Part shown: positions 1 through 64,000 of the stretch, in pieces
Layout: every line of letters starts with the position of its first letter
Position numbering within the stretch: the stretch's first letter is position 1
Virus record (IMG/VR): IMGVR_UViG_3300049215_000529
Coordinates: 1 to 64,000 of that record
Reading direction: 5' to 3' (one strand)
DNA: 64,000 nt
Notes under the pieces: generated by a model
Database searches by the model: none
What the model saw: only the letters and a program-made list of their open reading frames with translations
What the model was told of the DNA's origin: nothing
Program-made: the position numbers and the translations under genes

Positions 1-383
1 ACAGTATTGATTCCATCTACATTTCCCATTAATTGGATATCTTCTTTTCTTAGAACTGCAAAGTTTGTGGAAGTGACTTGCAAGCCATCAACAATACCGG
101 CATTACGCAAAAATTGTTTCTGATCATCATTAAACTGCAACAAGTCAATATCGCTGCTTACAATTACAATATCTTGGGCAAGAATTTTATGTTGTAGCTC
201 TCCCTTCAACAAGGACGCTCTAATATCCTGTTCAGCAACTCCAGGAATTTGTAATAAATCTCTGGTTTGACCATAAGGGATTGGATAGTTGAAAATTTTA
301 ATGGTCTTAACTTGAGGAGATTGATTTAAAACTATAAATGTGCCGTTTAGTTTTAGATAGGGCGCAAATTCATCCATTCCCAT
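1..383 (-). CDS. Hypothetical protein, runs off the left edge (possibly virion-associated)
   Basis: Not in ORF track. ATG at 383 preceded by TAAGGAT; open frame MGMDEFAPYLKLNGTFIVLNQSPQVK... to the window edge. Confidence 0.7.
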   Translation of the reverse strand, partial: MGMDEFAPYLKLNGTFIVLNQSPQVKTIKIFNYPIPYGQTRDLLQIPGVAEQDIRASLLKGELQHKILAQDIVIVSSDIDLLQFNDDQKQFLRNAGIVDGLQVTSTNFAVLRKEDIQLMGNVDGINT

Positions 384-387
384 ATCC

Positions 388-1227
388 TTACTCCTTAATT
401 ATTTCTGGAACAGCACTTTTTTCAGTTGATGTCTTTATACTTTGAGACTCGGAAGAATCCACAATTTTATCTTTGATAGTAATAGTGACCGTCCTCTCGA
501 TTTCTGGACTATCTGGAGTTGCTTTCACATCAAATAGTTTAGTAGTTAAATTATCATCTGGCTGAGGTGGTTTGTAAGTTGTCATTACTTGTGCCATTGT
601 AGCTAACATTTTATCAACCATACCATCATAACTATACTTAGAAACATCTTGTGGAGTAATGATTGCGGAAGGTGATACCATTCCTTTTCTGACTAGCACT
701 TCATCTTTGCTCAAAATCACAGTACGCATTTCTTGTTCAGACATAGACATTAAATTATCTGGAGTTAGTCTGTATCTAACATACATAAGTTCTTCTAAAT
801 AACCCATGCTTGCCATAGATGGTTGAGAATCACTGAAGTCTCCATCTAACTCTTCTGTTCTCAAACCTCTGCTTACTGCAGATGCTAAAACACGAGTATA
901 GCTGTCTTGCCATTCTGGCTCTTTACCATATTCTAGCTTTAACTGATTTAACATTTTTGCTAGTTTCGAAAAAGCTGAAACTTTATTTGCCATTGCATCG
1001 GAAACAAACTTTTCACTTCTGTGATAATTTTGAAGTCCACGTCTAGGAATGTATTCAACTTCTTGATCAATACGTCTAGTATCAAAAGCTAATTTTTTGA
1101 AACCATCTTCAGAAGTTATGGCTGTTAGGATCAATTTTCTCAACTCAAACGTTTGTTTTCTAGACTGAACATTTTGCGTTCCTCTAGAAATCAAATCGTA
1201 TAGTTCTAAAATTGTGTCTAGTTTCAT
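388..1227 (-). CDS. Hypothetical protein
   Basis: 279-aa ORF, co-oriented; upstream TATAAT-N3-GCATA motif at 1261-1274. Confidence 0.6.
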   Translation of the reverse strand: MKLDTILELYDLISRGTQNVQSRKQTFELRKLILTAITSEDGFKKLAFDTRRIDQEVEYIPRRGLQNYHRSEKFVSDAMANKVSAFSKLAKMLNQLKLEYGKEPEWQDSYTRVLASAVSRGLRTEELDGDFSDSQPSMASMGYLEELMYVRYRLTPDNLMSMSEQEMRTVILSKDEVLVRKGMVSPSAIITPQDVSKYSYDGMVDKMLATMAQVMTTYKPPQPDDNLTTKLFDVKATPDSPEIERTVTITIKDKIVDSSESQSIKTSTEKSAVPEIIKE

Positions 1228-1299
1228 ATTAGTACACTTTCGCAGCTAGGTGTCATTATTTATGCGCCATTATACACTCATACCCTGTAATTACGCCCC

Positions 1300-1327
1300 T
1301 TGACTACAATTTTTTAGGATTTATGAT
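1300..1327 (+). promoter_or_regulatory. Sigma70-type promoter for the CCA-adding enzyme, probably leaderless mRNA
   Basis: TTGACT (1300-1305), 16 nt, TATGAT (1322-1327), then 6 nt to ATG 1334; no SD. Confidence 0.6.
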
Positions 1328-1333
1328 GGCGCC

Positions 1334-2569
1334 ATGTTAAATTCTAAACTTTTTCAAAATCTGATTCATCCTCAGGCTATTGAAGTATGTCGCATACTTA
1401 ACGAGGCGGGGCATCAAGCCTACCTAGTAGGTGGTTGTGTGCGCGATTTGTTCTTAGGTGTTCAACCAAAAGACTGGGATATTACAACAGATGCAAGCCC
1501 TCAAAAAGTACTGAGCCTATTTCCTAAAACATATCCTACTGGATTACAGCATGGTACTATCACAGTTGCCATGGGTGAAGGTGTTCAAAATCATTTCGAA
1601 GTGACCACATTTCGAATTGAAGGAGAATACAAAGACGGAAGACGTCCAGAAGAAGTGTTTTTCGTGATGAATGTCGAGCAAGATTTAGCAAGACGAGACT
1701 TAACCATCAATGCCATTGCTTATGATCCATTGTCACATGAAATTGTTGATCCTTATCAAGGCGTTGAAGATTTAAAACGAAAAATAATCAAAGCTGTTGG
1801 TAATCCTAAATCCAGATTTCAAGAAGATGGACTTAGAATCATGCGTGTAGCTAGATTTGCTGCACGTTTTGGTTACAGCGTAGATGGAGAAACGTTTAAA
1901 GGTATGGAAGAGAGCTTAGAAACTCTCGAAAAGGTCTCTAAAGAGAGAATTAGCGATGAATTGTGTAAGACTTTGATGACAGCTCAACCATCTTATGGTT
2001 TACAACTGCTTTTGAAGTCGGGTGCTTTAGATATTGCTTGTCCTTTGCTGGCAGGACGACAATTACCTCTGTTAGCTCATCAGGATCGTGTTAAAGGTGA
2101 GCTAGAAACTCGCCTTGCCTTCCTGTACAACAAGATTCCGGCACATGAAGTCAATGCAGAGCTGTTTAATCTAAAACTTTCTAATAAGGAAATCAAAAAG
2201 GTGGTCTTTTTATTGGAAATTTTGGAGCGGTTTGCTACTTTTCAAGCTAAAGACACGCCGTTAGCCTATAAGAGCTTTATGGCAGTCATCAAAAATCATG
2301 CTCCTGAGCCCTGGCAACAGGTACTAGAGCAATTTATAGAGTTGTCTGAAGTCCTTGGCACCCCATCTAGGGCGCTCCTCGCCAAGTACAAGACAGAAAT
2401 CGTGTATTCAAAGAAGGAAATGCAGATAAATGGAAATGATTTGATGGAAGCGGGTATTCCTGCCGGTCCTAAGTTGAAAATAGCTTTAGATGAATGCTAC
2501 AATGAAATTTTGCGTCATCCCGAACACAATACCAAGTCTTATTTGCTAGAAGTGACTAAGAAGCTTTAA
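1334..2569 (+). CDS. cca: CCA tRNA nucleotidyltransferase (class II)
   Basis: GGCVRD, DWD catalytic carboxylates, EVTTFR plus flexible loop EGEYKDGRRP, RRDLTINA, EDGLR templating motif, C-terminal INGNDLM..GIPAGP tail. Confidence 0.9.
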   Translation: MLNSKLFQNLIHPQAIEVCRILNEAGHQAYLVGGCVRDLFLGVQPKDWDITTDASPQKVLSLFPKTYPTGLQHGTITVAMGEGVQNHFEVTTFRIEGEYKDGRRPEEVFFVMNVEQDLARRDLTINAIAYDPLSHEIVDPYQGVEDLKRKIIKAVGNPKSRFQEDGLRIMRVARFAARFGYSVDGETFKGMEESLETLEKVSKERISDELCKTLMTAQPSYGLQLLLKSGALDIACPLLAGRQLPLLAHQDRVKGELETRLAFLYNKIPAHEVNAELFNLKLSNKEIKKVVFLLEILERFATFQAKDTPLAYKSFMAVIKNHAPEPWQQVLEQFIELSEVLGTPSRALLAKYKTEIVYSKKEMQINGNDLMEAGIPAGPKLKIALDECYNEILRHPEHNTKSYLLEVTKKL

Positions 2570-3132
2570 TTATCTTCTCTGTTCTTTTGAGCTTCATCAT
2601 CTAGTTTTTTGTACATCTTGTTATGAATTTTGCGCAAGAACTTTTTTTGGTGATCTGACATTTTGTCACGATCTTTTTCATTGCGAAACTTCTCATAAAT
2701 CTGATGTAGAAATTCTTTGTATGGCTTGAATTCAAGTGGTATCAATTGCAATTCGAAATTAGTGCCATCAAAATTTAAATCTACATGAACTATTCCATGA
2801 TAGTCTAATCCATGTTCTGGTGAACGACGTTTATTGTTGTCAATATCTTTGATTGACTTACCAAATAGCTTTTTCAAGATACCAACAATATCATTGGCAT
2901 TAAATCCTGGAGAATAGAAAATGCGACCTCTGATTAGGTCAGATAATTCTTCTGGGTTCCTAATATCATCCGTTTCCATTTTACGTTTGATACTAGTGTA
3001 TGGCTTTACATTGGTTTCCAATATAAAATCATCTGGCGGCAAATCGGCCAGTTGAGTAGTAACGTGCTCCATAACTTTTCTTAGCTTGGGCTGGAGCTTC
3101 ATATATTCTTTGCGAAGTTTCTTAGGATCCAT
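2566..3132 (-). CDS. RelA/SpoT-family small alarmone synthetase-like nucleotidyltransferase (degenerate motifs)
   Basis: VKPYTSIKRK, DLIRGR, DYHGIVH, FELQL, H-x-x-YE in SAS order. Confidence 0.7.
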   Translation of the reverse strand: MDPKKLRKEYMKLQPKLRKVMEHVTTQLADLPPDDFILETNVKPYTSIKRKMETDDIRNPEELSDLIRGRIFYSPGFNANDIVGILKKLFGKSIKDIDNNKRRSPEHGLDYHGIVHVDLNFDGTNFELQLIPLEFKPYKEFLHQIYEKFRNEKDRDKMSDHQKKFLRKIHNKMYKKLDDEAQKNREDN

Positions 3133-3149
3133 ATTAGTATGCTAGAAAA

Positions 3150-4031
3150 TTATTTGTTTTGCTCTCGAAGGTTTTCGTATCGATTGAGGAAATTAAGATA
3201 CAAATTATGTTTCCTTTGTAAATGGATAGTGGCATCTTTATAAAGCCAATCCAAAAAAATTTTGCATTGGTGATAGTTTTTAACTCTAATTTCGCACATA
3301 ATATCAATATCTTGTTTATGTGCTTTAACCAAATAGGATTTGAGCCCCAACTCTTCCTCAAAATAGTTTTTTAGAAAATCATTAACTTGACGGGTGCAAA
3401 TTAATCCTATATTAGGACTATCTCGATTGTTATTAGGTAGATAAATCCAACCATCTCCATCAATTAACCCTCGAATGAAGTGGCGATACATGGATTTGTC
3501 TAGCCATTCTGGGAAAACTATTTTGTACAACTTATTCTCAACAACGCCAAGTGTTGCGAGATGTTGGCTCATATGTTTGCTATAAAGGTTAAGCCACACA
3601 TAGTGGAATGTCTCGCCCTTATCATTCTTACGCACATTATACTTGAGTATCTCTTCACCATAGAAGATGTGCGACATTTTTTTCAGTATTTCTTCATCCC
3701 TCTTCGCTAAATGAATAGATATCCTATTGGTGCGAAATAAATTGTTACCATCCGCATAAATAAAACCTAGGATATACGCCTTCTCTTCAGTATCGATGAT
3801 ATCGAAGTAATGCTCGTTGAGATTGTATTTGCGAGTATAAGAAAATCCCCTCCTAGACTCAACGTGGTTATTCTTAAATAACCTGGTTAGTGCTTTACGG
3901 TGAATATCGAGTTGCTGTCCAATTTTTGTCATAGACACGCCTTCCTGATAGAGACGATTAATCTCGTCAATTTTGGCGTCAATGAGAACATTATTCTTGG
4001 TGTTTCGTTGTTTGATGGATGTTAGGCTCAT
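3150..4031 (-). CDS. Free-standing LAGLIDADG homing endonuclease with N-terminal HTH
   Basis: Two motifs, AYILGFIYADG and HFIRGLIDGDG; likely start ATG 4031 (track start 4073). Confidence 0.85.
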   Translation of the reverse strand: MSLTSIKQRNTKNNVLIDAKIDEINRLYQEGVSMTKIGQQLDIHRKALTRLFKNNHVESRRGFSYTRKYNLNEHYFDIIDTEEKAYILGFIYADGNNLFRTNRISIHLAKRDEEILKKMSHIFYGEEILKYNVRKNDKGETFHYVWLNLYSKHMSQHLATLGVVENKLYKIVFPEWLDKSMYRHFIRGLIDGDGWIYLPNNNRDSPNIGLICTRQVNDFLKNYFEEELGLKSYLVKAHKQDIDIMCEIRVKNYHQCKIFLDWLYKDATIHLQRKHNLYLNFLNRYENLREQNK

Positions 4032-4075
4032 AATTATAGTCCAGATTATGCATATACACCTGCTATATAACAACG

Positions 4076-4101
4076 AAAAAGCTACCTTTCGGTAGCTTTT
4101 T
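4076..4101 (-). terminator. Intrinsic terminator after the major capsid gene
   Basis: Minus strand AAAAAGCTACC-GAAA-GGTAGCTTTTT. Confidence 0.85.
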
Positions 4102-4145
4102 CAAATTTCAGTTAGTCATCGCTAACTAGTGAGGATCACTTAAGA

Positions 4146-5159
4146 TCATGCACCAATTACGACCGATTTTCTGCCCGCTGCACAACCACGAGGGTTCACA
4201 ATTGCTATACCAATTATTTCGCTTACTACCCAGCCCAACTTTAGTTGCTTTGGTTCGTCTGCTGGAAGAACTTCGATGTCCTGGCGGATTGGCATAACAC
4301 CAACGAACTCAGGATCTGCAGCACCATAGATGGTTCCAGGTGGAACGATCTTAGATACCATGATGTCAGTACCCCAGATGTGGGCGTAAAGACCAGTTTG
4401 TAGAACTTCACGCATGGTGACAGGATCGAAATCTCCGCCGCCTACGCCTTGTCCACCGCCTGAACCCCACTTAAGGATATCAGTGAACTCGTTGATGTTC
4501 ATGAAGTACTTGGTGGTTACCAAGTCCCAACGATCAATCTGTTGCTTGATTTCGACAAGATCTCTCTTTAGAAGACCTGCGTCTGCGATATCGGTTAGGA
4601 CGTTTTCGACAGAAGCTGCTGCATCAAGAGCTGCGAAGATGTTTGCATCTTCTTGAGCCATGATTTCTTGACGAGCCTTCTGAACGGAACGGTCGATAAC
4701 GTTGAATCTACGACGCTTGACTTCAGCGATACGGACGGTTGGGTTTGCGTAAATTTCGAATTCAGGAACGACTACACGGTCACCGAATACTCTGGATTCT
4801 GGACCAGCACCGTTGGAGGAGATGACAACTGCGGCAACATCGATATCTCTATCGTAAGTTGGCATAGCACCTTGTGGAAGAGGATCGACAACCAAGGCAC
4901 GACGTGCGATACCGTGGTAATCAAGGTTTCTACGGATTGGGTTTGCCATTGCCTGAGCAAGAGCAATCTTTCCGTCTTGGGTCATAATAGCGCGGGAGAT
5001 TAGCTCATCACGCTTTTCGTCGCTCAAGGATGGTTGACCAGCAAGACCCATGTTAGCTGGAGTGTTCTCTTCAAGAACTGCTGCGTACTTAACTAGAGTC
5101 TGTAGTGCATCCTTAAGGGATGAGGCATTCATTGCGCCTTGGTTGTTGAACATATTCAT
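4146..5159 (-). CDS. Major capsid protein (HK97 fold)
   Basis: 337 aa; HK97-like pattern (IARRALVVDPLPQG; FEIYANP; AQEDANIFAALDAA); strong codon bias, AGGAG SD, terminator behind it; downstream of protease and decoration genes. Confidence 0.85.
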   Translation of the reverse strand: MNMFNNQGAMNASSLKDALQTLVKYAAVLEENTPANMGLAGQPSLSDEKRDELISRAIMTQDGKIALAQAMANPIRRNLDYHGIARRALVVDPLPQGAMPTYDRDIDVAAVVISSNGAGPESRVFGDRVVVPEFEIYANPTVRIAEVKRRRFNVIDRSVQKARQEIMAQEDANIFAALDAAASVENVLTDIADAGLLKRDLVEIKQQIDRWDLVTTKYFMNINEFTDILKWGSGGGQGVGGGDFDPVTMREVLQTGLYAHIWGTDIMVSKIVPPGTIYGAADPEFVGVMPIRQDIEVLPADEPKQLKLGWVVSEIIGIAIVNPRGCAAGRKSVVIGA

Positions 5160-5299
5160 AAACGTTCTCCTAATAGAATTATTTGCCAGTTTTACCAGCT
5201 GAAAGTTACTTACGTAAAAGGTGAGCGGTTCCTTTTAAGGGGATTCGAGACATCACGTCTCACCCAGCCACCCGGCTAGGCTTAGTTTAATTCACTAGA

Positions 5300-6010
5300 T
5301 TATAGTGATGGAGGGCTGAACCAGAAGGTTGCGAATGCAAACTGACGAGGGCCAACTGAGCTAACGTTACCAGATGGGCTGTTTAGAGCTGCAACTAGTC
5401 TGTTAGGGGTGGTTACTAGAGAACCGTTGGACTCGAAGTCAACGAAACGTGCTACTGCTGGAGCGCCACCTACTGCTGCTGGAGAACCAACTGGGGTTAG
5501 AAGACCAGTAGAGGTGTAGGTTAGCTGAGTTCCAACGTCCAAAGTGGTGTTGGTTGGTTGCAAGCCGGTAGAAGTTGCGGTATCGCATGCATCAAGAGAT
5601 ACTGCGTACAAGCCTGGCTTGTCCCAGCAAGTTACCTTGCCAGAGCCGGTTGCGGTGTGAGGTCCTAGAAGAGCAGTGGAAGGAATGGAAGATGCTGGTC
5701 CGTATGAGGTTTGTCCAACAACACCACCTACGACAGAGCCGAATAGGGTTCCATATCCAGTGATACCTTCATCTGCAAGGAACAATGGGCGGGAAGTGCT
5801 CAAAAGGTTAGAGTGAGTTACTACTGGACGCTTTTGAACGCCTGATGGGTTAACATAACCGTCAAGAGAGTCAGCAGCTGACTTGTCACCTGGAACAGGG
5901 ACAGAAATCAAAGTAACGATTTCGCCACCCTTTAGGGTCAAGTAATCGCTATCATAACCATCAAATTGTCCAAGTGGTTGTGTACCTGGTTGTAGAAGTT
6001 TTAAAGACAT
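5300..6010 (-). CDS. Putative capsid decoration/cement protein
   Basis: Directly upstream of MCP; Gly/Thr/Pro-rich; GSGKVTCW motif shared with 13143-13832. Confidence 0.55.
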   Translation of the reverse strand: MSLKLLQPGTQPLGQFDGYDSDYLTLKGGEIVTLISVPVPGDKSAADSLDGYVNPSGVQKRPVVTHSNLLSTSRPLFLADEGITGYGTLFGSVVGGVVGQTSYGPASSIPSTALLGPHTATGSGKVTCWDKPGLYAVSLDACDTATSTGLQPTNTTLDVGTQLTYTSTGLLTPVGSPAAVGGAPAVARFVDFESNGSLVTTPNRLVAALNSPSGNVSSVGPRQFAFATFWFSPPSL

Positions 6011-6150
6011 TTTATTATCCTGTGAATCTTAAATGCCGTTTAGCGGCATAGTTACTTACACCTTAACTTACAAAATCTAGAGAACATATTTTCTTATTGA
6101 TAGAAAATTATGGTCTTATGAACAAAATACAAGCCTATGCCCATATTTGT

Positions 6151-7410
6151 TTATATTAGTCCGATTTCTCCTAGTTGTTTTTCTAGGTCTTCGGCTCCTT
6201 GATCAATCTGCTCTTTGGATGTAGGTGGTTTTCCAGTAGTTGAGGCTGTGCCGCCCTCTTCCTCTGAACCAAACATTTCCTGGCTCTTATAAGATGCCTC
6301 AGTAAGATCCTTGGTAAGAGAATCTTCATGTGATTTCGCCTCTTTGAGTGCTTTATTGATATTTTGCATATCACCCATAAAGGTCTTAAGGGCATGAGCA
6401 ACATCGTCAAAATCGTCTGCTACCAATCCCTTGCCACCATGAAGAAATGGATCGACAACCTTCATTGCCCAACCCTTTTCTACAATCTGTCTTTGCTTGT
6501 AGCTTGGGTTATCAAAATCTTGTTCAATCTTCTGGAAATATGGAAGAATTTTGTCGGTAGCGCTACGGAAAGATTTATATGCATTAACAATTGCGTTTGT
6601 TTCTGGCTTCTTGATAGCTTCTAGCAATTCACCAGCATCTTTTGGTTTTTCTAGCTGATCAATATATGGCTCAATTGACTTATACAAATTATAGTAACCG
6701 GCTAGTTTGTTCTTGAAATTTTGCATCTCTTGAATAAACTCTGGTCTATAATTGTAGCCCGCACCAACACTAGTCTGAATTGAATCGTTTGATTCAATCA
6801 AATCGTCAATTTCGGCAACTAATTTTTGATAGTCTTGCTCGAAACCATCACTAAAAAATGCCATATGATTCTTGAGATAAATTCCGCCAATAAGGGCGGC
6901 AGCTGCTGCAACACCAGCAATAACTAAAGGAGCAACAGCTGTCTTAGTAAGTGGCTGGCTAGCTTGTAGTAAGCACAAGTCAGCTAATGCCATTAACTTA
7001 TCTTGATTCTTGTTATCTAAATCGTTAGCGACTCTAACCAAAGACAGCACCAATTCCTGAGCGTATTTGCGCTGCGTAGATAAACCATCTGGAGTTTTCA
7101 TTACGATATGAATATTGATGTTCTGGCGCTCGTTTTCGTTCTCTACTAAACCATTAAGTTTGTCGTAGGAAGGTAAAATAACCACAGAGTTTGGATGAGC
7201 GTCTTCCATAATATTGTGCTCATATTCCATGTCTTTAGGAGTGTTTGGTTTTACGCCATACAGAGCTTCGATAGCAGAAATGTCTAATGAATCGGCTCGA
7301 TGAGTTTTCTCTAATTTCTTCTTAGAATCCTCAGAATCGTTCGAGATCATTCCCTTTTCTTGGGCTATTTTGACAAAACTGTCGAAGACGTCGCTTTTCA
7401 TATTATTCAT
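6151..7410 (-). CDS. Putative internal head protein with a hydrophobic segment
   Basis: KxA motifs; hydrophobic VAPLVIAGVAAAAALIGGIYL; N-terminal region similar to 11041-12195. Confidence 0.5.
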   Translation of the reverse strand: MNNMKSDVFDSFVKIAQEKGMISNDSEDSKKKLEKTHRADSLDISAIEALYGVKPNTPKDMEYEHNIMEDAHPNSVVILPSYDKLNGLVENENERQNINIHIVMKTPDGLSTQRKYAQELVLSLVRVANDLDNKNQDKLMALADLCLLQASQPLTKTAVAPLVIAGVAAAAALIGGIYLKNHMAFFSDGFEQDYQKLVAEIDDLIESNDSIQTSVGAGYNYRPEFIQEMQNFKNKLAGYYNLYKSIEPYIDQLEKPKDAGELLEAIKKPETNAIVNAYKSFRSATDKILPYFQKIEQDFDNPSYKQRQIVEKGWAMKVVDPFLHGGKGLVADDFDDVAHALKTFMGDMQNINKALKEAKSHEDSLTKDLTEASYKSQEMFGSEEEGGTASTTGKPPTSKEQIDQGAEDLEKQLGEIGLI

Positions 7411-7428
7411 ACCTTATAATGTATAGGT

Positions 7429-8541
7429 TTATGGAGCCTTTGCCGCCACATCATCGATAAAATGGTCTACTATTTTTTTCTTAGAAGTAAACATTCTAGG
7501 AATGAAAACTATAGGTCCACCAGCAGATGTATGGTTATACCAATCAATAGCATCCGTAATAGCTTGAAATCCTGCCGTACTTCTGATATTAGACTCTTGA
7601 CCATCTAATCCACCGTAAACTTCTTTTGCAAAGTTAACCAGCATATTCTCAACGCTTTCTTTATTATTTGGAATATTTTCTATCCAATTATTATCAGTAC
7701 CATTAAAATTCTCTTCATGATAAGATGGGTTGAGTGGGAACTTAGTTTGCTTGGCAGTTATGGTTGGTGCGGTTGTAGTTGGAGCAGAAGTTTGTGCAAC
7801 TGGTTTTCCTTTTTGCATAGTATTGTCTAATGCGTTTGGTCTGCCCAATAAATGATTAATCATGTCACCAGCTACCATGAACCCAGCAGATGCTAACAAT
7901 ACTTTGAAAATTAGCCCTAGAACTCTAGACAAAATACTGCTCGTCGCGCTCTTTTTAACTGAGTACCTGGAGAATATAGATCCCAGATTCATGCCTCGAC
8001 GTTGTTGACCACTTTTCAACAACTGATCGTACTCATTCAAAGCTAATTTTAAATGCTTCGCTTCTCTAATAAGAACATATGACTTTGATTCTAATTCCTT
8101 TTGAGCTTCGGCTGCCTCTTCCTCAGTAGCTGGCTTTGCATGTTCTTGTACCGAGCTGGAAACCATTTCATCTACTTGTGAAGAGGATAGTGGTTTCCCC
8201 AATCCGATAGCGCTCTTAACTTTTTCATAAATGGATTTTAAAATTCCGAAAACATCGATATGGAAAACGGCTGCTGCTAAGCTTAACAGCGCAGTAAACC
8301 ACCATGGCAACCCAATCATTCTAAGTGTTGTGAATATTAGACCAGGTGCCAATAGTTTTAACAAACTATTGGTCTTATCATTTGGATCGATTGAGTTATC
8401 AGCGTATTGCTTTACCTTACCAACAAGATCTGACATAACGCCGCCAGTTTGGGCACTTTTAGATAGACCATCACCATATGCTAGTGCCTCCACTATCATT
8501 ATGTCTACATACAAACTGATGCGGTCTTGTGCATGACTCAT
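7429..8541 (-). CDS. Putative internal virion protein with 2-3 hydrophobic segments
   Basis: LLAPGLIFTTLRMIGLPWWFTALLSLAAAVF and VLGLIFKVLLASAGFMVAG; SKSAQ motif. Confidence 0.5.
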   Translation of the reverse strand: MSHAQDRISLYVDIMIVEALAYGDGLSKSAQTGGVMSDLVGKVKQYADNSIDPNDKTNSLLKLLAPGLIFTTLRMIGLPWWFTALLSLAAAVFHIDVFGILKSIYEKVKSAIGLGKPLSSSQVDEMVSSSVQEHAKPATEEEAAEAQKELESKSYVLIREAKHLKLALNEYDQLLKSGQQRRGMNLGSIFSRYSVKKSATSSILSRVLGLIFKVLLASAGFMVAGDMINHLLGRPNALDNTMQKGKPVAQTSAPTTTAPTITAKQTKFPLNPSYHEENFNGTDNNWIENIPNNKESVENMLVNFAKEVYGGLDGQESNIRSTAGFQAITDAIDWYNHTSAGGPIVFIPRMFTSKKKIVDHFIDDVAAKAP

Positions 8542-10031
8542 TTTACGTTAACTGCCTGTCTAAGATTTTGCAAGTCGCCAGAGTTTCTTGTGTATATAGA
8601 ACGATCATTTGGTGTTCTTCCAATTTGACCTAATACATAAGCCTTTTGGTTATCATCTAACTGACCAACATAGGTTGCATAAAATGCCTCTACAACGCTA
8701 CGCGTGGTATCAAGAATATCATTTAGTTCATCCAATGCTGGCATGAATTGCTTACCAGGATCTTTAAGCATGCTGAAAAATTGACGAGGATACATACCAA
8801 GAGGAATTATTTTTTCGCCCTGACGCATATAGGTCGAACTAAATCTTCTCATAGAACCATCAGTTGATCCTATTTGTTGCATTGCGGTGCCATTGTTGCT
8901 CATAATTTGCTGTACTAATCCAAAGAAGCTATCAATTCTGTCGAAATTGATATCTCTAATGGAAAACGGCAAAGTACTAATGATGTTGTTCAGAATTTGT
9001 GGGGACACCTTTTGGGCACCGGCGCCTGCCTGTTGTGTTTGCTTGTCTTTCCCGGCTGGAGCTGTTGTGGTTGTTCCTGCTGCTAGTGAACAAGCTTTTC
9101 CATCAGGTCCCTGCAATGTTGGAGCCACTTCAGTAATTTTCTTAACGAAAGCAGTGTATTTTTTCTCCAACTCTGGGGTGGTAGCCTTGGTTCTTAGCAA
9201 CCATTGTGCCTTAGCATATAATGTTCTTGCAACTACACAGAAGTCGAATTGCGGATGATTGATTCCCAATGGTCCGCCCTCACGTCCAGGAATCTCAACG
9301 GAAATACCATTATTATTCACCCAAGCTTTGATTCCAGCAGCAGTAGAGACGTCTCCAAAAGTTAGAACCTTATCTCCATCTTTGTTGTAATACTTGTAAT
9401 CTAGAACTTGTGGAAAATTAGTCAAAACTTCATTAGCTGGCAACGTTTTTTCTGGTGGAGTGTACTTCTCACTTAAACCAGATTCTAATTGAGTGTTGGC
9501 TTGCTGAATAATTTTGCGCAACTGCACATCCATAACTGGATTTGGTCTAGCTGCCAACTGAGCCTGCAAAGACTGAATGTACTTATTAAGTAGGTCTTTG
9601 TTTACGTAAAATCCTCTGGTAACACGACTTCTATCCTCTACTTCCAACAAGCCAGCGTTTGGCTCTAGTTGATAAAGTTGATAGTCTTCGCTATTTGGAT
9701 CTTCAGCCAAGTCATAAGCAACTCTCTGACCATCTACGGTTATCTTGTTTTGCATCAAGAAATCTGTTAGCGCACCAAGTCCCTCTAGATTGACTACAGT
9801 CAACTGTGGATCGCCTTCATTGAATCCCTTTTCATGAGAAATTTCGGCTGGAGCATTTGGATCTTTGGTACCAGGAATTTGATCTGCCAAACTATCTAGT
9901 AGCGATCTCAAAGTAACAAGAGATTGGTTGTCAGGCGCAGCTTGACCCTTCTTTGAGAATTTGTTCTCAAAGTCCTCAGCATGTTTGACTAGTTGGTCGA
10001 TTAATTTTTGGTCATCATAAATGATAGACAT
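8538..10031 (-). CDS. Hypothetical protein (putative internal virion protein)
   Basis: 497-aa ORF, ATGA overlap with the next gene. Confidence 0.5.
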   Translation of the reverse strand: MSIIYDDQKLIDQLVKHAEDFENKFSKKGQAAPDNQSLVTLRSLLDSLADQIPGTKDPNAPAEISHEKGFNEGDPQLTVVNLEGLGALTDFLMQNKITVDGQRVAYDLAEDPNSEDYQLYQLEPNAGLLEVEDRSRVTRGFYVNKDLLNKYIQSLQAQLAARPNPVMDVQLRKIIQQANTQLESGLSEKYTPPEKTLPANEVLTNFPQVLDYKYYNKDGDKVLTFGDVSTAAGIKAWVNNNGISVEIPGREGGPLGINHPQFDFCVVARTLYAKAQWLLRTKATTPELEKKYTAFVKKITEVAPTLQGPDGKACSLAAGTTTTAPAGKDKQTQQAGAGAQKVSPQILNNIISTLPFSIRDINFDRIDSFFGLVQQIMSNNGTAMQQIGSTDGSMRRFSSTYMRQGEKIIPLGMYPRQFFSMLKDPGKQFMPALDELNDILDTTRSVVEAFYATYVGQLDDNQKAYVLGQIGRTPNDRSIYTRNSGDLQNLRQAVNVK

Positions 10032-10039
10032 CGTATTCC

Positions 10040-11038
10040 TTATTGGTTTGCTGCGGGATGAACTTGTTGTCTAAGCTGGGCGATAATCATTTGAAGAGGT
10101 AGCTCTGGCAAATTTTGTTGCTGCCATTTTTTCAAAGCATCCATACTAACAAGATCTTTGACGTTGATAACAGCTGCCTTATCTTTGGATCTTACCTGAA
10201 AACCGTTGGCAAAGGCTTGTGACAATCCAGCAAGCTGAGCTTCAGTCAACTTAGGGGCTTGCTTTTTGTAAGTAACAAATGGCTTATCAGATTCAATAAA
10301 AGCTCTGTAGGCAGGCTTTTCCAAAATGCCATCTTTGATTTCTTTGTACATTCTCTGAATTGCTCTTAAGTGCTTAGCGATGCGGGGAGCTAGTTCAGCT
10401 TTTTCTGCAGCATTAATGTCGTTAGCATCTTCTGGAACTTCATTCTTAAGACCTTCAAGATTGGACTCTGTATATGACTTCACTGGCAAGTTAAAATCTC
10501 TTGCTAGATTCAACATAGCAAATGCAAATGCATAAGCATTGTGAAGAGCTGCGTTCGTACGAGGACCCCACGATCCATCAGCGGTAAGTTCGCCGCCCTT
10601 AGGGTTACCAATTCTCTTCATAGTGTCCATAACTACACTTAGACGAGTTGGATCGGATGGCTTCTTTTGATTCAAATTTTGCTTAGTAGGATCTGGATTG
10701 AACTCAACTCCTGGTACATCAGAGTTTCTAAGATAGTTCTTGGTAATGAAATCTCCGAACGAATCTCTGCCAACAGCTTCCTGTTGTTGTCTTTTATCAC
10801 CAGTAAGACCTTCTAAATGAATTTGCTGAGTAACCGCTTGACCCAAATTAATGAGTTCCTGTTGCATGGCTTTAACAGTAGGATCACCAACGACACCACC
10901 ACCAGCATGACCAGCAGGTGCAGTAGTTCCTGGATGATAGGAAGTTGCGCTGTAACCAGTTGGTGGTGGAGGTGGAGGAGCAGCAATCTTCTGAATCTCC
11001 TGCACTATTTTTTTAAAGTCTTTTTTAGGCGAAGTCAT
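10040..11038 (-). CDS. Putative virion protein with peptidoglycan-binding-like motif
   Basis: DPTVKAMQQELINLG ... ADGSWGPRTNAAL resembles PG_binding_1 with an insertion; likely start 11038 (track 11062). Confidence 0.5.
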   Translation of the reverse strand: MTSPKKDFKKIVQEIQKIAAPPPPPPTGYSATSYHPGTTAPAGHAGGGVVGDPTVKAMQQELINLGQAVTQQIHLEGLTGDKRQQQEAVGRDSFGDFITKNYLRNSDVPGVEFNPDPTKQNLNQKKPSDPTRLSVVMDTMKRIGNPKGGELTADGSWGPRTNAALHNAYAFAFAMLNLARDFNLPVKSYTESNLEGLKNEVPEDANDINAAEKAELAPRIAKHLRAIQRMYKEIKDGILEKPAYRAFIESDKPFVTYKKQAPKLTEAQLAGLSQAFANGFQVRSKDKAAVINVKDLVSMDALKKWQQQNLPELPLQMIIAQLRQQVHPAANQ

Positions 11039-11040
11039 AT

Positions 11041-12195
11041 TTATGCCTTTGTCTGAACCCATTGATTGTAAAACTGCTCAACCTCTTGTTCATAAGTAGC
11101 CAACTCTTTTTCCAAGATAGTTGCCATCTGAGCTTCTTGAGTTTCTGGAACCTTACCCATTCTATTGGCAAGATCAGTTAAACTAGCTGACTCTTCTTTA
11201 ATCCAAGCCATTGCGGACGAATTACGAGCAACCGATCCTATCAATCCTGCTGACTGTAATTTTTGTCTTAGAGTTCCAATTCTCTTATAAAGACTTGATA
11301 GAGGAGAAGCTTCTGGAGTATACTCTTTCATTTGCTGAGTGACAGAAGGTTTATCCTGCTCAGTACCAGTGTCATTTTCCACCGGAGTACCAGCATCAAC
11401 ATCTCTGCGTTTAGCAATGGCTTGATCTGCCAAAGTGTTTGCTTGACGGAAAGCGCCCTGAACTCTACTCCAAGTATAATCAGAAAGTCCTCCCAATCCA
11501 TAAGTTCCACCACTTAAAATAGATGGATCCAATCTCTCATATAATATCTTTAGTTGCTTTTTAATTTCATTGATATTGTAAACGGTAGGATCTCCTGCAA
11601 GGCTTGAGATGCTGTTGACCCAATTGTTAATAGAAAAAGTAAGCTCAGGATTAGATGCCTTAGCAATTGCATTTACTTGATTCACAATACCATTAGCTAA
11701 GCGATTGACTTCGGCAAGTGATGCTGATTGTGCAAAAACATTCTTGACAGCCGAAAGCACTTCGGAAGCAGAAGATAGTTTACCAGTTGGATCCTTCTCT
11801 ACCATTGTGACATGCTTCAAGTGCTGATCTAAGATATCTTCAAAGACGGCTTCGCTACTATCAACGTCTTCTAGTTTGTGGCTTCCCTTGGGATGTGCGG
11901 CATGCACCAAGTCATCACCAGTTTCTTTATTTACTTCATAAAGAGTTTGTACCTGTTTGTATGCAAGTAGTTTTCCTTCTAGCTCAGTAGCATACTTATC
12001 AAAACCGGCGTGTCTCAAACCAGAACATAGCTTGAGTACATTTTCAGTTAAGCTCTCAGAAGGAGATAGATCCAATTCAGAGGCAGCTGCTACTTTAGTC
12101 ATAGGCTGGTCCTTGACCAATCCCTTGTCTCTAGCGAGCTTCTCTAAAGAACGCATAGTGACAGAATCTTCAAAATTGGTATGTTTAAAACTCAT
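11041..12195 (-). CDS. Putative internal head protein, paralogous N-terminus to 6151-7410
   Basis: EKLARDKG / AAHPKG / VEKDPTG match VKIAQEKG / DAHPNS / VMKTPDG. Confidence 0.5.
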   Translation of the reverse strand: MSFKHTNFEDSVTMRSLEKLARDKGLVKDQPMTKVAAASELDLSPSESLTENVLKLCSGLRHAGFDKYATELEGKLLAYKQVQTLYEVNKETGDDLVHAAHPKGSHKLEDVDSSEAVFEDILDQHLKHVTMVEKDPTGKLSSASEVLSAVKNVFAQSASLAEVNRLANGIVNQVNAIAKASNPELTFSINNWVNSISSLAGDPTVYNINEIKKQLKILYERLDPSILSGGTYGLGGLSDYTWSRVQGAFRQANTLADQAIAKRRDVDAGTPVENDTGTEQDKPSVTQQMKEYTPEASPLSSLYKRIGTLRQKLQSAGLIGSVARNSSAMAWIKEESASLTDLANRMGKVPETQEAQMATILEKELATYEQEVEQFYNQWVQTKA

Positions 12196-12299
12196 GGTTG
12201 CCTCAATGATCGCATTATTCTACATTATGCCAGAATATAGAAAGCTTCCGGTTGATTTATTAATCAACCCTCAACTAAATAAAAGAATATGCAGCTGTT

Positions 12300-13073
12300 T
12301 TACTCAGTTAGCGCATTCAATCGCCCATACCTCAACATACGCAAACCATGCTTGTTGCAATATCTGATGCCATCGATAATCTTATACTTTGCCTTACCAG
12401 ATACGTCGCAACCATCAACGGAGCACTTGCGAGAATAATCAATTCGTTTATCCCATGCTTCCTTGGCGCTTTCTGATTTCTTTTGTTTGGTATCTTCTGT
12501 GTCTTTGATGCCGATATGAGATTCGGACATTTTTTGTCTTAACTCTTCAGTATATTCGATAGGGTTCTCAAGACGTGCTTTACGATGCAATTCTTTTTCT
12601 TCTTCTGTTACGATGCGACCCTGGGCAGGATGACCCTTTTCAAAGATTTGTTGTTGAGTGGCTTCTGATTGTTTTTTACTAATTTCAGCCCTTTTCTCTA
12701 CAGAAAGTGAGGCGTGCCAATCTCGCATAGCTTTCAACCAGGCTTCCGATTTAGGTGCATTAAATCCTCCAAGAGCAACATTATAGCCCTTAGGAACTAA
12801 ACAATCATATTGAGAAACTAATACAGTTTCTGTATCATTAACATCTTCCCATGATGTACATGCTGCTATAATTTCAAAATCAAAAGTATCACTACCATAT
12901 TTTTTAATGGCACGCGAAATTACCATAGAAGGCTGATCTTGTGTAGCCATATATTTATGTCGATACCATCGTTTATCTGGCTCCACCGTTTGCCCGATAT
13001 AAATTTTTCCATTAATTTTATTAGTAATACGATAAAGATAGTGAATTGTAGTGTTTTGTTCGTTTGTCAGCAT
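12300..13073 (-). CDS. Free-standing GIY-YIG homing endonuclease with NUMOD3-like repeats
   Basis: YLYRITNKINGKIYIGQT, RWYRH, E, GYN motifs; TEELRQKMSESH / TEDTKQKKSES repeats; GGAG SD before ATG 13073. Confidence 0.85.
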   Translation of the reverse strand: MLTNEQNTTIHYLYRITNKINGKIYIGQTVEPDKRWYRHKYMATQDQPSMVISRAIKKYGSDTFDFEIIAACTSWEDVNDTETVLVSQYDCLVPKGYNVALGGFNAPKSEAWLKAMRDWHASLSVEKRAEISKKQSEATQQQIFEKGHPAQGRIVTEEEKELHRKARLENPIEYTEELRQKMSESHIGIKDTEDTKQKKSESAKEAWDKRIDYSRKCSVDGCDVSGKAKYKIIDGIRYCNKHGLRMLRYGRLNALTE

Positions 13074-13116
13074 ACTTGACTCCAAAACACTACATATCAG
13101 CTCGTTTCCTTTTGAC

Positions 13117-13174
13117 CAACCAGAGCACTTCAATCATCGGGTTCAGAACCACAAAACTTCCAACATTGGGTTCA
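13117..13174 (-). repeat. Imperfect 29-bp tandem duplication of the 3' end of gene 13143-13832
   Basis: TGAACCCAATGTTGGAAGTTTTGTGGTTC then TGAACCCGATGATTGAAGTGCTCTGGTTG (22/29 identical). Confidence 0.8.
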
Positions 13175-13832
13175 TTGGAGTTGGTGGTGCCGTCACCATA
13201 GCAACAGCTGGATGAATAGAACTTGGGCGTCTAGTAGTCAAAAATCCATTTTCGCTAACATACAAATTAGCACGAACTGGATATTGCTGATTAGTTTCAT
13301 ATTGATCAGTTTGGAAAAACATTCTATTAAACCAAACTGTCATTCTGCCAGAACCCTGGGTGCTATCATCACCCGGAATATTAGCCACTTGATAGGTATA
13401 GTTAACTATGGTTCTGATAGCATTTGGCTGACCAGTACCAGTTAAATCAAAATTCAATAGCGTACCCGCTAAGAAGGTGATAACACCATTGTTAGGGTTA
13501 AGCACTACATCAATAGTAGAATTAAAACTACTAGATACTATATTAGGCTTTCTTAATTCTGCTTTAATGTCAATAGGGGTCACTAACTGACCACCAGGTC
13601 CAGGAACACCAATAGCAGGAACAATAACAACTTCGTTCCAAGAAACGTTAGTAAAAGCCCTGGTTTTGATATCATCAATGATACCAAGGGGAGCGGTACC
13701 ATTGCTAACAGTTGCCATTACTTGATTACCAATAACAGTTAGTTCGGCAATCATTCCTGGTTGAAATTCGGTAGACGGGTCACAAATAAAACTGGCGGGG
13801 AGCGTATTGCCCACTTGTACTAAGCGCAACAT
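13143..13832 (-). CDS. Putative capsid decoration-like protein, paralog of 5300-6010
   Basis: MLRLVQVG vs MSLKLLQPG; TQGSGRMTVW vs ATGSGKVTCW; ATG at 13832 (track 13841). Confidence 0.5.
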   Translation of the reverse strand: MLRLVQVGNTLPASFICDPSTEFQPGMIAELTVIGNQVMATVSNGTAPLGIIDDIKTRAFTNVSWNEVVIVPAIGVPGPGGQLVTPIDIKAELRKPNIVSSSFNSTIDVVLNPNNGVITFLAGTLLNFDLTGTGQPNAIRTIVNYTYQVANIPGDDSTQGSGRMTVWFNRMFFQTDQYETNQQYPVRANLYVSENGFLTTRRPSSIHPAVAMVTAPPTPMNPMLEVLWF

Positions 13833-13963
13833 TATTGCCACCCTTGCTTGTTAGAATCTGTTTTCATGAATATCCTTAGCCACTATTACCGTCTCACTGA
13901 TATTATATATCTATTTATGGAGAAGATTGCGAAAACTATAGCTAAAGCACGCACAACTAATTA

Positions 13964-14515
13964 TTAATCTTTTTCATCCTCAAAATCAGATTGACCTAAT
14001 GGATGTTCAACAATCTCAATTGCTTCATCATCAATATCAACATCCAGCAAATCATCAGCTTTGCCATCATCTGCCATATTGAATGGAGTTCCATGTTCCA
14101 AAAGATTTTTAACCTGTTTTTCAGGCGTTAATCCATGGGTATGAGGATCATGAATCTTGGTAGGGTTCTTTGGATGTGGAGGCTTTCCCCTAGCATCGTC
14201 CTCGTCGCCGTCCAATAGGCTCTTAAACGAGATTTCCTCCTTAGGAAGCTCCTTGGACTCCTTTGGCTCTTCTAACAAACTTTTAAATTCAATTACGTCA
14301 CCTGGCTCAATACCATCACGAGCAATTTTAGCTAAAAGTTTAAGAATACGATCAGAATGGGCAGTTAATCCTGCTTCATCTAGGATATCCATAGCGGAAT
14401 GAAGATAATCTGCTGCCTTAACAAGATTTTCCATACCTTGTTTCTCTGCATGAGTTTTTAGTTCACGCTGCATTCCAGCAATTAATTCATCTTCAAATAC
14501 ACTTTTCTTAATCAT
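13964..14515 (-). CDS. Hypothetical head-module protein
   Basis: FEDE N-terminus and helical module shared with 14512-14757. Confidence 0.55.
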   Translation of the reverse strand: MIKKSVFEDELIAGMQRELKTHAEKQGMENLVKAADYLHSAMDILDEAGLTAHSDRILKLLAKIARDGIEPGDVIEFKSLLEEPKESKELPKEEISFKSLLDGDEDDARGKPPHPKNPTKIHDPHTHGLTPEKQVKNLLEHGTPFNMADDGKADDLLDVDIDDEAIEIVEHPLGQSDFEDEKD

Positions 14516-14757
14516 TTGGATCCTGAAACAGAAGAAGTCTTGCCGGATAGGTCTTTAGCCAATCCTTGCAAGACTTCGGTAATTTCTGCGGCTTCTGCTG
14601 GCATACCAGCTTGTTCAAAGATCTCAGCAGCAGCATTTAAACAATTAACTGCTTGTGCTAGCTTATTGAATCCATGCTTGTTTTCAACTTGTGCTTCTAC
14701 AAGTTTATTTTCCATAGAACGATAGATCTCGTCTTCAAAGCTAGCGGTTTTGAACAT
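14512..14757 (-). CDS. Small head-module protein, paralog of 13964-14515
   Basis: MFKTASFEDEIYRSM vs MIKKSVFEDELIAGM; AGGA SD. Confidence 0.6.
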   Translation of the reverse strand: MFKTASFEDEIYRSMENKLVEAQVENKHGFNKLAQAVNCLNAAAEIFEQAGMPAEAAEITEVLQGLAKDLSGKTSSVSGSK

Positions 14758-14773
14758 TGTATCCTACTTTGAA

Positions 14774-15595
14774 TTATTTCTTTGAAGAAGACTTAGCTTT
14801 GGCTTTTTCCTTAGCAGCTTTTTCTTTCTCTTTTTCCTTGGCTGCCTTTTCCTTAGCTTTTTCCTTAGCTGCCTTTTCTTTTTCCTTGGAAGCCTTGTCC
14901 TTAGCAGATTGAGAATCGCTCTTAGAGTCTTTCTTGCTCTTCTTAGTTTCTTTTTCCTTCTTCTTGGCTTCTACAACTAGAGAGGCAAGTTTTAGGCTGA
15001 AGCTAGAGGACTTTTCCATTCCAACTTTGTCAAGAGCGGCGGAGGCGGTAAGTAGGCTGTCGATAGCAAGATCAAATGCTGCATCAACTACTACTTCATC
15101 GTCTGCGGAGCTGCTGTCAGAGCTGTCGGAAGAGGAATCTTTCTTTGCCTTGCGGGCATCGTTGTCGTCTGCGCTGCTAGAGTCGCTGTCAGAGGAGGAC
15201 TTTGCCTTACGGGCATCGTTATCGTCGTCAGCAGAACTGCTGTCAGAAGAGGACTCTTCCTTCTTCTTGCGAGCATCGTTCATGTCAGAAGCTGAACTGC
15301 TGTCACCAGAAGAGGATTCTTCCTTCTTCTTACGTGCATCGTTAGCATCTGCTGAACCACTGTCACATTTGCAGAAGTTCTTTGGTTTGCCGCACTCGTC
15401 GCACTTCTTGCCACCACGAGCATCGTTGTCGTCATCTGCCATTGAAGAGTCGCAGGAACAGCTTTCTTTGCTGCACTTTGAGCACTTAGCAGAAGCAGTC
15501 TTGTATTGTTCGCCAAACAAAGACTTGTGAGCTTCACTCTTAAGAACTGCATCCATTGTTGCAGCTACGAAATCTGATACACTTTTGTTAGTCAT
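14774..15595 (-). CDS. Highly charged low-complexity protein (Ser/Asp/Lys repeats, Cys clusters, KEKAA tail)
   Basis: Five NDAR repeats, CSKC/CDEC clusters; AAGGA SD; strong codon bias. Confidence 0.65.
   Translation of the reverse strand: MTNKSVSDFVAATMDAVLKSEAHKSLFGEQYKTASAKCSKCSKESCSCDSSMADDDNDARGGKKCDECGKPKNFCKCDSGSADANDARKKKEESSSGDSSSASDMNDARKKKEESSSDSSSADDDNDARKAKSSSDSDSSSADDNDARKAKKDSSSDSSDSSSADDEVVVDAAFDLAIDSLLTASAALDKVGMEKSSSFSLKLASLVVEAKKKEKETKKSKKDSKSDSQSAKDKASKEKEKAAKEKAKEKAAKEKEKEKAAKEKAKAKSSSKK
15100..15450 (-). repeat. Degenerate coding tandem repeats (SSADDNDARKKK units)
   Basis: Recurrent gcatcgtt and ctgctgtcaga on the plus strand. Confidence 0.7.
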
Positions 15596-15619
15596 TATAG
15601 TATCCTTATTTTTAGTTGC

Positions 15620-18600
15620 TTAGAACAGTCTCTTAGAGGTCTTAGCAAATGCTGCGGACAATTGATTCCAATCATCAGACTCAGTTGGAGCAGCGCCATT
15701 AACTTCACCAGAACCTAGCATACCAACTAGTGGTAGGCGACCAGCTTCCTTGCGTAGCACTGGAGCATGCTTTGCAACTACTCTCTTCAAGGACTCGAAG
15801 CTATCATCATTAAACTTCATGATTTCATCGACCTGAGAAGAGACTGCGGCTCTATCACTGTGGCACAAACCACGTTCAACCATGTCATATGCTAGCTCGT
15901 AAGAACGTGCCAACTTGACTCTGTACTTGCCAAGCTCTGCTTCCAATTGAGCCTTGACGTGTTCCTTGACCAATTCGGTTGCGAATTCGCCACCACCATC
16001 AACTTCACCGAAGTACTTCTTGTAGTAAGCAACTGCATCCTTATCCAAACCTTCTGCTACTAGAGCATCTAGGTCCTTAGGATCTAGCTTGCCTTCAGAG
16101 ACAAGCTTGTAAATGGCTTCTGCTTCCTTACGTACCTTAGGTGGAGCTTTAGCGACGTCCATCATTTGCTTGTTGATTTCTGGAAGAGTTTCAACTTTTC
16201 CTAGGCTGTCAGATGGCTTGGTGTCAAGCTGGGTCTGACCATCAGCAAGGCGATCTGCTTCTTGCAACATATCGCTGAACTTAGCCTTGGACATATCTTG
16301 AATTTCGCCATCGTCTTCTTTGCCAAGAGCATCAGCTGCTAGCTTAGCACGAAGAGCGGCACGACCTTCTTTGCTATCGTAGGAGGCAGTAACAACTGCA
16401 GTTCCCTTTGGTAGCATGTCTAGAGCCTTTGGATCCTTAATGTCAACGTTTACTTCGTTAGCATCGTCGGTTGGCAATGCAGCATCCAAATCAAGAGCAG
16501 GGTCTGCATCAACAGAGTGCTCGTCGCTCATCAAATCCTTAACTGCATCCAAGTCAGCATTGGTCTCTTGGACTAGATTCATCAAGTCATCATCCGAATG
16601 ACTATCGTGTTCGGTTGTCATAGTTTCTCCCTCAGCTAGTGCTTCAAGTTCTGCTTCCATTTCGGCGCGCTTGACGATAGCCTGGGTACCACGAGCATAC
16701 TTGACGAAAGCAGTCATAAGCTGGAATCCGTCAGCAACAGCGGTCTTGGCTTCGTTCATTGCATCTTGTACGAGGGTGCCAACTAATTCCGTATTGGACG
16801 GGCTGACAGCGCCTTTATCGTAAAGACCTGCGATCATTTCAAGTTCAGATTGATGATCGTTAAGCTCTGCAACGGCTTCCTTCATAGCGTCTGTAAGGGC
16901 TCCGTTCAATTGCTTTCTTAGAGTGTTTAGAGTGGCAGTGCTAAAGCTATCAGAAGCTGTGGTTGCGCCCATTTCTGGAATTTCTCCACCTTCCATTGCG
17001 CCCATTTCTGCTTGCTCACCAGTCAAGGCTCTAACGCCTTCAACTAGGTCAGAAGATAGGTCTCTAACTTTTTCAGCTAGACTTAGTACGTTTTCCTTTG
17101 GATCACCAGACTTGCCAGTGTCTTCTGCTTGGGGCATAGGCTCACCAGATGGACCAGCCTCTGGTGCTGGAGCAGCAGGCTCAGCTTGTGCGGTCTTGTA
17201 TAGTTTGGCAACTTTCTCAGCGCCTTCCTTCTTGACCTTAGCAATCAAAGTGCTACCAAATTCCTTGGTTGCAATGTGGTCGTACATTAGTTCAGTACGT
17301 CCACCAGAAAGCTCGTCAACAGATGCGGTAAGAAGAAGCTTGTCGCCTAGGAATACTTCCCATGCGCTCTTAGCTAGGTTCTGAGTTCCGTCTTCGTTTG
17401 CTGCCTTGACGAATCTTGCTCTCAAGGATGCTCTTTGTAGCATTTCCTTACGCTTCTTTTCGTCAGGAGTTTCTGCGGAAGCTGGAGATGGATGCATTCC
17501 ATCAACTGGTCCGACGCCTGGGAATGGCTTTTGTCCGACCATTTGCTTGTCTTCGTAATCACGAAGTTGTTCGTTAAGCTTGTCTTTTGGATACTTAACT
17601 TGACCAGGAGTTGGGGTGTTAACATTACCCTTTTCCAAACCATTCTGGAAATAAGCTTGCTTGTTTTCTAAAGCACCCTTAGCTAAGTTAACAATTGCTT
17701 GACGGCGAATTGCTCTCTCTTCTGCTTCTGCGCGAGCAAGCATCTTTTTACGCTCTAACTCGTTTGCAGGGTCAGCAGACTCTGGGCTTGGATGCATTCC
17801 ATCAACAGGACCTACGCCTGGGAACGGAGATTGACCAACCATTTGCTTGTCTTCTTTTTCGCGAAGCTCTTCATTTAGTGGGTCCTTAGTATATTTTGGT
17901 TGACCTGGAGTAGGCTCGTTAACGCCGCCAGCACCCTGGTAGTAACCCTTTTTATTTAGATCTTGTGTTCCAGACATAGTTTCCTCTTGTGTTTGTTTTG
18001 TAGAAGTGTTTGCTAACTTATCCAAGGTTTGTTTCATTTGGCTCAATTTAGCTTCAATGGTCTTGGTGACCTCGCGAAGCTCGGCGATAGTATCTGCTCC
18101 AACATTGGCAGAGGCATATCTTGCAGTTGGAGGAGCCAATCCTGAATCGGCTGCAGGTCCAGTTAAACCAGGACCGGTCATTTGATCAGATGCCAGTTGA
18201 TTACCAGGTTCTTCCATATTTTCTTCATTTGAAATAGAAGATTGAAGTTTTTGGAAGTCCTCGATTGCCTTATCAACATCCTTTTTAAAGCTTTCAAGAT
18301 CTTTAGCAGTAACGCTTACATTGGTTACTTTTCCTGGATCTTTAGAAAACCCGTCGCCACCCTTATTTTCAAAAGAGAGATTGGCTACATAAGTATCTTC
18401 AGCCAATTTTTCTAGCTCTTTTTGCTTTGTTTCAACATAGCTATTAAGAGTGTTAGCGGCTGCAATGATGTGTTTGATGCTAGCTTTTGGATCGGCACCA
18501 TTAACAACAATGGATAGTTCAATTGGATTTAAGTCTACGTTAATTTCGCCGTAGCAGCTCTTGGTCTTCATATGGGTGCAGAAGTCTTGTTCGGCACGGG

Positions 18601-19198
18601 CAACACGTCCACAATCAGAGCAAATAGCGCGTCCGACAGCAGTACCCATAGAAACACAGTTAGAATATCCAGTGGCAACCTTACGAGCCAAATCTGGGTA
18701 ATTATGTTTATCTAATGCACATAGCGCGATAACCCTCTTGAGCCCGCGATCGTAGTAGGTATCAACAATAAAGCCTCTTACATGATCTACCGAGCTGGAT
18801 TTATGATCGATGCAAAGAGGCTTGCCTACCCACTTCTTATATGCTTTTACGAGTTCTTCCTCGGGGAATATGTCGCCATTAGAATTCTTATAAGGCTTAA
18901 TGCTTGGATCATTACTCATCCAGCGCCATGAGCCATCCTGCTTATTCCAGCCCACTTCAACGTGTTCGCCCTTGGCGTTTAGCTTAGGAGTGCCATCGTC
19001 ATTAAGCGCGGCAGCTTCAGCAGCATGCATCATAACAGCAGAAAAATAAAGGAAATCTTCAGCTTTAGGGGCAATCTTTTTTAGATTCGCAGCTACTTTT
19101 CTAAAGTTCTCTAGAATTTCTGGATTAACGGCAGGAATACAGGATGCTGTATTTTCAATCCTGTTAATCTCTATGAGTTCACCTTGTTTGATAAACAT
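15620..19198 (-). CDS. Prohead protease fused to a long scaffold-like polyprotein
   Basis: N-terminal NGDIF, CIDH (His), VSMGT (Ser), CSDC..FCTH, ELSIV..GADPKA as in HK97-type maturation proteases; ~900 aa acidic helical C-terminus; between portal and MCP. Confidence 0.8.
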   Translation of the reverse strand: MFIKQGELIEINRIENTASCIPAVNPEILENFRKVAANLKKIAPKAEDFLYFSAVMMHAAEAAALNDDGTPKLNAKGEHVEVGWNKQDGSWRWMSNDPSIKPYKNSNGDIFPEEELVKAYKKWVGKPLCIDHKSSSVDHVRGFIVDTYYDRGLKRVIALCALDKHNYPDLARKVATGYSNCVSMGTAVGRAICSDCGRVARAEQDFCTHMKTKSCYGEINVDLNPIELSIVVNGADPKASIKHIIAAANTLNSYVETKQKELEKLAEDTYVANLSFENKGGDGFSKDPGKVTNVSVTAKDLESFKKDVDKAIEDFQKLQSSISNEENMEEPGNQLASDQMTGPGLTGPAADSGLAPPTARYASANVGADTIAELREVTKTIEAKLSQMKQTLDKLANTSTKQTQEETMSGTQDLNKKGYYQGAGGVNEPTPGQPKYTKDPLNEELREKEDKQMVGQSPFPGVGPVDGMHPSPESADPANELERKKMLARAEAEERAIRRQAIVNLAKGALENKQAYFQNGLEKGNVNTPTPGQVKYPKDKLNEQLRDYEDKQMVGQKPFPGVGPVDGMHPSPASAETPDEKKRKEMLQRASLRARFVKAANEDGTQNLAKSAWEVFLGDKLLLTASVDELSGGRTELMYDHIATKEFGSTLIAKVKKEGAEKVAKLYKTAQAEPAAPAPEAGPSGEPMPQAEDTGKSGDPKENVLSLAEKVRDLSSDLVEGVRALTGEQAEMGAMEGGEIPEMGATTASDSFSTATLNTLRKQLNGALTDAMKEAVAELNDHQSELEMIAGLYDKGAVSPSNTELVGTLVQDAMNEAKTAVADGFQLMTAFVKYARGTQAIVKRAEMEAELEALAEGETMTTEHDSHSDDDLMNLVQETNADLDAVKDLMSDEHSVDADPALDLDAALPTDDANEVNVDIKDPKALDMLPKGTAVVTASYDSKEGRAALRAKLAADALGKEDDGEIQDMSKAKFSDMLQEADRLADGQTQLDTKPSDSLGKVETLPEINKQMMDVAKAPPKVRKEAEAIYKLVSEGKLDPKDLDALVAEGLDKDAVAYYKKYFGEVDGGGEFATELVKEHVKAQLEAELGKYRVKLARSYELAYDMVERGLCHSDRAAVSSQVDEIMKFNDDSFESLKRVVAKHAPVLRKEAGRLPLVGMLGSGEVNGAAPTESDDWNQLSAAFAKTSKRLF
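17429..17953 (-). repeat. Internal ~75-aa duplication in the protease/scaffold
   Basis: EDKQMVGQxPFPGVGPVDGMHPSP occurs twice (about 17729-17953 and 17429-17663). Confidence 0.85.
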
Positions 19199-19201
19199 GC
19201 A

Positions 19202-19363
19202 TTATCTCCCTGATTGCTTCGTTGTAGAAGTATCAGCATTATTCTCCGCAGATTGCTTAACGACTTGTTTAGACAAATCCTTAGCAGCTTTTTTCTGCGC
19301 GTCGGTCAATTCTTCTTCATCAAGAACTGACATTATTTTTCCGTCACCATGTTTTATAAACAT
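19202..19363 (-). CDS. Small 53-aa protein missing from the ORF track
   Basis: GGAG SD; MFIKHGDGKIMSVLDEEELTDAQKKAAKDLSKQVVKQSAENNADTSTTKQSGR; stop 3 nt before the protease ATG. Confidence 0.7.
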   Translation of the reverse strand: MFIKHGDGKIMSVLDEEELTDAQKKAAKDLSKQVVKQSAENNADTSTTKQSGR

Positions 19364-19486
19364 TTAGTCTCCAAGTGGGAGAATCACAATTAGATCTACA
19401 AATTATAATGTAATATTGCCACAATTTTGTGAATTCTGGCAGTAACTTCATTCATATACGCTATTATTCCATTATAATAGCCAAAA

Positions 19487-20137
19487 TTAGTTACCTAACG
19501 TGGTCCTCTCTTTTACCGTGTCATTTAGTTGATCTTGTCTTTTATTGAACAAATCTAGTATCAATGGTGTCTTTTGTTCAATTTTCATCTGCAATTCGTT
19601 ACTTACTGAGTCTACCCAACTTGTAGCCAAGATATTGTTTTGAATATGTTTCTTAATTCTTTCATCAATAATCTCTTCAATATCTTCACATTCTGCTTGA
19701 ATACCCTCAATATTAGTGACTACTTTACTTGCAAAGTCTTTTGATTCTAAATCAGCAAATAAATCAGCAAATTCATTTACTTTAATCTCTAAATCATCAA
19801 TAGATGTAATAAATGATTTCATTAATTTAACAGTCTGCGTATCAGAAGCAAAATTTTGCATAATGTTAACACACTTAAATGCTACCTTTTTGAAATCATT
19901 GAAATTATCAATAGATTTGTCTCTAAATCTTCTGATAGCAGCTCTTGCTTTCATAATTTCTTCAGATGGAACATCTGGATTATTTTTGAAAGGAGTCTTC
20001 ATAATATTCAAATGTTCTGATGCCATTGTCAATAGTTTAAGTGCATGATTAAAATAGATCAAAGCCTTATCTGCCTCTGCTTTTTCAGCATCAGAGACGT
20101 CATAAGTCATTTGAACGCTATATGCCCTTTTAATCAT
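19487..20137 (-). CDS. Hypothetical helical protein
   Basis: 216 aa, begins MIKRAY, TAATG coupling. Confidence 0.55.
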   Translation of the reverse strand: MIKRAYSVQMTYDVSDAEKAEADKALIYFNHALKLLTMASEHLNIMKTPFKNNPDVPSEEIMKARAAIRRFRDKSIDNFNDFKKVAFKCVNIMQNFASDTQTVKLMKSFITSIDDLEIKVNEFADLFADLESKDFASKVVTNIEGIQAECEDIEEIIDERIKKHIQNNILATSWVDSVSNELQMKIEQKTPLILDLFNKRQDQLNDTVKERTTLGN

Positions 20138-20907
20138 TAGTGACCTATTTCTGAAAAGAATCCACCATAGTTTTCTGTTGGACCAAAACCTCTTTGACCC
20201 GCATCATTATCAAATTCTCCCACCATTGGGACAACATCTGTTTTCTCTTGATCATACGGCGTTATTGGTCTATCAGGATCGTAATTCTGACGAGTCGGAG
20301 ACTGATCATTAATATATGTATACAACGCATCTGCCGGATTTTGCTTAGTATGATCTAAATACGGCGCAAAAGAATCTTGACGACTCTCATCTAGATAAGT
20401 ATCTCGATTATCTCCAATATACTCTCGCTCATTAGAAACTATATCAGCTGCATTTTCATCTTTGGATGATTTGCAAGCCTTGATTATTTCTTCATACAAT
20501 CTGACTATATGAGGATCTACTCCAACACCAAAACCTAAAGCCTTGGCTTCTTCGATAGCTCTTTGTGGACTTTCTCCCATATATTTACATTTGAAAAGAG
20601 CCGTAACTAGACCCGTTCTATCTTTACCAAAATGACAATGTAAATAAGTTGGACCACCATCTATTAGAAGCTTTTTTAAATTATATTCGAATAGCCTGCG
20701 AAGTGAAGATGGTTTTTCATCAAGATACAATTTAATATGCTCGATACCTAATAATTTGCAGGTACGATCAATTCTATCACCGGCAGCTTTATCTAAGCTA
20801 ACAATTTTATTGATACCTAGTTGTTCTTTTAACTGCACAACATCTTGTGGGGATGGGGCACTGCCACGGTACAAACCCTTAGTAATTTCTCTGAGCCTTT
20901 GAATCAT
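20137..20907 (-). CDS. Cys-dependent tyrosine/dual-specificity phosphatase-family protein
   Basis: LYRGSAP N-terminus and intact HCHFGKDRTG (CX5R) loop. Confidence 0.85.
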   Translation of the reverse strand: MIQRLREITKGLYRGSAPSPQDVVQLKEQLGINKIVSLDKAAGDRIDRTCKLLGIEHIKLYLDEKPSSLRRLFEYNLKKLLIDGGPTYLHCHFGKDRTGLVTALFKCKYMGESPQRAIEEAKALGFGVGVDPHIVRLYEEIIKACKSSKDENAADIVSNEREYIGDNRDTYLDESRQDSFAPYLDHTKQNPADALYTYINDQSPTRQNYDPDRPITPYDQEKTDVVPMVGEFDNDAGQRGFGPTENYGGFFSEIGH

Positions 20908-21671
20908 TACAAATTCCTTACCAAGCTCTTGAGAACCTCTCTAACATAAGTTGGCTCGTGATTGAATAAAACGTGTTTTACGAAGGTAATAGACTGTCCA
21001 ATAGCCGAAGTAGGTGGCATGGTCTTTGCTGCAATTTCATCAGCATTAAAAGAGTAAAACTTTTGTCTCAATTTATCAATTGTAGCAACTCTTTTTTCTG
21101 GTTCTATTCTGTTCAAAGTAAATTTAACAATATCAGAAAGATATTTACCAACTATAGCTGGATCACCTAATTCACTAATAGCTGCATTCTTAATCAACTT
21201 CTTATCTACCTTGATCTTGAATCTTTTATTAAATTGAACTAAAGCATTTTGAAGAGCTACCTTTTCTGGCTTTTGCAGCTCATCTTTAACTGCATTATCA
21301 AAATGTTGTTTGTATATTTTTAAGAAAGCTCTAATCTGTTGTGGCTCAGCTTTTTGTCTCATTTCACGCATGATAGCGGAATAAGCTAACTCAGGAGCAC
21401 CGGTCAAATCAATTACCTTGTCTTCCGCTTTATTTTTGTCATGATGCTTGAACCACTCAACTTGACGCAATCTTTTGACAGCTTCGCCCTTTGTATCGGA
21501 AGTGCCAAGATTTTTGCCCTTTTCAGACAATACACGATACTTACCGCCTGGAAGCTTCCTAATACGGGCAAGCTTGACCAAGCCTTGTAGACAGGTTTTT
21601 TGATAACTGTCAGCTAGTTGTAAGATGTGTTGGGTATCGTGCATGGTACATTTATCTATTTCTGCGAACAA
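20907..21671 (-). CDS. Hypothetical head-module protein
   Basis: Small basic domain GKYRVLSEKGKNLGTSDTKGEAVKRLRQVEWFK; start may be ATG 21644. Confidence 0.55.
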   Translation of the reverse strand: MFAEIDKCTMHDTQHILQLADSYQKTCLQGLVKLARIRKLPGGKYRVLSEKGKNLGTSDTKGEAVKRLRQVEWFKHHDKNKAEDKVIDLTGAPELAYSAIMREMRQKAEPQQIRAFLKIYKQHFDNAVKDELQKPEKVALQNALVQFNKRFKIKVDKKLIKNAAISELGDPAIVGKYLSDIVKFTLNRIEPEKRVATIDKLRQKFYSFNADEIAAKTMPPTSAIGQSITFVKHVLFNHEPTYVREVLKSLVRNL

Positions 21672-22050
21672 AATTTTCTAAGATATCGAAAGACTCTTTG
21701 CTTCTCAAGAACATATCTTCGATGACTCCATTGCCATCGATTTCGTTTAGTCCTCTAATAGCTCTTTCACTAATGAAAACCAGATTTCCAGTTTCCATTT
21801 TTTTGGTAACGGAATTAATGTAAACTGAGTTTAAAACTAAACATTCGCGGTAAGCAGTAACTACCTTTCCACAAAAAACAGCAGGGTAAGCTGTCGAAAT
21901 TTGTTCAGTGCTCACTTCTTCATAAGAATCACCGAGATAAATTTCAATGTATTTACCTTTAAAAAGCTCGGCAATAAATTCAGCAAACGTATTCTTTCTG
22001 TCTTTATTACTCTCGCGCACTACATATTCAACGTCTTGTTCTGTTACCAT
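21652..22050 (-). CDS. Hypothetical protein
   Basis: 132-aa co-oriented ORF with AAGGA SD. Confidence 0.55.
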   Translation of the reverse strand: MVTEQDVEYVVRESNKDRKNTFAEFIAELFKGKYIEIYLGDSYEEVSTEQISTAYPAVFCGKVVTAYRECLVLNSVYINSVTKKMETGNLVFISERAIRGLNEIDGNGVIEDMFLRSKESFDILENFVRRNR

Positions 22051-22059
22051 TGCTTTTCC

Positions 22060-23157
22060 TTAAATAAATTTGAGCAGGAACTTCCTGTATTGTGTGCTAG
22101 CGGATTTTAGGTCCATTTGCTGATAAGATGACTTTTTATTGGTAATACAGTCGGCTTTTACCACGATGCCGCCAGCTTTAGCAGTGGCTAGCTGAAATGT
22201 TTCTGAAATAGCAGCAGTTAATTGTTTAACTGTTGCCGTGCATTCCTCTGCTGGACCTGCAATAGAACATTCGACCTCTACTTCATTACCGTCTGTATGA
22301 GTAAATGCAGTGGCTAACAACTCTTCATCAAGTGCTGCGCATAAAATACGAGCAAACTCTACCGTATTAGTATAGTCATCTGAGGACAAACGAATCACCA
22401 TATGATTGGTTGGTAATAGCTTGTTGTATAATTTCTTGCTATGTCTTTCAGAAGCCGAGACTTGTTGCAAGTATTTGTTTAAAATGCTATCTAAACCCGC
22501 AGATGGTTGAGTAGTTTTGGCTGGTGTAACAGTAGGTTTTTCGCCACCAAGTTGACTGTACACATCATCGCCTTTCTCTTTTATGCGAGCAATATATTTT
22601 CTTAAAAGCTCATCATGTTCCGATGGCGCAGATGCGCCTCCAACTGCACTATTATAAGCCTCATTGAACTCATTAGATTTCATATATTGCGTATACAGAT
22701 TAGACATTCCAGATGCATAATTTTTTTCGACAGTAGGATCATAGTACTGATGTTTTGGATTTGCGATCAAAGAGTGCGCATATTCCTTAGGATTTCCTCC
22801 ACTGGCTGCTTGAAATGATTGGGGGTATCCTTTGTACAACAATTTTAGATAATCCAAAGTTCCCTCATCCAATGAATTATATGCTCTAAATTTGGATAGG
22901 AATGGCTTGCCTCCAGAACTATCCATATTCTCAAAATAATCGAAATTATCAACATTTGGGATGTGAATGATGTTTCCTATGTTGTAATTAAACATAGCTT
23001 TACGGTTGCCAGTTTCAATAGAATTTTGAGCAACGAACATAGCCAATTGCTCCTTGGTAGGAGCTTTTCCAAGTAAAGACTGCCATGCTCGTGCAAATGA
23101 ATGAACAAGCTCCGGAATCGATACTGAGGTTTTAGTTCGTTCTACTTTTTTAGACAC
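22060..23157 (-). CDS. Glucosaminidase/FlgJ (GH73)-like peptidoglycan hydrolase with C-terminal extension
   Basis: AQNSIETG, NYNIGNI, FRAYNSLDEG..DY, YY..Y motifs. Confidence 0.65.
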   Translation of the reverse strand: MSKKVERTKTSVSIPELVHSFARAWQSLLGKAPTKEQLAMFVAQNSIETGNRKAMFNYNIGNIIHIPNVDNFDYFENMDSSGGKPFLSKFRAYNSLDEGTLDYLKLLYKGYPQSFQAASGGNPKEYAHSLIANPKHQYYDPTVEKNYASGMSNLYTQYMKSNEFNEAYNSAVGGASAPSEHDELLRKYIARIKEKGDDVYSQLGGEKPTVTPAKTTQPSAGLDSILNKYLQQVSASERHSKKLYNKLLPTNHMVIRLSSDDYTNTVEFARILCAALDEELLATAFTHTDGNEVEVECSIAGPAEECTATVKQLTAAISETFQLATAKAGGIVVKADCITNKKSSYQQMDLKSASTQYRKFLLKFI

Positions 23158-23159
23158 GA

Positions 23160-24449
23160 TTAACCTCTAATAGATTTTGAGATTTTGAACAGACTAATAG
23201 AAAGTTCTGGATCAACGCCCTGAATTTTGGCAGCATACTTATTAATGTAAGATGCCAATATACGAGGGTCTTCGCCAGCCAAAGCCTCTAAAGAAGCTAG
23301 GAATTGTTTGTGACTATGTTTGCCCCACATTTGTTTGGCTAACATGTCACTTGGGAATTCTGATTCTGGAGCCATAGATGGTGGTCCAGCTGGAATTGTG
23401 TTAGGTGCTGTTGCTGGAATTCCAGTTGGGGCAGCTGGAGCGCCAGGGATAGATGGCATTTTTTCTGGTGCCAAAGCGGTTGGAGAATGTGGAGCAACAG
23501 TCTCAGATGGACCCGCTGCTGGAGTTCCTGCAGGCAAAGATGGAACTGGCGTTGCAGGAGGGACAGTCATATCAGGTGGCGGAGATGGCGTAGTAACGCT
23601 AACTGGTGGCAATTCACTCTTAGTAGCCACTGGAATTTCTTCCTTACCCATCTGCTTTGCATCGGGTACATTCTCAATAGGACCTAATACTTCTGGTCTC
23701 TTCAAAAATCCTTCGATATTAGAGATGTAGTAGTCCTTAAAACTCTTATCATAAACTTGATAGCTCTTAGTAACTTTGTCAGCAGCCTTCATGTAGTTAT
23801 CTACATTACGAGTAGCACGGGCGCTTGCCATTTCTTTTAACGCTCCCAATAATTGACCTAAGATAGCCTCTGATCTTGTTAGTAAGCTTGCAGTATCTTT
23901 CTTTAGTTTATTGACTTGCTTAGGATATCTCTTCTCCCAAGCGGCAAGGGCTCTGCCTCTCTTGGTACCGATATTGTAAAAGAAGTCCATAATACTTGCT
24001 TCTTTAACTATAGTTTGACGATTAGCAGTTGCAAATCTGGTCTTCAAATCAGCTAATTGCTGTTTGTGTTCTTCGCTCAAATCTTTGAATAAAAATTCAT
24101 GATGTACTTTGTCTACATCGAATTCCAAAGCCTTCAAAGCCTGGGCTACATCAAATAATTTTTTATGAAATCTGCCAAGCTCAGCTACGGCAGTCATATA
24201 TTCACGTCTATTAAGATTGGATCTTGCAGACTTCAATAAGTCTTTTAGACTAACTGGATCGGGACCAGGATCTGCGCCTTCAATTTCTTTACCGGAGACT
24301 AAAGCCCTGATAGAATTGTCTTTTTCGCGCAAACTTTCCATCACCTGCTTAAATTCAGGGTTGAAAAACTTTTCGGCAGCAATACCGCTGACGTTGGTCA
24401 TTTCCCTTAATTTATTGAGAATGCTTCTTTTTTGAGCAGTTTTCTGCAT
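23160..24449 (-). CDS. Hypothetical head-module protein with Pro-rich linker
   Basis: Begins MQKTAQ; Pro/Ala-rich segment. Confidence 0.55.
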   Translation of the reverse strand: MQKTAQKRSILNKLREMTNVSGIAAEKFFNPEFKQVMESLREKDNSIRALVSGKEIEGADPGPDPVSLKDLLKSARSNLNRREYMTAVAELGRFHKKLFDVAQALKALEFDVDKVHHEFLFKDLSEEHKQQLADLKTRFATANRQTIVKEASIMDFFYNIGTKRGRALAAWEKRYPKQVNKLKKDTASLLTRSEAILGQLLGALKEMASARATRNVDNYMKAADKVTKSYQVYDKSFKDYYISNIEGFLKRPEVLGPIENVPDAKQMGKEEIPVATKSELPPVSVTTPSPPPDMTVPPATPVPSLPAGTPAAGPSETVAPHSPTALAPEKMPSIPGAPAAPTGIPATAPNTIPAGPPSMAPESEFPSDMLAKQMWGKHSHKQFLASLEALAGEDPRILASYINKYAAKIQGVDPELSISLFKISKSIRG

Positions 24450-24515
24450 GGTATACCCTTCACTATGTGGAATCAGTAAATAAATACAGGATTATACATA
24501 AGTGGCAGCCTCAAA

Positions 24516-26375
24516 TTAGGCTGGAGGTGGGACTGCTGGTGGAGGTCCGCCTGGAGGAGGTGCTGCCTCTCCGCCGCCTGGAGGAGGTGCTGGGGGAGGA
24601 GGTGCTCCGCCACCACCGCCTGGAGGTCCGCCTAAATCTAATCCTGGTAAGCCTGTTGGAGGAGGTGGTGGGGCTCCGCCGCCACCTGGAACTTCTCCTG
24701 GTACGCCACCTTCACCTGGTGGAGCTTGTCCTGGAATGCCGCCTTCTGGTTCTGGAATTTCATCTTCCTCATCCAAAGCTCTTAGAGAGGTCAAATCCAT
24801 AGCATCCAAAGCCACTTTTTCCTTGTTAGTGATAGCTTGTTGAATAGCTTCCTTGCGCATCTTCCTTACTTCATCTTCGAATTCTAGACCCATAGAGCGA
24901 TACAAGGTATGCAAAGATGCTCTCTTGGACTTTTCATCTCCTTGAGTTAGAGTAACCAAAGTGTTGATGTAGTCTCCTGCATCGAACAAGGACATATGAT
25001 TCCAGTCAATATCTGGAACGATTAATTGCTTTTCGCCACCAGAGTAGTCGTAGAATCCTTGAATCTTAGAGATTGGCGCAAAGACTTTTCTCTTTAGCCA
25101 TTGAGACATCATGTTACGGAATTGCATGTAACGTTGTCTCAAAACGTCTAGAGCAACACCGCCGTTTGCATAGGTAGTATCAGCTCCACCATCCATCAAT
25201 ACTGGTGGAACTTGTAAACCAACATAGATTTCCTTGATGATTTGAGTGATATCACCAGAAATATCGTAAATACCTTGACCGTAACCAACTCTTTCTACAG
25301 CTACACCCTCATGGGTGAAAATTTTGAAGTCCTTGTCATATTGAGCTTCTTCGAAAACATTTCTCCAAGCTTCAATGTCAGCAAAGGTTGGCTTATAGTT
25401 TTCTGATCCAATCTTAACCAAAGTCAATGGATTAATCATGTTGTCAGCTTGAGCATACTTGGATTCTCTAAGCTTGTCGAATAACATCAATTGGCGGAAA
25501 ATACAGACTGGAAGACCAGTTCCTCTGATTTCATATGGGCTAATTCTACGTGCCAAATGACTGACATGGAAATTATCTAGTGGAATGTTTTCGCCACGCT
25601 TAACCGAATCAATGATATGATTGTTAAGTTGTTTGCGTTGTTCAATATCAGTTGTGCGATTGGAGAAAATGATCTTCTTCAAATTTTCGTCGGGACGCAA
25701 CATGATGATTGGCTCATTGGCTACCACTGTGCGTTTTACAATCATATAGTCTGGGTTTTGAATAAGAACACGGCTCCACTTGCCACGGCTTTCATCTAGC
25801 TCAGCATAAACAAATGCTTCACCTAACAACCAATATTCCTGCGCAATTTGAACGCAAATGTTCATCAAGTCAATCTCTTCAATCATGTCATTGAAGAATT
25901 TCTCAATTTCTTTGTTAGGGCACTTTATGTTAAGCTTGCTGATTGGGTATGTGCTGTGAAGATTGATAGCGTTATGAACGAATGGATTCAAAGCATAAAA
26001 GCTACGGCACCAGGCGTTGATAGTAGCTCTATCACGAGGAAGATTGAGGTTGCTGTTAAGCCATAGTGGAGAATATACTTCTGGTGTTTGTTTGATAGAA
26101 TCGCCATGAATGCCACGGAACATGCCGCCGACACTGCTGACAGCTTGACCGTACTTTTTCATACCAACAGAAGCAGCAACTACTGAATTAGCAGTCTGAC
26201 CAAATTCTTTAACATTAGGTCCAGAACCATCTCTAAATAGACCTTGCTCTACTTCTTCAGATAATCCGTCTCTTCTAAATTGTGATACGCCTTGAGCCAT
26301 AAGGGCACTTACTTGCGGAACAGTCGATCTGTTTTCTAAATACTGTTCTGACTTGGACTTTTTTAAACCAGACAT
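24516..26375 (-). CDS. Portal protein with poly-Pro/Gly C-terminal tail
   Basis: Follows terminase; NPFVHNAINLH, YWLLGEAFVY, HLARRISPYEIRGT, GLQVPPVLM portal-like motifs. Confidence 0.8.
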   Translation of the reverse strand: MSGLKKSKSEQYLENRSTVPQVSALMAQGVSQFRRDGLSEEVEQGLFRDGSGPNVKEFGQTANSVVAASVGMKKYGQAVSSVGGMFRGIHGDSIKQTPEVYSPLWLNSNLNLPRDRATINAWCRSFYALNPFVHNAINLHSTYPISKLNIKCPNKEIEKFFNDMIEEIDLMNICVQIAQEYWLLGEAFVYAELDESRGKWSRVLIQNPDYMIVKRTVVANEPIIMLRPDENLKKIIFSNRTTDIEQRKQLNNHIIDSVKRGENIPLDNFHVSHLARRISPYEIRGTGLPVCIFRQLMLFDKLRESKYAQADNMINPLTLVKIGSENYKPTFADIEAWRNVFEEAQYDKDFKIFTHEGVAVERVGYGQGIYDISGDITQIIKEIYVGLQVPPVLMDGGADTTYANGGVALDVLRQRYMQFRNMMSQWLKRKVFAPISKIQGFYDYSGGEKQLIVPDIDWNHMSLFDAGDYINTLVTLTQGDEKSKRASLHTLYRSMGLEFEDEVRKMRKEAIQQAITNKEKVALDAMDLTSLRALDEEDEIPEPEGGIPGQAPPGEGGVPGEVPGGGGAPPPPPTGLPGLDLGGPPGGGGGAPPPPAPPPGGGEAAPPPGGPPPAVPPPA

Positions 26376-26433
26376 GGAACCTCATTTTCCACTATACCCT
26401 ATACTATACTCAACTAATAATATATCGAGTTAT

Positions 26434-28296
26434 TTAAAACTTACGAGGCATATACCCGCTAGCTACAAGTGGTTTTTTGATTTGTTGATAGTTTTGTTGC
26501 TGAAGAATTGGATTATTATTGCTAAATCCGTTTGTTATTAGGAATTTATAAGCAATGTATGCATTCAATAATGCCATAAAACCATCGTTTGGAGTACTTC
26601 CTTTAACATAATGAACACTTGGATCTCCGCCCCTTGAAATTGCTGGTTTAATCTCCATACTAGTACAATGCTCAATTAACCAAGCTACTTTTTCATAATC
26701 TCCAAATGGAAATCTAATCATTCCCTTTTTCATTTGTTCATATAATTCACCAATATAATAATCTCTTTCAAAAACTATTTCTTTTGGAAATGCCTCTTCA
26801 GTATACTTAACGTGACCATTAACTCTATTATGAGCGCGAGAAACTAGATAGCGGTCGCCATAGGTATTATGTAAAATTGCAGAAAAGTCATTAGAGTAAC
26901 CAATATCTCCTACTGCCAACTGAATGCTGTACTGCCTCATAATCTGATCGATGATTCCCTTTTTACTTTCCAAATCATTACGCCTAAACTTAGTTGCAAA
27001 CTCAATAGATAGTAGTCCAGGACCAGATACCTGCAAAACTACGGCAGTACTGTAAGATTGTCCTACAGCTTTAACTTTATCTGGATTAGCTAGTTGTTCC
27101 AAGTCGGAACGTGCGCCATAGTCTATTCCAACGACGATGATATTATCTTGAGACTTCTCAATGCGGGCGGAAAATTTTCTACCAACATCAGCACATTTAT
27201 CTCTAATTTCTTCTGGAGTAATAGGGCTAGAATCTCCCTGAAAGAACTCACCCAACACTTCGTTTTGAAATACGCGTTCAGTATTGATTGGATGAACGCC
27301 AGGCATTTCATTCAAGATATCTTCTTTACTGAACATAGGCATGTAAAGCTGGTTTATATGAAACCCAATCATTAAACAATCTTCATCGTCAGAATTCTTA
27401 AGAGCAACCCACTTACCGCGCTCGGCAGCTTCGCGCTTATCTTGTTCATGTCCACAGTGAGTGCATTTGACGACGAAGCCATGCAACCAAATTTTCTGCC
27501 AATCATCAGAGCCAGGAGTATAAAGTGGGAAATGCTCTTTACATTGCTCACAGCCTAAGTAATAATACTGTTGGGAAGATGTTTGCCACATCTTGTAGAA
27601 ATCGGAACCCTTACGACGTGGCGTTCCAAAATACACCTGCACACCCTTAGATGGCTTACCATACTTAGCAGTGGTAAGAACTTTGAGGGAGTTACCGATT
27701 GCCATTCCAGTAGTCTTCTGAACTTCGTCAAAGAAAATAACGTCAGCAGTACGACCCATGATGCGGTCGCCGTCAAGTCCAACCGATTCTACCCACAAAT
27801 GGTTGCCGCCAACAAATTGCTTGAAGTGCAAAGAGTCGCTAGTAGCCGTAGATTGATCTAGTAGAACCTGCATACAAGACTTGGCTTTACCAGTCTTCTT
27901 CTCTTGACCAACAGCAGGAACAGCAGTAACGATGATTTGATTAAGTTTAGTTTTAGAGTAAGCGGCAGCCAATTCTAATTGAGGAAAGGCATGGATAACT
28001 CTAATTGGAGGTTTCTCGCCAATACCAAAAATTCCTGAGCCCATGAAATACATTTCAAGGGCGCTTGCCATAGTAGTAGCTCCGACCTGACGACCTTTAA
28101 CCATGATAACTGGCTTGGCGTTAGGCTCTAAAGCTTTAATTCCAATGTAACGATAAATGTCGGCAAAAGGTCGATAGCCATTGCCCTCTAATCTAAATGG
28201 TTTACCATCTAATGTTAAATTGAGCTGGCAAAATGTTACTGGGTCAAGACTGAGAAGTTGTTTCTTAAGTTTTTCAAAAAGCTCTTTATCGTCCAT
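26434..28296 (-). CDS. Terminase large subunit (lambda GpA-like)
   Basis: KGRQVGATT Walker A, IFFDEVQ Walker B, GTP coupling motif, CxxC Zn ribbon, VGIDYG nuclease. Confidence 0.9.
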   Translation of the reverse strand: MDDKELFEKLKKQLLSLDPVTFCQLNLTLDGKPFRLEGNGYRPFADIYRYIGIKALEPNAKPVIMVKGRQVGATTMASALEMYFMGSGIFGIGEKPPIRVIHAFPQLELAAAYSKTKLNQIIVTAVPAVGQEKKTGKAKSCMQVLLDQSTATSDSLHFKQFVGGNHLWVESVGLDGDRIMGRTADVIFFDEVQKTTGMAIGNSLKVLTTAKYGKPSKGVQVYFGTPRRKGSDFYKMWQTSSQQYYYLGCEQCKEHFPLYTPGSDDWQKIWLHGFVVKCTHCGHEQDKREAAERGKWVALKNSDDEDCLMIGFHINQLYMPMFSKEDILNEMPGVHPINTERVFQNEVLGEFFQGDSSPITPEEIRDKCADVGRKFSARIEKSQDNIIVVGIDYGARSDLEQLANPDKVKAVGQSYSTAVVLQVSGPGLLSIEFATKFRRNDLESKKGIIDQIMRQYSIQLAVGDIGYSNDFSAILHNTYGDRYLVSRAHNRVNGHVKYTEEAFPKEIVFERDYYIGELYEQMKKGMIRFPFGDYEKVAWLIEHCTSMEIKPAISRGGDPSVHYVKGSTPNDGFMALLNAYIAYKFLITNGFSNNNPILQQQNYQQIKKPLVASGYMPRKF

Positions 28297-28324
28297 GGCA
28301 ATATTTCAGAATATTGCCATGGAC
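28291..28324. repeat. Perfect 15-bp inverted repeat containing both divergent start codons
   Basis: GTCCATGGCAATATT-TCAG-AATATTGCCATGGAC. Confidence 0.95.
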
Positions 28325-28852
28325 AAGAAAAAACGTGGACCTTACACCTATGAAGGAAAAGACTGTATACATTGTCTTAGACCTTTAACAAAAGATAACA
28401 CCAGACCAAGTGATATACAACAGGCTAATTATTTATGTATTAGCTGCACTAAAGCTAAAGGTAAACGCAGATATTTTGAAAGAAAAGAGTTAATTAGAGA
28501 GCAGCAAAGAGAATACGATCTTGAAAATAAAAGAAAGGTCATAGAAGCTTATGGTAGCATGTGCACTTGTTGTGGCGAAACTATTTTAGAATTTTTAACA
28601 ATTGATCACACTCATAATGATGGGGCGGAAGATAGAAAAAAGAATGGAAAGAAAACGGGCGGCAAACTTTATCGTTGGCTAATTCAAAATAATTTTCCTA
28701 AAGATAAATACCAATTGCTTTGTTTTAATTGCAATTGTGCAAAAGGTTTCTTTGGATATTGTCCACATAAGAAGCCAGAAGTTATTATTAGAGTAACTAG
28801 GAAGAAGATTAATCCTTCACTGGGGTCAGAGCGTGAAACGCATCAGTATTAG
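28319..28852 (+). CDS. HNH-family endonuclease inserted on the opposite strand
   Basis: CTCCGE, LTIDHTHNDG, LLCFNCN; N-terminal CxxC pairs; likely start ATG 28319 (track 28181). Confidence 0.8.
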   Translation: MDKKKRGPYTYEGKDCIHCLRPLTKDNTRPSDIQQANYLCISCTKAKGKRRYFERKELIREQQREYDLENKRKVIEAYGSMCTCCGETILEFLTIDHTHNDGAEDRKKNGKKTGGKLYRWLIQNNFPKDKYQLLCFNCNCAKGFFGYCPHKKPEVIIRVTRKKINPSLGSERETHQY

Positions 28853-29462
28853 ATGGGTCAATCTCTGTATCAGATCCAGTATCACGAGAGCCTAAGTTAC
28901 TGTAGCTTTCATAACTTGCTGGGTTGTTCTTCTTAGCCTCTAAATTCATCTTACTAACCAATCTAATTAAATTATCGTCGTCCCAATCCTTGGCATCAGA
29001 GACGTCAGATTTGTGAATGGATCTGATTTTCTCAATGATTGCTGGAACTGGTAAATTGCCCTTGCTGTCTCTAATATAGTTCTCTAAAGTTTTGTGAATC
29101 TGTGGCATCTTCTTGAGAACGATTGGAATCATGTCAACTTTCTTTTCCATAGCATCATTTTGATCCGATGCTACTTTAGTTTTGACAGATACATTCTCAT
29201 CAGCAGATTGCTTGATTTTGTCTAGATAAGCAGACAATCCACTTCTTTCCTTCATATCTTCTACTGCTGCCTCTACAGAAGGATACTTTGATTTTCCATT
29301 CATGATGGAATTAATTTGATCAAACAAAGAGTTCTCAATAGTGCGAGGTTGTACAGCACCCTTCTCCAACTTTCTTTGAAATTGGCGAAGCCAGTGATCC
29401 TCATCAATGCTGGAATCAGCCTCTCTCGAAACTACTGGTTGGTGTCTGGTATACTTGGACAT
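28809..29462 (-). CDS. Hypothetical head-module protein
   Basis: Likely start 29462 coupled to the upstream stop (track 29480); TKVASD motif. Confidence 0.55.
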   Translation of the reverse strand: MSKYTRHQPVVSREADSSIDEDHWLRQFQRKLEKGAVQPRTIENSLFDQINSIMNGKSKYPSVEAAVEDMKERSGLSAYLDKIKQSADENVSVKTKVASDQNDAMEKKVDMIPIVLKKMPQIHKTLENYIRDSKGNLPVPAIIEKIRSIHKSDVSDAKDWDDDNLIRLVSKMNLEAKKNNPASYESYSNLGSRDTGSDTEIDPSNTDAFHALTPVKD

Positions 29463-30406
29463 TATTTCTTCTCGCCCCAAATGTTTGCGCCGTTGTTGTA
29501 ATTAGCTGCCCAATCCATATTGTCGCTATCCTCAACATGCAAATCTTGATCTGGCATGAAGCCTCTGTCTTGACGAACGGCATAACCCATGTCCATCAAA
29601 AGTTGCATTACTTCAGCTTGTTCGCGCTTGTTTAGATTATAGTACTTGACTTGTCTGTCAAACAAATCCTCAATGTCATGACCTGCAGAAACCATTCCGT
29701 TAATACAGACTCGGGCAATTCTTGAAGTCAATAGTGGTGCCACGATGTAGATGCCCTGAACTCCGGTTACCTTTTGTGCTTCTTTAACAATGCCATCAGG
29801 CTCGAACTCGGACTTCTTCTTGCGGCTGGTCTTCTTGTGTTTCTTTACTTTGTCAAGACGATCGTGTAGTCTCTCAATACCATTATCAATGGTGGCTCTG
29901 ACTTTTTCAATTTGGTCTGCATCTAATTCGCCATCCAAATCCAATCTCATTGCCTTGGAAATTTCGTTATCTAGTCTGTCTAGATAAGCGACTGCTCTCT
30001 CAAGTCCTGCGGTATCATAACCGGAATGCTTTGGAACATCATCACAACGTTCTTTAACCCAAGCAATAAAACCTTTGGCGCCTCTAGATTCCCAATCCCA
30101 CTTAGGATCCTTTTTGGATTTCTTAGCATCATTGTCATCGATATTGTCTTTATCGTCTTCGTGAACTTCAATGTGTGGCTCTGGCTCAGGGTCATGGGTG
30201 CCTGGAGGAGCGCCGGGAAGATCTTCAATTACAATAGAAATTTCGCCCGGTTCGCCTACTTCAAGTGGAGACATGGTAGCCTCAGCTGGATGATCTGGAT
30301 GTACCTCGGAAACTTCCAATGGTACCAGTTCCATAGGACTTCCGCCCATTGGCATTCCACCTGATGGGTCAACAACTAGTAATTGTGCTTCTGACTGTAG
30401 TGACAT
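29462..30406 (-). CDS. Hypothetical head-module protein
   Basis: 314 aa, GAGG SD, acidic N-terminus, VKEAQ motif. Confidence 0.55.
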   Translation of the reverse strand: MSLQSEAQLLVVDPSGGMPMGGSPMELVPLEVSEVHPDHPAEATMSPLEVGEPGEISIVIEDLPGAPPGTHDPEPEPHIEVHEDDKDNIDDNDAKKSKKDPKWDWESRGAKGFIAWVKERCDDVPKHSGYDTAGLERAVAYLDRLDNEISKAMRLDLDGELDADQIEKVRATIDNGIERLHDRLDKVKKHKKTSRKKKSEFEPDGIVKEAQKVTGVQGIYIVAPLLTSRIARVCINGMVSAGHDIEDLFDRQVKYYNLNKREQAEVMQLLMDMGYAVRQDRGFMPDQDLHVEDSDNMDWAANYNNGANIWGEKK

Positions 30407-30470
30407 TTAGATACCTCTAGAACGGGTTTTCATATATCTGTATGCCTTTATATGTAATAATAGCCGTAGG

Positions 30471-31577
30471 TTAAATATTCCATTTATCTTCATACATAGT
30501 GATTCCGACATCTGTTGTGCCGTAATCTGGGTTAATATTCGTTGGATTTCCTAAATCTTCATCTGGCAAGTCTACTCCATCTGGCAATCCAAACAAGCCA
30601 GAGGTAGGGGCTGGATTCAAATACTTATCTATTAAATTCTTAACTTTTTCAGAATCCATCTTAGGCTCATCGCCAGTATAATCGCGCCCGAAATCTAGCT
30701 CAGCCGGGGTTTTATCCTCGGAGTCATTTTGAGGCAGGTACTTGTCTAGCAAGCCGCCTATCTGGGCAGAGTAAGGATAGCTCTCGGAATCTCCTAAATT
30801 AACTGATTCAGGAGAAATTGAGGTATCTGGTTCGCCAGTAGGACCTAACTGAATAGGGCTGTTGTAGGACTCGGAATCTCCCAAGATAGGACCTGACCCA
30901 ATATTTTCATCAATTGGATAATCTATAGAATGCACATCATGTTTCTTCTTAGGAGCCTTAGGCACTCCTTGATATGGGCTATTCTTCCAGTCATAGATTG
31001 AAGTTCCATGCTCTTTGGGAGGCAGCATATGATCTTCATTATCGTCAGCAAAGAAAGCGCCTGGGCTCTTATGTGGAGCATCTGTAATAGTCTTTATCTT
31101 CTTACCTTCACTCATCGCAGTATAGGCACCATCACCATAATCAAAGTTTGGACCATCATTGTCATCGCCCTTAAACTTGTCATTTAACTTATGAACCAGA
31201 CTCATGCCTGGCATACGGGCTTGTTTAATAATTTTTTCAAAAATGGAAGCCCTAGCTTGACGTTCAGGATTTTTCTTTACACGATTACCATTATCCATTT
31301 GCCAAGAATCATCGGCAACATAACGTGGTTTTAGACGTTCACGACGGGCATCCAAAAACTCTTTAACACTTTTGTAATTTTGCAGACCATGCCAGCCAGT
31401 TCCTGGACCGACGTGCTCCATTCCCGGAATTGTATACAAATCGTAGTTGCGATAAAATGGTTCCTCGAAACGAGGTTGCACCACGATTGCAGGATCTGAT
31501 TTGTATTTCTTTTTTCCAGGTGTTGGTTCATTAGGTCCGCCGTCGCCTTGAAAATATGCTTTTTTATTTGGGCACAT
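30471..31577 (-). CDS. Acidic, largely disordered head-module protein
   Basis: N-terminal KKAYFQGDGGPNEPTPG matches the protease repeat. Confidence 0.55.
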   Translation of the reverse strand: MCPNKKAYFQGDGGPNEPTPGKKKYKSDPAIVVQPRFEEPFYRNYDLYTIPGMEHVGPGTGWHGLQNYKSVKEFLDARRERLKPRYVADDSWQMDNGNRVKKNPERQARASIFEKIIKQARMPGMSLVHKLNDKFKGDDNDGPNFDYGDGAYTAMSEGKKIKTITDAPHKSPGAFFADDNEDHMLPPKEHGTSIYDWKNSPYQGVPKAPKKKHDVHSIDYPIDENIGSGPILGDSESYNSPIQLGPTGEPDTSISPESVNLGDSESYPYSAQIGGLLDKYLPQNDSEDKTPAELDFGRDYTGDEPKMDSEKVKNLIDKYLNPAPTSGLFGLPDGVDLPDEDLGNPTNINPDYGTTDVGITMYEDKWNI

Positions 31578-32337
31578 TGGTTTTCCCTTTAACTGCTTTC
31601 ATATAGTAAGGATATACGGCTTCGGTAATAGGAATATGATTCCATAGACCTAATTTAGTAATTAAATAGCTAGATTTATCGGCATCACGCTTGAAGGCTT
31701 CATTTAGCTTTTCTACCATGGACTTCTCAGTGGAAATTTTAACCGATTCTGGATTCTTTTGTACAAATTCAACAATAGCATCATCTAAATCAAAATCCAA
31801 CTTAGCAGCTAAATAAATGGCTCGAATCACTCTATTTCTATTGGAAGTGAGTGTGGTTTTTGGATCTAAACAAGTTCTGATTTTTCTTTCTTTGATGTCT
31901 TTAAACCCTCTATTGGTTGGATCTACAATATTTTTTAGGTCCATTGATAGTAGTAAAGCGTTACATGTGAAGTCACGACTAAACATCTCTTTTTGCATAT
32001 CGGTAGCATTGGGAATGCCACGAGCAGCTAAAATTTGTTCGATGCCTGGGACATTAAAATTAGATGAGAAGTCCATTTTCAGAGTACCCACAAAGATAGT
32101 GCTATGACCATCTTCCATAGTTTTTCTGGTGATGTTGTACTTCTTTTTTAGTTCAATAGCAAATTCTTGAGACAAATAGTCTACAGTCTTATCGCCTGTA
32201 GTAATATCCAAATCTGAAATATTCTCTAAGTGCCCCATATACTTATCGCGGGGCGTACCACCACAAATATAGGGTTTAGCTGACCCTATTTTCTTTTGTA
32301 CTTCCTGCATCGTGTGGAGTAGTTCTCGGAGTTTCAT
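31564..32337 (-). CDS. Short class II nucleotidyltransferase (CCA/poly(A) polymerase head domain) with altered templating motif
   Basis: CGGTPRD, DLD, SRDFTCNA, IVDPT..GFKDI, SNRNRVIRA in place of EDxxRxxRA. Confidence 0.8.
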   Translation of the reverse strand: MKLRELLHTMQEVQKKIGSAKPYICGGTPRDKYMGHLENISDLDITTGDKTVDYLSQEFAIELKKKYNITRKTMEDGHSTIFVGTLKMDFSSNFNVPGIEQILAARGIPNATDMQKEMFSRDFTCNALLLSMDLKNIVDPTNRGFKDIKERKIRTCLDPKTTLTSNRNRVIRAIYLAAKLDFDLDDAIVEFVQKNPESVKISTEKSMVEKLNEAFKRDADKSSYLITKLGLWNHIPITEAVYPYYMKAVKGKTNVPK

Positions 32338-32350
32338 TCATTTGTTTCAA

Positions 32351-34300
32351 TTATACGGTTGGGGCGACAGGCGGACGAGGTGCAGCTGCTGGAGGGGCGC
32401 CTAAATCTTCTGCGATTTCTACTTCTGGAGTTTCCTTGGCAGGACCAGCTAATTCGGCGGCTTCTTGTTCTTTTCTCATCTTCTTACGAGCCTTTTCTTT
32501 ATCTTCATCTTGTTGCAATTTTCCCTTAAGTGCAGCCACCTCTGGTTTTTCAGTAGTCTCTCCGCCCTTCAAATCAATTTCATTACCAGCCATACCACCA
32601 CGTAGCTTGGATAAAATGTCTTCCAAACGAGTAGAGATATAGTTATTTGATTCAAGAGCTTTGTTGGTTGCTTCGGATAGAGAAGGGAAATAGGAGGCAA
32701 GTCCAAGACTGCCTAACATCATATCTACAATTCCAAGTTGTCTTGGAACTTCTCTGGTCTTGTAAATTTTGGCTAAGTCTTCTAGTTTGGCAACTACGTC
32801 AGCAACAGTGATGTTTGCAAATACTGCATCAACTTTGTTATCAAAGTCGCTAGCAGCGGGCACTGCAGCTTCTCCTGGTGGAGCAGCAATATCATCTTCA
32901 GTTACTTCCAAGGGCTCTTCGGTTGCGGGAGCATCTGGTGCAACAGGTGCTTTTGGAGTTGGGATCGGAGCGGGATCCAATGGTGCTGGTGCTGGAGCTG
33001 TAGTCATTGGCTCATCAATTGGTCCTGGTGGAGCTGCTTGTGCCTCTGTAACCAATAGCATATCATCGTCAGCTACATTGATGTTGTCGTCAACTTCTAA
33101 TCCATCATCTTCTGCTACACCCTCATCAGTAGTGAACTTGGATGTTTCCATGCCTTCCAAAAACTCACTAATGCCTTTCGATTTTTGTGGCTCTACTGGC
33201 AAAGAGTTTGGGGCTTGAGTTGTGGTTGCAGCTTGTCCTCCGCCACCTTGTGGATTGCCTGGAAAATTTTCGTTAGGACCAGTTTCTGGAACGCTATCAG
33301 AAGGCGCGTTTTGAGGCATACCTGGACCCATAGATGGCAATCCTCCTGGAGCGCCTGGATGACCAGCACCTGTTGGATCGTCTGGTGGCGTAGCTGGAGG
33401 AATTACATTTCCAGCGCCTGCTTCACCTTGCTCTTTTACCTCTTCTCCAGATTGTGCTGGGCTTTGAGCCAAAGAATGTAGTACAGATGCTGCCTTAGTA
33501 AAACCTTGCCTTTGAAGTACGTTAGCTTGACGCACAATCATATCTTCATACAATCTAGTTGAAGAGCTAATCTTGTTAACCATCTGAATCCTCTTCTTTA
33601 ATTCGTAGATGGATTCCAGTAGTGATTCGAATTCTTTTCCAGAGAAGATTTGACCATCAGGCGATCTTAGCAATTTTTCTGCTGAGTCCAAGCGTCCAAT
33701 GATTTTATTTCTTTGCTTCTCGATAATTTGTTTACGCTCAGTCTTTTCGGTAACAGAGTCTCTGGCGAAATCAATGTCACGTCCAGTAACTTGTGGTTCT
33801 GGCTCTTTGACTGGATCTGGTTTCACATGTAAAAAATAACCGGGAGCACCGTTTTCATACCATAGTTGTGCAAATTTGTATTTCAAGTGATCTCCTGATT
33901 CATGATATTTTAGCCAGTTCAAGAAGTCATAAGTCTCCATGATATTCCAACCTGAAGTAGCTTTACGAATAGCATCTACACGACCACTGCCACTTTTCTC
34001 CGTTTGATAAATAGAACGAACTGCTGCCAACCACTTTTGGGTATTGTGCTGCCCAGGGATGTGCATGTATTGGTCGAAATTTGGATATGCGTCCTTTTTG
34101 CTAAAATCTAGGTGAGGTATGGACTCTGGATCAAATTTAGAGTAGTCGATGCCCACCTCATCAAAATACTTCATCAACTTTTCAAGCTTAGTCTTCATTT
34201 CTGGATTCAACACCAATTCTTCATCAGATGGACGAGTAGCCATTTCCAATTGTTCCTTGGATGGCATATCGATAATTGGTGAGTGGTGTTTGTTGGTCAT
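32351..34300 (-). CDS. Large head-module protein with Pro/acidic linkers
   Basis: 649 aa; KDAY, KFAQ motifs; helical module. Confidence 0.55.
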   Translation of the reverse strand: MTNKHHSPIIDMPSKEQLEMATRPSDEELVLNPEMKTKLEKLMKYFDEVGIDYSKFDPESIPHLDFSKKDAYPNFDQYMHIPGQHNTQKWLAAVRSIYQTEKSGSGRVDAIRKATSGWNIMETYDFLNWLKYHESGDHLKYKFAQLWYENGAPGYFLHVKPDPVKEPEPQVTGRDIDFARDSVTEKTERKQIIEKQRNKIIGRLDSAEKLLRSPDGQIFSGKEFESLLESIYELKKRIQMVNKISSSTRLYEDMIVRQANVLQRQGFTKAASVLHSLAQSPAQSGEEVKEQGEAGAGNVIPPATPPDDPTGAGHPGAPGGLPSMGPGMPQNAPSDSVPETGPNENFPGNPQGGGGQAATTTQAPNSLPVEPQKSKGISEFLEGMETSKFTTDEGVAEDDGLEVDDNINVADDDMLLVTEAQAAPPGPIDEPMTTAPAPAPLDPAPIPTPKAPVAPDAPATEEPLEVTEDDIAAPPGEAAVPAASDFDNKVDAVFANITVADVVAKLEDLAKIYKTREVPRQLGIVDMMLGSLGLASYFPSLSEATNKALESNNYISTRLEDILSKLRGGMAGNEIDLKGGETTEKPEVAALKGKLQQDEDKEKARKKMRKEQEAAELAGPAKETPEVEIAEDLGAPPAAAPRPPVAPTV

Positions 34301-35055
34301 GACTCGTTAATCTTCTTATTGATGGTCTCGTTAAGCAATTTAGCTTCAGCAAGTTTCATCTCAGTTGATGGCGGAGCTTCTGGAGTTGGCATCTTTAGCT
34401 TAGCCATTTTCTCATTGAATACTTCCATGAAATATAGGGAAGTTTCCAAATCCATTTGAGATAAAACCTCTTTGATTACATCATGAAATACCGAAATATG
34501 CTGGTCTACGACCTGCAAAGTCACGTTGTGCTGGATGATTTGATCAGGGCGAACTTCCTTCCACTTATGGTATTTATCTAATAAATTACCCAAGGTATCA
34601 GCATATTCTGTGATCAAGCGGTCTATTCTAGTATTAACATCCCTAGGATTTTCCTGAATATAATCAAAAATTTGAGACAAACGAGTCTCTATATTAATAG
34701 CTAAATTAGCTAAAATTCTATCAACATCTAGCTCTCCATTGGCAAGCTTGAGCATAGCATCTTTATATGCTGGATTGCCCTTGACTGCTAAATCTAGCTG
34801 ATCAGAGGTGTTGGTTGCCAGAGCCGTTTTAGTTTTAGCTAAATCTTCTTGAATATCATTATAGAAATCTAAATATGTATTTTGAAATGACTTTAGAAGT
34901 TTCTCAGTTAAGACAAACTTCGATTCACTTACATTGGTATATTTAGCTTTTAACCATTCATGTATCTCGGCAGGCGATTGACCAGTCACCAACTTAGCAA
35001 TAATTTCATCCTTATCTGGATGCTCCAGAATTTTTTTGTAAGCTGGTTTGTTCAT
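34297..35055 (-). CDS. Possible terminase small subunit (HTH plus coiled coil)
   Basis: HPDKDEIIAKLVTGQSPAEIHEWL HTH-like start; upstream of terL. Confidence 0.4.
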   Translation of the reverse strand: MNKPAYKKILEHPDKDEIIAKLVTGQSPAEIHEWLKAKYTNVSESKFVLTEKLLKSFQNTYLDFYNDIQEDLAKTKTALATNTSDQLDLAVKGNPAYKDAMLKLANGELDVDRILANLAINIETRLSQIFDYIQENPRDVNTRIDRLITEYADTLGNLLDKYHKWKEVRPDQIIQHNVTLQVVDQHISVFHDVIKEVLSQMDLETSLYFMEVFNEKMAKLKMPTPEAPPSTEMKLAEAKLLNETINKKINES

Positions 35056-35064
35056 TAAAATCCT

Positions 35065-35784
35065 TCATGGCTTGTTGTAACCAAGTCTGCCTTCACGGGT
35101 ATCGAAGATAGCGTGATATGGAACGTTAAGAGAGTTCTGAGTTTGTTGAGCAACGTCACCACCTGGAACCTTGGCACCATTGTTCAATTCGAAACCGGTC
35201 TCAAAGTTATAGGTTTTCTTATCCATCTCGCATTGCCACATGTGTTCACCCACACGAGCAATTTGAACGCCTGGATGATCTGGACAATATCTGGAGCTAA
35301 GTGGAGCTTCCAAAATATTGTATCTCTTGGTCATCTCACTTTTATCAATTGCCTTTTCTGACTTGTTAATCAAGTTAGCTTCAGCCAAATCTTCACGAGG
35401 TTGCTCGTACTTTTTCTTTAGTTCGACTAATCTTTGCTCTTGTAGATCTTTTCTCTCAGCATAAGCATTTGGCGGAGCTGCAATAGATAGTAGTAGTTCG
35501 TCAAGTACAGAAGCTTGCTTCTTTAGACCTGGATCACCGGAAGCGTCGAAAGCATTGGCAAGATTAGCAATTTCCTGGATGTTTTCAGGAGTTAAATTGG
35601 ATTCTGGAGGTGGTTCCATTTCGGATACTTGTTCAGCGGCACTCTTTAAAAGAGCGGCAGCAAGAACACAATTCTCGGCAACAACTTTCATGCTGTCGTC
35701 GTGATATTCGGCTAATAGCAAAGCCTCATTGTCTGGACTTTCCAGCCAAGATGCGATAGCTTGTAACATTTCTGCGATTCTCAT
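35065..35784 (-). CDS. Hypothetical head-module protein
   Basis: Helical module LANAFDASG; C-terminal CPDH..C. Confidence 0.55.
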   Translation of the reverse strand: MRIAEMLQAIASWLESPDNEALLLAEYHDDSMKVVAENCVLAAALLKSAAEQVSEMEPPPESNLTPENIQEIANLANAFDASGDPGLKKQASVLDELLLSIAAPPNAYAERKDLQEQRLVELKKKYEQPREDLAEANLINKSEKAIDKSEMTKRYNILEAPLSSRYCPDHPGVQIARVGEHMWQCEMDKKTYNFETGFELNNGAKVPGGDVAQQTQNSLNVPYHAIFDTREGRLGYNKP

Positions 35785-35796
35785 AAGTGCCTCTGT

Positions 35797-36687
35797 TTAT
35801 TCTACGTCCTCAAAAAGAGGGGCATTGGAAGACTTTCTTTGTTCGTGATTCTTAATGATCTCAGCGATTTGCATCTTGACATCTGCAGAATCCTTTGGAT
35901 AATGTCCTCTATTCAATGCATTAATAACCGTTGTCATATCTTGTTTTAATTGAGGGTCATCACGGAAAACAGTGCCCCAATCCTCTTGAGAGGAGATGCC
36001 ATATTCACTGCCATGCTGCCTAATAAAGTCAATGATATCATATTCAGACAGTGGTGCCCTTTGAGGAGCAAATCTTCCAGGCATTGGCTGGTCAATATCA
36101 ACCTCTGTTTGTGGTTGATAACCTTGGAATTTTTCTGGAGCAACTCTTTCTAGTTCATGGATATCATCCATCATCCCAATAGCCACACTCATAATTCTAG
36201 CCAAACCAGTTTTAGCTTTGCCAAACTGTTCATTTCTAAGCTTCATATCATGCTTCTTAGAAATAGGTACCATTTGAAAAATTAATTCAGAAACATGTGG
36301 AAATTGAACTGCAGATGGTTCTCCATCTTCAGACGGCGCACCATCAGAACTAAATTTCATATCTTTATTAGAATTGATTAATTGAATTAAGTCGGTTAAT
36401 ACTTCTCTAATTTCTGGCAAACTAATATTTAGATAATTAACTTTCAAATAATCAATAATTGACAATAATTGTTTACAGAATTGATATCCAGCTACTGCTT
36501 TACGTTCATTTGGTGTTTGTGGTTTTGCCGCACCAGATTCAGCGCATGCCTTAAGAATTCCGAAATTCTTGTTTGGATAAGTCCACAACACAATGATTTT
36601 ACGGCGCAAGTCGTTCTCTAAATCAGCTGGGGAGGCAGCGATCTTGTATTTCCAAGCGTAGAGTTTAGCGAGCCTTGCCAATCTCAT
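35797..36687 (-). CDS. Hypothetical protein
   Basis: 296 aa, YKIAAS motif near the N-terminus. Confidence 0.55.
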   Translation of the reverse strand: MRLARLAKLYAWKYKIAASPADLENDLRRKIIVLWTYPNKNFGILKACAESGAAKPQTPNERKAVAGYQFCKQLLSIIDYLKVNYLNISLPEIREVLTDLIQLINSNKDMKFSSDGAPSEDGEPSAVQFPHVSELIFQMVPISKKHDMKLRNEQFGKAKTGLARIMSVAIGMMDDIHELERVAPEKFQGYQPQTEVDIDQPMPGRFAPQRAPLSEYDIIDFIRQHGSEYGISSQEDWGTVFRDDPQLKQDMTTVINALNRGHYPKDSADVKMQIAEIIKNHEQRKSSNAPLFEDVE

Positions 36688-36690
36688 AGA

Positions 36691-38298
36691 TCACCCGAAG
36701 ATCTTAGAGTTATTGAAAACCGCGCCCTCATAGGTTTCTTCCATTCCTCTTCTGTAAAGAGGACGGCAGTTACCATCTTTGTCTTGATATACTTTGTGAA
36801 CTGGCAAGCCGGTATGGCTGCAAATTGGGTGCTCGCTGCTTGCGTTTCTAACCATCTTAGAACATTGAGATGGAGCAGTTGCTTCCTTCTTATTAGCTAG
36901 ACATTGCATGAATAGCTGGAATCCAGTGGCATAAGCCTTCTCATCTCCAGCGCTTGATAGCACATTCAAAGCATCTTCTGCACTAGCATGGTTGCCTTCG
37001 GCAAGTGCTTTTCTGATGTTTGCTAACAAATCACTTGGCTTCAATTCGAATTGTGGAGATGCAGCTGCTGCAGCTTTGAAATCGCTGGCATTGCTGACAT
37101 ACAACTCGTTAATACCTTCTTGGTTGAATGAGGATACGGTGCCGTTGCACAACATAACGCTAGGCTTAGTAATCTTACCATCAGCTAGCTTGACTGGAAC
37201 AACGAAACCAACTCTGCCAGCGTCTAAGGCGACGTTGTAGAAAATAGTATGGTCATCACTCTTAGCAACATTAACTTGAGGGTTCTTGTGACCATAACCA
37301 GTTAGCTCTCTAACAATGTGGTCTCTGGCAACTTTAACCTTGTCAGCACCAAATTGGAACGCTGCTTGTCCATATGCGGAAGTAAATTGCTTTTCAAAAG
37401 AAACGAATTCATCGTATTTTGGAAGTTCAACATCCTTCTTAGATGCCTCGGCAATTTTCTGTCCAACAATCTGATTCTGGAAGAATTCAGCTTTACCTTG
37501 TCTGGTAGCATTTAGCTTAGTCAAAGCAATTTCTGCATCACTAACTTCGCGATTCTCAGAAGCTGCGGTGGTTAGTACGCTCAAAATGCTGGTGCCACTG
37601 ATTGACAACTTGTTACCAGCAAAAGTAGTTAGATAAGCCTTTAGTGCGGTATAGTTCAACTCTTGTGGACCAGTATTTCCCATGAAAACTTCGGCTTCAA
37701 CTACCTTGTTATTTTGGACTTCTACTGGAACATAAAAGCTAGTGACTCCCTTTGGAGTTTCGTAATCAGCCTTAATTACAATGAACTTGTCGTTACCATC
37801 ACTTACTGCAATGGCACTTGGCTTCAAATTCCAAGCATCCAAAGTGGAAGCAACAGATGCCATAGCCTTATCAGCTAGTGGTTGAGAGTACATCTTGACT
37901 GGTAGGTGCTTGTCGAATACACTTTGCAGTGCGTTGGCTAGTACAGTGTCACCAACTTCGTATGGATTCACTTGAACTGCTTCGTCTCTCTGATAAGTAG
38001 TAGCTCCTTTTAGCTCTTCTACTTGACCCATTTCATTTTGGAACAACTCAGCAAACTTAGTATTACGAGTATACAGTTTGTTGTAAAGCGTTCTCAATTC
38101 CGCTTTGCGGATGAACATGGTGTTATTGGATGCCATTTTGTGAACCACTCTGGACATTGCGCCGATAGTGTGGTCACTTGGGTAAGCATCTACTGCCTTG
38201 GCTAACTTAGCGGCAAGAATTGGGGTAGCTATTCTCTCGTTATCTTCTACGGACTTTGCTAGAGAACCTACTAGTTGTTGAATTTTGTCGAGGCTCAT
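36691..38298 (-). CDS. Hypothetical (probably structural) protein
   Basis: 535 aa; two similar FYVPV/FVVPV segments; C-terminal Cys/His cluster. Confidence 0.55.
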   Translation of the reverse strand: MSLDKIQQLVGSLAKSVEDNERIATPILAAKLAKAVDAYPSDHTIGAMSRVVHKMASNNTMFIRKAELRTLYNKLYTRNTKFAELFQNEMGQVEELKGATTYQRDEAVQVNPYEVGDTVLANALQSVFDKHLPVKMYSQPLADKAMASVASTLDAWNLKPSAIAVSDGNDKFIVIKADYETPKGVTSFYVPVEVQNNKVVEAEVFMGNTGPQELNYTALKAYLTTFAGNKLSISGTSILSVLTTAASENREVSDAEIALTKLNATRQGKAEFFQNQIVGQKIAEASKKDVELPKYDEFVSFEKQFTSAYGQAAFQFGADKVKVARDHIVRELTGYGHKNPQVNVAKSDDHTIFYNVALDAGRVGFVVPVKLADGKITKPSVMLCNGTVSSFNQEGINELYVSNASDFKAAAAASPQFELKPSDLLANIRKALAEGNHASAEDALNVLSSAGDEKAYATGFQLFMQCLANKKEATAPSQCSKMVRNASSEHPICSHTGLPVHKVYQDKDGNCRPLYRRGMEETYEGAVFNNSKIFG

Positions 38299-38319
38299 TT
38301 ACACACCTATTCTATAATG

Positions 38320-38775
38320 TTAAACCAACTCAGGGTATTTATTTAATACCTCTTTTTTAGCTGATTCGGAAAGCTCATTTAATAAAGCCTTGACCAATTT
38401 CTTGTTAGCAGCTAATTTAGAAGGTAAGTATCCTGGAACCGCATGCAACTCTGCGCGTGGGATTCCTAGTTTTTCAGCAGCCAATCTGACAATTGGATCG
38501 CCTTTGTAAGAGACTTGCAAGTCGCTTGCAGTCTTACTAACGGTTACTTCCCAAGCAGTCTTTTCTTCTTCTTCAGGTTGGTATAGGGCAACGATGTATT
38601 CACCATCTTCTGCGCTTTGGACTTGCCATAAATCAGCACCCTTATCCCCGTCCTTAAATCTAACTACATCCCAAGCCACAGACTCAAGCTGGTCCTTAAC
38701 CTCGCTGAGTTTAAAGGCTTTCTTGTAGATTTTGTGTGCTAAACCAGAGTAATCTATCGAATTTTTTGACATCAC
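38320..38775 (-). CDS. Hypothetical protein, first gene of the head module
   Basis: GGGAG SD; follows terminator. Confidence 0.6.
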   Translation of the reverse strand: MMSKNSIDYSGLAHKIYKKAFKLSEVKDQLESVAWDVVRFKDGDKGADLWQVQSAEDGEYIVALYQPEEEEKTAWEVTVSKTASDLQVSYKGDPIVRLAAEKLGIPRAELHAVPGYLPSKLAANKKLVKALLNELSESAKKEVLNKYPELV

Positions 38776-38836
38776 GTCTCCCGTTGAACAGAATATGCCT
38801 TACCATACATAGAGAATTATTGGTAGTATTATGGAC

Positions 38837-38872
38837 AAAAGAAAATGCCCAGCTTACGAATAAACTGGGCAC
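38837..38872 (-). terminator. Intrinsic terminator separating replication and head modules
   Basis: Minus strand TGCCCAGTTTA-TTCG-TAAGCTGGGCA then TTTTCTTTT. Confidence 0.85.
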
Positions 38873-38896
38873 TTTACACATTCTATGCTGGTAATT

Positions 38897-39337
38897 TTAC
38901 CATTTCTCTTCTCTAGTCTCAGCCATTTTGGCGAGAATTTCCTTGATTTTCTCATCATTTTCGATGATCTTGCGAATTTTCTTACGGGCTCCGCCGTAAA
39001 TCTTCTTACCGTTTTTATAGTCCACGTTACCATTCAAAGACTTGGTAATGGAACTTTGATTAACATTTAACATCTTAGCTATTTCCATTTGGGTATAGCC
39101 ATCCGCATAAAGACGGATTACTTCTCTTTGTCTTGGGGTAAGTAGTGTATCTACCACTCTCCAAAACTCTTTCTTTAGTTGTTCTTCCAGTTCAATGAGG
39201 TTTTCGTTATACTCAAACGGATTTAACCTATTGTAGATACTATCTTCGTTACAAAACGCTTCCATCATGTCATTTGAGCAAACTGTTTCTAACAACACCC
39301 ACTGGTAACGATCTGAACGATTTTGTCTTTTGGTCAT
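38897..39337 (-). CDS. Sigma70 region-4 / LuxR-type HTH protein
   Basis: LTPRQREVIRLYADGYTQMEIAKMLNVNQSSI. Confidence 0.75.
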   Translation of the reverse strand: MTKRQNRSDRYQWVLLETVCSNDMMEAFCNEDSIYNRLNPFEYNENLIELEEQLKKEFWRVVDTLLTPRQREVIRLYADGYTQMEIAKMLNVNQSSITKSLNGNVDYKNGKKIYGGARKKIRKIIENDEKIKEILAKMAETREEKW

Positions 39338-39408
39338 ATTGAACCCCTATAAAGTAGAGACTGAATCAGAATATATCAATGATAAGGGTTTGGAATTAAA
39401 GTAAATTC

Positions 39409-40185
39409 TTAGTCCTTTACAACGAAAGACATATCTTCATAACTACCAATCTTACCCTTGGTAATGTATTCATCAATGTCATTATAGCTTTCAGGTATGT
39501 AAAAATTACGAATATTGACAAATTTGCCAAAGTTTTCTATTATCTTTTTCCTCCCCTTTTCACCAGAAACATCGTTATCCAATAATAAAAATATGTTATT
39601 GGTGTATCTGCTGATGACAGAAAATTGATAGGCAGTCATATTAGAAGTTCCTAATGCGACCACATTTCTAAATCCCTTTTCAACAGCTTTAATGACGTCG
39701 AATTGACCTTCTACGACATAGACGCAGTTTTGGTCTAAAATATGTTGTTTATTTTCATAAAGACCAAATAATAAATTACCTTTCTTAAATTCAGTAGATT
39801 CAGCTGTATTCTTATATTTGGATATTTTACCAACTTTTCTTTCTTCATCCGTCAGTAAATTTCTGCCTACCATAGCAACAATCTTGCCATAGATGTTACG
39901 GAAGGGCATTACTAAATGATGGTCTTCAAAATAGCAAAAGCTTATTGTTCTTGGACAAAGGGAATCCTCAATGGTCTTATGATATAAGAGACCATTTTTT
40001 TGCAGCTCTTCCTCACCAACCAGGGAGGTCAGGGCTTGCAAATTATGAATTCCAGGAAAGTAACCAAACTGAAACAGTTCTTGACTTTCTTTATTAATAC
40101 GAGAATCTAAATAGGATAGGCTCTCTTGTGCTTCTGGAAAATTGTTGAGTAGGAATCTGCACGACTCCACAATTTTATCTAGCAT
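39409..40185 (-). CDS. dnaG: DnaG-type primase catalytic core (TOPRIM) lacking a Zn finger
   Basis: KYKNT, FKKGNLLFGL, VVEGQFD, VALGT, LDND..G, DIDE. Confidence 0.85.
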   Translation of the reverse strand: MLDKIVESCRFLLNNFPEAQESLSYLDSRINKESQELFQFGYFPGIHNLQALTSLVGEEELQKNGLLYHKTIEDSLCPRTISFCYFEDHHLVMPFRNIYGKIVAMVGRNLLTDEERKVGKISKYKNTAESTEFKKGNLLFGLYENKQHILDQNCVYVVEGQFDVIKAVEKGFRNVVALGTSNMTAYQFSVISRYTNNIFLLLDNDVSGEKGRKKIIENFGKFVNIRNFYIPESYNDIDEYITKGKIGSYEDMSFVVKD

Positions 40186-40192
40186 ATGCCTC

Positions 40193-40531
40193 TTACACGT
40201 CTTTATTTACTGTTCTTAATTTATCTCTCAACATGATCTTGAAGGGCTCGCTCAAATGAGAGTGTGGCTTGTTGCACCCTGGACACACTATATCGTCACC
40301 AGATATCACTGGCTGATCTTCTTTTTCGCACTTTTGACATTTGATTGCAAACGGCTTGGGAGATTTTTGTCGAAATTGTTTTAAGCTCTTCATCTGTATT
40401 TTGACGAAATGCGTAATGTTAGGCAGCTCTCCATCGCACAAAGAACAATATACTTTATCAGTCTTTGGATCTAGATAGGGCTCCATAATTTTACCACAAC
40501 CTTTAGTTGCACATGGCATAGAAAATGGCAT
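40193..40531 (-). CDS. Double zinc-ribbon protein
   Basis: CATKGC, CSLC, CQKC, CPGC. Confidence 0.6.
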   Translation of the reverse strand: MPFSMPCATKGCGKIMEPYLDPKTDKVYCSLCDGELPNITHFVKIQMKSLKQFRQKSPKPFAIKCQKCEKEDQPVISGDDIVCPGCNKPHSHLSEPFKIMLRDKLRTVNKDV

Positions 40532-41457
40532 TATATTTCCTTTGAAAGTCCATTAATCAAATTATCTATATTATCTGGATATTTTATATCCAAAATAACT
40601 CTTTGATCTCCCTGTCGATTAACTCCAAGCTTAGGAAGAACAACCTCTTCTTTATGTCTAGATAACGGCTTAATATCGATAGTCGTTTCTCCATCAATCG
40701 TTTTAACACTCTTTTGGCAACCTTTCAAAGCCTCTAGCAAAGAAAGCTGTAATTGACACACTACACTGGTACCATCCAGTGACAAACCAGATTCTGGAAT
40801 AACTTGAACATTTAGATGAGCATCAGTGTACTGTTCTATAGGTCCAAAATTACCAACATAATTTCCCATTCCAGCTAATCTCAAAGTATCTCCATTATTT
40901 CTTCCACCTTGAATATTCACTGTAATAGATGTTTCTGCTTGCACAAAACCTTCTCCATTGCAAGCAGAACAAGACTCAACATCAGCTCTGCCAAAACATT
41001 TATCACATGTCTGAACCATAACCATGTTGCCCTGCCTCATTACTACTTGACCTCGCCCGCCACACTTGGCACAACCATTATTTATAGTTGATTCTCCTTG
41101 ACCACCGCAAGGCTTGCATTTGACATTTCTATTAAATGTTATTTCTTTATTACAGCCTTCTATTGACTCTTTGAAAGAAATAGTGGTTGAAATATTAATG
41201 TGATCAGCATAAATAACATTCTGTCTGCCAAATGGATTATAAGTATTGGTTTGACGAAATTGTTGTCGGTCTGTACTCTTACCAGTAGAGACCACTTGGT
41301 AGGCTTCATTAATTTTCTTGAATTTATCCTCAGCTCCCGGCTCTTTGTTAATGTCGGGATGAAACTTCTTGGTGAGGTCACGATACTTTTTCTTAGCTTC
41401 CTCTGGTGTAGAGGTTTGCGGAATTTCTAAGATTGAGTATGCGTCCTTCAAATTCAT
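40531..41457 (-). CDS. dnaJ: DnaJ-family co-chaperone
   Basis: J domain with HPD, four CxxCxGxG-type repeats, C-terminal domain; G/F region very short. Confidence 0.9.
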   Translation of the reverse strand: MNLKDAYSILEIPQTSTPEEAKKKYRDLTKKFHPDINKEPGAEDKFKKINEAYQVVSTGKSTDRQQFRQTNTYNPFGRQNVIYADHINISTTISFKESIEGCNKEITFNRNVKCKPCGGQGESTINNGCAKCGGRGQVVMRQGNMVMVQTCDKCFGRADVESCSACNGEGFVQAETSITVNIQGGRNNGDTLRLAGMGNYVGNFGPIEQYTDAHLNVQVIPESGLSLDGTSVVCQLQLSLLEALKGCQKSVKTIDGETTIDIKPLSRHKEEVVLPKLGVNRQGDQRVILDIKYPDNIDNLINGLSKEI

Positions 41458-42011
41458 TTTTTCTTAACCTTGCGCTTCACTCTGCCAGTCAACACAAAAG
41501 CATAATACAAAGCTACAGCGATACCATCAGCCATGTCAAAGCTTTCAACCCTGACCTTACCCTTTTTATTATACTCATATGGGAAACTAATCTCTAAATG
41601 CTTTGCTACCAATTCTGGCATATCTTCTTTTTTAGGTAAATCTTTATCAGTTTTTAATCCGTGTCTAATAGACATTACACTAAATAGTTCTGGAGACTTT
41701 TTCAAATAATCATAAGCACATAAACCAATCATTCTATTAAATGTTGTTAACATAATGATGGTTTTAGCAGTACTATGACCTTTCATAAATTGAATGATAT
41801 CTTCAATTCCAATATAATCTGGTTTAACTTGATCAATAATATCTTGAATTTTATTTCGAGTATCTACAATACGTTCAATAATACTTCCCTTTTTAAGGGG
41901 CTTTACATAACCAGCGGTAACATACTCTATCTTATTATTTGATTCATCAAATTCTAATAAGCACCAACCAATGGTAGTACTCGATACATCGAAACCTAAT
42001 ACCTTTTTCAT
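41454..42011 (-). CDS. RuvC-like Holliday junction resolvase
   Basis: VLGFDVSS, IGIED, DMADGIAVA; likely start 42011 (track 42032). Confidence 0.75.
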   Translation of the reverse strand: MKKVLGFDVSSTTIGWCLLEFDESNNKIEYVTAGYVKPLKKGSIIERIVDTRNKIQDIIDQVKPDYIGIEDIIQFMKGHSTAKTIIMLTTFNRMIGLCAYDYLKKSPELFSVMSIRHGLKTDKDLPKKEDMPELVAKHLEISFPYEYNKKGKVRVESFDMADGIAVALYYAFVLTGRVKRKVKKK

Positions 42012-42033
42012 ATTAGGTAATATATCGAACAAA

Positions 42034-42070
42034 ATAGAAAGGGATTCGAGAGTTAACCCGAATCCCTTTT
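42034..42070 (-). terminator. Intrinsic terminator after the SSB gene
   Basis: AAAGGGATTCG (42038-42048) / CGAATCCCTTT (42059-42069) inverted repeat, T-rich tail on the minus strand. Confidence 0.8.
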
Positions 42071-42084
42071 GAATTATGGGCTAA

Positions 42085-42792
42085 TTATGACTGACCATCA
42101 TAAGATGGGAAAGTCTCAGCCAACTCTTCGTCGTCAGTCATGCTGACGGCTGGGGCAGCCTTAGGAGCTGCTGCTGTAGCAGTTTTACCTGCAACAGGAG
42201 CGTCACTAGCTACGCCATTGATTCTGTCCAATCTCTTTTGGACAGTTTCTGCGGTTGGAGGAGTAACTCTGCGCTTTAGATCGTCTAGATCAGCCTTGTC
42301 CTTTAGGACTTGATCGGCAGCAGATAGTGGCTCCTTGGAGATTGGTTGTACAGAGTAGTAACCAGTTGCTCCACCGTTCTTATCGACAACAATATCGACG
42401 TCATACTTGGTTGGATCTCCCCAACGTTGGGTGTTTCTTGCAAGCTTTCTAATCTGAGAGAAAACTGCGAAAGAGATGTCTAGAATCTTATAGGTTCCAG
42501 TCTTGCGGCTGATTACGCCAAGTAGCCAACGTGGCTTAGCTTTGTCGCCAGCATCACAGCAAGGGCAGCTACCATGGATTGCGGAACAAGAAACTTTCTG
42601 TCCGAAGTCCTTTGGATTGCTTGCATCCTTCTTTACCTTGTGAACCAAATACTGGAAAGGTTGAGTAATGAGTCTCATCTCATTAGAACCCTCTTCCAAT
42701 CTAAGGAATAGGTCTTTGCTGTTAGTGTTTTTCTTACCTTCACCGCCTGGGAAAACGTCATCGTTCCAGGATACTTCACCGAATGTAGTCAT
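42085..42792 (-). CDS. Single-stranded DNA-binding protein (T4 gp32-like)
   Basis: FLRLEEG..RL, H..C..CPCC Zn site, GDPTKYDV, acidic C-terminal tail; near recA. Confidence 0.7.
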   Translation of the reverse strand: MTTFGEVSWNDDVFPGGEGKKNTNSKDLFLRLEEGSNEMRLITQPFQYLVHKVKKDASNPKDFGQKVSCSAIHGSCPCCDAGDKAKPRWLLGVISRKTGTYKILDISFAVFSQIRKLARNTQRWGDPTKYDVDIVVDKNGGATGYYSVQPISKEPLSAADQVLKDKADLDDLKRRVTPPTAETVQKRLDRINGVASDAPVAGKTATAAAPKAAPAVSMTDDEELAETFPSYDGQS

Positions 42793-42875
42793 GTTGATCT
42801 CCTAATGTTTTTCTTCTTTTTGTACGAAATGTACTTTTTCTTGTTAACGAATCGACTGTTTTTTATCTTAGCACA

Positions 42876-43190
42876 TTAGCGTGCGAATCTAACGAAACGA
42901 GTGCGAGTATGATCAGATGTACGACCGAATCTTACGCCAATACCTCTGTTGCGAAGTCTGTTGACCACGCTATTAATTACCACTCTGAGAGCGCCGGGAG
43001 AACCTGGTAGAAGAGTTCGCTGTCTCTTGCTCAAAACTCTGTTGAGAGCAGTTGTCAACTCAGTCATCGTTCCAGTCCAAGTGCTAACATTGTGTCTTTC
43101 CATTATTGAAGAAATACCGCGACAAACAATGTCATTAACGCTGTTTGTTACAGAACTTCTACGTCCATTTGTCTTACTTATAGATGCCAT
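42876..43190 (-). CDS. Small basic protein, possibly nucleic-acid binding
   Basis: Arg-rich 104 aa; WTGTMTEL..L winged-helix-like pattern. Confidence 0.5.
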   Translation of the reverse strand: MASISKTNGRRSSVTNSVNDIVCRGISSIMERHNVSTWTGTMTELTTALNRVLSKRQRTLLPGSPGALRVVINSVVNRLRNRGIGVRFGRTSDHTRTRFVRFAR

Positions 43191-43198
43191 TTACTTAC

Positions 43199-43546
43199 TC
43201 ACTTTCCTACCAAGGTAGATGGTTTGTTTGCATTAAAAACTAAGCTTCTAATGCTGAAAACTTTTTGTGCCGGGAACATCATATCCAGCAATTCTTCTTT
43301 TGGAGTGCTAGACAAAATTTCAATGAAGGAACCCGCAATTTCATCTTCTGATAAATCGGAATAAGTACCCTTAACTAAAACAAACCCGTTTTGCATATCT
43401 GGTTTGTCTATAGTAATGAAGCGCCTGTGCTTAGTACCTTTTCCGGAGCTAGAGTCCTCTAATGTCACCAAATAGGAGGGTTTCCTAGAAATGGTGCCCA
43501 TGTTAGGGGCTGACGTTACGCTAATTGCAAAATCTTTTTCAGCCAT
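43199..43546 (-). CDS. Hypothetical protein
   Basis: TAATG coupling to recA. Confidence 0.55.
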   Translation of the reverse strand: MAEKDFAISVTSAPNMGTISRKPSYLVTLEDSSSGKGTKHRRFITIDKPDMQNGFVLVKGTYSDLSEDEIAGSFIEILSSTPKEELLDMMFPAQKVFSIRSLVFNANKPSTLVGK

Positions 43547-44745
43547 TACTTACTGCCTTTCTTACTCTTCTTCTTTTCAGAATCATCATCCGAGACTGAA
43601 ACCGTTTTACCGGACAATTGGGCTTCAAAAGCAGCTCTTTTATCAGCTTGCTCTTTCCTCTTTTGTTCCATTTTGGTCTCACGAGCCTCATTGACTTTTA
43701 GCAGCAACTCAGATGCTAAAGCCGCATCATCTCTGATAGCTTCACAGAACTTAGGAAATCCAACCCATTTACGGTCACCGTACTCGTGGGAAACAGTAGT
43801 TGGTTTAGTTACCACATTGTAATCCAACGCGAGCTGCGCGATTTCTTCGTGTCTGTCTATAACACCGATTCCGAAGTTTACTTTGAATTCGCATTTTCTT
43901 GGCCAAGGTCCAAACTTTGATTTTTCAATCGTAGCTCTAAGTGGGTGTCCAACCTTATTTTCCTTCTCGTCAAGAATCATAGCATCCTTGCGTTGAACGG
44001 CTTCAAAATAAACGTTAGCGCTAAGCGTGTGCGCATAAGTATTTCCACCGGAATAAGTATGGTCGGCACCATATGGATCCATATTATCTTTCTTATGGTT
44101 GATAATAATGAACGGAATATTTGCCTTGCTAACTTCTAGAGTAAGCTTTTTGAAGGTAGTAGTTAAGAATCTTGCTAATAGAGCCATGTTCATCTTACCA
44201 ACTACTGAAGTATCTTCTCCAGGTGGCACAATAGATCCCAATGAATCTAGTACAATCATATTGATATTGAATTCGCCATTTGCAATCTTATCAAGCAATC
44301 CTTCTTTGGACTTGCCTTTAAGCACGTGAGTCTTTGCGTCTTCCTTTGGAACTCCAAGCAACATTTCAAAGCACTTGCGTCCATTAGCTGCTGCATCGCC
44401 GAAAACGTGAATGACACGGGAAGTATCTACTCCCAAAACTTCTGCCCAGTTGGGATCGAAAGTTTGCTCTGCATCGATAAACATCTGTTGTGCAGTAGGA
44501 TCTTGACGTTGGGCTTCTAGCATGGCTATCATAGCCATGAGAGTCTTGCCGCTTCCGGTAGGACCATAATACTGCATCAATCTTCCCTTAGGAAGACCGC
44601 CCGAAGAGAGTGCATCATCTAATGCCACTGAACCAGTGGAAATACAAGGAACCTTTTCGCCCACGGTTTCATGAGCCATTTTGAAATCTAATTGCTCTTC
44701 CGAGTCTGCATAACTTTTAAAAAACGCTTCAAATTTATTCGACAT
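43546..44745 (-). CDS. recA: RecA/UvsX recombinase
   Basis: ISTGS..LD.AL..GGLPKGR, GPTGSGKT, FIDAEQ, IVLDSL, KSKFG. Confidence 0.92.
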   Translation of the reverse strand: MSNKFEAFFKSYADSEEQLDFKMAHETVGEKVPCISTGSVALDDALSSGGLPKGRLMQYYGPTGSGKTLMAMIAMLEAQRQDPTAQQMFIDAEQTFDPNWAEVLGVDTSRVIHVFGDAAANGRKCFEMLLGVPKEDAKTHVLKGKSKEGLLDKIANGEFNINMIVLDSLGSIVPPGEDTSVVGKMNMALLARFLTTTFKKLTLEVSKANIPFIIINHKKDNMDPYGADHTYSGGNTYAHTLSANVYFEAVQRKDAMILDEKENKVGHPLRATIEKSKFGPWPRKCEFKVNFGIGVIDRHEEIAQLALDYNVVTKPTTVSHEYGDRKWVGFPKFCEAIRDDAALASELLLKVNEARETKMEQKRKEQADKRAAFEAQLSGKTVSVSDDDSEKKKSKKGSK

Positions 44746-44757
44746 TTTATCTCCCTA

Positions 44758-45270
44758 TCATTCATAGCCTTCGGGGACAGGTTCACTTGGAGTGACAGGA
44801 CTATATCCGAGGATTGTCCTGCGTAACCCTTGTGCAATATCTTTGAAATGATGGTGAGCCTTCACTAAAATTTCATATTTGCGATCAAGGAGAAGTTTGC
44901 TGCCTTTGGCTGCTGCTAATTTTATTTGTGCTTTTTCGACTTCGGGCGATTGTTCTGATGCCCATTTTTTCATATCGGTGGTGGTACGAGCGCCATCAGG
45001 TGCTTGATACTCCAACGCTACTTTATTCTTTATACTATTTACTTTAGCTTCTAGATATCCTATTGTCTTTACCATTTTACCTAGATAGATAGACATAACG
45101 TCCGCGCCTCGTAATGCCTGCTGTTGCAGAAGCTCTACGTGAGCTAAGTCAATTGCGTCTACATCTCTAAGATGCTCTAATACCTTTTCGATTTCAGTTA
45201 GGTCAAAATCAGAGAAATTTTCCTCTAAATCAGTGCCTAAAAGATCACCCAGTCTTACTTGTTGGGTCAT
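44758..45270 (-). CDS. Possible UvsY-like recombination mediator
   Basis: Helical coiled coil directly upstream of recA; likely start 45270 with AAGGAAG SD (track 45375). Confidence 0.45.
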   Translation of the reverse strand: MTQQVRLGDLLGTDLEENFSDFDLTEIEKVLEHLRDVDAIDLAHVELLQQQALRGADVMSIYLGKMVKTIGYLEAKVNSIKNKVALEYQAPDGARTTTDMKKWASEQSPEVEKAQIKLAAAKGSKLLLDRKYEILVKAHHHFKDIAQGLRRTILGYSPVTPSEPVPEGYE

Positions 45271-45319
45271 GTTGTCTTCCTTCTGTAATATATAATGTAA
45301 TGAACTATTTCTCGACAAA

Positions 45320-45565
45320 TTAATATTTGTCTGACCTTTTATGATCGAAAAATAAGTTATAATTTTTACCGTCATTCATTTCGTTAGCTGGAGTGAAATG
45401 TAGCTCAAAAGTGCCGTGAAAGTTATCTATCCAAACTTTCCCACGGAATGGGTCATAATCATAAGCTTTTTCCAAATTGACCATGGCATCATCTAAAGTT
45501 TTAGACACTTTATCGATAATGAACCTTTTTATGCTTTGCTTTTCAGCTTCGCTATAATGGCTCAT
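45320..45565 (-). CDS. Hypothetical protein
   Basis: 81 aa, ATGA overlap. Confidence 0.45.
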   Translation of the reverse strand: MSHYSEAEKQSIKRFIIDKVSKTLDDAMVNLEKAYDYDPFRGKVWIDNFHGTFELHFTPANEMNDGKNYNLFFDHKRSDKY

Positions 45566-45858
45566 TTGTCCTTTAATTTTTCTTTAACTTCGGCTGCTAG
45601 CTCATCTAACTGTTTATGCATTAAACGAAGGTGTTGGTGCTGCATTAGACTCATCAAGAATAAGAATACTTCAAAGCTCGTTCGGAATTTTGATGGTGGT
45701 TTCAAGAAAATGATTATACCATTATTATCCGTTTCAAATAAATCTCTAAATAGATCTTCACCCTTATTGGTGGCAGTAGTATAAGACTTGACGATTTTCT
45801 GGTACAAAGACCACTCATCTTCAGTCATATCCACTTTTTTATTATCAACTACTTTCAT
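45562..45858 (-). CDS. Hypothetical protein
   Basis: 98 aa, AAGGT SD. Confidence 0.55.
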   Translation of the reverse strand: MKVVDNKKVDMTEDEWSLYQKIVKSYTTATNKGEDLFRDLFETDNNGIIIFLKPPSKFRTSFEVFLFLMSLMQHQHLRLMHKQLDELAAEVKEKLKDK

Positions 45859-45876
45859 AACTTACCTTTGTTGATA

Positions 45877-46707
45877 TCAACCACTTCTGGAGAAGCCGCC
45901 TTTACCACGATTTACGCCTGATTCAAAATTCTCTTTGGAGCTTCTAACTCTTTCTTGCATTTGCTGTAACTTGAGCAAATCGGCGGCGCTGCTAGCACTA
46001 TTGCCTTTGCCCTTGTTAGCCATAGCTAGAACTACAGATGGAATCTCATCGTCATCTGTAGTCGGAAGCGAGGAGGCAATCTCGTTGCCAGAAAGCAAAG
46101 ATTCAAATTCGGCTACTGCCTCTGGATCTGCGTTCTCCATCATCTCTGGTGAAATCATGTCGGCTGCGCCATCTTGATTTATAGCAGTGGTTCCTGCTTT
46201 CTTGATTTGTTGAACAACTTTCTTAAAATGCTGAGTCTTTTCCGCTGGGGATTGAAAGCTGGCATTTGCAACTGGGGCGCCTTGGGCGGGAGCTGGGCTT
46301 TTGATAACTTCGGCTCTTTTAAAGAACTCGTTAGTTTTTTCCTCAGATTGAATCTTTTCAACTAAGACATCCTCTTCGCCAGTTTCGGTCTTAACCTTTA
46401 CAATAGATTGCTTGCGAGCCAAGAAATCTTGCTCATCTTGAGCCTTTTTCAATTCCTTAACCAAATCTTTTGGCATGTACATGCCGATATTTGGCGAATC
46501 AGTTTTGATGTAATTATGATTAGATAGCATCCAATCATTTAATTGATCTTGATATGATGCCAAGGAATCCATGGTCTCACGTAAAGAAACAAATAGATTC
46601 TTTAAATGCTCTTCCATAATGTGTTTGCCACAGAATGGACAAACGTTAATTTCAACGGCATGTTTCCATTGTGGATTTATTTCTATTTCACAAGATGTAC
46701 ACTTCAT
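45877..46707 (-). CDS. Protein with N-terminal zinc ribbon
   Basis: CTSC..CPFC. Confidence 0.55.
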   Translation of the reverse strand: MKCTSCEIEINPQWKHAVEINVCPFCGKHIMEEHLKNLFVSLRETMDSLASYQDQLNDWMLSNHNYIKTDSPNIGMYMPKDLVKELKKAQDEQDFLARKQSIVKVKTETGEEDVLVEKIQSEEKTNEFFKRAEVIKSPAPAQGAPVANASFQSPAEKTQHFKKVVQQIKKAGTTAINQDGAADMISPEMMENADPEAVAEFESLLSGNEIASSLPTTDDDEIPSVVLAMANKGKGNSASSAADLLKLQQMQERVRSSKENFESGVNRGKGGFSRSG

Positions 46708-47118
46708 TTACTTAACCCTTCTAAAAACTGGAGGTTTGCGAACACTCGCACTTTTAACCATTTTTCTATTGTTCCAGTAGGCATCAGAATCAGCAGTATG
46801 TTCAATTCCAAATATTTTGGATAGCTCTTGCCCAAACTGATCGATTGGTTCCGATGACTTAGATTTTATATCATCAACTATTTTTCTCAAACGGTATACA
46901 CTCAAGGGGAGCGCATTTTTATCAGCAATGTAATCGATCGTAATAATACCCAGCGCTGATTGCATTTTTTTATCCTGCTGAGCATATTCTAACAATTTTT
47001 TCATTCTTAGTTCGGACGCTTTTGGCGCCTCTTCTGGAACATATGGATCCTTAGCATTGGCAGCCAAATCCTTAATGGAACCTCTATCAGAATATTGTTT
47101 GACCGCTCTAATTGACAT
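46708..47118 (-). CDS. Hypothetical protein
   Basis: GAGG SD; preceded by AATAAT-N3-GCATA motif. Confidence 0.55.
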   Translation of the reverse strand: MSIRAVKQYSDRGSIKDLAANAKDPYVPEEAPKASELRMKKLLEYAQQDKKMQSALGIITIDYIADKNALPLSVYRLRKIVDDIKSKSSEPIDQFGQELSKIFGIEHTADSDAYWNNRKMVKSASVRKPPVFRRVK

Positions 47119-47141
47119 GAGACCTCATAGTATATGCAAAA

Positions 47142-47765
47142 TTATTTGCCGTCTACTCTCCTAAAAACAACCTTCTTAAAAGTCTTGACAGTCTTAGGCT
47201 TGCCTTTGATTGCTTTGTTGCCACCAGCGACTGCTGTTGGTTGGCGGCTACGAGTAACTTGTATTGGAGAGGCGGTTATATCTTCAGCATATTCTTTAAT
47301 TTTTAGAACCGCATCTTCAAAACCCTTGACATTGTATCTGTCTGCAAAATCTGCCAACTCTTGAAGTGGATCTGGATCTTCCCTCTTAGATGGGGCAACG
47401 GCTGCTTGTATAGCAGGTTTATCTGACAAATTGGTTAAATCAGTCAAATCGCGAAACTTGTCCATGGTCAGATTGAGATCCTTCAACTCGGCATTAACTT
47501 TTTTAAGTTTCCCAGCGCGAAAACGAGAAAGATCAAAATCAGTATCGAAATCGTGCGGATCAGGAATTCTATCCATAGCATCAATTAAAGCTTTTCTTTC
47601 ACGATCACCTGGTTTAGTAGACGGGTCAATTCCTTGAACTTCCAGCAAGCGCGACATTAACCTGTTCAAAGGACTTACTGCTTTGTCAACCAATGCAACT
47701 CCCAAACCCACATAACGGGTCAAAAGGACAGGATTCTTTTTGATAAATGTGACGAATGAATTCAT
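47142..47765 (-). CDS. Hypothetical protein
   Basis: 207 aa, ATGA overlap. Confidence 0.5.
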   Translation of the reverse strand: MNSFVTFIKKNPVLLTRYVGLGVALVDKAVSPLNRLMSRLLEVQGIDPSTKPGDRERKALIDAMDRIPDPHDFDTDFDLSRFRAGKLKKVNAELKDLNLTMDKFRDLTDLTNLSDKPAIQAAVAPSKREDPDPLQELADFADRYNVKGFEDAVLKIKEYAEDITASPIQVTRSRQPTAVAGGNKAIKGKPKTVKTFKKVVFRRVDGK

Positions 47766-48658
47766 TGTGTTCCTAATTTTTTATGAGACTTTCTGCCTCT
47801 TCTTGGCTTTTCAAAAGTTTTAACAGCTTCCAATTCTTTTTGCGTAGGCTTAAAGGCACCAGTAGCAACAGGTACGGAAGAGTTAAACATGACAGAAGAA
47901 TTAAACATAACAGATTGAGGTTGTACATACAAACTTGGATCTGCTGAGTTTATAGATAAGTTGTTGCCGAGGGCGGCGTTAGTAGAGCCGGTATAGTTGA
48001 GTTGTGGAGTTAAGTCAACACTTCTTGTAACGACGCCATCGGCAACTTGGTCATAAAGTCTTACATGGCTCTCTAGACCAGATTGAAACACTGTATTTGT
48101 CTGTGGTTGCAATGCAACTGACAGGTCTTTCATTAAATCTTGTACTTCGGGAACTTCACCAATTTCAATTGACTCTGCTCCAATCTTTTGTATTTCTTCC
48201 ACTAGTTCTTTTTGGGTAAGATCGTCTGCCTTAGCTACTAGAGCATCTATTGCTTCTTCTGGAGCAACAAACATATTTGGCTTTGGCTTTTCACCATTTG
48301 GCTTTATGAATTGCTTGAAGTGGTTTTGAACATCTTCAGTTTTTGGTTTATTTCTAGAGTAAATTGGCTCTTCTGAAACGCTGTTAAGTTTAAGGGAAAA
48401 ATTTGATAAAATCCAAGAAGCAAAATCTTCAATAGAAGCATCAGTTCCACTCAATTCAACAGTTTTTTTGACAACAAGAGAAATTGCACTATTATTCATC
48501 ATTTGTTTTTCCTCGCGCTCCGCTTCGCGCTCACCTTCAACAATGATGGTACCAGACTCAGTTTGGTAAGCTTTGACTGGTAAAGTGCCAGCCTTAAACC
48601 ATCGATAGGCGGTTAAGTATTTAACACCAGTTTTTTCAGCCCATTCTTTCAATTTCAT
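47762..48658 (-). CDS. Protein with IS607 TnpA-like (MerR-type) N-terminal HTH and unrelated C-terminus
   Basis: MKLKEWAEKTGVKYLTAYRWFKAGTLPVKAYQTESGTIIV; no YARVS recombinase motif. Confidence 0.65.
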   Translation of the reverse strand: MKLKEWAEKTGVKYLTAYRWFKAGTLPVKAYQTESGTIIVEGEREAEREEKQMMNNSAISLVVKKTVELSGTDASIEDFASWILSNFSLKLNSVSEEPIYSRNKPKTEDVQNHFKQFIKPNGEKPKPNMFVAPEEAIDALVAKADDLTQKELVEEIQKIGAESIEIGEVPEVQDLMKDLSVALQPQTNTVFQSGLESHVRLYDQVADGVVTRSVDLTPQLNYTGSTNAALGNNLSINSADPSLYVQPQSVMFNSSVMFNSSVPVATGAFKPTQKELEAVKTFEKPRRGRKSHKKLGTQ

Positions 48659-49104
48659 AGTACTAACTTTCTATTTTTAAGGGCATTGGCTTTTGCAGAA
48701 ATTGGTCTCAAATTATCTAATGACCAACAAAGACGAAAAGCCTCATCTTCAACAGAAGTAAATAAAAAAGCCCCTTGCGGAATTATATGATCTATTTGCC
48801 AAAACCAAGTAGAAGCATCATTGTCATTCCAATCACTTATTTTATACTTTCCTTGATTTTTCCAATGCATCCAAAATTCAAATTGACTTTCCAAATGATT
48901 TTTTAATGTTCGAGCATCAAAAGGCAAATACTTCCAAATATATGATATTGTATCATATTTAACAGAAAAACGAATTAAATTATGAATTTTACTTTTAAAT
49001 CGTCTTATTTCCCTTGTACACTCCCTACATATATCGCTGTCACCACGAAAAGCGCTGGGGACATTTAGAAAGCCGCAAGTTATGCATCGTTTTGTTTCTT
49101 TCAT
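48655..49104 (-). CDS. HNH endonuclease
   Basis: HLESQF, WQIDHIIP, CWSLDNLRPISAKAN. Confidence 0.8.
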   Translation of the reverse strand: MKETKRCITCGFLNVPSAFRGDSDICRECTREIRRFKSKIHNLIRFSVKYDTISYIWKYLPFDARTLKNHLESQFEFWMHWKNQGKYKISDWNDNDASTWFWQIDHIIPQGAFLFTSVEDEAFRLCWSLDNLRPISAKANALKNRKLVL

Positions 49105-49166
49105 ATCAAAATATGAAAGTATTGATAGATCAAATCTACTTTTATTTCAAAAAGTTAATTATAATA

Positions 49167-52100
49167 TCAGTCGTCAGGGTTTTCTTCCTCTAAATCAATC
49201 AGTCCCTCATCATATAAAGAGTCTTCAATGCGTTCCAATAAGTCTTTGGGATCCTTAGACTTTTTGCTCTTTTCTTGCGTGATTTTAGCTTTAGCTTCTT
49301 TCAAATTTATCTTTTTAGCTTTCAAGTCAGCCGGAAGCGCTGGAATGCAAGCTACATCAAACAAATCGTCTAAAATCACGCCCATATCATCTTCATAATT
49401 ATTGGTGTTTCCAGCGAAGCTCAAAGCTACACCAACATCGAATTCGGCTTTACTATTGACTTCTTTGATACGATCTTGGACTGTCTTCCAGCGATCTGGA
49501 AAGATAGTACATCCGCATTGGTCACCATTGGCGTCTTCTATAACCGCTTTGATCATAGATTGACCATAATATTTACTGGTCTCTTTCTTTACCTTGAATT
49601 CAAAATAACTTCTAATAATTGCTTTGATTGGAGCTAACTTAGTCTTATCTTTAGACTTCTTGATATCATAAACTGTCTTATGTGTATCTTTGAAAAATTT
49701 ACCATATGCATCAGCTGGTTTACAAACAAATGATTCAGCAAGATAAAATTGTTCAAGTGCATATAGTTCAGAGATTTTCCAATCTGGCTCACTTGGCCAA
49801 GGATAAACAAACTCTTCAAGATTTGGATTATGCTTCTTCAACCATACTTGTAATTTCTTCCTATAATCGGAGCAGTACAAGAACAGAAGCTTTCTTGGAA
49901 TCTTAAAAGAATCCATAGCTCCTGCAGCTGCCAATGCTTGAATGCTGTTCGCACGCACTTTCTTAGAATCTACACGCGCCATGAAATCGAAGAAGCTCTT
50001 GAAGGGGCGCTTCTGGATAATGTCTTTGATAGCGTCTTCTCCTACGAACTTTAGGGCGTCCAAACCGGTCAACAGCTTATTGCCGTCCGAAATAGTATAA
50101 GTTAATTGTGAGGTATTGATATCCGGTGGCAATAACTTGACGCGATGACCTCGAAGCTCCTTCTTGATCTTCTCAATGTTGCTCTTGGAGTCGGGAGCAT
50201 TAGATCTGACTTCTGCCATTAAGTTTGCCAATAAAAACTCTATTGGGAAGTTGGCTTTCAAGAAAGCGGTCTTGTATCCAGTCATAGAATACAACACAGC
50301 ATGAGAGACGTTGAATCCGTAGCCTTGAAACTTGTCAACTACTTCATCCCAAATACGCTGAGCGATAGCTTCTTGTACACCATTCTTAACGGCATCTGCA
50401 ATGAATTCCGATCTCCATTGCTGTGCTTTTTTTGGATTCTTGCCCTTTTCCTTAGTCAGTTTGCGCAAGCGATCTGCAGAGTGAAGGCTCCATCCTGCGA
50501 CGTCCTGAGCCAAATACATCAAGCACTCTTCATATAAACCGAAGCCATAAGTGCTATTGAAAGCTCTGCCTAGCTTTGGATGTAGCAGAGTCATCTTCTT
50601 CTCTCCATCCCTGGTTTTGATGAAGTCGTTGCGCATGTCGCGGGCGGATGGTCTCGCCAAAGCGTTGATGTTTGCCAGGTCATTGATGTTGGCTGGTTTG
50701 ATGCGACGGCACAAATCAATGGTACCTCCACTGGTACCTAGCTGGAAAACACAGAAAGTATCACCGCTCGTAATTAGATCATAAGATGGCTTATCATAAA
50801 CATCATAATCGATGATGAAGGGAGGTGGCACCTTTCCGCGTTCGCGGATGATTTTGTAAGTCTCACCAATAATGTCTAGAGTAGCTAATCCTAAGGTATC
50901 CATCTTGACCAAACCATTTTCTTCCGCTTTTTCTTTATCGTACTCGATAGCTAGGGCGCCGTCCTTATCTTTTCGTAACGGAACCAAACCAGTCAGGGGA
51001 CGGGCAGAAATGATAATACCACCAGCGTGAGTGGACCAAGCTCGATACTTGCCACAAATATCCTTGTACTTTATGAACTCTGGATATCTTTTGCAGTACT
51101 CTGAAAATAGTGGAACCTTAGTAAAAGCGTCATCGATGGAATGGATATCTGATGGAATACAATCTGCTACTTCATTGCCAATTTCAATGGCTCGTTCACG
51201 GGACCCACCAAGTTCGCAGGCTCTAGAAATATCTCGGACATAAACTTTTGGTGTGATAGTGTTTACGTTAGATACGTGAGCTACATGATCTTCACCATAT
51301 TTTTTACGTAAGTACTCCTGCACGCGCACGCGTCCAGACGGAGCAAAGTCAGTATCAATATCTGGGAAACTGGACTTTTCCTTGTTGTGAAAACGAGCAA
51401 AAATCAAATCATACTTAATAGGGTCTGCTTGGTGAATTCCTAGAAGGAATGCAATTAGCGAACCTCCTACAGAGCCTCGACCATCGCCCACAGCAATATC
51501 ATTTTTGCGAGCCCAGTCAATGTAGTCAGCCACAATCAACATGTAGCTTGAGAAGCCATGAAATTCGATAACGTCCAACTCTTCTTCTAATCGAAGATTA
51601 TATTGAATACGCTTCTCATCATTCAAGTCTTTGATACGAGACTCAAAAAACTTTTGACAATGAAATCTTAGAAACTGTTTATCTTCCTCTAGTTTCTTTA
51701 CAGCATCATCCTGATGAATCGCCCACTTTAGAAATTCTGCATAGTCTGGCTCGTCCTTTACCGGGAAAATTGGCAGCTCTTTGCCGCTTGGATTGGAGAA
51801 CTTTGGATCAATCCAATCTGGTTTCTCACACATGTCCGCAAAGTACAAAGTGTTAGCGCACAGCTCTTCTGCATAAGCCTCGCCATAGTTTCTAGTAAAG
51901 AATGCTTTTACCTCGTCGCCCGTCTTCAAATAAAATTCAGGAACTGGATAACGCAAACGATAGTTGGAGAACACTGGCTGATGTGAACCAATTGCCAAAA
52001 ATACGTTATGAACGTCTGAATCTTCTTTCTTCGCATAGTGAGCATTGCATGCTGGCACTACTTTGACACCATGAATCTTTCCAAGATCAATTAAACGCCT

Positions 52101-52685
52101 GTTCAAAAACTGCTGATCAATTTCATCATTGAAAATATTGGAACCACGCTTCATATTGTTTGGCTGAATCTCTAGCCCCAAATTATCTCCAAACAATGAT
52201 TTGAGTTTCAGTATAGTTTTTTCTGCCTCATCGAACTTTTTATTCATTAGCAATTGGCTAACAATACCATTGCCGCATGCAGTTAAGCAAATGAGACCTT
52301 CAGAGTATTGTTCTAATAATTTCCAGTCTATGATTGGATAGACTCGCTTACCTAAAAACGAACCCTGGTCAAATCCCTTTTTGTTTAGCGTGAGCAGATT
52401 ACGGTAGCCTGTAGCATTTTTAGCAAGCAACACTACATGTCTAAACTTTTCTTCTACGTGGGTAGCGTCATCCACGAAGTAGCATTCACAACCCATAATC
52501 AATTTGACACCAGTATCTTTTGCGGCTTTCATGGCATCCCATGCGCCAGCAAGTGTTCCGTGGTCTGTTATGGCTAATGCTGTCTGCCCAAGTTCTTTGG
52601 CTCGTTGAAACAGAGCCTTAGGCGATACTAAAGAATCGAGAATAGAAAAATCGGTTTGATTATGTAATGAAACAAAATCCATCAT
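49167..52685 (-). CDS. dnaE: DNA polymerase III alpha subunit
   Basis: PHP domain (LHNQTDFSILD, ITDHG), GRGSVGGS, PDIDTDF, KMDTLGL, YGFNVSH; uninterrupted. Confidence 0.95.
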   Translation of the reverse strand: MMDFVSLHNQTDFSILDSLVSPKALFQRAKELGQTALAITDHGTLAGAWDAMKAAKDTGVKLIMGCECYFVDDATHVEEKFRHVVLLAKNATGYRNLLTLNKKGFDQGSFLGKRVYPIIDWKLLEQYSEGLICLTACGNGIVSQLLMNKKFDEAEKTILKLKSLFGDNLGLEIQPNNMKRGSNIFNDEIDQQFLNRRLIDLGKIHGVKVVPACNAHYAKKEDSDVHNVFLAIGSHQPVFSNYRLRYPVPEFYLKTGDEVKAFFTRNYGEAYAEELCANTLYFADMCEKPDWIDPKFSNPSGKELPIFPVKDEPDYAEFLKWAIHQDDAVKKLEEDKQFLRFHCQKFFESRIKDLNDEKRIQYNLRLEEELDVIEFHGFSSYMLIVADYIDWARKNDIAVGDGRGSVGGSLIAFLLGIHQADPIKYDLIFARFHNKEKSSFPDIDTDFAPSGRVRVQEYLRKKYGEDHVAHVSNVNTITPKVYVRDISRACELGGSRERAIEIGNEVADCIPSDIHSIDDAFTKVPLFSEYCKRYPEFIKYKDICGKYRAWSTHAGGIIISARPLTGLVPLRKDKDGALAIEYDKEKAEENGLVKMDTLGLATLDIIGETYKIIRERGKVPPPFIIDYDVYDKPSYDLITSGDTFCVFQLGTSGGTIDLCRRIKPANINDLANINALARPSARDMRNDFIKTRDGEKKMTLLHPKLGRAFNSTYGFGLYEECLMYLAQDVAGWSLHSADRLRKLTKEKGKNPKKAQQWRSEFIADAVKNGVQEAIAQRIWDEVVDKFQGYGFNVSHAVLYSMTGYKTAFLKANFPIEFLLANLMAEVRSNAPDSKSNIEKIKKELRGHRVKLLPPDINTSQLTYTISDGNKLLTGLDALKFVGEDAIKDIIQKRPFKSFFDFMARVDSKKVRANSIQALAAAGAMDSFKIPRKLLFLYCSDYRKKLQVWLKKHNPNLEEFVYPWPSEPDWKISELYALEQFYLAESFVCKPADAYGKFFKDTHKTVYDIKKSKDKTKLAPIKAIIRSYFEFKVKKETSKYYGQSMIKAVIEDANGDQCGCTIFPDRWKTVQDRIKEVNSKAEFDVGVALSFAGNTNNYEDDMGVILDDLFDVACIPALPADLKAKKINLKEAKAKITQEKSKKSKDPKDLLERIEDSLYDEGLIDLEEENPDD

Positions 52686-52790
52686 GATACACTTCCTTGG
52701 GTTTGTATTATGACATGAACATATCTAACTCACTCACGAGCGTTTCTGATCTAATAAAGTAGATCAAGTATGTCTTGCCAGGGAATACGG

Positions 52791-53447
52791 TTAATTGATA
52801 ATCGATTGAGGAAAAACTGAAGAGCCATCTTCTAAATAAATAGACTCAATCATTTTGAATTGATTTTTCCAGAATTTCTTATTTTTGCTCTTTTTTATCA
52901 GTAAATCTTTAACTTCGGCGGTGCTGAGTTGTTTCTTACGGAACAAAGCATGTGCTATTATTGTAACAGCATCCCAATGTTCTTGTAATTGGGTGCCCAC
53001 TTCCCTAATCATTTTCTTTTTGAACTCATATCTTTTTCTTCCAGGAGGGGCAACTTGATACTTTCTCATTATGTTAGAAGCCTCAATAGTGTCATCTGAG
53101 GAGCCATCTTTTAAGAATAGTGGAAATTTATTAGAACCCGAAGCTAATGCAAATTGGCGCTTTTCCGCAACCAACCCAGCATAGGACAGACCTATTTCTG
53201 CATGAACTCGATTAGAAAGTAGCTCATCGCACTCAATACTATCTAATTTGGGAGAATCATAGTATGTAAAGCCGCAAATTCTTTTGAGTTTTTTGTCTTC
53301 GTAGACAATAATAGACTCAATATTCATATAATTAAGCAATCCATACACAGTATGCCCAGCCTCATGGTATGAGGTCGAGATAAATTCGTAAGTTTTTGTT
53401 ACTTTCTTACGGAAATAGTCAATCGACCCGACACCCTTATTGGACAT
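52791..53447 (-). CDS. Stand-alone M41 (FtsH protease domain)-like zinc peptidase
   Basis: SYHEAGH (HExxH), AGLVAE, GSSDD; no AAA domain. Confidence 0.7.
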   Translation of the reverse strand: MSNKGVGSIDYFRKKVTKTYEFISTSYHEAGHTVYGLLNYMNIESIIVYEDKKLKRICGFTYYDSPKLDSIECDELLSNRVHAEIGLSYAGLVAEKRQFALASGSNKFPLFLKDGSSDDTIEASNIMRKYQVAPPGRKRYEFKKKMIREVGTQLQEHWDAVTIIAHALFRKKQLSTAEVKDLLIKKSKNKKFWKNQFKMIESIYLEDGSSVFPQSIIN

Positions 53448-53451
53448 GTTC

Positions 53452-53763
53452 TCACCCTAATTGCTGTAGTAACACCTCAAAATCATTGATCTTTTGCTGA
53501 CAATCAGCGACTTTGCACTTAACTTGTAGGCGGTCGGACCCAATTGGACCCGTTACTATCAAGTCCGGATTATCCACATATAGAATTCCGGCTTTAGTAA
53601 AGTGGGGAGCCTCTTTAAAACCAAGGGCAACTAGCGATGCTAGGTGCCCTGTAGTTAAAGGTTGGTCCGTTTTGAAGATCAATGAAGTTCTTCCACAACA
53701 GGCTTGAATGGTAAATCGTTCAACTTTCATCATCTTACTATAACAGTAGATGATGAAATACAA
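53452..53763 (-). CDS. Hypothetical protein
   Basis: Co-oriented ORF; start may be ATG 53733. Confidence 0.5.
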   Translation of the reverse strand: MYFIIYCYSKMMKVERFTIQACCGRTSLIFKTDQPLTTGHLASLVALGFKEAPHFTKAGILYVDNPDLIVTGPIGSDRLQVKCKVADCQQKINDFEVLLQQLG

Positions 53764-54081
53764 TTAATCTTTATTGTCTAATTCAACGCCTTTACCTTCT
53801 AACAAAAATAAGGCATACTTAATCTTTGCCATCTGGTATTTTAGGGCATCTTTATGTGCAGCAGAATACTCTTTAACTAATTCCTTGGCGCTATTGAGTT
53901 TAGTGTCGGCAGCCATTTCAGCTTCTACAGTATAAATGTTACCTTCACATTCTACGATGATCTTTTTCAAATCTTCTTCGCTTGCAGCATCTGCAGTGTC
54001 CTTGAACTCTGGGCTCTTGTTAATTATCTTGAGCCATTTCTCTGGAAATGCGGACGGTGCTTGATCTTTGGTCTTACTCAT
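53764..54081 (-). CDS. Hypothetical coiled-coil protein
   Basis: 105 aa, GAGGA SD. Confidence 0.55.
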   Translation of the reverse strand: MSKTKDQAPSAFPEKWLKIINKSPEFKDTADAASEEDLKKIIVECEGNIYTVEAEMAADTKLNSAKELVKEYSAAHKDALKYQMAKIKYALFLLEGKGVELDNKD

Positions 54082-54091
54082 ATTAATCCTC

Positions 54092-55339
54092 TTACTCGAT
54101 TACTTTTGCTTTTTTAACTACAAAATCTAGTGTGTTTTCATCTCTGATACGAGAGAATAAAATTTGTAGATATCCTGTTCTATTCATCTCTTTGATAATA
54201 TCATCAATTGGTTTCTGAACTTGGGTATGAGCCAGGTTCTGTTTAATAACTTCAAATACTTCTTGATCAGACAGCTGAGCTTCTGGCTCTACTTCTCTGA
54301 TCTTGTCTAAGATAAGCGATAGTTTAACATTCTTTTCAGCCAGCTCCATATACTTTTCTTTATCTGAATCTGGTAAGGTTGCCCAATCTAATTTGGATTG
54401 GTGTGCCAAATATTGTGCTTCTGACAAAGACATCCAGTTAGGAACTGAGAACTTATTGTCATCTACCATTTTGACAGCAACCGCTTCAGTTAGCATCATT
54501 TTGCTTTCATTCTCAAGTCTGGCTCCTGCCGTTGAAAATACAAAATCACGCAGTTCTGGATAGTCTTTCTTACCTAACTTTTTAGCAAGCTCATCATCTA
54601 GGGCACAAGGCGTAGTCTTGGATCCCATAACCAGAGTAGCCTTCATATGAACTGTCTTACCAGACAAAGATGGTAATCCATTTTCTGGAACTACCATATC
54701 AAACTCTCTAACTTCTCCAAGAGTCATGCCCAACAAGTTACTATCAAACTGTGGCACAGAACTACGACCCATGGTAATCATTTCTCCAGTAGCTGATAGA
54801 TTTGGTTCAACGGTGCCATCCACGGAACCTTCGTAGTCCACAATAACGTTGTCGCCCATTTGAACGAAATCAGTTTCCGAATATGGAACCACATCACCAA
54901 AACGTACACGTAGCTCTTGGAGCATTTGCTCTCCAACCTCTACTGCCGTGTGCGATGCATGAGGCTTTGGCACTTCCATTTCCTTGAAAGGAGCCAACTC
55001 AAAATCTGGTTTGGTGTACAGTTCAAAATCACAAGTGAACTTGCCATCGGCTAACAACAAAGTATTGAACTTTGGTGCACCATGGGGACGAATCTTCTTT
55101 TCGAACAGAGTATTGTGATAAGCATCTTCTGCTAGAGCGCGCTTCAGGGACTCCTCGATTTGTTGGCGGTAATGCACCTTAATCACATCGATAGTTGCCT
55201 TGCCCTCTCTAAAGCCTGGTACCGGAGCTTTCTTGAAAGCATTTAAAATCTCTCCTCTTTTATTGAGGATTTCAAAAGCTCCCGCTTCATATTTAACGGA
55301 CAGCTTACATGGTTCTAATTCAGTTACTTCAATTTGCAT
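54092..55339 (-). CDS. tig: Trigger factor
   Basis: VPGFREGKA ribosome-binding loop, FKBP-type domain (GDNVIVDYEG), C-terminal domain. Confidence 0.88.
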   Translation of the reverse strand: MQIEVTELEPCKLSVKYEAGAFEILNKRGEILNAFKKAPVPGFREGKATIDVIKVHYRQQIEESLKRALAEDAYHNTLFEKKIRPHGAPKFNTLLLADGKFTCDFELYTKPDFELAPFKEMEVPKPHASHTAVEVGEQMLQELRVRFGDVVPYSETDFVQMGDNVIVDYEGSVDGTVEPNLSATGEMITMGRSSVPQFDSNLLGMTLGEVREFDMVVPENGLPSLSGKTVHMKATLVMGSKTTPCALDDELAKKLGKKDYPELRDFVFSTAGARLENESKMMLTEAVAVKMVDDNKFSVPNWMSLSEAQYLAHQSKLDWATLPDSDKEKYMELAEKNVKLSLILDKIREVEPEAQLSDQEVFEVIKQNLAHTQVQKPIDDIIKEMNRTGYLQILFSRIRDENTLDFVVKKAKVIE

Positions 55340-55348
55340 TTGTTCCTC

Positions 55349-56137
55349 TTACCAGCTCACTTCACCATAAACATTTTGGTTGAATGCTTTAGTTTTGCCT
55401 TCTGGGCAGTTTTGTAGAAAATCACAGAAATTACATAACACAGTTGGATTGGGAGTAAATTCCTTTTCCGTAAGCATTTGACGAGCATACTCAACATACT
55501 GATCTTTAATAGTCAAAATCTCAGGGACTGAGAACTCAGTAGTAATATACTCGAAATCATGTCTCAATAAAATATAGGATGCTCTAACTTTAGTTATGCT
55601 TGGATTCTCTGAAATTATAACGTAAGCATACGTCAATAATTGAAAGAAATCATCCTTCAGATATTTTTTATTTTTGACTGTTTTATAGTCACAAACATGC
55701 ACAACATTATCGTCATCGATTTGAATCCTGTCAATCATCCCGTTTAATATAATATTTTCACCAACTGGTAATTCAAAATTTTTCTCACAGGCAATCACAT
55801 TGGCTGATAAATTATTTTTCTTGTCATGGGTAACAATGCGAAGATATTTATCTATAATTGCCCAGCAATCTTTTTTCATTTCAGGAGTCATCTTATCGCC
55901 AAACTCCTTAATAGCAAGCTTATAAGAATTACCCATTTCTACATTGAATGCAAGCTGAGAGTCTCGTGCAATATACGCATTGTGAAACTCTTCTAATACT
56001 TTGTGGCAAAACTTACCAAAGGTGTGGAAATCCCAATCCTTGCGTGGGAGCTTTTCCACGTAGCAGAATTTGAATTTAGCTTTGCAATCCTTAAAAGTTT
56101 TGGTTTTGCTGACCGACAGGCGCAAATCTTCTGACAT
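55349..56137 (-). CDS. PD-(D/E)XK nuclease (RecB/AddB/Cas4-like) with Cys cluster
   Basis: LSVS..KTF..C, GMIDRI, DYKT, QLLTY, CNFCDFLQNC. Confidence 0.8.
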   Translation of the reverse strand: MSEDLRLSVSKTKTFKDCKAKFKFCYVEKLPRKDWDFHTFGKFCHKVLEEFHNAYIARDSQLAFNVEMGNSYKLAIKEFGDKMTPEMKKDCWAIIDKYLRIVTHDKKNNLSANVIACEKNFELPVGENIILNGMIDRIQIDDDNVVHVCDYKTVKNKKYLKDDFFQLLTYAYVIISENPSITKVRASYILLRHDFEYITTEFSVPEILTIKDQYVEYARQMLTEKEFTPNPTVLCNFCDFLQNCPEGKTKAFNQNVYGEVSW

Positions 56138-56226
56138 TAATTTTTCTTTCGATTAATATGTGCAAATCTATATATCGTCAGAAATGCTGTCGTATTTAAT
56201 TTTTATGAAGAAATAGTTAATTCTAA

Positions 56227-57219
56227 TTAGAACAGAACTCTTCTAGTAAATTCTAACCACTCAAATACAAATCTTCCACCTGAGCCACCACCTGCTTGAG
56301 CCATGCTGGACATATTTCCATCGAATGGTCCATTAGGATTAAATGGAGTTGTGCTAATGATCCACTTATTAGTCCAAGAGTCAAAATAATAATACGTCAT
56401 CATATTAGTTCTTGGATTATAATGTGAACGCAAAAAAGTTCCACTAACAGGTGGAGCATCTAATCCAGTATTAAAATAAGCATTTCCATCTCTAGCTTTT
56501 TCGTTGTCTTCTAGAGTGAAATGCATTCTGTTGATGGCTGGCGGATCGTTTGGATTCTCTTGGGTGGTGTCTTGGAAAATAACGAAAGCTCTGGGATCAA
56601 ACATATTAGAAAACTGTTGAGACTCTTCAGGCGGAGCAATCACAGGCTGAATCTTAACATTGGCAGGAAGATTGCCAACACCAGGTCCAGTTTCACCCTC
56701 GGCATTGGTAGTGGAGTATTTAATATTGTAATTTACTAAATCATAAGGTTGATTGGTGAACCCTGTTTCATTACCAGCACCATCAAAACCGCTAGCAATT
56801 TGAGGTTGGGCAGGGTTATCTACTGTAACACCTGCATCACCAGGGTTTCCATAAATACCCTCTGGTTGGATGCCATTGTCACCAAAAGGATATAATTCTT
56901 GTAAATTGGTGCCTGGTGGCACATCCGTAGGTGCATGTGGCAGGCGTGCATTGCTATCTACTACGTCCGTCTGATAAGTTTCAGAGACAATGGGGGAGGA
57001 ATCCGTTCCATTGGTGGCAAGAATGTTTAAAATTACGGTGAGCTTGTTGGTGGGCAAAAATACAGGTCCCGTGTACATGGTAGAGAACAAGTTGGGGACG
57101 CTGCCATCCAACGTATAGAAAATGGTGGCAGGGACATTTGTGGTAATTGTAACAGACTTCGGAATGCCCGACATAATCTGTTCAATTGATTCTGTAACGG
57201 AAACGCTAATTACAACCAT
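56227..57219 (-). CDS. Putative virion protein with Fn3/chitobiase-like Ig domain
   Basis: ATIFYTLDGSVP...YTGPV motif; Gly/Pro/Asn/Thr-rich. Confidence 0.55.
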   Translation of the reverse strand: MVVISVSVTESIEQIMSGIPKSVTITTNVPATIFYTLDGSVPNLFSTMYTGPVFLPTNKLTVILNILATNGTDSSPIVSETYQTDVVDSNARLPHAPTDVPPGTNLQELYPFGDNGIQPEGIYGNPGDAGVTVDNPAQPQIASGFDGAGNETGFTNQPYDLVNYNIKYSTTNAEGETGPGVGNLPANVKIQPVIAPPEESQQFSNMFDPRAFVIFQDTTQENPNDPPAINRMHFTLEDNEKARDGNAYFNTGLDAPPVSGTFLRSHYNPRTNMMTYYYFDSWTNKWIISTTPFNPNGPFDGNMSSMAQAGGGSGGRFVFEWLEFTRRVLF

Positions 57220-57220
57220 A

Positions 57221-57544
57221 TTATACCAAATTTAGAAACTTTGCGTTGGAAACAGTCATATTCTTTCTGAGCATCACTCGATAAATCTTATGAGCTGCTC
57301 GGCGGAAAAGCTTTGCCATTTGCAAATAGTCTGCTTCGCCCTCTCGTCTATACAGGATCAAAAAACAATCATGATAGTCTAAAAATTCCAACTCAGGAAG
57401 AGACCCTCGGGCTACTCCCTTTTCCATCAAAACTATCTTATTTAAGGCTAAAAGTAGTAAAAAACGATAGAACTTTTGTTCCCCGCCCGCCAAATATTTT
57501 GGTACATACTCTTGCTTCAAACTCTCCATGCTCATGATAAGCAT
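57221..57544 (-). CDS. Hypothetical protein
   Basis: Co-oriented ORF; true start may be a downstream ATG. Confidence 0.5.
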   Translation of the reverse strand: MLIMSMESLKQEYVPKYLAGGEQKFYRFLLLLALNKIVLMEKGVARGSLPELEFLDYHDCFLILYRREGEADYLQMAKLFRRAAHKIYRVMLRKNMTVSNAKFLNLV

Positions 57545-57558
57545 ATGCCATAATATAC

Positions 57559-58140
57559 TTAGGACACGAGCTTTGTTACAATTTTAGTTACTTCCAATTT
57601 CAAGTCATCTAACGTACCATTATTAGACAATACATAATCAAATTCTTGGTCATGAATAGAGTCTTGATTAGTTTCACTAGAATGATTGATTTTCAAGTGG
57701 GCATCTCTCAAAAGTCTAATTTGAAAGAACCCCATTTTCTTTAAATGATCAAATTCATTACGGAAGCGCACATCAGTTACAATTACTATGTCTATGTTGT
57801 TTTTCTTAGATTTCTCGAAGGTATAGTCAAAAGCATCCAACCAAGTTGTCTCTCGATAGGCTCGACCCACACCAGTTCCCAGATCAATCAGTAGCTGTCG
57901 GATGGTCAACGGATTGCCATCCTTGAAAGCATTAGGGATAGCTTGGGCTCGATATTTTGATGAGCCATAAAGCCATTTCCTTTTGATTTCAGGAAACATG
58001 AGCTTAGCTATTTCTTTTATGGGGTCGGCAAAAGCAATTAATTTGTAACTATCTAATTTCAATCTAGGCTCGTCTACTATTAATTTACTAACGGTGTTTT
58101 TCCCAGTATTTGCCTTGCCACAAATCGCTATCTTATACAT
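57559..58140 (-). CDS. Deoxynucleoside monophosphate kinase
   Basis: GKANTGKNT P-loop, FADPIK, RQLL..LG, TDVRFRNE, HSSE. Confidence 0.85.
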   Translation of the reverse strand: MYKIAICGKANTGKNTVSKLIVDEPRLKLDSYKLIAFADPIKEIAKLMFPEIKRKWLYGSSKYRAQAIPNAFKDGNPLTIRQLLIDLGTGVGRAYRETTWLDAFDYTFEKSKKNNIDIVIVTDVRFRNEFDHLKKMGFFQIRLLRDAHLKINHSSETNQDSIHDQEFDYVLSNNGTLDDLKLEVTKIVTKLVS

Positions 58141-58149
58141 TTACTCTCC

Positions 58150-60372
58150 TCACCAAGAGGAGACTACTCTCGCCTTGGATACCATGTTAGTGTCTTGCTC
58201 AACCAATATAGCGTGCGAGAATTTATCTTTTAAACGATCATTGTGGGTGATGACTAGAATGTTGTAATCTTTTTGGAAAAACTTAATGATATCAGCAAAA
58301 GCATCTATGCTAGCTTTATCTAAAGATTGATCTATTTCATCCAATAAAAGCAATTGAACATTTACATCTAGCATTTTCTGTAGCAAGAAAGATAGTCCAA
58401 GCTTGAGAGCGAAAGAAACGGCAAGTTTCATAGCTCCTGACAATTGCTCATAGTACCTCTCTCTACCATTGACGGTATAATTAATGTCTAGAGTATCTGC
58501 TTGGTCGCCAGTTTTTTCTACGGTCTTTTCCACCGAGAAAGATAATTGAAGCCCTGGCTTTAACTGAGATAATAGGTTATTAGCTTCTACCTGCAAGTCA
58601 TCCAGAACATTTTGGATGATGAGATTAGGGATACCAGTTGTAGAGAAGGCTTGTACAACTGACGGGTACACTACGAACTTTTCTTCCAAATCTACCAAAG
58701 ATTTAGTTAACTCATTCTTCTTTGCCTTGTTCTTAGTTTTCTGATCGATATTATTTTGAATAACCGCTTTGTTATTATTAAAGTGGTTGATTTCCTTATT
58801 AAGAGTAGTGACAGTTGTCATTACGGCAGCAATTTTTTGCTTTTCAACCTGAATCTGTTCCTTGAGCAACTTTGCCTCATCTAAAGAAGAGTCCTTCAAT
58901 AAATTAGAAACCTCTTCCAGTTCCTTAATCTTATCTGTTAATTCAGCAGTGAATTTAGCATGCAACTCTTTGTACTCGTCATGAAGCGCGCCCTTGTCTT
59001 GCAACTCTTTGGTCTTAGCAGTAATTTGCGTGTTAACATCTTCCAATTGCTTTTTGGATAGCTTGAGACTGTTAATGGTTTGTAAATGAGTAGTAATTTC
59101 TGCATTGAGGGCTGCAATATTTTTCTTGGCTTCTTGAATATTTGCTTGACAAACTTTCATCTCATTAGCAATGCGCGTTTTCTCTTCTTTGCGATGTTTA
59201 TCTGTCATTGGTTGACGACAACGATCACAATAACTCTCATCGGGGAAAGGTACCTTGAGCTTTTCAGTGTCTGCCAAATTAGTCCTAATATTGACATTGT
59301 GCTGGGTGACAATCTCTTTTTTCTTTTCAACTTCTTCGTTCAAAATATCGATTTGAGAATAGTCTATCGTAGCCAGTTTAACTTGATTGTCTTTGAGAGA
59401 CTTGATTTCTCCAACTAACTCATTAGCCGACTTGATAACGTTGGACTTTTTTGACTGATACTCTTTGACGGATGTTTCTAGTTTGGAGCGGTCAGCAGTC
59501 AACTGGCGCTCGTTTGCCAATAAAGAAGCAAATTTACTCTCTATATTTGCATGGGCGGTTGTTAGTTCATTCACCTTCTGGGTGTAGCCTTCTATTTCAG
59601 ATTGACAGTCTGCAAGGACTGCACCCTTTTCATTCAAGCTCTGCTCTACTGATACCAGCTGCTTTGCCAGTTCGAGCAACTCTTTGTCTGGATCTCCCAA
59701 AGTTTCAAGCAGAGTTTTATGTCTTTCGATTTCTTTAGAAATGACATTAGCCTTATCTTTAGCCATTTGACATAGCTTAGTGTAAATGATAAGGTTGAGG
59801 GGTTCTTTTAAAATGCCCTTTCGCTTCTCAGCAGTAACTGTGGATAGACCAGACAGATCATTTTGTACGAAATGATATGTGCTACGAAATGACTTATAAT
59901 TAATCTTGACTAACTTAGCCAAATCTTTTTCGGTATCACCTGAGCGACTGCCAGATAGGTTCTTCCAGAATTTTTCTGTTACCTTCTTGTCAATCCAAGG
60001 TTCCTCGGTTGCAGAGTAATATACTTCTTCCTCTGTGCCTGGCGTACCATTTCTCTCCAATAATACTAAATTGGTACTGCCCTTCTTGGTTCTGGTTCGC
60101 GCGATACGATACTCTTGATCTCCAATCAGGAAGTCAAACACAATTTTACAAGAGGCAGAATCGTCTCTAATAATTTTTTCTAAGTTGATGTCTGCATGAT
60201 TGAATAGTACATATTCAATAGCTTTAAAGATTGTAGTCTTACCTACACCGTTTGCGATTAGTTCATTGTTCTCAGCTTTGCCCACAAGAAGGGCGGCGCT
60301 AAATTGTGTAAAATCGATAAACGCCTTATCATAGCACATGAAGTTGTCAATGTACAGTCTAACTGGCTTCAT
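58150..60372 (-). CDS. sbcC: SbcC/Rad50-like ATPase
   Basis: NGVGKTT, coiled coil with CDRC hook, LSGA signature, LLLDE, ITH. Confidence 0.88.
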   Translation of the reverse strand: MKPVRLYIDNFMCYDKAFIDFTQFSAALLVGKAENNELIANGVGKTTIFKAIEYVLFNHADINLEKIIRDDSASCKIVFDFLIGDQEYRIARTRTKKGSTNLVLLERNGTPGTEEEVYYSATEEPWIDKKVTEKFWKNLSGSRSGDTEKDLAKLVKINYKSFRSTYHFVQNDLSGLSTVTAEKRKGILKEPLNLIIYTKLCQMAKDKANVISKEIERHKTLLETLGDPDKELLELAKQLVSVEQSLNEKGAVLADCQSEIEGYTQKVNELTTAHANIESKFASLLANERQLTADRSKLETSVKEYQSKKSNVIKSANELVGEIKSLKDNQVKLATIDYSQIDILNEEVEKKKEIVTQHNVNIRTNLADTEKLKVPFPDESYCDRCRQPMTDKHRKEEKTRIANEMKVCQANIQEAKKNIAALNAEITTHLQTINSLKLSKKQLEDVNTQITAKTKELQDKGALHDEYKELHAKFTAELTDKIKELEEVSNLLKDSSLDEAKLLKEQIQVEKQKIAAVMTTVTTLNKEINHFNNNKAVIQNNIDQKTKNKAKKNELTKSLVDLEEKFVVYPSVVQAFSTTGIPNLIIQNVLDDLQVEANNLLSQLKPGLQLSFSVEKTVEKTGDQADTLDINYTVNGRERYYEQLSGAMKLAVSFALKLGLSFLLQKMLDVNVQLLLLDEIDQSLDKASIDAFADIIKFFQKDYNILVITHNDRLKDKFSHAILVEQDTNMVSKARVVSSW

Positions 60373-61562
60373 TCTTTAGCCTCCGCCTTATAAGTCGCGT
60401 AGATATCCATGGCTACCTCAATAAAAGACGAGCGCAAATTCACATCCACATACGTGTCTGAGTATGTTTTAATAGCGGAAGTTACATCCATTTTTGTATC
60501 AATTGTATTGTTGGCATCCTTCTTAACCAATCCAACTTTTTTAGATTCTGTTATGCTAGTAACATTGTAGGCGCCTTGAGAAGATAAAAACTTCTCCAAC
60601 GACGATTTGCTAACTGATTTTAGTTCAGGGGCAGCGAGCGATACCTCAACTTTGACAATGGACTTGTCCCAAGAATCAACCTTCTTTAGTTCTTCTAGAA
60701 CATATTCAGTAGGATCTTCGGTATCCTTTGGAACGGTGATGCTAACTTTTTTGAGAGGTCTAGTTGGTAGTTCACTAGTAACCCACTCTCCAGTTACACA
60801 ATTCATTATCACAATGAACTTTTTGTGATCTGTTTCAGAAAAATTGGAAATATCCATACTGCCAATATGGGCAATGTATGGATTCTTTTTCTTCATTATC
60901 TGCGGCTTATGAACGTGCCCCATCCAAACATAATCGTATCCTTGGAACATATCCAACGGACAAAACAACTCGTTTGCTAAGTCATCGATTTCATCGCCTA
61001 CCGGGATTGATCCTTCGATGGCAAGGTGTCCGATTAACACCTTCTTATACGTCACTGGTAATCCAGCCAATTCATACACCAAGCTGTCACGGATAAGTGA
61101 AATGGCTTCAGCAGCAGAGCTGGTTCCAAACGATTTTCTATCACGGAATGGAACCAAAGTAAAAGCGACAGAATCTATCAAGATACTGTCGATGTCTTTG
61201 TAAACACTTACGTTGCTCAACTCTACTTCACTGATGATATCAAGCGGAGAGGTCATTACATTTCCGGCACGAACCACATCGTGGTTTCCCATAATCACAA
61301 CCACATTGACACCATACGCCTCGCACTTTTTCAGCCAGGAAATGAACAGTGTAATAAGTGCGGGATGAGGCTTTGGATCTTCAAAAACATCACCGGTAAT
61401 AATAATGTAATCGGCATGACATTCTATCGCCTGATCAAGCGTCCAGTCCAATAAATTAAGTTGGTCTACGATGCGACTATTTAGATTGGAACCAATACCA
61501 GCTTTACCGATATTTAGTCCTTTACCTAAATGTACATCACCCAGAATTATAGTGTGCGACAT
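60369..61562 (-). CDS. sbcD: SbcD/Mre11-like nuclease
   Basis: GDVHLG, TGDVFE, GNHD, GHVH. Confidence 0.88.
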   Translation of the reverse strand: MSHTIILGDVHLGKGLNIGKAGIGSNLNSRIVDQLNLLDWTLDQAIECHADYIIITGDVFEDPKPHPALITLFISWLKKCEAYGVNVVVIMGNHDVVRAGNVMTSPLDIISEVELSNVSVYKDIDSILIDSVAFTLVPFRDRKSFGTSSAAEAISLIRDSLVYELAGLPVTYKKVLIGHLAIEGSIPVGDEIDDLANELFCPLDMFQGYDYVWMGHVHKPQIMKKKNPYIAHIGSMDISNFSETDHKKFIVIMNCVTGEWVTSELPTRPLKKVSITVPKDTEDPTEYVLEELKKVDSWDKSIVKVEVSLAAPELKSVSKSSLEKFLSSQGAYNVTSITESKKVGLVKKDANNTIDTKMDVTSAIKTYSDTYVDVNLRSSFIEVAMDIYATYKAEAKE

Positions 61563-62179
61563 GGTTTGTAAGAATTAATCTCTTCTTTCAGTTCTTCAAC
61601 GATGCGACGGAGCGCCTCGTTATTTAGAGTCTTGTGTTTGAGATTCAAGTCATCATATACCGAGCAGATATGATCAATAAATGACTGCGATTCTTCATCA
61701 ATATGATCGAGTCGAAATTCTCTGACACAGGCAGAAAAATCCAACATAACTTCCAATTTTTCAGAGAAATCCTCTCTGCTAATGAATCCTTCATCACTGA
61801 CATCTCCATTAAACAGATCTATTATTTTGAAGGCAGCTTTTGCTTTAGAAATACCTTCCATGGCAGCTACTAGCTCGCAACAGCCTACACCTGTCTTGCA
61901 ACCAAAACACCAGAAGGTATTGGTTTGAGGATAGTAATGGAAAGAGGCAGAATTTTCACGTCCTCCTGAATGAGATGGAATGGGACAAATAATTTTGCGA
62001 TTGATTTCGTCTACACGCAATCTATAATACTTAAATAAACGGGTAATAGGAACCGAGTTAGCGCGACGGATTAAATCTTGGTAGAAGGCTTTTCCTGAAG
62101 AAGGCATTGCAAAATCTCCAGCTTCCCCTGGTGTCTCGCCCGAGCTAAAGGATCCGGTTGTATTTGGTAATGGGCACAT
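61547..62179 (-). CDS. Stand-alone CHC2 zinc-finger protein (primase Zn-binding domain)
   Basis: CPIPSH...ENSASF...FWCFGC. Confidence 0.8.
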   Translation of the reverse strand: MCPLPNTTGSFSSGETPGEAGDFAMPSSGKAFYQDLIRRANSVPITRLFKYYRLRVDEINRKIICPIPSHSGGRENSASFHYYPQTNTFWCFGCKTGVGCCELVAAMEGISKAKAAFKIIDLFNGDVSDEGFISREDFSEKLEVMLDFSACVREFRLDHIDEESQSFIDHICSVYDDLNLKHKTLNNEALRRIVEELKEEINSYKPCRTL

Positions 62180-62257
62180 AATTGTGAATATTTACTAAAA
62201 TTATCTTTCTCTTCGGAAATTAATGACAATAGTAGTTCTTTGGTTATCATAGCCAAG

Positions 62258-62770
62258 TTATTCACTCTTTTTATTGGCGTCAAGTGCCTTAGAAATTTCT
62301 TTTGAAATCGTTTCGGATAATGTGGCTGGATTTGTTCTTTTTTCCAATTGCAATACTGCATATTCTAACTTATTAATTTTGTCTCGCTGTTTAAAAACAG
62401 TTCTCATCAATAAAGTAATCCAGCCCAATGATCCCATGCCTTCCTGCTCTGCTGGATCATTATTGATATCAATTGCAAGCTGGACCATCTTGGTCATGAT
62501 TTCTTTTTCCATTTCATTTTGGAAAATATTCTTATTTTCTGGCAGAGTTTTATCTGCTAAGCATTTGTTAAACTGTGTTGCCAAGTCTGCGGCGCGGACT
62601 CTGTATCCAGATTTACGCTCTTCACTGTTTTTAACTTTACGATCCAAATCCTCTTGAGTAGGCTTCTTTGGCATAGAATCGAAGATAGACTTCTGGCTGC
62701 TAACATTTTTTAGACCAAGCTTCTGCGATTGTACAGAAGGCTGCTCAGTATCTTCTTCGTCAAATGGCAT
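62258..62770 (-). CDS. Hypothetical protein
   Basis: 170 aa, GAGG SD. Confidence 0.55.
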   Translation of the reverse strand: MPFDEEDTEQPSVQSQKLGLKNVSSQKSIFDSMPKKPTQEDLDRKVKNSEERKSGYRVRAADLATQFNKCLADKTLPENKNIFQNEMEKEIMTKMVQLAIDINNDPAEQEGMGSLGWITLLMRTVFKQRDKINKLEYAVLQLEKRTNPATLSETISKEISKALDANKKSE

Positions 62771-62780
62771 GTGACCTCAA

Positions 62781-63125
62781 TTATTTCTTAGTGAGCGGAG
62801 TAACAGCGCGCGAGACAATTAGAAATCTATCTGCTAGCTCCACCACATAAGCTTTACCAACAGCAACTTCCAATGAGGGAAGAACTGCAGTAGAAGTAGC
62901 AGTTAAATACAACTTGCTAGGCTCAATGTTTACTGGAGTAGCATGCATATGGACTTTCTGATCTGGAAGGGCAAACATTTCGATGCTCTTATCCTTAATC
63001 TCATTCCAAATAGTACCTGCTTCAGTTCCAGCTAAAGATGTTGCAACTTGCTCCGCTTTAGTTTGATGTGCGGCTTGTGCTTGTTGCGCTAAGGTTGGTT
63101 CTTTTCCAGTCTTCTTCTTACTCAT
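62781..63125 (-). CDS. Hypothetical protein
   Basis: GGAG SD before ATG 63125 (track 63149). Confidence 0.55.
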   Translation of the reverse strand: MSKKKTGKEPTLAQQAQAAHQTKAEQVATSLAGTEAGTIWNEIKDKSIEMFALPDQKVHMHATPVNIEPSKLYLTATSTAVLPSLEVAVGKAYVVELADRFLIVSRAVTPLTKK

Positions 63126-63156
63126 GATATTCTCCAAATTTATGGGCATTCAGTTA

Positions 63157-63456
63157 TTATATATCAGCAAATGCGCTCCTCAATGCGCTCGTCATAACCA
63201 AACCATTAATCCTTTTAACTTCTGCTCCATCTACTAAAATCAAAACACTAGGAATTGATTCTATATTGAAGCGACGACATAATCCTTTAAAATGGTCTAC
63301 ATCTATGGCAAAGAATCCAATGTCTTTATGTTTTTCTTCTATCTTTTCAATTATATTAAGCATTTTCTTATGAAAAGGCATCCAGGATGCATAAAAATAG
63401 ATGGATTGCACTTTTTTATTAAAAGTTAAATCGACTTCTTGAGTTAAAAACAACAT
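63157..63456 (-). CDS. Thioredoxin-fold protein lacking the CxxC motif
   Basis: YFYASWMPFHK in place of FxAxWCxPCK; IDVD, FNIESIPSV, EVKRING. Confidence 0.75.
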   Translation of the reverse strand: MLFLTQEVDLTFNKKVQSIYFYASWMPFHKKMLNIIEKIEEKHKDIGFFAIDVDHFKGLCRRFNIESIPSVLILVDGAEVKRINGLVMTSALRSAFADI

Positions 63457-63689
63457 CAGTTATCGGTGCTTTTCTTGTTAAGATTTTTGATAATTTCATC
63501 AATATTACCGGAAACTTGTGCCTTTTCTAAAATAACTCTAGAAAGCTGATCATTCAATTTCTTTATTTCTTGATTAAGGGCGTCTTGTGTAACTACACCG
63601 GCAGCAATTAATACATTTTCAAGCGCTTTAAGTCTAATCAAAGCCTCAGCAACCAACATTTCACTTGGTAATTCTTTTTCTTTTTCCAT
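63456..63689 (-). CDS. Hypothetical protein
   Basis: Likely start 63689 (TAATG coupling; track 63710). Confidence 0.5.
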   Translation of the reverse strand: MEKEKELPSEMLVAEALIRLKALENVLIAAGVVTQDALNQEIKKLNDQLSRVILEKAQVSGNIDEIIKNLNKKSTDN

Positions 63690-64000
63690 TATAATACCTT
63701 CCCGCAACACTTTTTATATTTCTTCCCAGAGCCACAAATGCATGGCTGATTAGGTCCCACCTTGGTTTTATTGATAACGGGCGCGATTTTAGGAATGGCA
63801 CGATCCATAAACAAAGTGGAACTAAGATGATCAATTTCGTGCTGGCATACCACTGCCAATAAGCCAGTTGCTACGAAACTGTACGGCTCTACTAAATTGT
63901 TAGTAACATGTACTTCTTGAAAACGGGTGGTGTCTTCTGTGCGACCAGGAAAAGATAAACATCCCTCCTGTCTAAACATCAGGGGATCATATCCATTTTG
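63689..64000 (-). CDS. def: Peptide deformylase with C-terminal SEC-C motif (5' end outside window)
   Basis: EGCLS and QHEIDHL motifs; [20 protein letters not shown]; frame open to the window edge. Confidence 0.85.

What the first reader, a model, noticed from the sequence alone, without database searches (positions are those of the whole stretch)
28291..28324. Perfect palindrome joins the start codons of terminase and an inverted HNH gene
Seen: GTCCATGGCAATATT-TCAG-AATATTGCCATGGAC. Both divergent genes begin with the identical AATATTGCC-ATG-GAC (TerL MDDK..., HNH MDKK...), the ATGs are 22 nt apart, and neither has an SD. Inference: the HNH insertion duplicated the terL start in inverted form. 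Any read-through transcript would fold a 15-bp hairpin burying the AUG, so translation would need an internal start or unwinding. Known analogy: hairpins occlude T4 homing endonuclease initiation regions on early transcripts. A dimeric regulator site is an alternative.
Basis: partly seen in the sequence, partly recalled or inferred. Interest (0 to 1): 0.66.

Follow-up and report, generated by a model that had tools for sequence, protein, structure and literature searches.

The report
Mirror-image start cassette joining terL and HNH
A perfect 34-base palindrome that holds the start codons of a jumbo phage's terminase gene and of an inverted selfish nuclease gene is real, recurs in a dozen related phages, and keeps re-perfecting itself; it most likely serves as a two-way promoter and start cassette.

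Summary
Window 28291-28324 is a perfect palindrome with 15-bp arms and a 4-nt loop. About 0.001 such palindromes are expected by chance in 64 kb. Each arm holds one start codon: terL on the minus strand and an HNH nuclease gene on the plus strand, with 22 nt between the two ATGs.

The window belongs to a 204-kb record of a jumbo phage from a moss metagenome. Among 69 related loci, 38 have no gene at this site and 29 have an inverted HNH gene, so the HNH gene is a mobile, free-standing homing-endonuclease gene.

Twelve distinct loci carry the window's HNH type. All keep the design CAT-N22-ATG, with CATGG, ATAT, ATAT and CCATG invariant. Six are perfect palindromes, of four different sequences. 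Sister loci differ by paired compensatory changes, and the window's loop is inverted relative to its sister. The arms therefore evolve in concert, which is the signature of template switching.

Each arm carries an AT box resembling a recurrent promoter-like motif of this phage, GATATAT(A/T). My best reading is two overlapping divergent promoter and start cassettes. Only read-through RNA would carry both arms and fold (about -22 kcal/mol) over the AUG, as in T4. No transcription-start data exist, so this mechanism is inferred.

I rate it a new variant of a known kind, of moderate interest.

The parts
28291..28324 (.). Perfect palindrome: 15-bp arms and a 4-nt loop. It is the head-to-head junction of terL and the HNH gene.
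   Evidence: It is conserved in design in 12 loci.
28291..28305 (.). Left arm. It contains the terL start codon (28296..28294, minus strand) and terL codon 2.
28306..28309 (.). Loop TCAG. It is the reverse complement of the loop CTGA in the sister locus L085, that is, a spacer inversion.
28310..28324 (.). Right arm. It contains the HNH start codon (28319-28321) and HNH codon 2.
28297..28305 (+). AT box GGCAATATT pointing towards the HNH gene, 13 nt before its ATG. It is the putative promoter element of the HNH gene. In five relatives this box is GGATATATT or GGATATATC, which contains the recurrent motif GATATAT.
   Evidence: The promoter function is inferred.
28310..28318 (-). AT box GGCAATATT (read on the minus strand) pointing towards terL, 13 nt before its ATG. 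It is the putative terL promoter element and lies directly against the HNH start codon.
   Evidence: It is retained in the HNH-less loci L046 and L049. The promoter function is inferred.
26434..28296 (-). terL, the large terminase subunit (620 aa, GpA-like ATPase).
   Evidence: GpA_ATPase, 3.5e-13; phrog_675, 7e-55. 110 relatives in IMG/VR.
28319..28852 (+). Free-standing HNH (endonuclease-VII-like) homing-endonuclease gene, 177 aa. It has an N-terminal CxxC...CxxC finger and a C-terminal D-H...N...N motif with four zinc cysteines.
   Evidence: Presence/absence polymorphism.
28295..28297 (+). Upstream in-frame ATG of the HNH frame, inside the left arm, overlapping the terL ATG by 2 nt. It adds 8 codons. 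It is not conserved as an open frame in relatives, so it is probably not the start.
28306..28320 (-). Mirror-image mini-frame on the terL strand (ATG at 28320..28318, four codons, then the stop TGA formed by the loop).
   Evidence: Read.
28809..29462 (-). Upstream late-operon gene of unknown function ('up223'). In HNH-less relatives it ends 5-70 nt before terL. Here its 3' end overlaps the HNH 3' end by 44 nt (28809-28852).

Best explanation
The palindrome is the conserved head-to-head junction between terL and an inverted, free-standing HNH homing-endonuclease gene. That gene has invaded the short space between terL and the preceding late gene in a clade of jumbo phages.

Each arm is one copy of a small expression cassette: an AT box (G-N-W-ATAT-N), then CC, then ATG, and often the second codon.

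Most likely working (inferred): the AT box in the far arm acts as the promoter of each gene. Transcription would then start about 7 nt downstream of the box, in the loop or near arm. The resulting mRNA would have a leader of about 6 nt, no SD and only one arm, so it could not fold.

RNA that reads through the whole palindrome carries both arms. An example is transcripts from the upstream late operon, which run antisense through the HNH gene. Such RNA folds into a hairpin of -22 to -31 kcal/mol with the AUG in the stem and is silent for translation. This is the T4 design used for I-TevI, segB, mobE and genes e and 49, applied here symmetrically to two divergent genes.

The terL box lies directly against the HNH start codon. 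The insertion cut terL off from its former operon, so the HNH gene's 5' end has become part of terL's expression signal. This would hinder clean loss of the selfish gene.

The perfect symmetry is not a relic of one insertion. It is renewed by templated, hairpin-guided copying between the arms (template switching, possibly during the break repair that homing provokes). This homogenises and extends the arms and occasionally flips the loop.

Shown: the junction, its conservation, the concerted change of the arms, the mobility of the HNH gene, and the recurrent AT-box motif.
Inferred: promoter activity, transcription start sites, and translational silencing by the hairpin.
For: Mobile HNH gene:
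- 38 of 69 loci are empty at this site, 7 carry the window's HNH type, 22 carry other HNH types and 2 carry other inserts.
- The nuclease motif and zinc cysteines are invariant in 14 homologues. Pfam, PHROG and fold hits are weak but consistently HNH or endonuclease VII.

Conserved design:
- 12 distinct loci have CAT-N22-ATG, with 18 invariant positions.
- The pattern occurs in only 10 contigs of IMG/VR: 9 are this junction and 1 is a chance hit inside an unrelated gene.

Concerted evolution:
- The covariation score is 0.19-0.25 against 0.08-0.10 in shuffles (0 of 500 shuffles reach it), and 87% of cells are paired against 31-47% when the partners are slid.
- Sisters L087 and L089 differ by two compensatory double changes. 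L089 and L091 differ by mirrored changes in codon 2 of both genes. The window's loop TCAG is the reverse complement of its sister's CTGA.
- Arm homogenisation and spacer inversion are the published signatures of template switching (PMC8604942, PMC8794818, PMC7202029).

Promoter-like AT box:
- GATATAT(A/T) is enriched 4-8 fold in the intergenic DNA of this genome.
- It sits either exactly 7 nt before the ATG with no SD (8 genes, 2.9% against 0.4% in controls), or 25-45 nt upstream with an SD in between.
- The same spacing peak and a strand bias occur in relatives. In G001, 8 of 20 matches have a gap of 7, the strand split is 18:2, and the control gives 1:1.
- The other HNH type at this site has GATATAT(N)+7 nt+ATG.
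- Five loci of the window's type have GGATATATT or GGATATATC pointing at the HNH gene.

terL needs a new promoter:
- In empty loci terL follows the upstream gene within 5-70 nt, often with an SD.
- No terminator lies between that gene and terL here.
- The HNH-less loci L046 and L049 still keep the far-arm box.

Hairpin: all 12 junctions fold with both AUGs in the stem, at -9 to -25 kcal/mol.

T4 precedent: PMC2988022.
Against: - There are no transcription-start data. The RNA runs hold only a 257-nt piece of terL, and only as contigs.
- The window's own boxes (GCAATATT) differ from the motif consensus at two positions.
- The 13-nt spacing from box to ATG is shared by only two or three other genes.
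- A variant box, GGNAATAT, is only about 3-fold enriched in intergenic DNA.
- Six of the 12 loci have 1-3 mismatches in the arms. One homologous locus (L090) has lost the palindrome and one (L092) has a different junction. Two other HNH types at the same site have no such palindrome. The hairpin is therefore not required for divergent expression of HNH and terL.
- There is no strand-specific G-U signal that would point to an RNA role (87.2% against 87.8% paired).
- Template switching alone could maintain the symmetry without any selection on it.
- Translation of mRNAs with leaders of about 6 nt and no SD is assumed, not shown.
Confidence: 0.42

Rival explanations
1. The symmetry itself has no function. 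Only the two start codons and the AT boxes matter. The perfect palindrome is a mutational by-product: an ancestral imperfect inverted repeat is repeatedly 'corrected' and extended by template switching, helped by frequent break repair at a homing hotspot. No hairpin or cruciform plays a role.
For: - Half of the loci tolerate 1-3 mismatches, and L090 has lost the repeat.
- Other HNH types at the same site work without it.
- There is no strand bias in G-U pairs.
- Mirrored changes reach into codon 2 of two unrelated proteins, which is easier to explain by copying than by selection.
- Other perfect short palindromes lie around these loci, in L038 and L079.
- The literature describes arm homogenisation, arm expansion and spacer inversion, and raised quasipalindrome mutagenesis during break repair (PMC8604942, PMC13100816, 10.1101/2023.08.09.552703).
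Against: Perfect versions arose at least four times with different sequences and have persisted. All 12 loci keep a foldable stem over both AUGs. The 22-nt spacing and 18 positions are invariant at 50-60% protein identity. This argues for selection on at least part of the element.
Confidence: 0.27
2. The palindrome is an operator for a dimeric DNA-binding protein. This could be a phage late regulator, or the HNH protein acting as its own repressor the way I-TevI binds an operator over its late promoter. The protein would control both divergent genes at once.
For: - The half-sites are symmetric and invariant (CCATGG and ATAT) at fixed spacing.
- The HNH protein has an N-terminal CxxC...CxxC finger.
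- Autorepression by T4 homing endonucleases at operators resembling their homing site is documented (PMC2988022).
- The pattern is unique to this junction in IMG/VR.
Against: - Positions that vary still co-vary between the arms (C:G, T:A, G:C). Protein contacts do not demand this, but base pairing or templated copying does.
- No candidate regulator has been identified.
- The L094 homologue has lost the catalytic D-H yet keeps the junction. That is compatible with a binding-only role but does not test it.
- The motif does not recur elsewhere in the genome as a regulon would.
Confidence: 0.15
3. The hairpin on the read-through late transcript is an RNA processing site, of the RNase III type. Cleavage would cut terL mRNA free from the antisense-HNH RNA and so activate or stabilise it.
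For: - The terL-sense RNA folds into 15-17 perfect pairs, extendable to about 24 pairs (-30.9 kcal/mol).
- No terminator separates the upstream operon from terL.
- In L085, L088 and L094 the terL-sense stem is 4-5 kcal/mol more stable than the HNH-sense stem.
Against: Overall there is no strand asymmetry. In L086 and L143 the opposite strand folds better. The stems are at the short end for RNase III. No Rfam family matches.
Confidence: 0.08
4. The palindrome acts at the DNA level as a cruciform or hairpin, as a target of the endonuclease-VII-like HNH, as a packaging signal at the terL start, or as an assembly artefact.
For: The centre is AT-rich, which favours extrusion. The HNH protein shows weak similarity to T4 endonuclease VII. 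The site lies at terL.
Against: - An artefact is excluded by independent assemblies and by 11 other loci.
- A nuclease cutting its own genome at its own promoter would be self-destructive.
- The HNH gene is absent from most relatives that package normally.
- The arms are short for extrusion or for SbcCD-type attack.
Confidence: 0.05

Closest known systems
T4-type translational control of homing endonuclease genes and late genes (I-TevI/II/III, segB, Aeh1 mobE; also e, soc and 49): a hairpin hides the start region on long transcripts, and a late promoter inside the hairpin gives translatable RNA (PMC2988022)
   Same: A selfish nuclease gene sits among essential phage genes. A stable stem covers the initiation region on read-through RNA. 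An AT-rich, -10-only type box lies in the 5' arm, where it would start transcripts that lack that arm.
   Different: Here the stem pairs two start codons of two divergent genes, one of them the essential terL. There is no SD to sequester, so the AUG itself is paired. The element is a perfect DNA palindrome that evolves in concert. Promoter use is not shown.
Free-standing homing endonuclease genes of T-even phages (seg and mob genes), including the antisense-oriented segD between genes 23 and 24, and host promoters embedded in endonuclease genes (PMC2988022; PMC10448857)
   Same: An intergenic insertion next to a conserved essential gene, with presence/absence polymorphism among relatives. The host gene's expression signals are entangled with the endonuclease gene. 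A neighbouring intein in terL of some relatives shows the same hotspot behaviour.
   Different: Most T4 examples are co-oriented and lack their own promoter. This one is inverted and shares a 22-nt mirror-symmetric control region with its neighbour.
Quasipalindrome correction by replication or repair template switching (PMC7202029, PMC8604942, PMC8794818)
   Same: Multi-nucleotide changes raise arm complementarity. Arms extend into flanking (coding) sequence. The spacer inverts between close relatives.
   Different: That process is usually described in cellular genomes or in single reporter loci. Here it acts on a phage regulatory junction containing two start codons. Whether break repair during homing drives it has not been tested.
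HK97-type packaging HNH proteins encoded next to terminase genes
   Same: An HNH gene lies adjacent to terL.
   Different: Those genes are conserved, co-oriented parts of the packaging operon. This gene is inverted, absent from 38 of the 69 informative related loci, and replaced there by other HNH types. It is therefore not a fixed packaging component.

Membership tests
HNH (beta-beta-alpha-Me) endonuclease, endonuclease-VII-like zinc subtype | Catalytic His with a preceding Asp, downstream Asn residues, and four zinc-binding cysteines flanking the motif | tested here: met
   D96-H97 are present in 13 of 14 homologues. N137 and C82, C85, C135 and C138 are invariant in all 14.
HNH (beta-beta-alpha-Me) endonuclease, endonuclease-VII-like zinc subtype | Significant match to the family profile or fold | tested here: inconclusive
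   Pfam Endonuclease_7 scores 19.7 bits, below the 23.6 cut-off. PHROG endonuclease VII gives 8.5e-8. The model has pLDDT 81. The best fold matches are almost all HNH domains, but with Z no higher than 4.1 and Foldseek E no lower than 0.16. A PDB sequence search found nothing.
Free-standing homing endonuclease gene | Presence/absence polymorphism at one site between otherwise collinear relatives | tested here: met
   38 loci are empty and 29 are occupied by an HNH gene, out of 69. The flanking genes are conserved.
Free-standing homing endonuclease gene | The enzyme cleaves the empty allele near the insertion site and is copied in by repair | not testable with these tools
   This needs purified protein and mixed-infection crosses.
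T4-type hairpin plus internal promoter control | A stable structure covers the initiation region on read-through RNA | tested here: met
   The fold is -21.9 kcal/mol (z = -7.6) and -24 to -31 kcal/mol with flanks. All 12 loci fold with the AUG in the stem. This is an in silico result only.
T4-type hairpin plus internal promoter control | A promoter inside the structure, so that its transcripts lack the 5' arm | tested here: inconclusive
   An AT box in each 5' arm resembles the recurrent motif GATATAT(A/T). No start sites have been mapped.
Quasipalindrome maintained by template switching | Clustered changes that raise complementarity, and spacer inversion between relatives | tested here: met
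   two double compensatory changes between the sisters L087 and L089, and the loops TCAG and CTGA between the window and L085.
Rho-independent terminator | A GC-rich stem followed by a U tract | tested here: not met
   There is no terminator-like site in 27900-29600, and no T run follows either arm.
Sigma-70-type bidirectional promoter | -35 and -10 hexamers at 16-18 nt spacing | tested here: not met
   No consensus match lies at the junction. The genome's TTGAC-type promoters lie elsewhere.
Packaging HNH of HK97-like terminase operons | Conserved and co-oriented with the terminase genes in all relatives | tested here: not met
   The gene is inverted, absent from 38 of 69 loci, and represented by three unrelated HNH types at the site.

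The most novel reading that the evidence does not exclude
The mirrored cassette is a self-repairing 'promoter hostage' switch. The selfish HNH gene has placed terL's only promoter against its own start codon, and its own promoter against terL's start codon, so that neither can be deleted or mutated alone. Hairpin-templated copying keeps the two halves identical. The two overlapping promoters exclude each other, so the phage toggles between nuclease and terminase expression. In addition, every read-through RNA is silenced on both strands by the same stem.
Probability: 0.12. Interest if true: 0.8.

Novelty: new variant of a known kind. Interest (0 to 1): 0.52.

Why it matters
It would show a new way for a homing endonuclease gene to embed itself in an essential phage operon. 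The gene shares a 22-nt mirror-symmetric control region in which both start codons are part of one stem. It is also a natural, replicated example (12 loci, at least four independent 'perfectings') of template switching shaping a regulatory element.

The work also defines a candidate promoter motif, GATATAT(A/T), for an uncultivated clade of 200-450 kb phages from peat, soil and freshwater. The motif often lies exactly 7 nt before the ATG.

If only the mutational explanation holds, the case still warns that covariation in short inverted repeats next to homing sites need not mean a selected structure.

Tried and rejected
- A blastn search of 26000-30500 against 50,697 GenBank phages found nothing. 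No cultured relative is available.
- A locus search with the single HNH protein found only the window itself. An alignment was needed.
- The arm sequence does not recur elsewhere in the window beyond chance.
- More distant HNH homologues in other phages (L095-L142) show no start-codon palindrome. The feature therefore belongs to this junction, not to the nuclease family.
- Rfam gave only sub-threshold generic miRNA-hairpin hits.
- The sigma-70 and terminator scans found nothing at the junction.
- A PDB sequence search found nothing.
- Sequencing runs: all holders are kept as contigs. The two RNA libraries (probably one data set filed twice) hold only 27375-27631, so they give no information on starts, strand or the junction.
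- The test for strand-specific G-U pairs, which would indicate an RNA role, showed no difference between strands.
- The palindrome at 1313-1348 next to the other plus-strand gene is not analogous. It overlaps an ordinary TTGACT-N17-TATGAT promoter.
- I considered and rejected an assembly or amplification chimera, because many independent assemblies carry the junction, and a terminator, because there is no U tract.
Full report
**1. The observation**

Window 28291-28324 is a perfect palindrome. The arms are 28291-28305 and 28310-28324 (15 bp each) and the loop is TCAG. With two mismatches the repeat runs to 21 nt on each side. It is the best short inverted repeat of the window.

The left arm holds the start codon of a 620-aa minus-strand ORF (26434..28296, MDDKELF...). 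The right arm holds the ATG of a 177-aa plus-strand ORF (28319..28852, MDKKKRG...). Twenty-two nucleotides separate the two ATGs, and both genes read AATATTGCC-ATG-GAC.

From base composition I expect about 9e-4 perfect hairpins of this size in the window. Twenty shuffles gave longest arms of 8-11 bp. The 204-kb genome record has only one other hairpin with arms of 15 bp or more.

The sequence is not an assembly accident:
- Logan contigs of two runs cross 26400-30400 without a difference, although these samples may be the source of the window.
- A second IMG/VR record is identical at the junction.
- The same architecture appears in eleven further assemblies.

**2. The genes and the genome**

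The minus-strand gene is the large terminase (GpA_ATPase 3.5e-13; phrog_675 7e-55). The portal gene lies downstream of it.

The plus-strand gene encodes a small nuclease. It has a CxxC...CxxC finger and a D-H...N...N motif framed by four cysteines, and these features are invariant or nearly so in 14 homologues. Profile and fold matches are weak but point consistently to HNH or endonuclease VII domains:
- Pfam Endonuclease_7 scores 19.7 bits, below the cut-off.
- PHROG endonuclease VII gives 8.5e-8.
- The model has pLDDT 81, and the best structural neighbours are the Gme HNH nickase, Cas9 HNH domains, T4 endonuclease VII and Cap5, with Z no higher than 4.1.

The window is the first 64 kb of a 204-kb virus record rated 47% complete. 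Relatives reach 267-452 kb. The runs that hold the sequence are moss metagenomes. Nearly all genes lie on the minus strand.

**3. The HNH gene is a mobile insertion**

I fetched 80 loci encoding relatives of terL (69-84% identity). In 69 of them both terL and the upstream gene ('up223', window 28809..29462) are visible.
- In 38 loci the two genes are adjacent, 5-70 nt apart, often with an SD before terL.
- 7 loci carry the window's HNH type (family A).
- 22 loci carry other HNH genes. Family B is a two-domain form. A third type occurs in L054 and L079.
- 2 loci carry other inserts.

All HNH genes at this site are inverted relative to the operon. This is the pattern of a free-standing homing-endonuclease gene.

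The locus is a hotspot for selfish elements. Some relatives also carry a LAGLIDADG-type intein after the terL Walker-B motif, or further HNH genes downstream of terL.

In the window the HNH 3' end overlaps the 3' end of up223 by 44 nt. No terminator lies between up223 and terL. Late transcripts should therefore run antisense through the HNH gene into the palindrome. This last point is an inference.

**4. The palindrome is a conserved design that evolves in concert**

Using an alignment of family-A proteins I found 12 distinct family-A junctions in IMG/VR and JGI metagenomes. All twelve have CAT-N22-ATG. CATGG, ATAT, ATAT and CCATG are invariant, although the nucleases are only 51-69% identical.

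The same pattern occurs in only 10 contigs of all IMG/VR. Nine are this junction and one is a chance hit inside an unrelated gene.

Six junctions are perfect palindromes, of four different sequences:
- GGCAATATT in the window
- GGTAATATC in L087
- GGGAATATT in L089, L091 and L147
- GGTAATATG in L093

Six junctions have 1-3 mismatches. A further family-A locus (L090) has lost the repeat, and one (L092) has a different junction.

On a 15-17 pair structure, 87% of cells pair, against 31-47% when the partners are slid. Six to eight pairs show changes on both sides. The covariation score is 0.19-0.25 against 0.08-0.10 in shuffles, and 0 of 500 shuffles reach it.

On the HNH tree:
- The sisters L087 and L089 differ by two compensatory double changes.
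- L089 and L091 share the core but have mirrored differences in codon 2 of both genes.
- The window's loop TCAG is the reverse complement of the loop CTGA in its sister L085.

The commonest imperfect state has GGATATAT(T/C) on the terL side (five loci in three clades). The perfect versions therefore look like independent rewritings of that arm to match the other.

Arm homogenisation by multi-nucleotide changes, arm extension and spacer inversion are the described signatures of template switching at quasipalindromes (PMC8604942, PMC8794818, PMC7202029). Such events are also raised during break repair (10.1101/2023.08.09.552703). Break repair is what homing provokes at this very place.

Pairing is equally good on both strands (87.2% against 87.8%). 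There is thus no G-U signal for an RNA on one strand.

**5. The AT boxes resemble a promoter-like motif of this phage**

In the 204-kb genome, GATATA, TATATA and ATATAT are 4-8 fold enriched in intergenic DNA. About 25 intergenic copies of GATATAT(A/T) point at genes.

Their distance to the ATG is bimodal:
- Exactly 7 nt with no SD (8 genes, 2.9% against 0.4% for internal ATGs).
- 25-45 nt with an SD in between (portal and others).

This is what a -10-only promoter would give, producing leaderless or normally led mRNAs. A different, TTGAC-N17-type promoter precedes another set of genes.

The motif, its strand bias and the 7-nt peak recur in four large relatives. In G001 the strand split is 18:2, 8 of 20 matches have a gap of 7, and the control gives 1:1.

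Family-B HNH genes have GATATAT(N)+7 nt+ATG.

In family A each arm carries G-N-W-ATAT-N, 13 nt before the far ATG. In five loci the box facing the HNH gene contains the GATATAT motif. The box facing terL is GGNAATAT(Y) in most loci. That variant is about 3-fold enriched in the intergenic DNA of the genome. It is still present before terL in two HNH-less loci, L046 and L049, the latter with a remnant of the HNH start.

**6. How it most likely works**

The insertion separated terL from its operon, so terL needs a promoter. The only room for one is the 22-nt spacer and the first HNH codons.

I propose that each far-arm box starts transcription about 7 nt downstream of the box, inside the palindrome. 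The resulting RNA has a short leader, no SD and only one arm.

RNA that crosses the whole element folds with the AUG in the stem. The energy is -21.9 kcal/mol for the core (z = -7.6) and up to -30.9 kcal/mol with flanks in terL sense. All 12 loci fold this way, at -9 to -25 kcal/mol. Such RNA would be silent for translation.

This is the arrangement known for I-TevI, I-TevII, I-TevIII, segB, mobE and several late genes of T4 (PMC2988022). Here it is doubled and mirrored.

A corollary follows. The terL box abuts the HNH start codon, which entangles the selfish gene with an essential one. T4 promoters embedded in seg and mob genes do the same (PMC2988022).

None of this is shown. No start sites could be obtained, because the RNA libraries hold only a 257-nt terL piece, kept as contigs. 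The hairpin cannot be essential for divergent expression, since families B and C do without it and half of the family-A loci have mismatches.

I put 0.42 on this mechanism. The rivals are:
- 0.27 on 'the symmetry is only a mutational by-product'.
- 0.15 on an operator for a dimeric protein, including autorepression by the HNH protein as in I-TevI.
- 0.08 on an RNA processing site.
- 0.05 on DNA-level roles.

**7.

The description is exact, and the T4 analogy is apt.

Four points need correction:
- This is not a one-time duplication made at insertion. It is a conserved junction that evolves in concert.
- The direction of copying is not known.
- Lack of an SD is the rule here: 64% of genes lack one.
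- Transcription starting inside the palindrome is a simpler way out than internal starts or unwinding.

**8. Novelty**

I found no description of two divergent start codons paired in one conserved palindrome at a homing-endonuclease junction. The components are all known: a free-standing HNH gene, hairpin-plus-promoter control, and quasipalindrome correction. I rate it a new variant of a known kind, with interest about 0.5.

No genetic code other than table 11 was used.

Noticed in passing
L068:3432-6380 (also L069, L071, L072, L075-L079): terL of several relatives carries an in-frame insertion of about 360 aa directly after the Walker-B motif FFDE. It begins with Cys, ends with His-Asn followed by Cys, and has a LAGLIDADG-like block. 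This is an intein with a homing endonuclease. Together with three HNH types upstream and further HNH genes downstream, it makes terL a hotspot for selfish elements in this clade.
   Followed up: partly
G000:C1:65103-65137 (just beyond the window's end): This is the only other long perfect palindrome of the genome (17-bp arms, 1-nt loop). It lies immediately upstream of a cluster of AT boxes (GCAATATTA, CTATATAG, GATATATAGG) before the minus-strand gene starting at 65050. It may be an operator or terminator.
   Followed up: no
window and G000, e.g. 42012-42027, 26412-26427, 39363-39378; G000 64226-64241, 91478-91493, 114198-114213: The promoter-like motif GATATAT(A/T) recurs. It lies either exactly 7 nt before an ATG without an SD, which suggests leaderless mRNAs, or 25-45 nt upstream with an SD in between. 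It is conserved in relatives of 267-452 kb.
   Followed up: partly
window 1290-1348; G000 118301, 121074, 127061, 165470, 184521, 199092 upstream regions: A second promoter class looks like sigma-70 promoters with an extended -35 (CCTTGAC-N17-TAnnnT). One copy drives the plus-strand CCA-adding tRNA nucleotidyltransferase gene 1334..2569. The imperfect palindrome 1313-1348 simply overlaps it.
   Followed up: partly
window 24516-24800 (C-terminus of the portal gene 24516..26375, minus strand): The portal protein ends in a tail of about 90 aa made almost only of Pro, Gly and Ala.
   Followed up: no
window 58150-60372 (-), 49167-52685 (-): These genes encode an SbcC/gp46-like recombination nuclease subunit (phrog_77, 1.4e-64) and a large DNA polymerase (phrog_405, 3e-246). 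The phage thus has its own break-repair machinery, which homing and template switching would use.
   Followed up: no
window 28809-28852: The HNH gene and the convergent upstream gene overlap by 44 nt at their 3' ends. The C-terminal tails of the HNH homologues vary in length accordingly.
   Followed up: partly
L038:1429-1455; L079:3322-3347; L092 junction (L092:2380-2425): Other perfect short palindromes lie around the same site in relatives. One has 12-bp arms inside the zinc-finger codons of an HNH gene. One has 12-bp arms in the 39-nt spacer between a third HNH type and terL. One has 9-bp arms in the 46-nt spacer of a divergent family-A locus.
   Followed up: no
L016:4547-4963 (= L094): This family-A homologue reads K-S where all the others have the catalytic D-H, so the nuclease is probably dead. 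The junction is nevertheless kept, with one mismatch.
   Followed up: no
L049:1280-1330 and L046:2031-2080: Two loci without the HNH gene still carry both arms of the inverted repeat before terL. L049 even keeps a CCAT remnant of the HNH start. Either the gene was lost from them, or the repeat predates the insertion.
   Followed up: partly

What the first reader, a model, noticed from the sequence alone, without database searches (positions are those of the whole stretch)
31564..32337. Second class II nucleotidyltransferase with rewired templating motif (EDxxR to SNRNR), inside the head module
Seen: GGxxRD, catalytic DLD and SRDFTCNA are intact. Motif D reads SNRNR (31831-31845) versus EDGLR in the canonical enzyme (1823-1837). 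The EVTTFR/flexible-loop region is diverged and the protein is only 257 aa with no tail domain. Known: in class II CCA enzymes EDxxR reads the Watson-Crick edge of CTP/ATP, and substitutions there change nucleotide selection. Inference: this is not a redundant CCA enzyme; it may add other nucleotides or tail non-tRNA substrates, and its location suggests late expression or packaging.
Basis: partly seen in the sequence, partly recalled or inferred. Interest (0 to 1): 0.78.

Follow-up and report, generated by a model that had tools for sequence, protein, structure and literature searches.

The report
Minimal huge-phage nucleotidyltransferase, altered motif D
This gene encodes a stripped-down relative of the enzyme that repairs tRNA ends; it is a strongly conserved core gene of a group of ~450-kb phages, has lost the parts needed to recognise tRNA and to choose C then A, and therefore probably tags some other RNA end, which makes it a good candidate for a new enzyme activity, not yet a demonstrated one.

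Summary
ORF 31564-32337 (-) encodes a 257-aa class II nucleotidyltransferase (PF01743) with an intact catalytic set (GGTPRD, DLD, D89, SRDFTCNA) and SNRNR where the canonical enzyme at 1334-2569 has EDGLR.

It is not a redundant copy. It belongs to a large phage-only family of head+neck-only enzymes.
- Five complete 433-481 kb relatives all carry it, but only two carry a canonical CCA enzyme.
- dN/dS is about 0.06.
- N166 is kept in 77 of 81 and N168 and R169 in 81 of 81 sequences (80 relatives plus the window).

"Rewired template" is only partly supported.
- Deeper family branches keep a canonical-like xDPxR.
- The derived clade is mostly xNxNR, but 10 of 39 representatives have other residues at the Asp position.
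- Published mutagenesis shows Arg, not Asp, sets specificity in poly(A) polymerase.

The gene sits in a conserved block three genes upstream of TerL and portal. It overlaps a disordered 368-aa protein by 14 nt, and 22 of 80 relatives have the two fused. Distant relatives fuse the enzyme to peptidoglycan hydrolases, a HAD RNA-repair phosphatase or a PcfJ-like domain.

Best reading: a late-expressed, non-CCA RNA 3'-end tailing enzyme, possibly carried in the virion. Substrate and nucleotide are untested.

The parts
31564..32337 (-). 257-aa minimal class II nucleotidyltransferase (head + neck only)
   Evidence: ORF. PF01743 at E 1e-13. AF2 pLDDT 95.5. Foldseek matches CCA- and A-adding enzymes at E about 1e-11.
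32245..32262 (-). Motif A part 1, GGTPRD (residues 26-31)
   Evidence: G26, G27, R30 and D31 are invariant in all 81 sequences although several synonymous codons are used.
32206..32214 (-). Motif A part 2, catalytic DLD (residues 42-44)
   Evidence: D42 and D44 are invariant across the whole family.
32056..32073 (-). DFSSNF (residues 89-94), with the third catalytic carboxylate D89. It replaces EVTTFR of canonical enzymes and is a family signature.
   Evidence: Alignment to the canonical enzyme. D89 and S91 are invariant and F90 nearly so across 81 diverse members.
31957..31980 (-). Motif B variant SRDFTCNA (residues 120-127). SRD replaces RRD.
   Evidence: S120, R121 and D122 are invariant in all 81 sequences. 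S120 is nearly invariant across the family.
31897..31923 (-). Motif C, DPTNRGFKD (residues 139-147)
   Evidence: D139 and D147 are invariant among relatives.
31831..31845 (-). Motif D variant SNRNR (residues 165-169), at the position of EDxxR
   Evidence: Translation. N166 in 77/81, N168 in 81/81 and R169 in 81/81, with both Asn codons in use. Variable in more distant members.
31798..31824 (-). Motif E equivalent, RAIYLAAKL (residues 172-180)
   Evidence: R172 is invariant family-wide.
30471..31577 (-). gp368, the disordered partner protein. Its N-terminal motif (AYFQG...) and C-terminal motif (...YEDKWNI) are conserved. It is fused in frame to the enzyme in 22 of 80 relatives.
   Evidence: Fusions. 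Alignment A3. Low-confidence predictions: pLDDT 0.38 in the Atlas and pLDDT 30-65 in the AF2 model of a natural fusion.
31564..31577 (-). 14-nt overlap between the enzyme's stop and the gp368 start (translational-coupling geometry)
   Evidence: Sequence. An overlap of 14, 11 or 8 nt in the +1 frame occurs in 31 of the 47 unfused relatives where the junction could be placed; the +1 frame holds in 43 of those 47.
32351..34300 (-). gp649, the upstream low-complexity protein. It is always the upstream neighbour.
   Evidence: Present upstream in 71 of 71 loci with room. Also upstream in the distant locus L006. Atlas pLDDT 0.44.
28809..30406 (-). gp314 and gp223, conserved unknown proteins between gp368 and TerL
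   Evidence: Found in 77 of 80 loci. No family hits.
26434..28296 (-). Terminase large subunit
   Evidence: phrog_675 at E 7e-55.
24516..26375 (-). Portal protein
   Evidence: phrog_16240 at E 2e-51.
15620..19198 (-). 1192-aa protein with an N-terminal head-maturation protease domain
   Evidence: phrog_18299 at E 1e-15, residues 105-213.
38842..38875 (-). Strong terminator-like hairpin upstream of gp151. It probably marks the start of the transcription unit that contains the enzyme and the packaging genes.
   Evidence: 15-pair stem followed by a T run. It is the longest stem among the terminator-like sites found between 24000 and 41000; the other minus-strand sites have 5-7 pairs.
1334..2569 (+). 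Canonical 411-aa CCA-adding enzyme (comparator, EDGLR)
   Evidence: PF01743 + PF12627 + PF13735. NCBIfam NF009814 at 317 bits, above the 290-bit cut-off.

Best explanation
The ORF encodes a catalytically competent, minimal (head + neck only) class II template-independent nucleotidyltransferase. It defines a large family found here almost only in phage sequences and is a core gene of a clade of ~430-480 kb phages. It is not a CCA-adding enzyme.

Shown here:
- The metal-binding and triphosphate-binding residues are intact.
- The tRNA-binding body and tail, the flexible loop that switches C to A, and the Glu and Asp of EDxxR are absent.
- The templating Arg (R169) is retained.
- The gene is under strong purifying selection.
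- It has a fixed position upstream of TerL.
- It is translationally coupled to, or fused with, a disordered partner (gp368).

Inferred:
- It adds one or a few nucleotides to the 3'-OH of an RNA other than a standard tRNA acceptor end. A is the most likely nucleotide because the Arg is kept.
- There is no C-to-A switching.
- gp368 acts as a docking or targeting tail.
- The protein is made late with the packaging genes and may be loaded into the capsid and delivered with the DNA.
For: Fold and motifs:
- PF01743 only.
- AF2 pLDDT 95.5, with a helix at 99-105 where canonical enzymes have the flexible loop.
- Foldseek matches CCA- and A-adding enzymes over head + neck only.
- The catalytic residues are invariant despite saturated synonymous change.
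- Median dN/dS is 0.06.

Not a CCA enzyme:
- NCBIfam scores are 63 against a cut-off of 290 and 43.5 against 305.65.
- When EDxxR was randomised in the human enzyme, with Asn included in the library, only D165 and R168 were recovered under A-repair or CCA-repair selection (PMC11784652).
- 31 of 32 phage tRNA genes already encode CCA.

Arg as the determinant:
- E. coli PAP D212A still adds A, while R215A becomes unspecific (PMC2532741).

Core status:
- 5 of 5 complete relatives have it and 2 of 5 have a canonical enzyme.
- Median identity is 69%, against 75% for TerL and 51-58% for gp649, gp368, gp314 and gp223.

Partner:
- 22 of 80 relatives carry in-frame fusions to gp368.
- A further fusion architecture (enzyme + PcfJ-like domain + gp368-like part) was seen on 3 contigs, from more than one assembly.
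- The overlap geometry is conserved.

Late or virion context:
- Same-strand block with TerL, portal and a head protease, downstream of a strong terminator-like hairpin.
- Distant members at the same syntenic position are fused to Peptidase_M15 + phage tail lysozyme.

RNA-end theme:
- One lineage is fused to a HAD_SAK_1 RNA-repair phosphatase domain.
- The clade carries 3-4 RNA ligase genes per genome.
Against: - There is no biochemical or expression evidence. No RNA sequencing run holding the gene was listed.
- The nucleotide and the acceptor are inferred only by analogy.
- The SRD variant of motif B has unknown consequences for ribose discrimination, so a dNTP or DNA activity is not excluded.
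- In 3 of 5 complete relatives this is the only PolyA_pol-family gene, which leaves room for a tRNA role.
- Virion association rests only on gene position and on fusions in distant relatives.
- The predicted enzyme-gp368 complex gave no answer.
- The partner is predicted to be disordered, so it explains nothing mechanistically.
Confidence: 0.5

Rival explanations
1. It is still a tRNA 3'-end repair enzyme (A-adding or CC/CCA-adding). tRNA recognition would be supplied by gp368 or not needed at all. It would be the clade's own tRNA repair activity.
For: It has the class II CCA-type fold and catalytic core. It is the only PolyA_pol-family gene in 3 of 5 complete relatives, which carry many tRNAs. 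Deep family members have DDxxR. That variant supported A repair, but not CCA repair, in the human enzyme selection (PMC11784652). One lineage is fused to an RNA-repair HAD domain.
Against: There is no body or tail and no flexible loop. Asp was indispensable in the in vivo selections even though Asn was in the library. The partner is predicted to be disordered and not body- or tail-like. The gene lies apart from the tRNA arrays, which start beyond 88 kb, and apart from the RNA ligase genes at 112-118 kb. NCBIfam scores are far below the cut-offs.
Confidence: 0.15
2. One reading: SNRNR is a re-specified protein template, so the enzyme selects a different nucleotide (for example U or G, or a modified NTP).
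For: N166, N168 and R169 are almost invariant in 80 relatives under strong purifying selection. xNxNR is the majority state of a derived clade, in 29 of 39 members. Active-site motif positions change together with it: C25, C125, K/R167, N168 and L180. Rational mutation of the Asp and Arg is reported to change the nucleotide added (PMC3925840, citing Cho et al. 2007).
Against: Within the same clade, 10 of 39 representatives have Q, S, M, Y, E or D at the Asp position. That is not what a strict template residue would show. PAP D212A keeps A specificity. The co-variation may simply reflect shared ancestry. Nothing was measured.
Confidence: 0.17
3. It acts on a non-RNA acceptor. It could add nucleotides to the 3' ends of the phage genome at packaging (terminal-transferase-like end protection), or it could nucleotidylylate a protein such as gp368.
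For: Its position next to the terminase is fixed. Motif B is SRD instead of RRD, and motif B is the ribose-discriminating motif according to general knowledge of the family. It is obligatorily coupled or fused to gp368. Pol-beta NTase domains in polyvalent phage proteins have been predicted to modify proteins (PMC5512222).
Against: All characterised PF01743 enzymes extend RNA 3' ends. The second Arg and the Asp of motif B are invariant. No evidence points to a DNA-binding element.
Confidence: 0.1
4. It is a decaying or non-catalytic paralogue kept for a structural role.
For: It has lost several canonical motifs (E and D of motif D, the first R of motif B, the flexible loop).
Against: All metal- and triphosphate-binding residues are invariant. 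dN/dS is about 0.06. It is a core gene in complete genomes.
Confidence: 0.03

Closest known systems
Class II CCA-adding enzymes (e.g. Geobacillus stearothermophilus 1MIV, Planococcus halocryophilus 6QY6, Thermotoga maritima 3H39)
   Same: Same head + neck fold: Foldseek E about 1e-11, TM 0.66-0.71 by query. Motif A, the third carboxylate, the R-D of motif B, motif C, and the Arg of motif D and of motif E are shared.
   Different: No body or tail domains, no flexible loop, SRD instead of RRD, DFSSNF instead of EVTTFR, and S-N instead of E-D in motif D. It scores 63 bits against a 290-bit equivalog cut-off. It has a disordered partner in place of tRNA-binding domains.
Class II A-adding enzyme (Aquifex aeolicus, 4WBY/1VFG) and CC-adding enzymes
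   Same: Among the best structural hits. Deep members of this family carry DDxxR, a variant compatible with A addition only in the human enzyme selection.
   Different: Those enzymes keep EDxxR and the full body and tail that measure the tRNA. This protein has neither.
Bacterial poly(A) polymerase I (PcnB, 3AQK-3AQN)
   Same: Same catalytic fold. Untemplated tailing with specificity set mainly by the motif D Arg is the best functional analogy.
   Different: PAP keeps EDxxR and a C-terminal RNA-binding region. This protein scores 43.5 bits against the 305.65-bit TIGR01942 cut-off.
Polyvalent / injected multidomain phage proteins (Iyer et al. 2017, PMC5512222)
   Same: Relatives carry the enzyme as the N-terminal domain of proteins that also contain Peptidase_M15, phage tail lysozyme, HAD or PcfJ-like domains.
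   Different: The window's protein is a single domain with a separate, overlapping partner gene. Injection has not been shown for any member.
Pandoravirus class II NTase-like domain lacking EDxxR (bioRxiv 10.1101/2023.12.02.569716)
   Same: A viral class II NTase fold without a recognisable EDxxR motif. The authors speculate that base specificity has been lost.
   Different: It is an unrelated lineage in a giant eukaryotic virus, fused to a BTB domain. Here the Arg is kept and the replacement motif is itself conserved.

Membership tests
Class II nucleotidyltransferase superfamily (PolyA_pol head, PF01743) | Pfam PF01743 above the gathering score | tested here: met
   52.1 bits against a cut-off of 23, E 1e-13.
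Class II nucleotidyltransferase superfamily (PolyA_pol head, PF01743) | Motif A (GGxxRD ... DxD) plus a third carboxylate | tested here: met
   GGTPRD, DLD and D89 are invariant in all 81 sequences and across the family.
Class II nucleotidyltransferase superfamily (PolyA_pol head, PF01743) | Motif B RRD | tested here: not met
   It reads SRD. The Ser is invariant, and the second Arg and the Asp are kept.
Class II nucleotidyltransferase superfamily (PolyA_pol head, PF01743) | Head + neck fold | tested here: met
   AF2 pLDDT 95.5. Foldseek PDB hits at E about 1e-11, TM 0.66-0.71.
CCA-adding enzyme (class II, EC 2.7.7.72) | Motif D EDxxR amino-acid template | tested here: not met
   It reads SNRNR. 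Only the Arg is retained.
CCA-adding enzyme (class II, EC 2.7.7.72) | Flexible loop between motifs A and B, needed for the C-to-A switch | tested here: not met
   The region differs in sequence from the canonical copy and is modelled as a confident helix at 99-105. This rests on a prediction.
CCA-adding enzyme (class II, EC 2.7.7.72) | Body and tail tRNA-binding domains (PF12627, PF13735) | tested here: not met
   The protein has 257 aa and neither Pfam family, while the canonical copy has both.
CCA-adding enzyme (class II, EC 2.7.7.72) | NCBIfam equivalog score (NF009814) | tested here: not met
   63.4 bits against a cut-off of 290. The canonical copy scores 316.9.
CCA-adding enzyme (class II, EC 2.7.7.72) | CCA addition to tRNA | not testable with these tools
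   Needs an enzyme assay or complementation.
Bacterial poly(A) polymerase I (PcnB) | TIGR01942 / NF008634 score | tested here: not met
   43.5 bits against 305.65, and 27.3 against 702.
Bacterial poly(A) polymerase I (PcnB) | Processive A tailing of RNA | not testable with these tools
   Needs an enzyme assay.
Polyvalent / injected phage proteins | Several unrelated catalytic domains in one polypeptide | tested here: inconclusive
   Met in relatives: P0200 and P0231 (Peptidase_M15, and lysozyme in P0200), P0239 (HAD_SAK_1) and P0123 (PcfJ-like). Not met in the window's own single-domain protein.
Polyvalent / injected phage proteins | Presence in the virion and delivery into the host | not testable with these tools
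   No cultured relative was found. The phage collection holds only 4 weak hits.
RlaP RNA-ligase-associated NTase (PF10127) | Pfam PF10127 match and adjacency to an RNA ligase gene | tested here: not met
   Only PF01743 matches. The RNA ligase genes lie at 112-118 kb, far from the gene.

The most novel reading that the evidence does not exclude
The enzyme with its disordered gp368 tail is a capsid-loaded effector of huge phages. It would be injected with the DNA and would tag host or phage RNA 3' ends with a nucleotide choice not seen in known class II enzymes, set by an Asn/Arg template. That would be a new, naturally evolved specificity class and a new kind of early counter-defence or host-takeover enzyme.
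Probability: 0.12. Interest if true: 0.85.

Novelty: new variant of a known kind. Interest (0 to 1): 0.55.

Why it matters
[quoted passage not shown] Laboratory selection could not replace its Asp. This protein is a natural, abundant family that breaks that rule:
- The representative search returned 211 protein clusters (50% identity) at E ≤ 1e-10.
- 318 IMG/VR loci encode a relative.
- It is a core gene of ~450-kb phages.
- It runs the same catalytic core without the Asp, without the flexible loop and without any tRNA-measuring domain, under strong purifying selection.

Characterising it would show what the minimal head + neck module can do alone and how nucleotide choice works with an Asn/Arg pocket. 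It would also show why huge phages keep such an enzyme welded to a disordered tail next to their packaging genes. If it proves to be virion-delivered, it would add an RNA-tailing activity to the known repertoire of injected phage effectors.

Tried and rejected
- **Complex prediction.** The enzyme with gp368 scored 0.00, and the tool's verdict was 'no answer'. It is not used as evidence either way.
- **AF2 model of a natural fusion (P0121, 561 aa).** This tested whether the gp368 part packs onto the neck as a replacement for the body domain. The enzyme part is confident. The gp368 part has pLDDT 30-65 with only a few helices, so there is no support for a folded body or tail substitute.
- **Annotating the flanking genes.** Pfam, PHROGs, PDB sequence searches and the ESM Atlas gave nothing for gp649, gp535, gp368, gp314, gp252, gp239 or gp223.
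- **Defence-system and plasmid searches.** PADLOC gave only a chance-level hit, and plasmids gave only two weak canonical-type hits.
- **Expression evidence.** No RNA run holding the gene was listed. The DNA holders are moss metagenomes.
- **The 7704-aa representative P0251.** It has several PolyA_pol domains and looked like a possible polyvalent protein. It carries Cpn10 and repeated canonical-type domains and was set aside as uninformative.
- **Cho et al. 2007 (engineered U/G- and dNTP-adding variants).** The paper is not held. Which motif B Arg contacts the 2'-OH could not be checked, so no claim is built on SRD.
- **Programmed +1 frameshifting at the enzyme/gp368 overlap.** This was considered. 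The overlap frame is conserved, but there is no conserved slippery site, so ordinary translational coupling is the simpler reading.
Full report
**1. The observation**

The ORF at 31564-32337 on the minus strand encodes 257 aa. Coordinates 31831-31845 (-) translate to SNRNR. Coordinates 1823-1837 (+) in the 411-aa enzyme at 1334-2569 translate to EDGLR.

The short protein carries these motifs:
- GGTPRD (residues 26-31)
- DLD (42-44)
- D89 within DFSSNF, at the place of EVTTFR
- SRDFTCNA (120-127)
- DPTNRGFKD (139-147)
- RAIYLAAKL (172-180)

Pfam finds only the PolyA_pol head domain (E 1e-13). The long protein has the head, the RNA-binding neck and the tRNA_NucTran2_2 domain. The long protein also passes the NCBIfam CCA equivalog (317 bits against a cut-off of 290). 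The short one scores 63 bits. The two are 24% identical.

An AF2 model built on 81 family members has pLDDT 95.5. It matches class II CCA- and A-adding enzymes and PAP over head + neck only (Foldseek E about 1e-11, TM 0.63-0.71). One refinement: motif B reads SRD, not RRD.

**2. The genome**

The window is the first 64 kb of a 204-kb IMG/VR virus record estimated to be 47% complete. It comes from moss metagenomes. Complete relatives are 433-481 kb.

The record carries 32 tRNA genes, all beyond 88 kb, and 31 of them encode their own CCA. CCA synthesis is therefore not needed for tRNA maturation in this phage. A CCA enzyme here would serve repair only.

**3. The family**

- A word-indexed search found 776 relatives. 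The best 120 are 68-96% identical and about 257 aa long, on contigs of up to 479 kb.
- An exhaustive search of 50%-identity representatives found 211 clusters at E ≤ 1e-10.
- IMG/VR holds 318 loci that encode a relative.
- Collections of cultured phages contain no close member.
- Family-wide invariant residues are G26, G27, R30, D42, D44, D89, S91, E117, R121, D122 and R172. This is the full catalytic set plus the family signatures SRDF and DFSSNF.
- Pairwise dN/dS among relatives has a median of 0.06. Both Asn codons and up to six Arg codons are used at the invariant positions. The conservation therefore reflects selection, not recent ancestry.

**4. Motif D**

Among the window protein and 80 IMG/VR relatives (58-100% identity; 81 sequences):
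- position 165 is S, T, A, N or V
- N166 is kept in 77 of 81 (S three times, Y once)
- position 167 is R or K
- N168 and R169 are kept in 81 of 81

The picture is looser across 108 representatives at 25-65% identity. The Asp position is D in 58, N in 26 and something else in 24.

I built a tree and rooted it on the window's canonical enzyme. That root is a long branch, so its placement is uncertain. On this tree the deep lineages read xDPxR (DDPRR, DDPKR). A nested clade with SH-aLRT support of 88-91 reads mostly xNxNR, in 29 of 39 members. The other ten have Q, S, M, Y, E or D.

The Asp-to-Asn change is therefore a derived, largely maintained state of the window's clade. It is not a strictly held template residue. 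The Arg is nearly universal.

Three published results help to interpret this:
- When all three EDxxR positions of the human enzyme were randomised, with Asn in the library, only D and R were recovered at their positions under selection for A or CCA repair. DDxxR was recovered under A repair only (PMC11784652).
- In E. coli PAP, D212A keeps A specificity, while R215A adds A, C and U at random (PMC2532741).
- Rational changes to the Asp and Arg can change the nucleotide added (PMC3925840, citing Cho et al. 2007).

Together these argue that SNRNR is incompatible with ordinary CCA addition. They do not argue that SNRNR imposes a new base. A PAP-like, Arg-driven preference is at least as likely.

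**5. Not a redundant second copy**

All five complete relatives carry the short enzyme. Only two carry a 419-425 aa canonical enzyme.

Within the conserved block, the short enzyme's median identity to relatives is 69%. The comparison values are TerL 75%, gp239 71%, gp252 65%, gp314 58%, gp223 56.5%, gp649 53% and gp368 51%. The short enzyme is the core gene, and the canonical CCA enzyme is the accessory one.

**6. Context**

All genes from about 4 kb to 63 kb run on the minus strand. In transcription order the region reads:
- UvsX-like recombinase, then three ORFs without annotation
- primase
- a sigma-like protein
- a strong terminator-like hairpin at 38875-38842
- gp151, gp535, gp296, gp239, gp252, gp649
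- the enzyme
- gp368, gp314, gp223
- TerL, then portal
- further downstream, a 1192-aa protein with a head-maturation protease domain

Among the 80 relatives with enough flank, gp649 lies upstream in 71 of 71. gp368 lies downstream in 76 of 78, and TerL lies downstream in 73 of 74.

Part of this order survives even in a distant phage whose enzyme is 33% identical. There, gp151-like, gp239-like, gp252-like and gp649-like genes precede the enzyme.

The gene is therefore at the leading edge of the packaging and head operon. Late co-expression is the natural inference, but it has not been measured.

**7. The partner**

The enzyme's stop codon overlaps the gp368 start by 14 nt. In the 47 unfused relatives where the junction could be located, the overlap is 14, 11 or 8 nt in 31. 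It is in the +1 frame in 43 of the 47.

In 22 of 80 relatives the two genes form one reading frame of 447-783 aa. Further fusions appear among the representatives: P0121, P0122 and P0123 are confirmed by direct match to gp368, and about 11 more are linked to them by similarity. P0123, which also has a PcfJ-like domain, was found on three contigs from more than one assembly.

gp368 has a conserved N-terminal stretch that begins with AYFQG followed by a Gly run. It also has a variable middle and a conserved C-terminal end. It is predicted to be disordered both alone (Atlas pLDDT 0.38) and within a natural fusion (pLDDT 30-65).

It therefore looks like a flexible tail with short docking motifs, not a substitute for the tRNA-binding domains. 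A complex prediction gave no answer.

**8. Other architectures**

In the deeper, Asp-keeping lineages the enzyme is the N-terminal domain of longer proteins:
- Peptidase_M15 plus phage tail lysozyme in P0200, and Peptidase_M15/VanY in P0231
- a HAD_SAK_1 RNA-repair phosphatase domain in P0239

Combinations of unrelated activities like these are the hallmark of the polyvalent proteins proposed to be injected with phage DNA (PMC5512222). Peptidoglycan hydrolase domains in a late-operon protein suggest a virion-associated, cell-wall-crossing polypeptide. The HAD fusion, and the 3-4 RNA ligase genes per genome in this clade, keep RNA ends as the most plausible substrate.

**9. Conclusion**

Best explanation (confidence about 0.5): a minimal, active class II RNA 3'-nucleotidyltransferase that does not make CCA. 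It works as the enzymatic head of a two-part, sometimes fused, protein with a disordered tail. It is made with the packaging genes and may be carried in the capsid.

Rivals:
- tRNA A or CCA repair (0.15)
- a truly re-specified nucleotide template (0.17)
- a DNA-end or protein acceptor (0.10)
- a non-catalytic remnant (0.03)

The finding is real and more than a curiosity. Its most exciting element, altered nucleotide choice, remains untested and is weakened by variability within the family.

Noticed in passing
L003:1111-1764 (-) = genome record 151571-152224, outside the window: A third, very divergent PolyA_pol-like ORF of 217 aa (FGGAVRD ... DIDVV) just passes the Pfam cut-off (23.8 bits against 23) over the first half of the head domain only. 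It has no NCBIfam, PADLOC or clear PDB match.
   Followed up: partly
genome record 88304-201645 (outside the window); tRNA(CUA) at 199329-199420: There are 32 tRNA genes, and 31 encode their own CCA. One is a suppressor-type tRNA with anticodon CUA, which ARAGORN calls Pyl. Only 7 of the 195 six-frame ORFs of at least 150 codons in the record end in TAG. This could mean TAG avoidance or partial recoding.
   Followed up: partly
window 31540-31577 (-) and alignment A3: gp368 and all fused relatives have an almost invariant AYFQG motif followed by a Gly run, exactly at the enzyme/partner boundary. It looks like a processing or docking site. A head-maturation protease domain is encoded at 15620-19198.
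   Followed up: no
window 32263-32265, 31963-31965, 31870-31872 (-): residues C25, C125, C156: Three cysteines sit next to motifs A, B and C. They are characteristic of the Asn-type clade (C in 62-88% of Asn-type representatives but 16-28% of Asp-type ones). C125 and C156 are invariant in all 81 sequences. They could form a metal or redox site. Their spatial proximity was not checked.
   Followed up: no
window 1334-2569 (+): The canonical CCA-adding enzyme is accessory in this clade. It is present in 2 of 5 complete relatives. It lies on the opposite strand from nearly every other gene in the window.
   Followed up: yes
window 38897-39337 (-): The 146-aa sigma-70 region 4-like protein is the most conserved gene of the block. 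It is 90% and 82% identical to two relatives in which TerL is 83% and 75% identical.
   Followed up: no
window 12300-13133 (-) and 3150-4073 (-): A GIY-YIG / SegE-like homing endonuclease gene lies within the structural region. The 307-aa ORF next to the canonical CCA gene looks like another mobile endonuclease but was not tested. Relatives carry GIY-YIG and DUF723 insertions at other points of the same block.
   Followed up: partly
genome record 112248-118202 and 156552-156761 (outside the window): There are three RNA ligase (PF09414) matches in this half-genome and 3-4 in each complete relative. RtcB is present in one of five. RNA repair capacity is unusually heavy in this clade.
   Followed up: partly
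window 32338-32350 (-): There is no recognisable Shine-Dalgarno sequence upstream of the enzyme's start codon in the 13-nt gap after gp649.
   Followed up: no
window 2566-3132 (-): A 188-aa ORF converges on the canonical CCA gene and overlaps its 3' end by 4 nt. It has no match in Pfam, PADLOC or PDB.
   Followed up: partly
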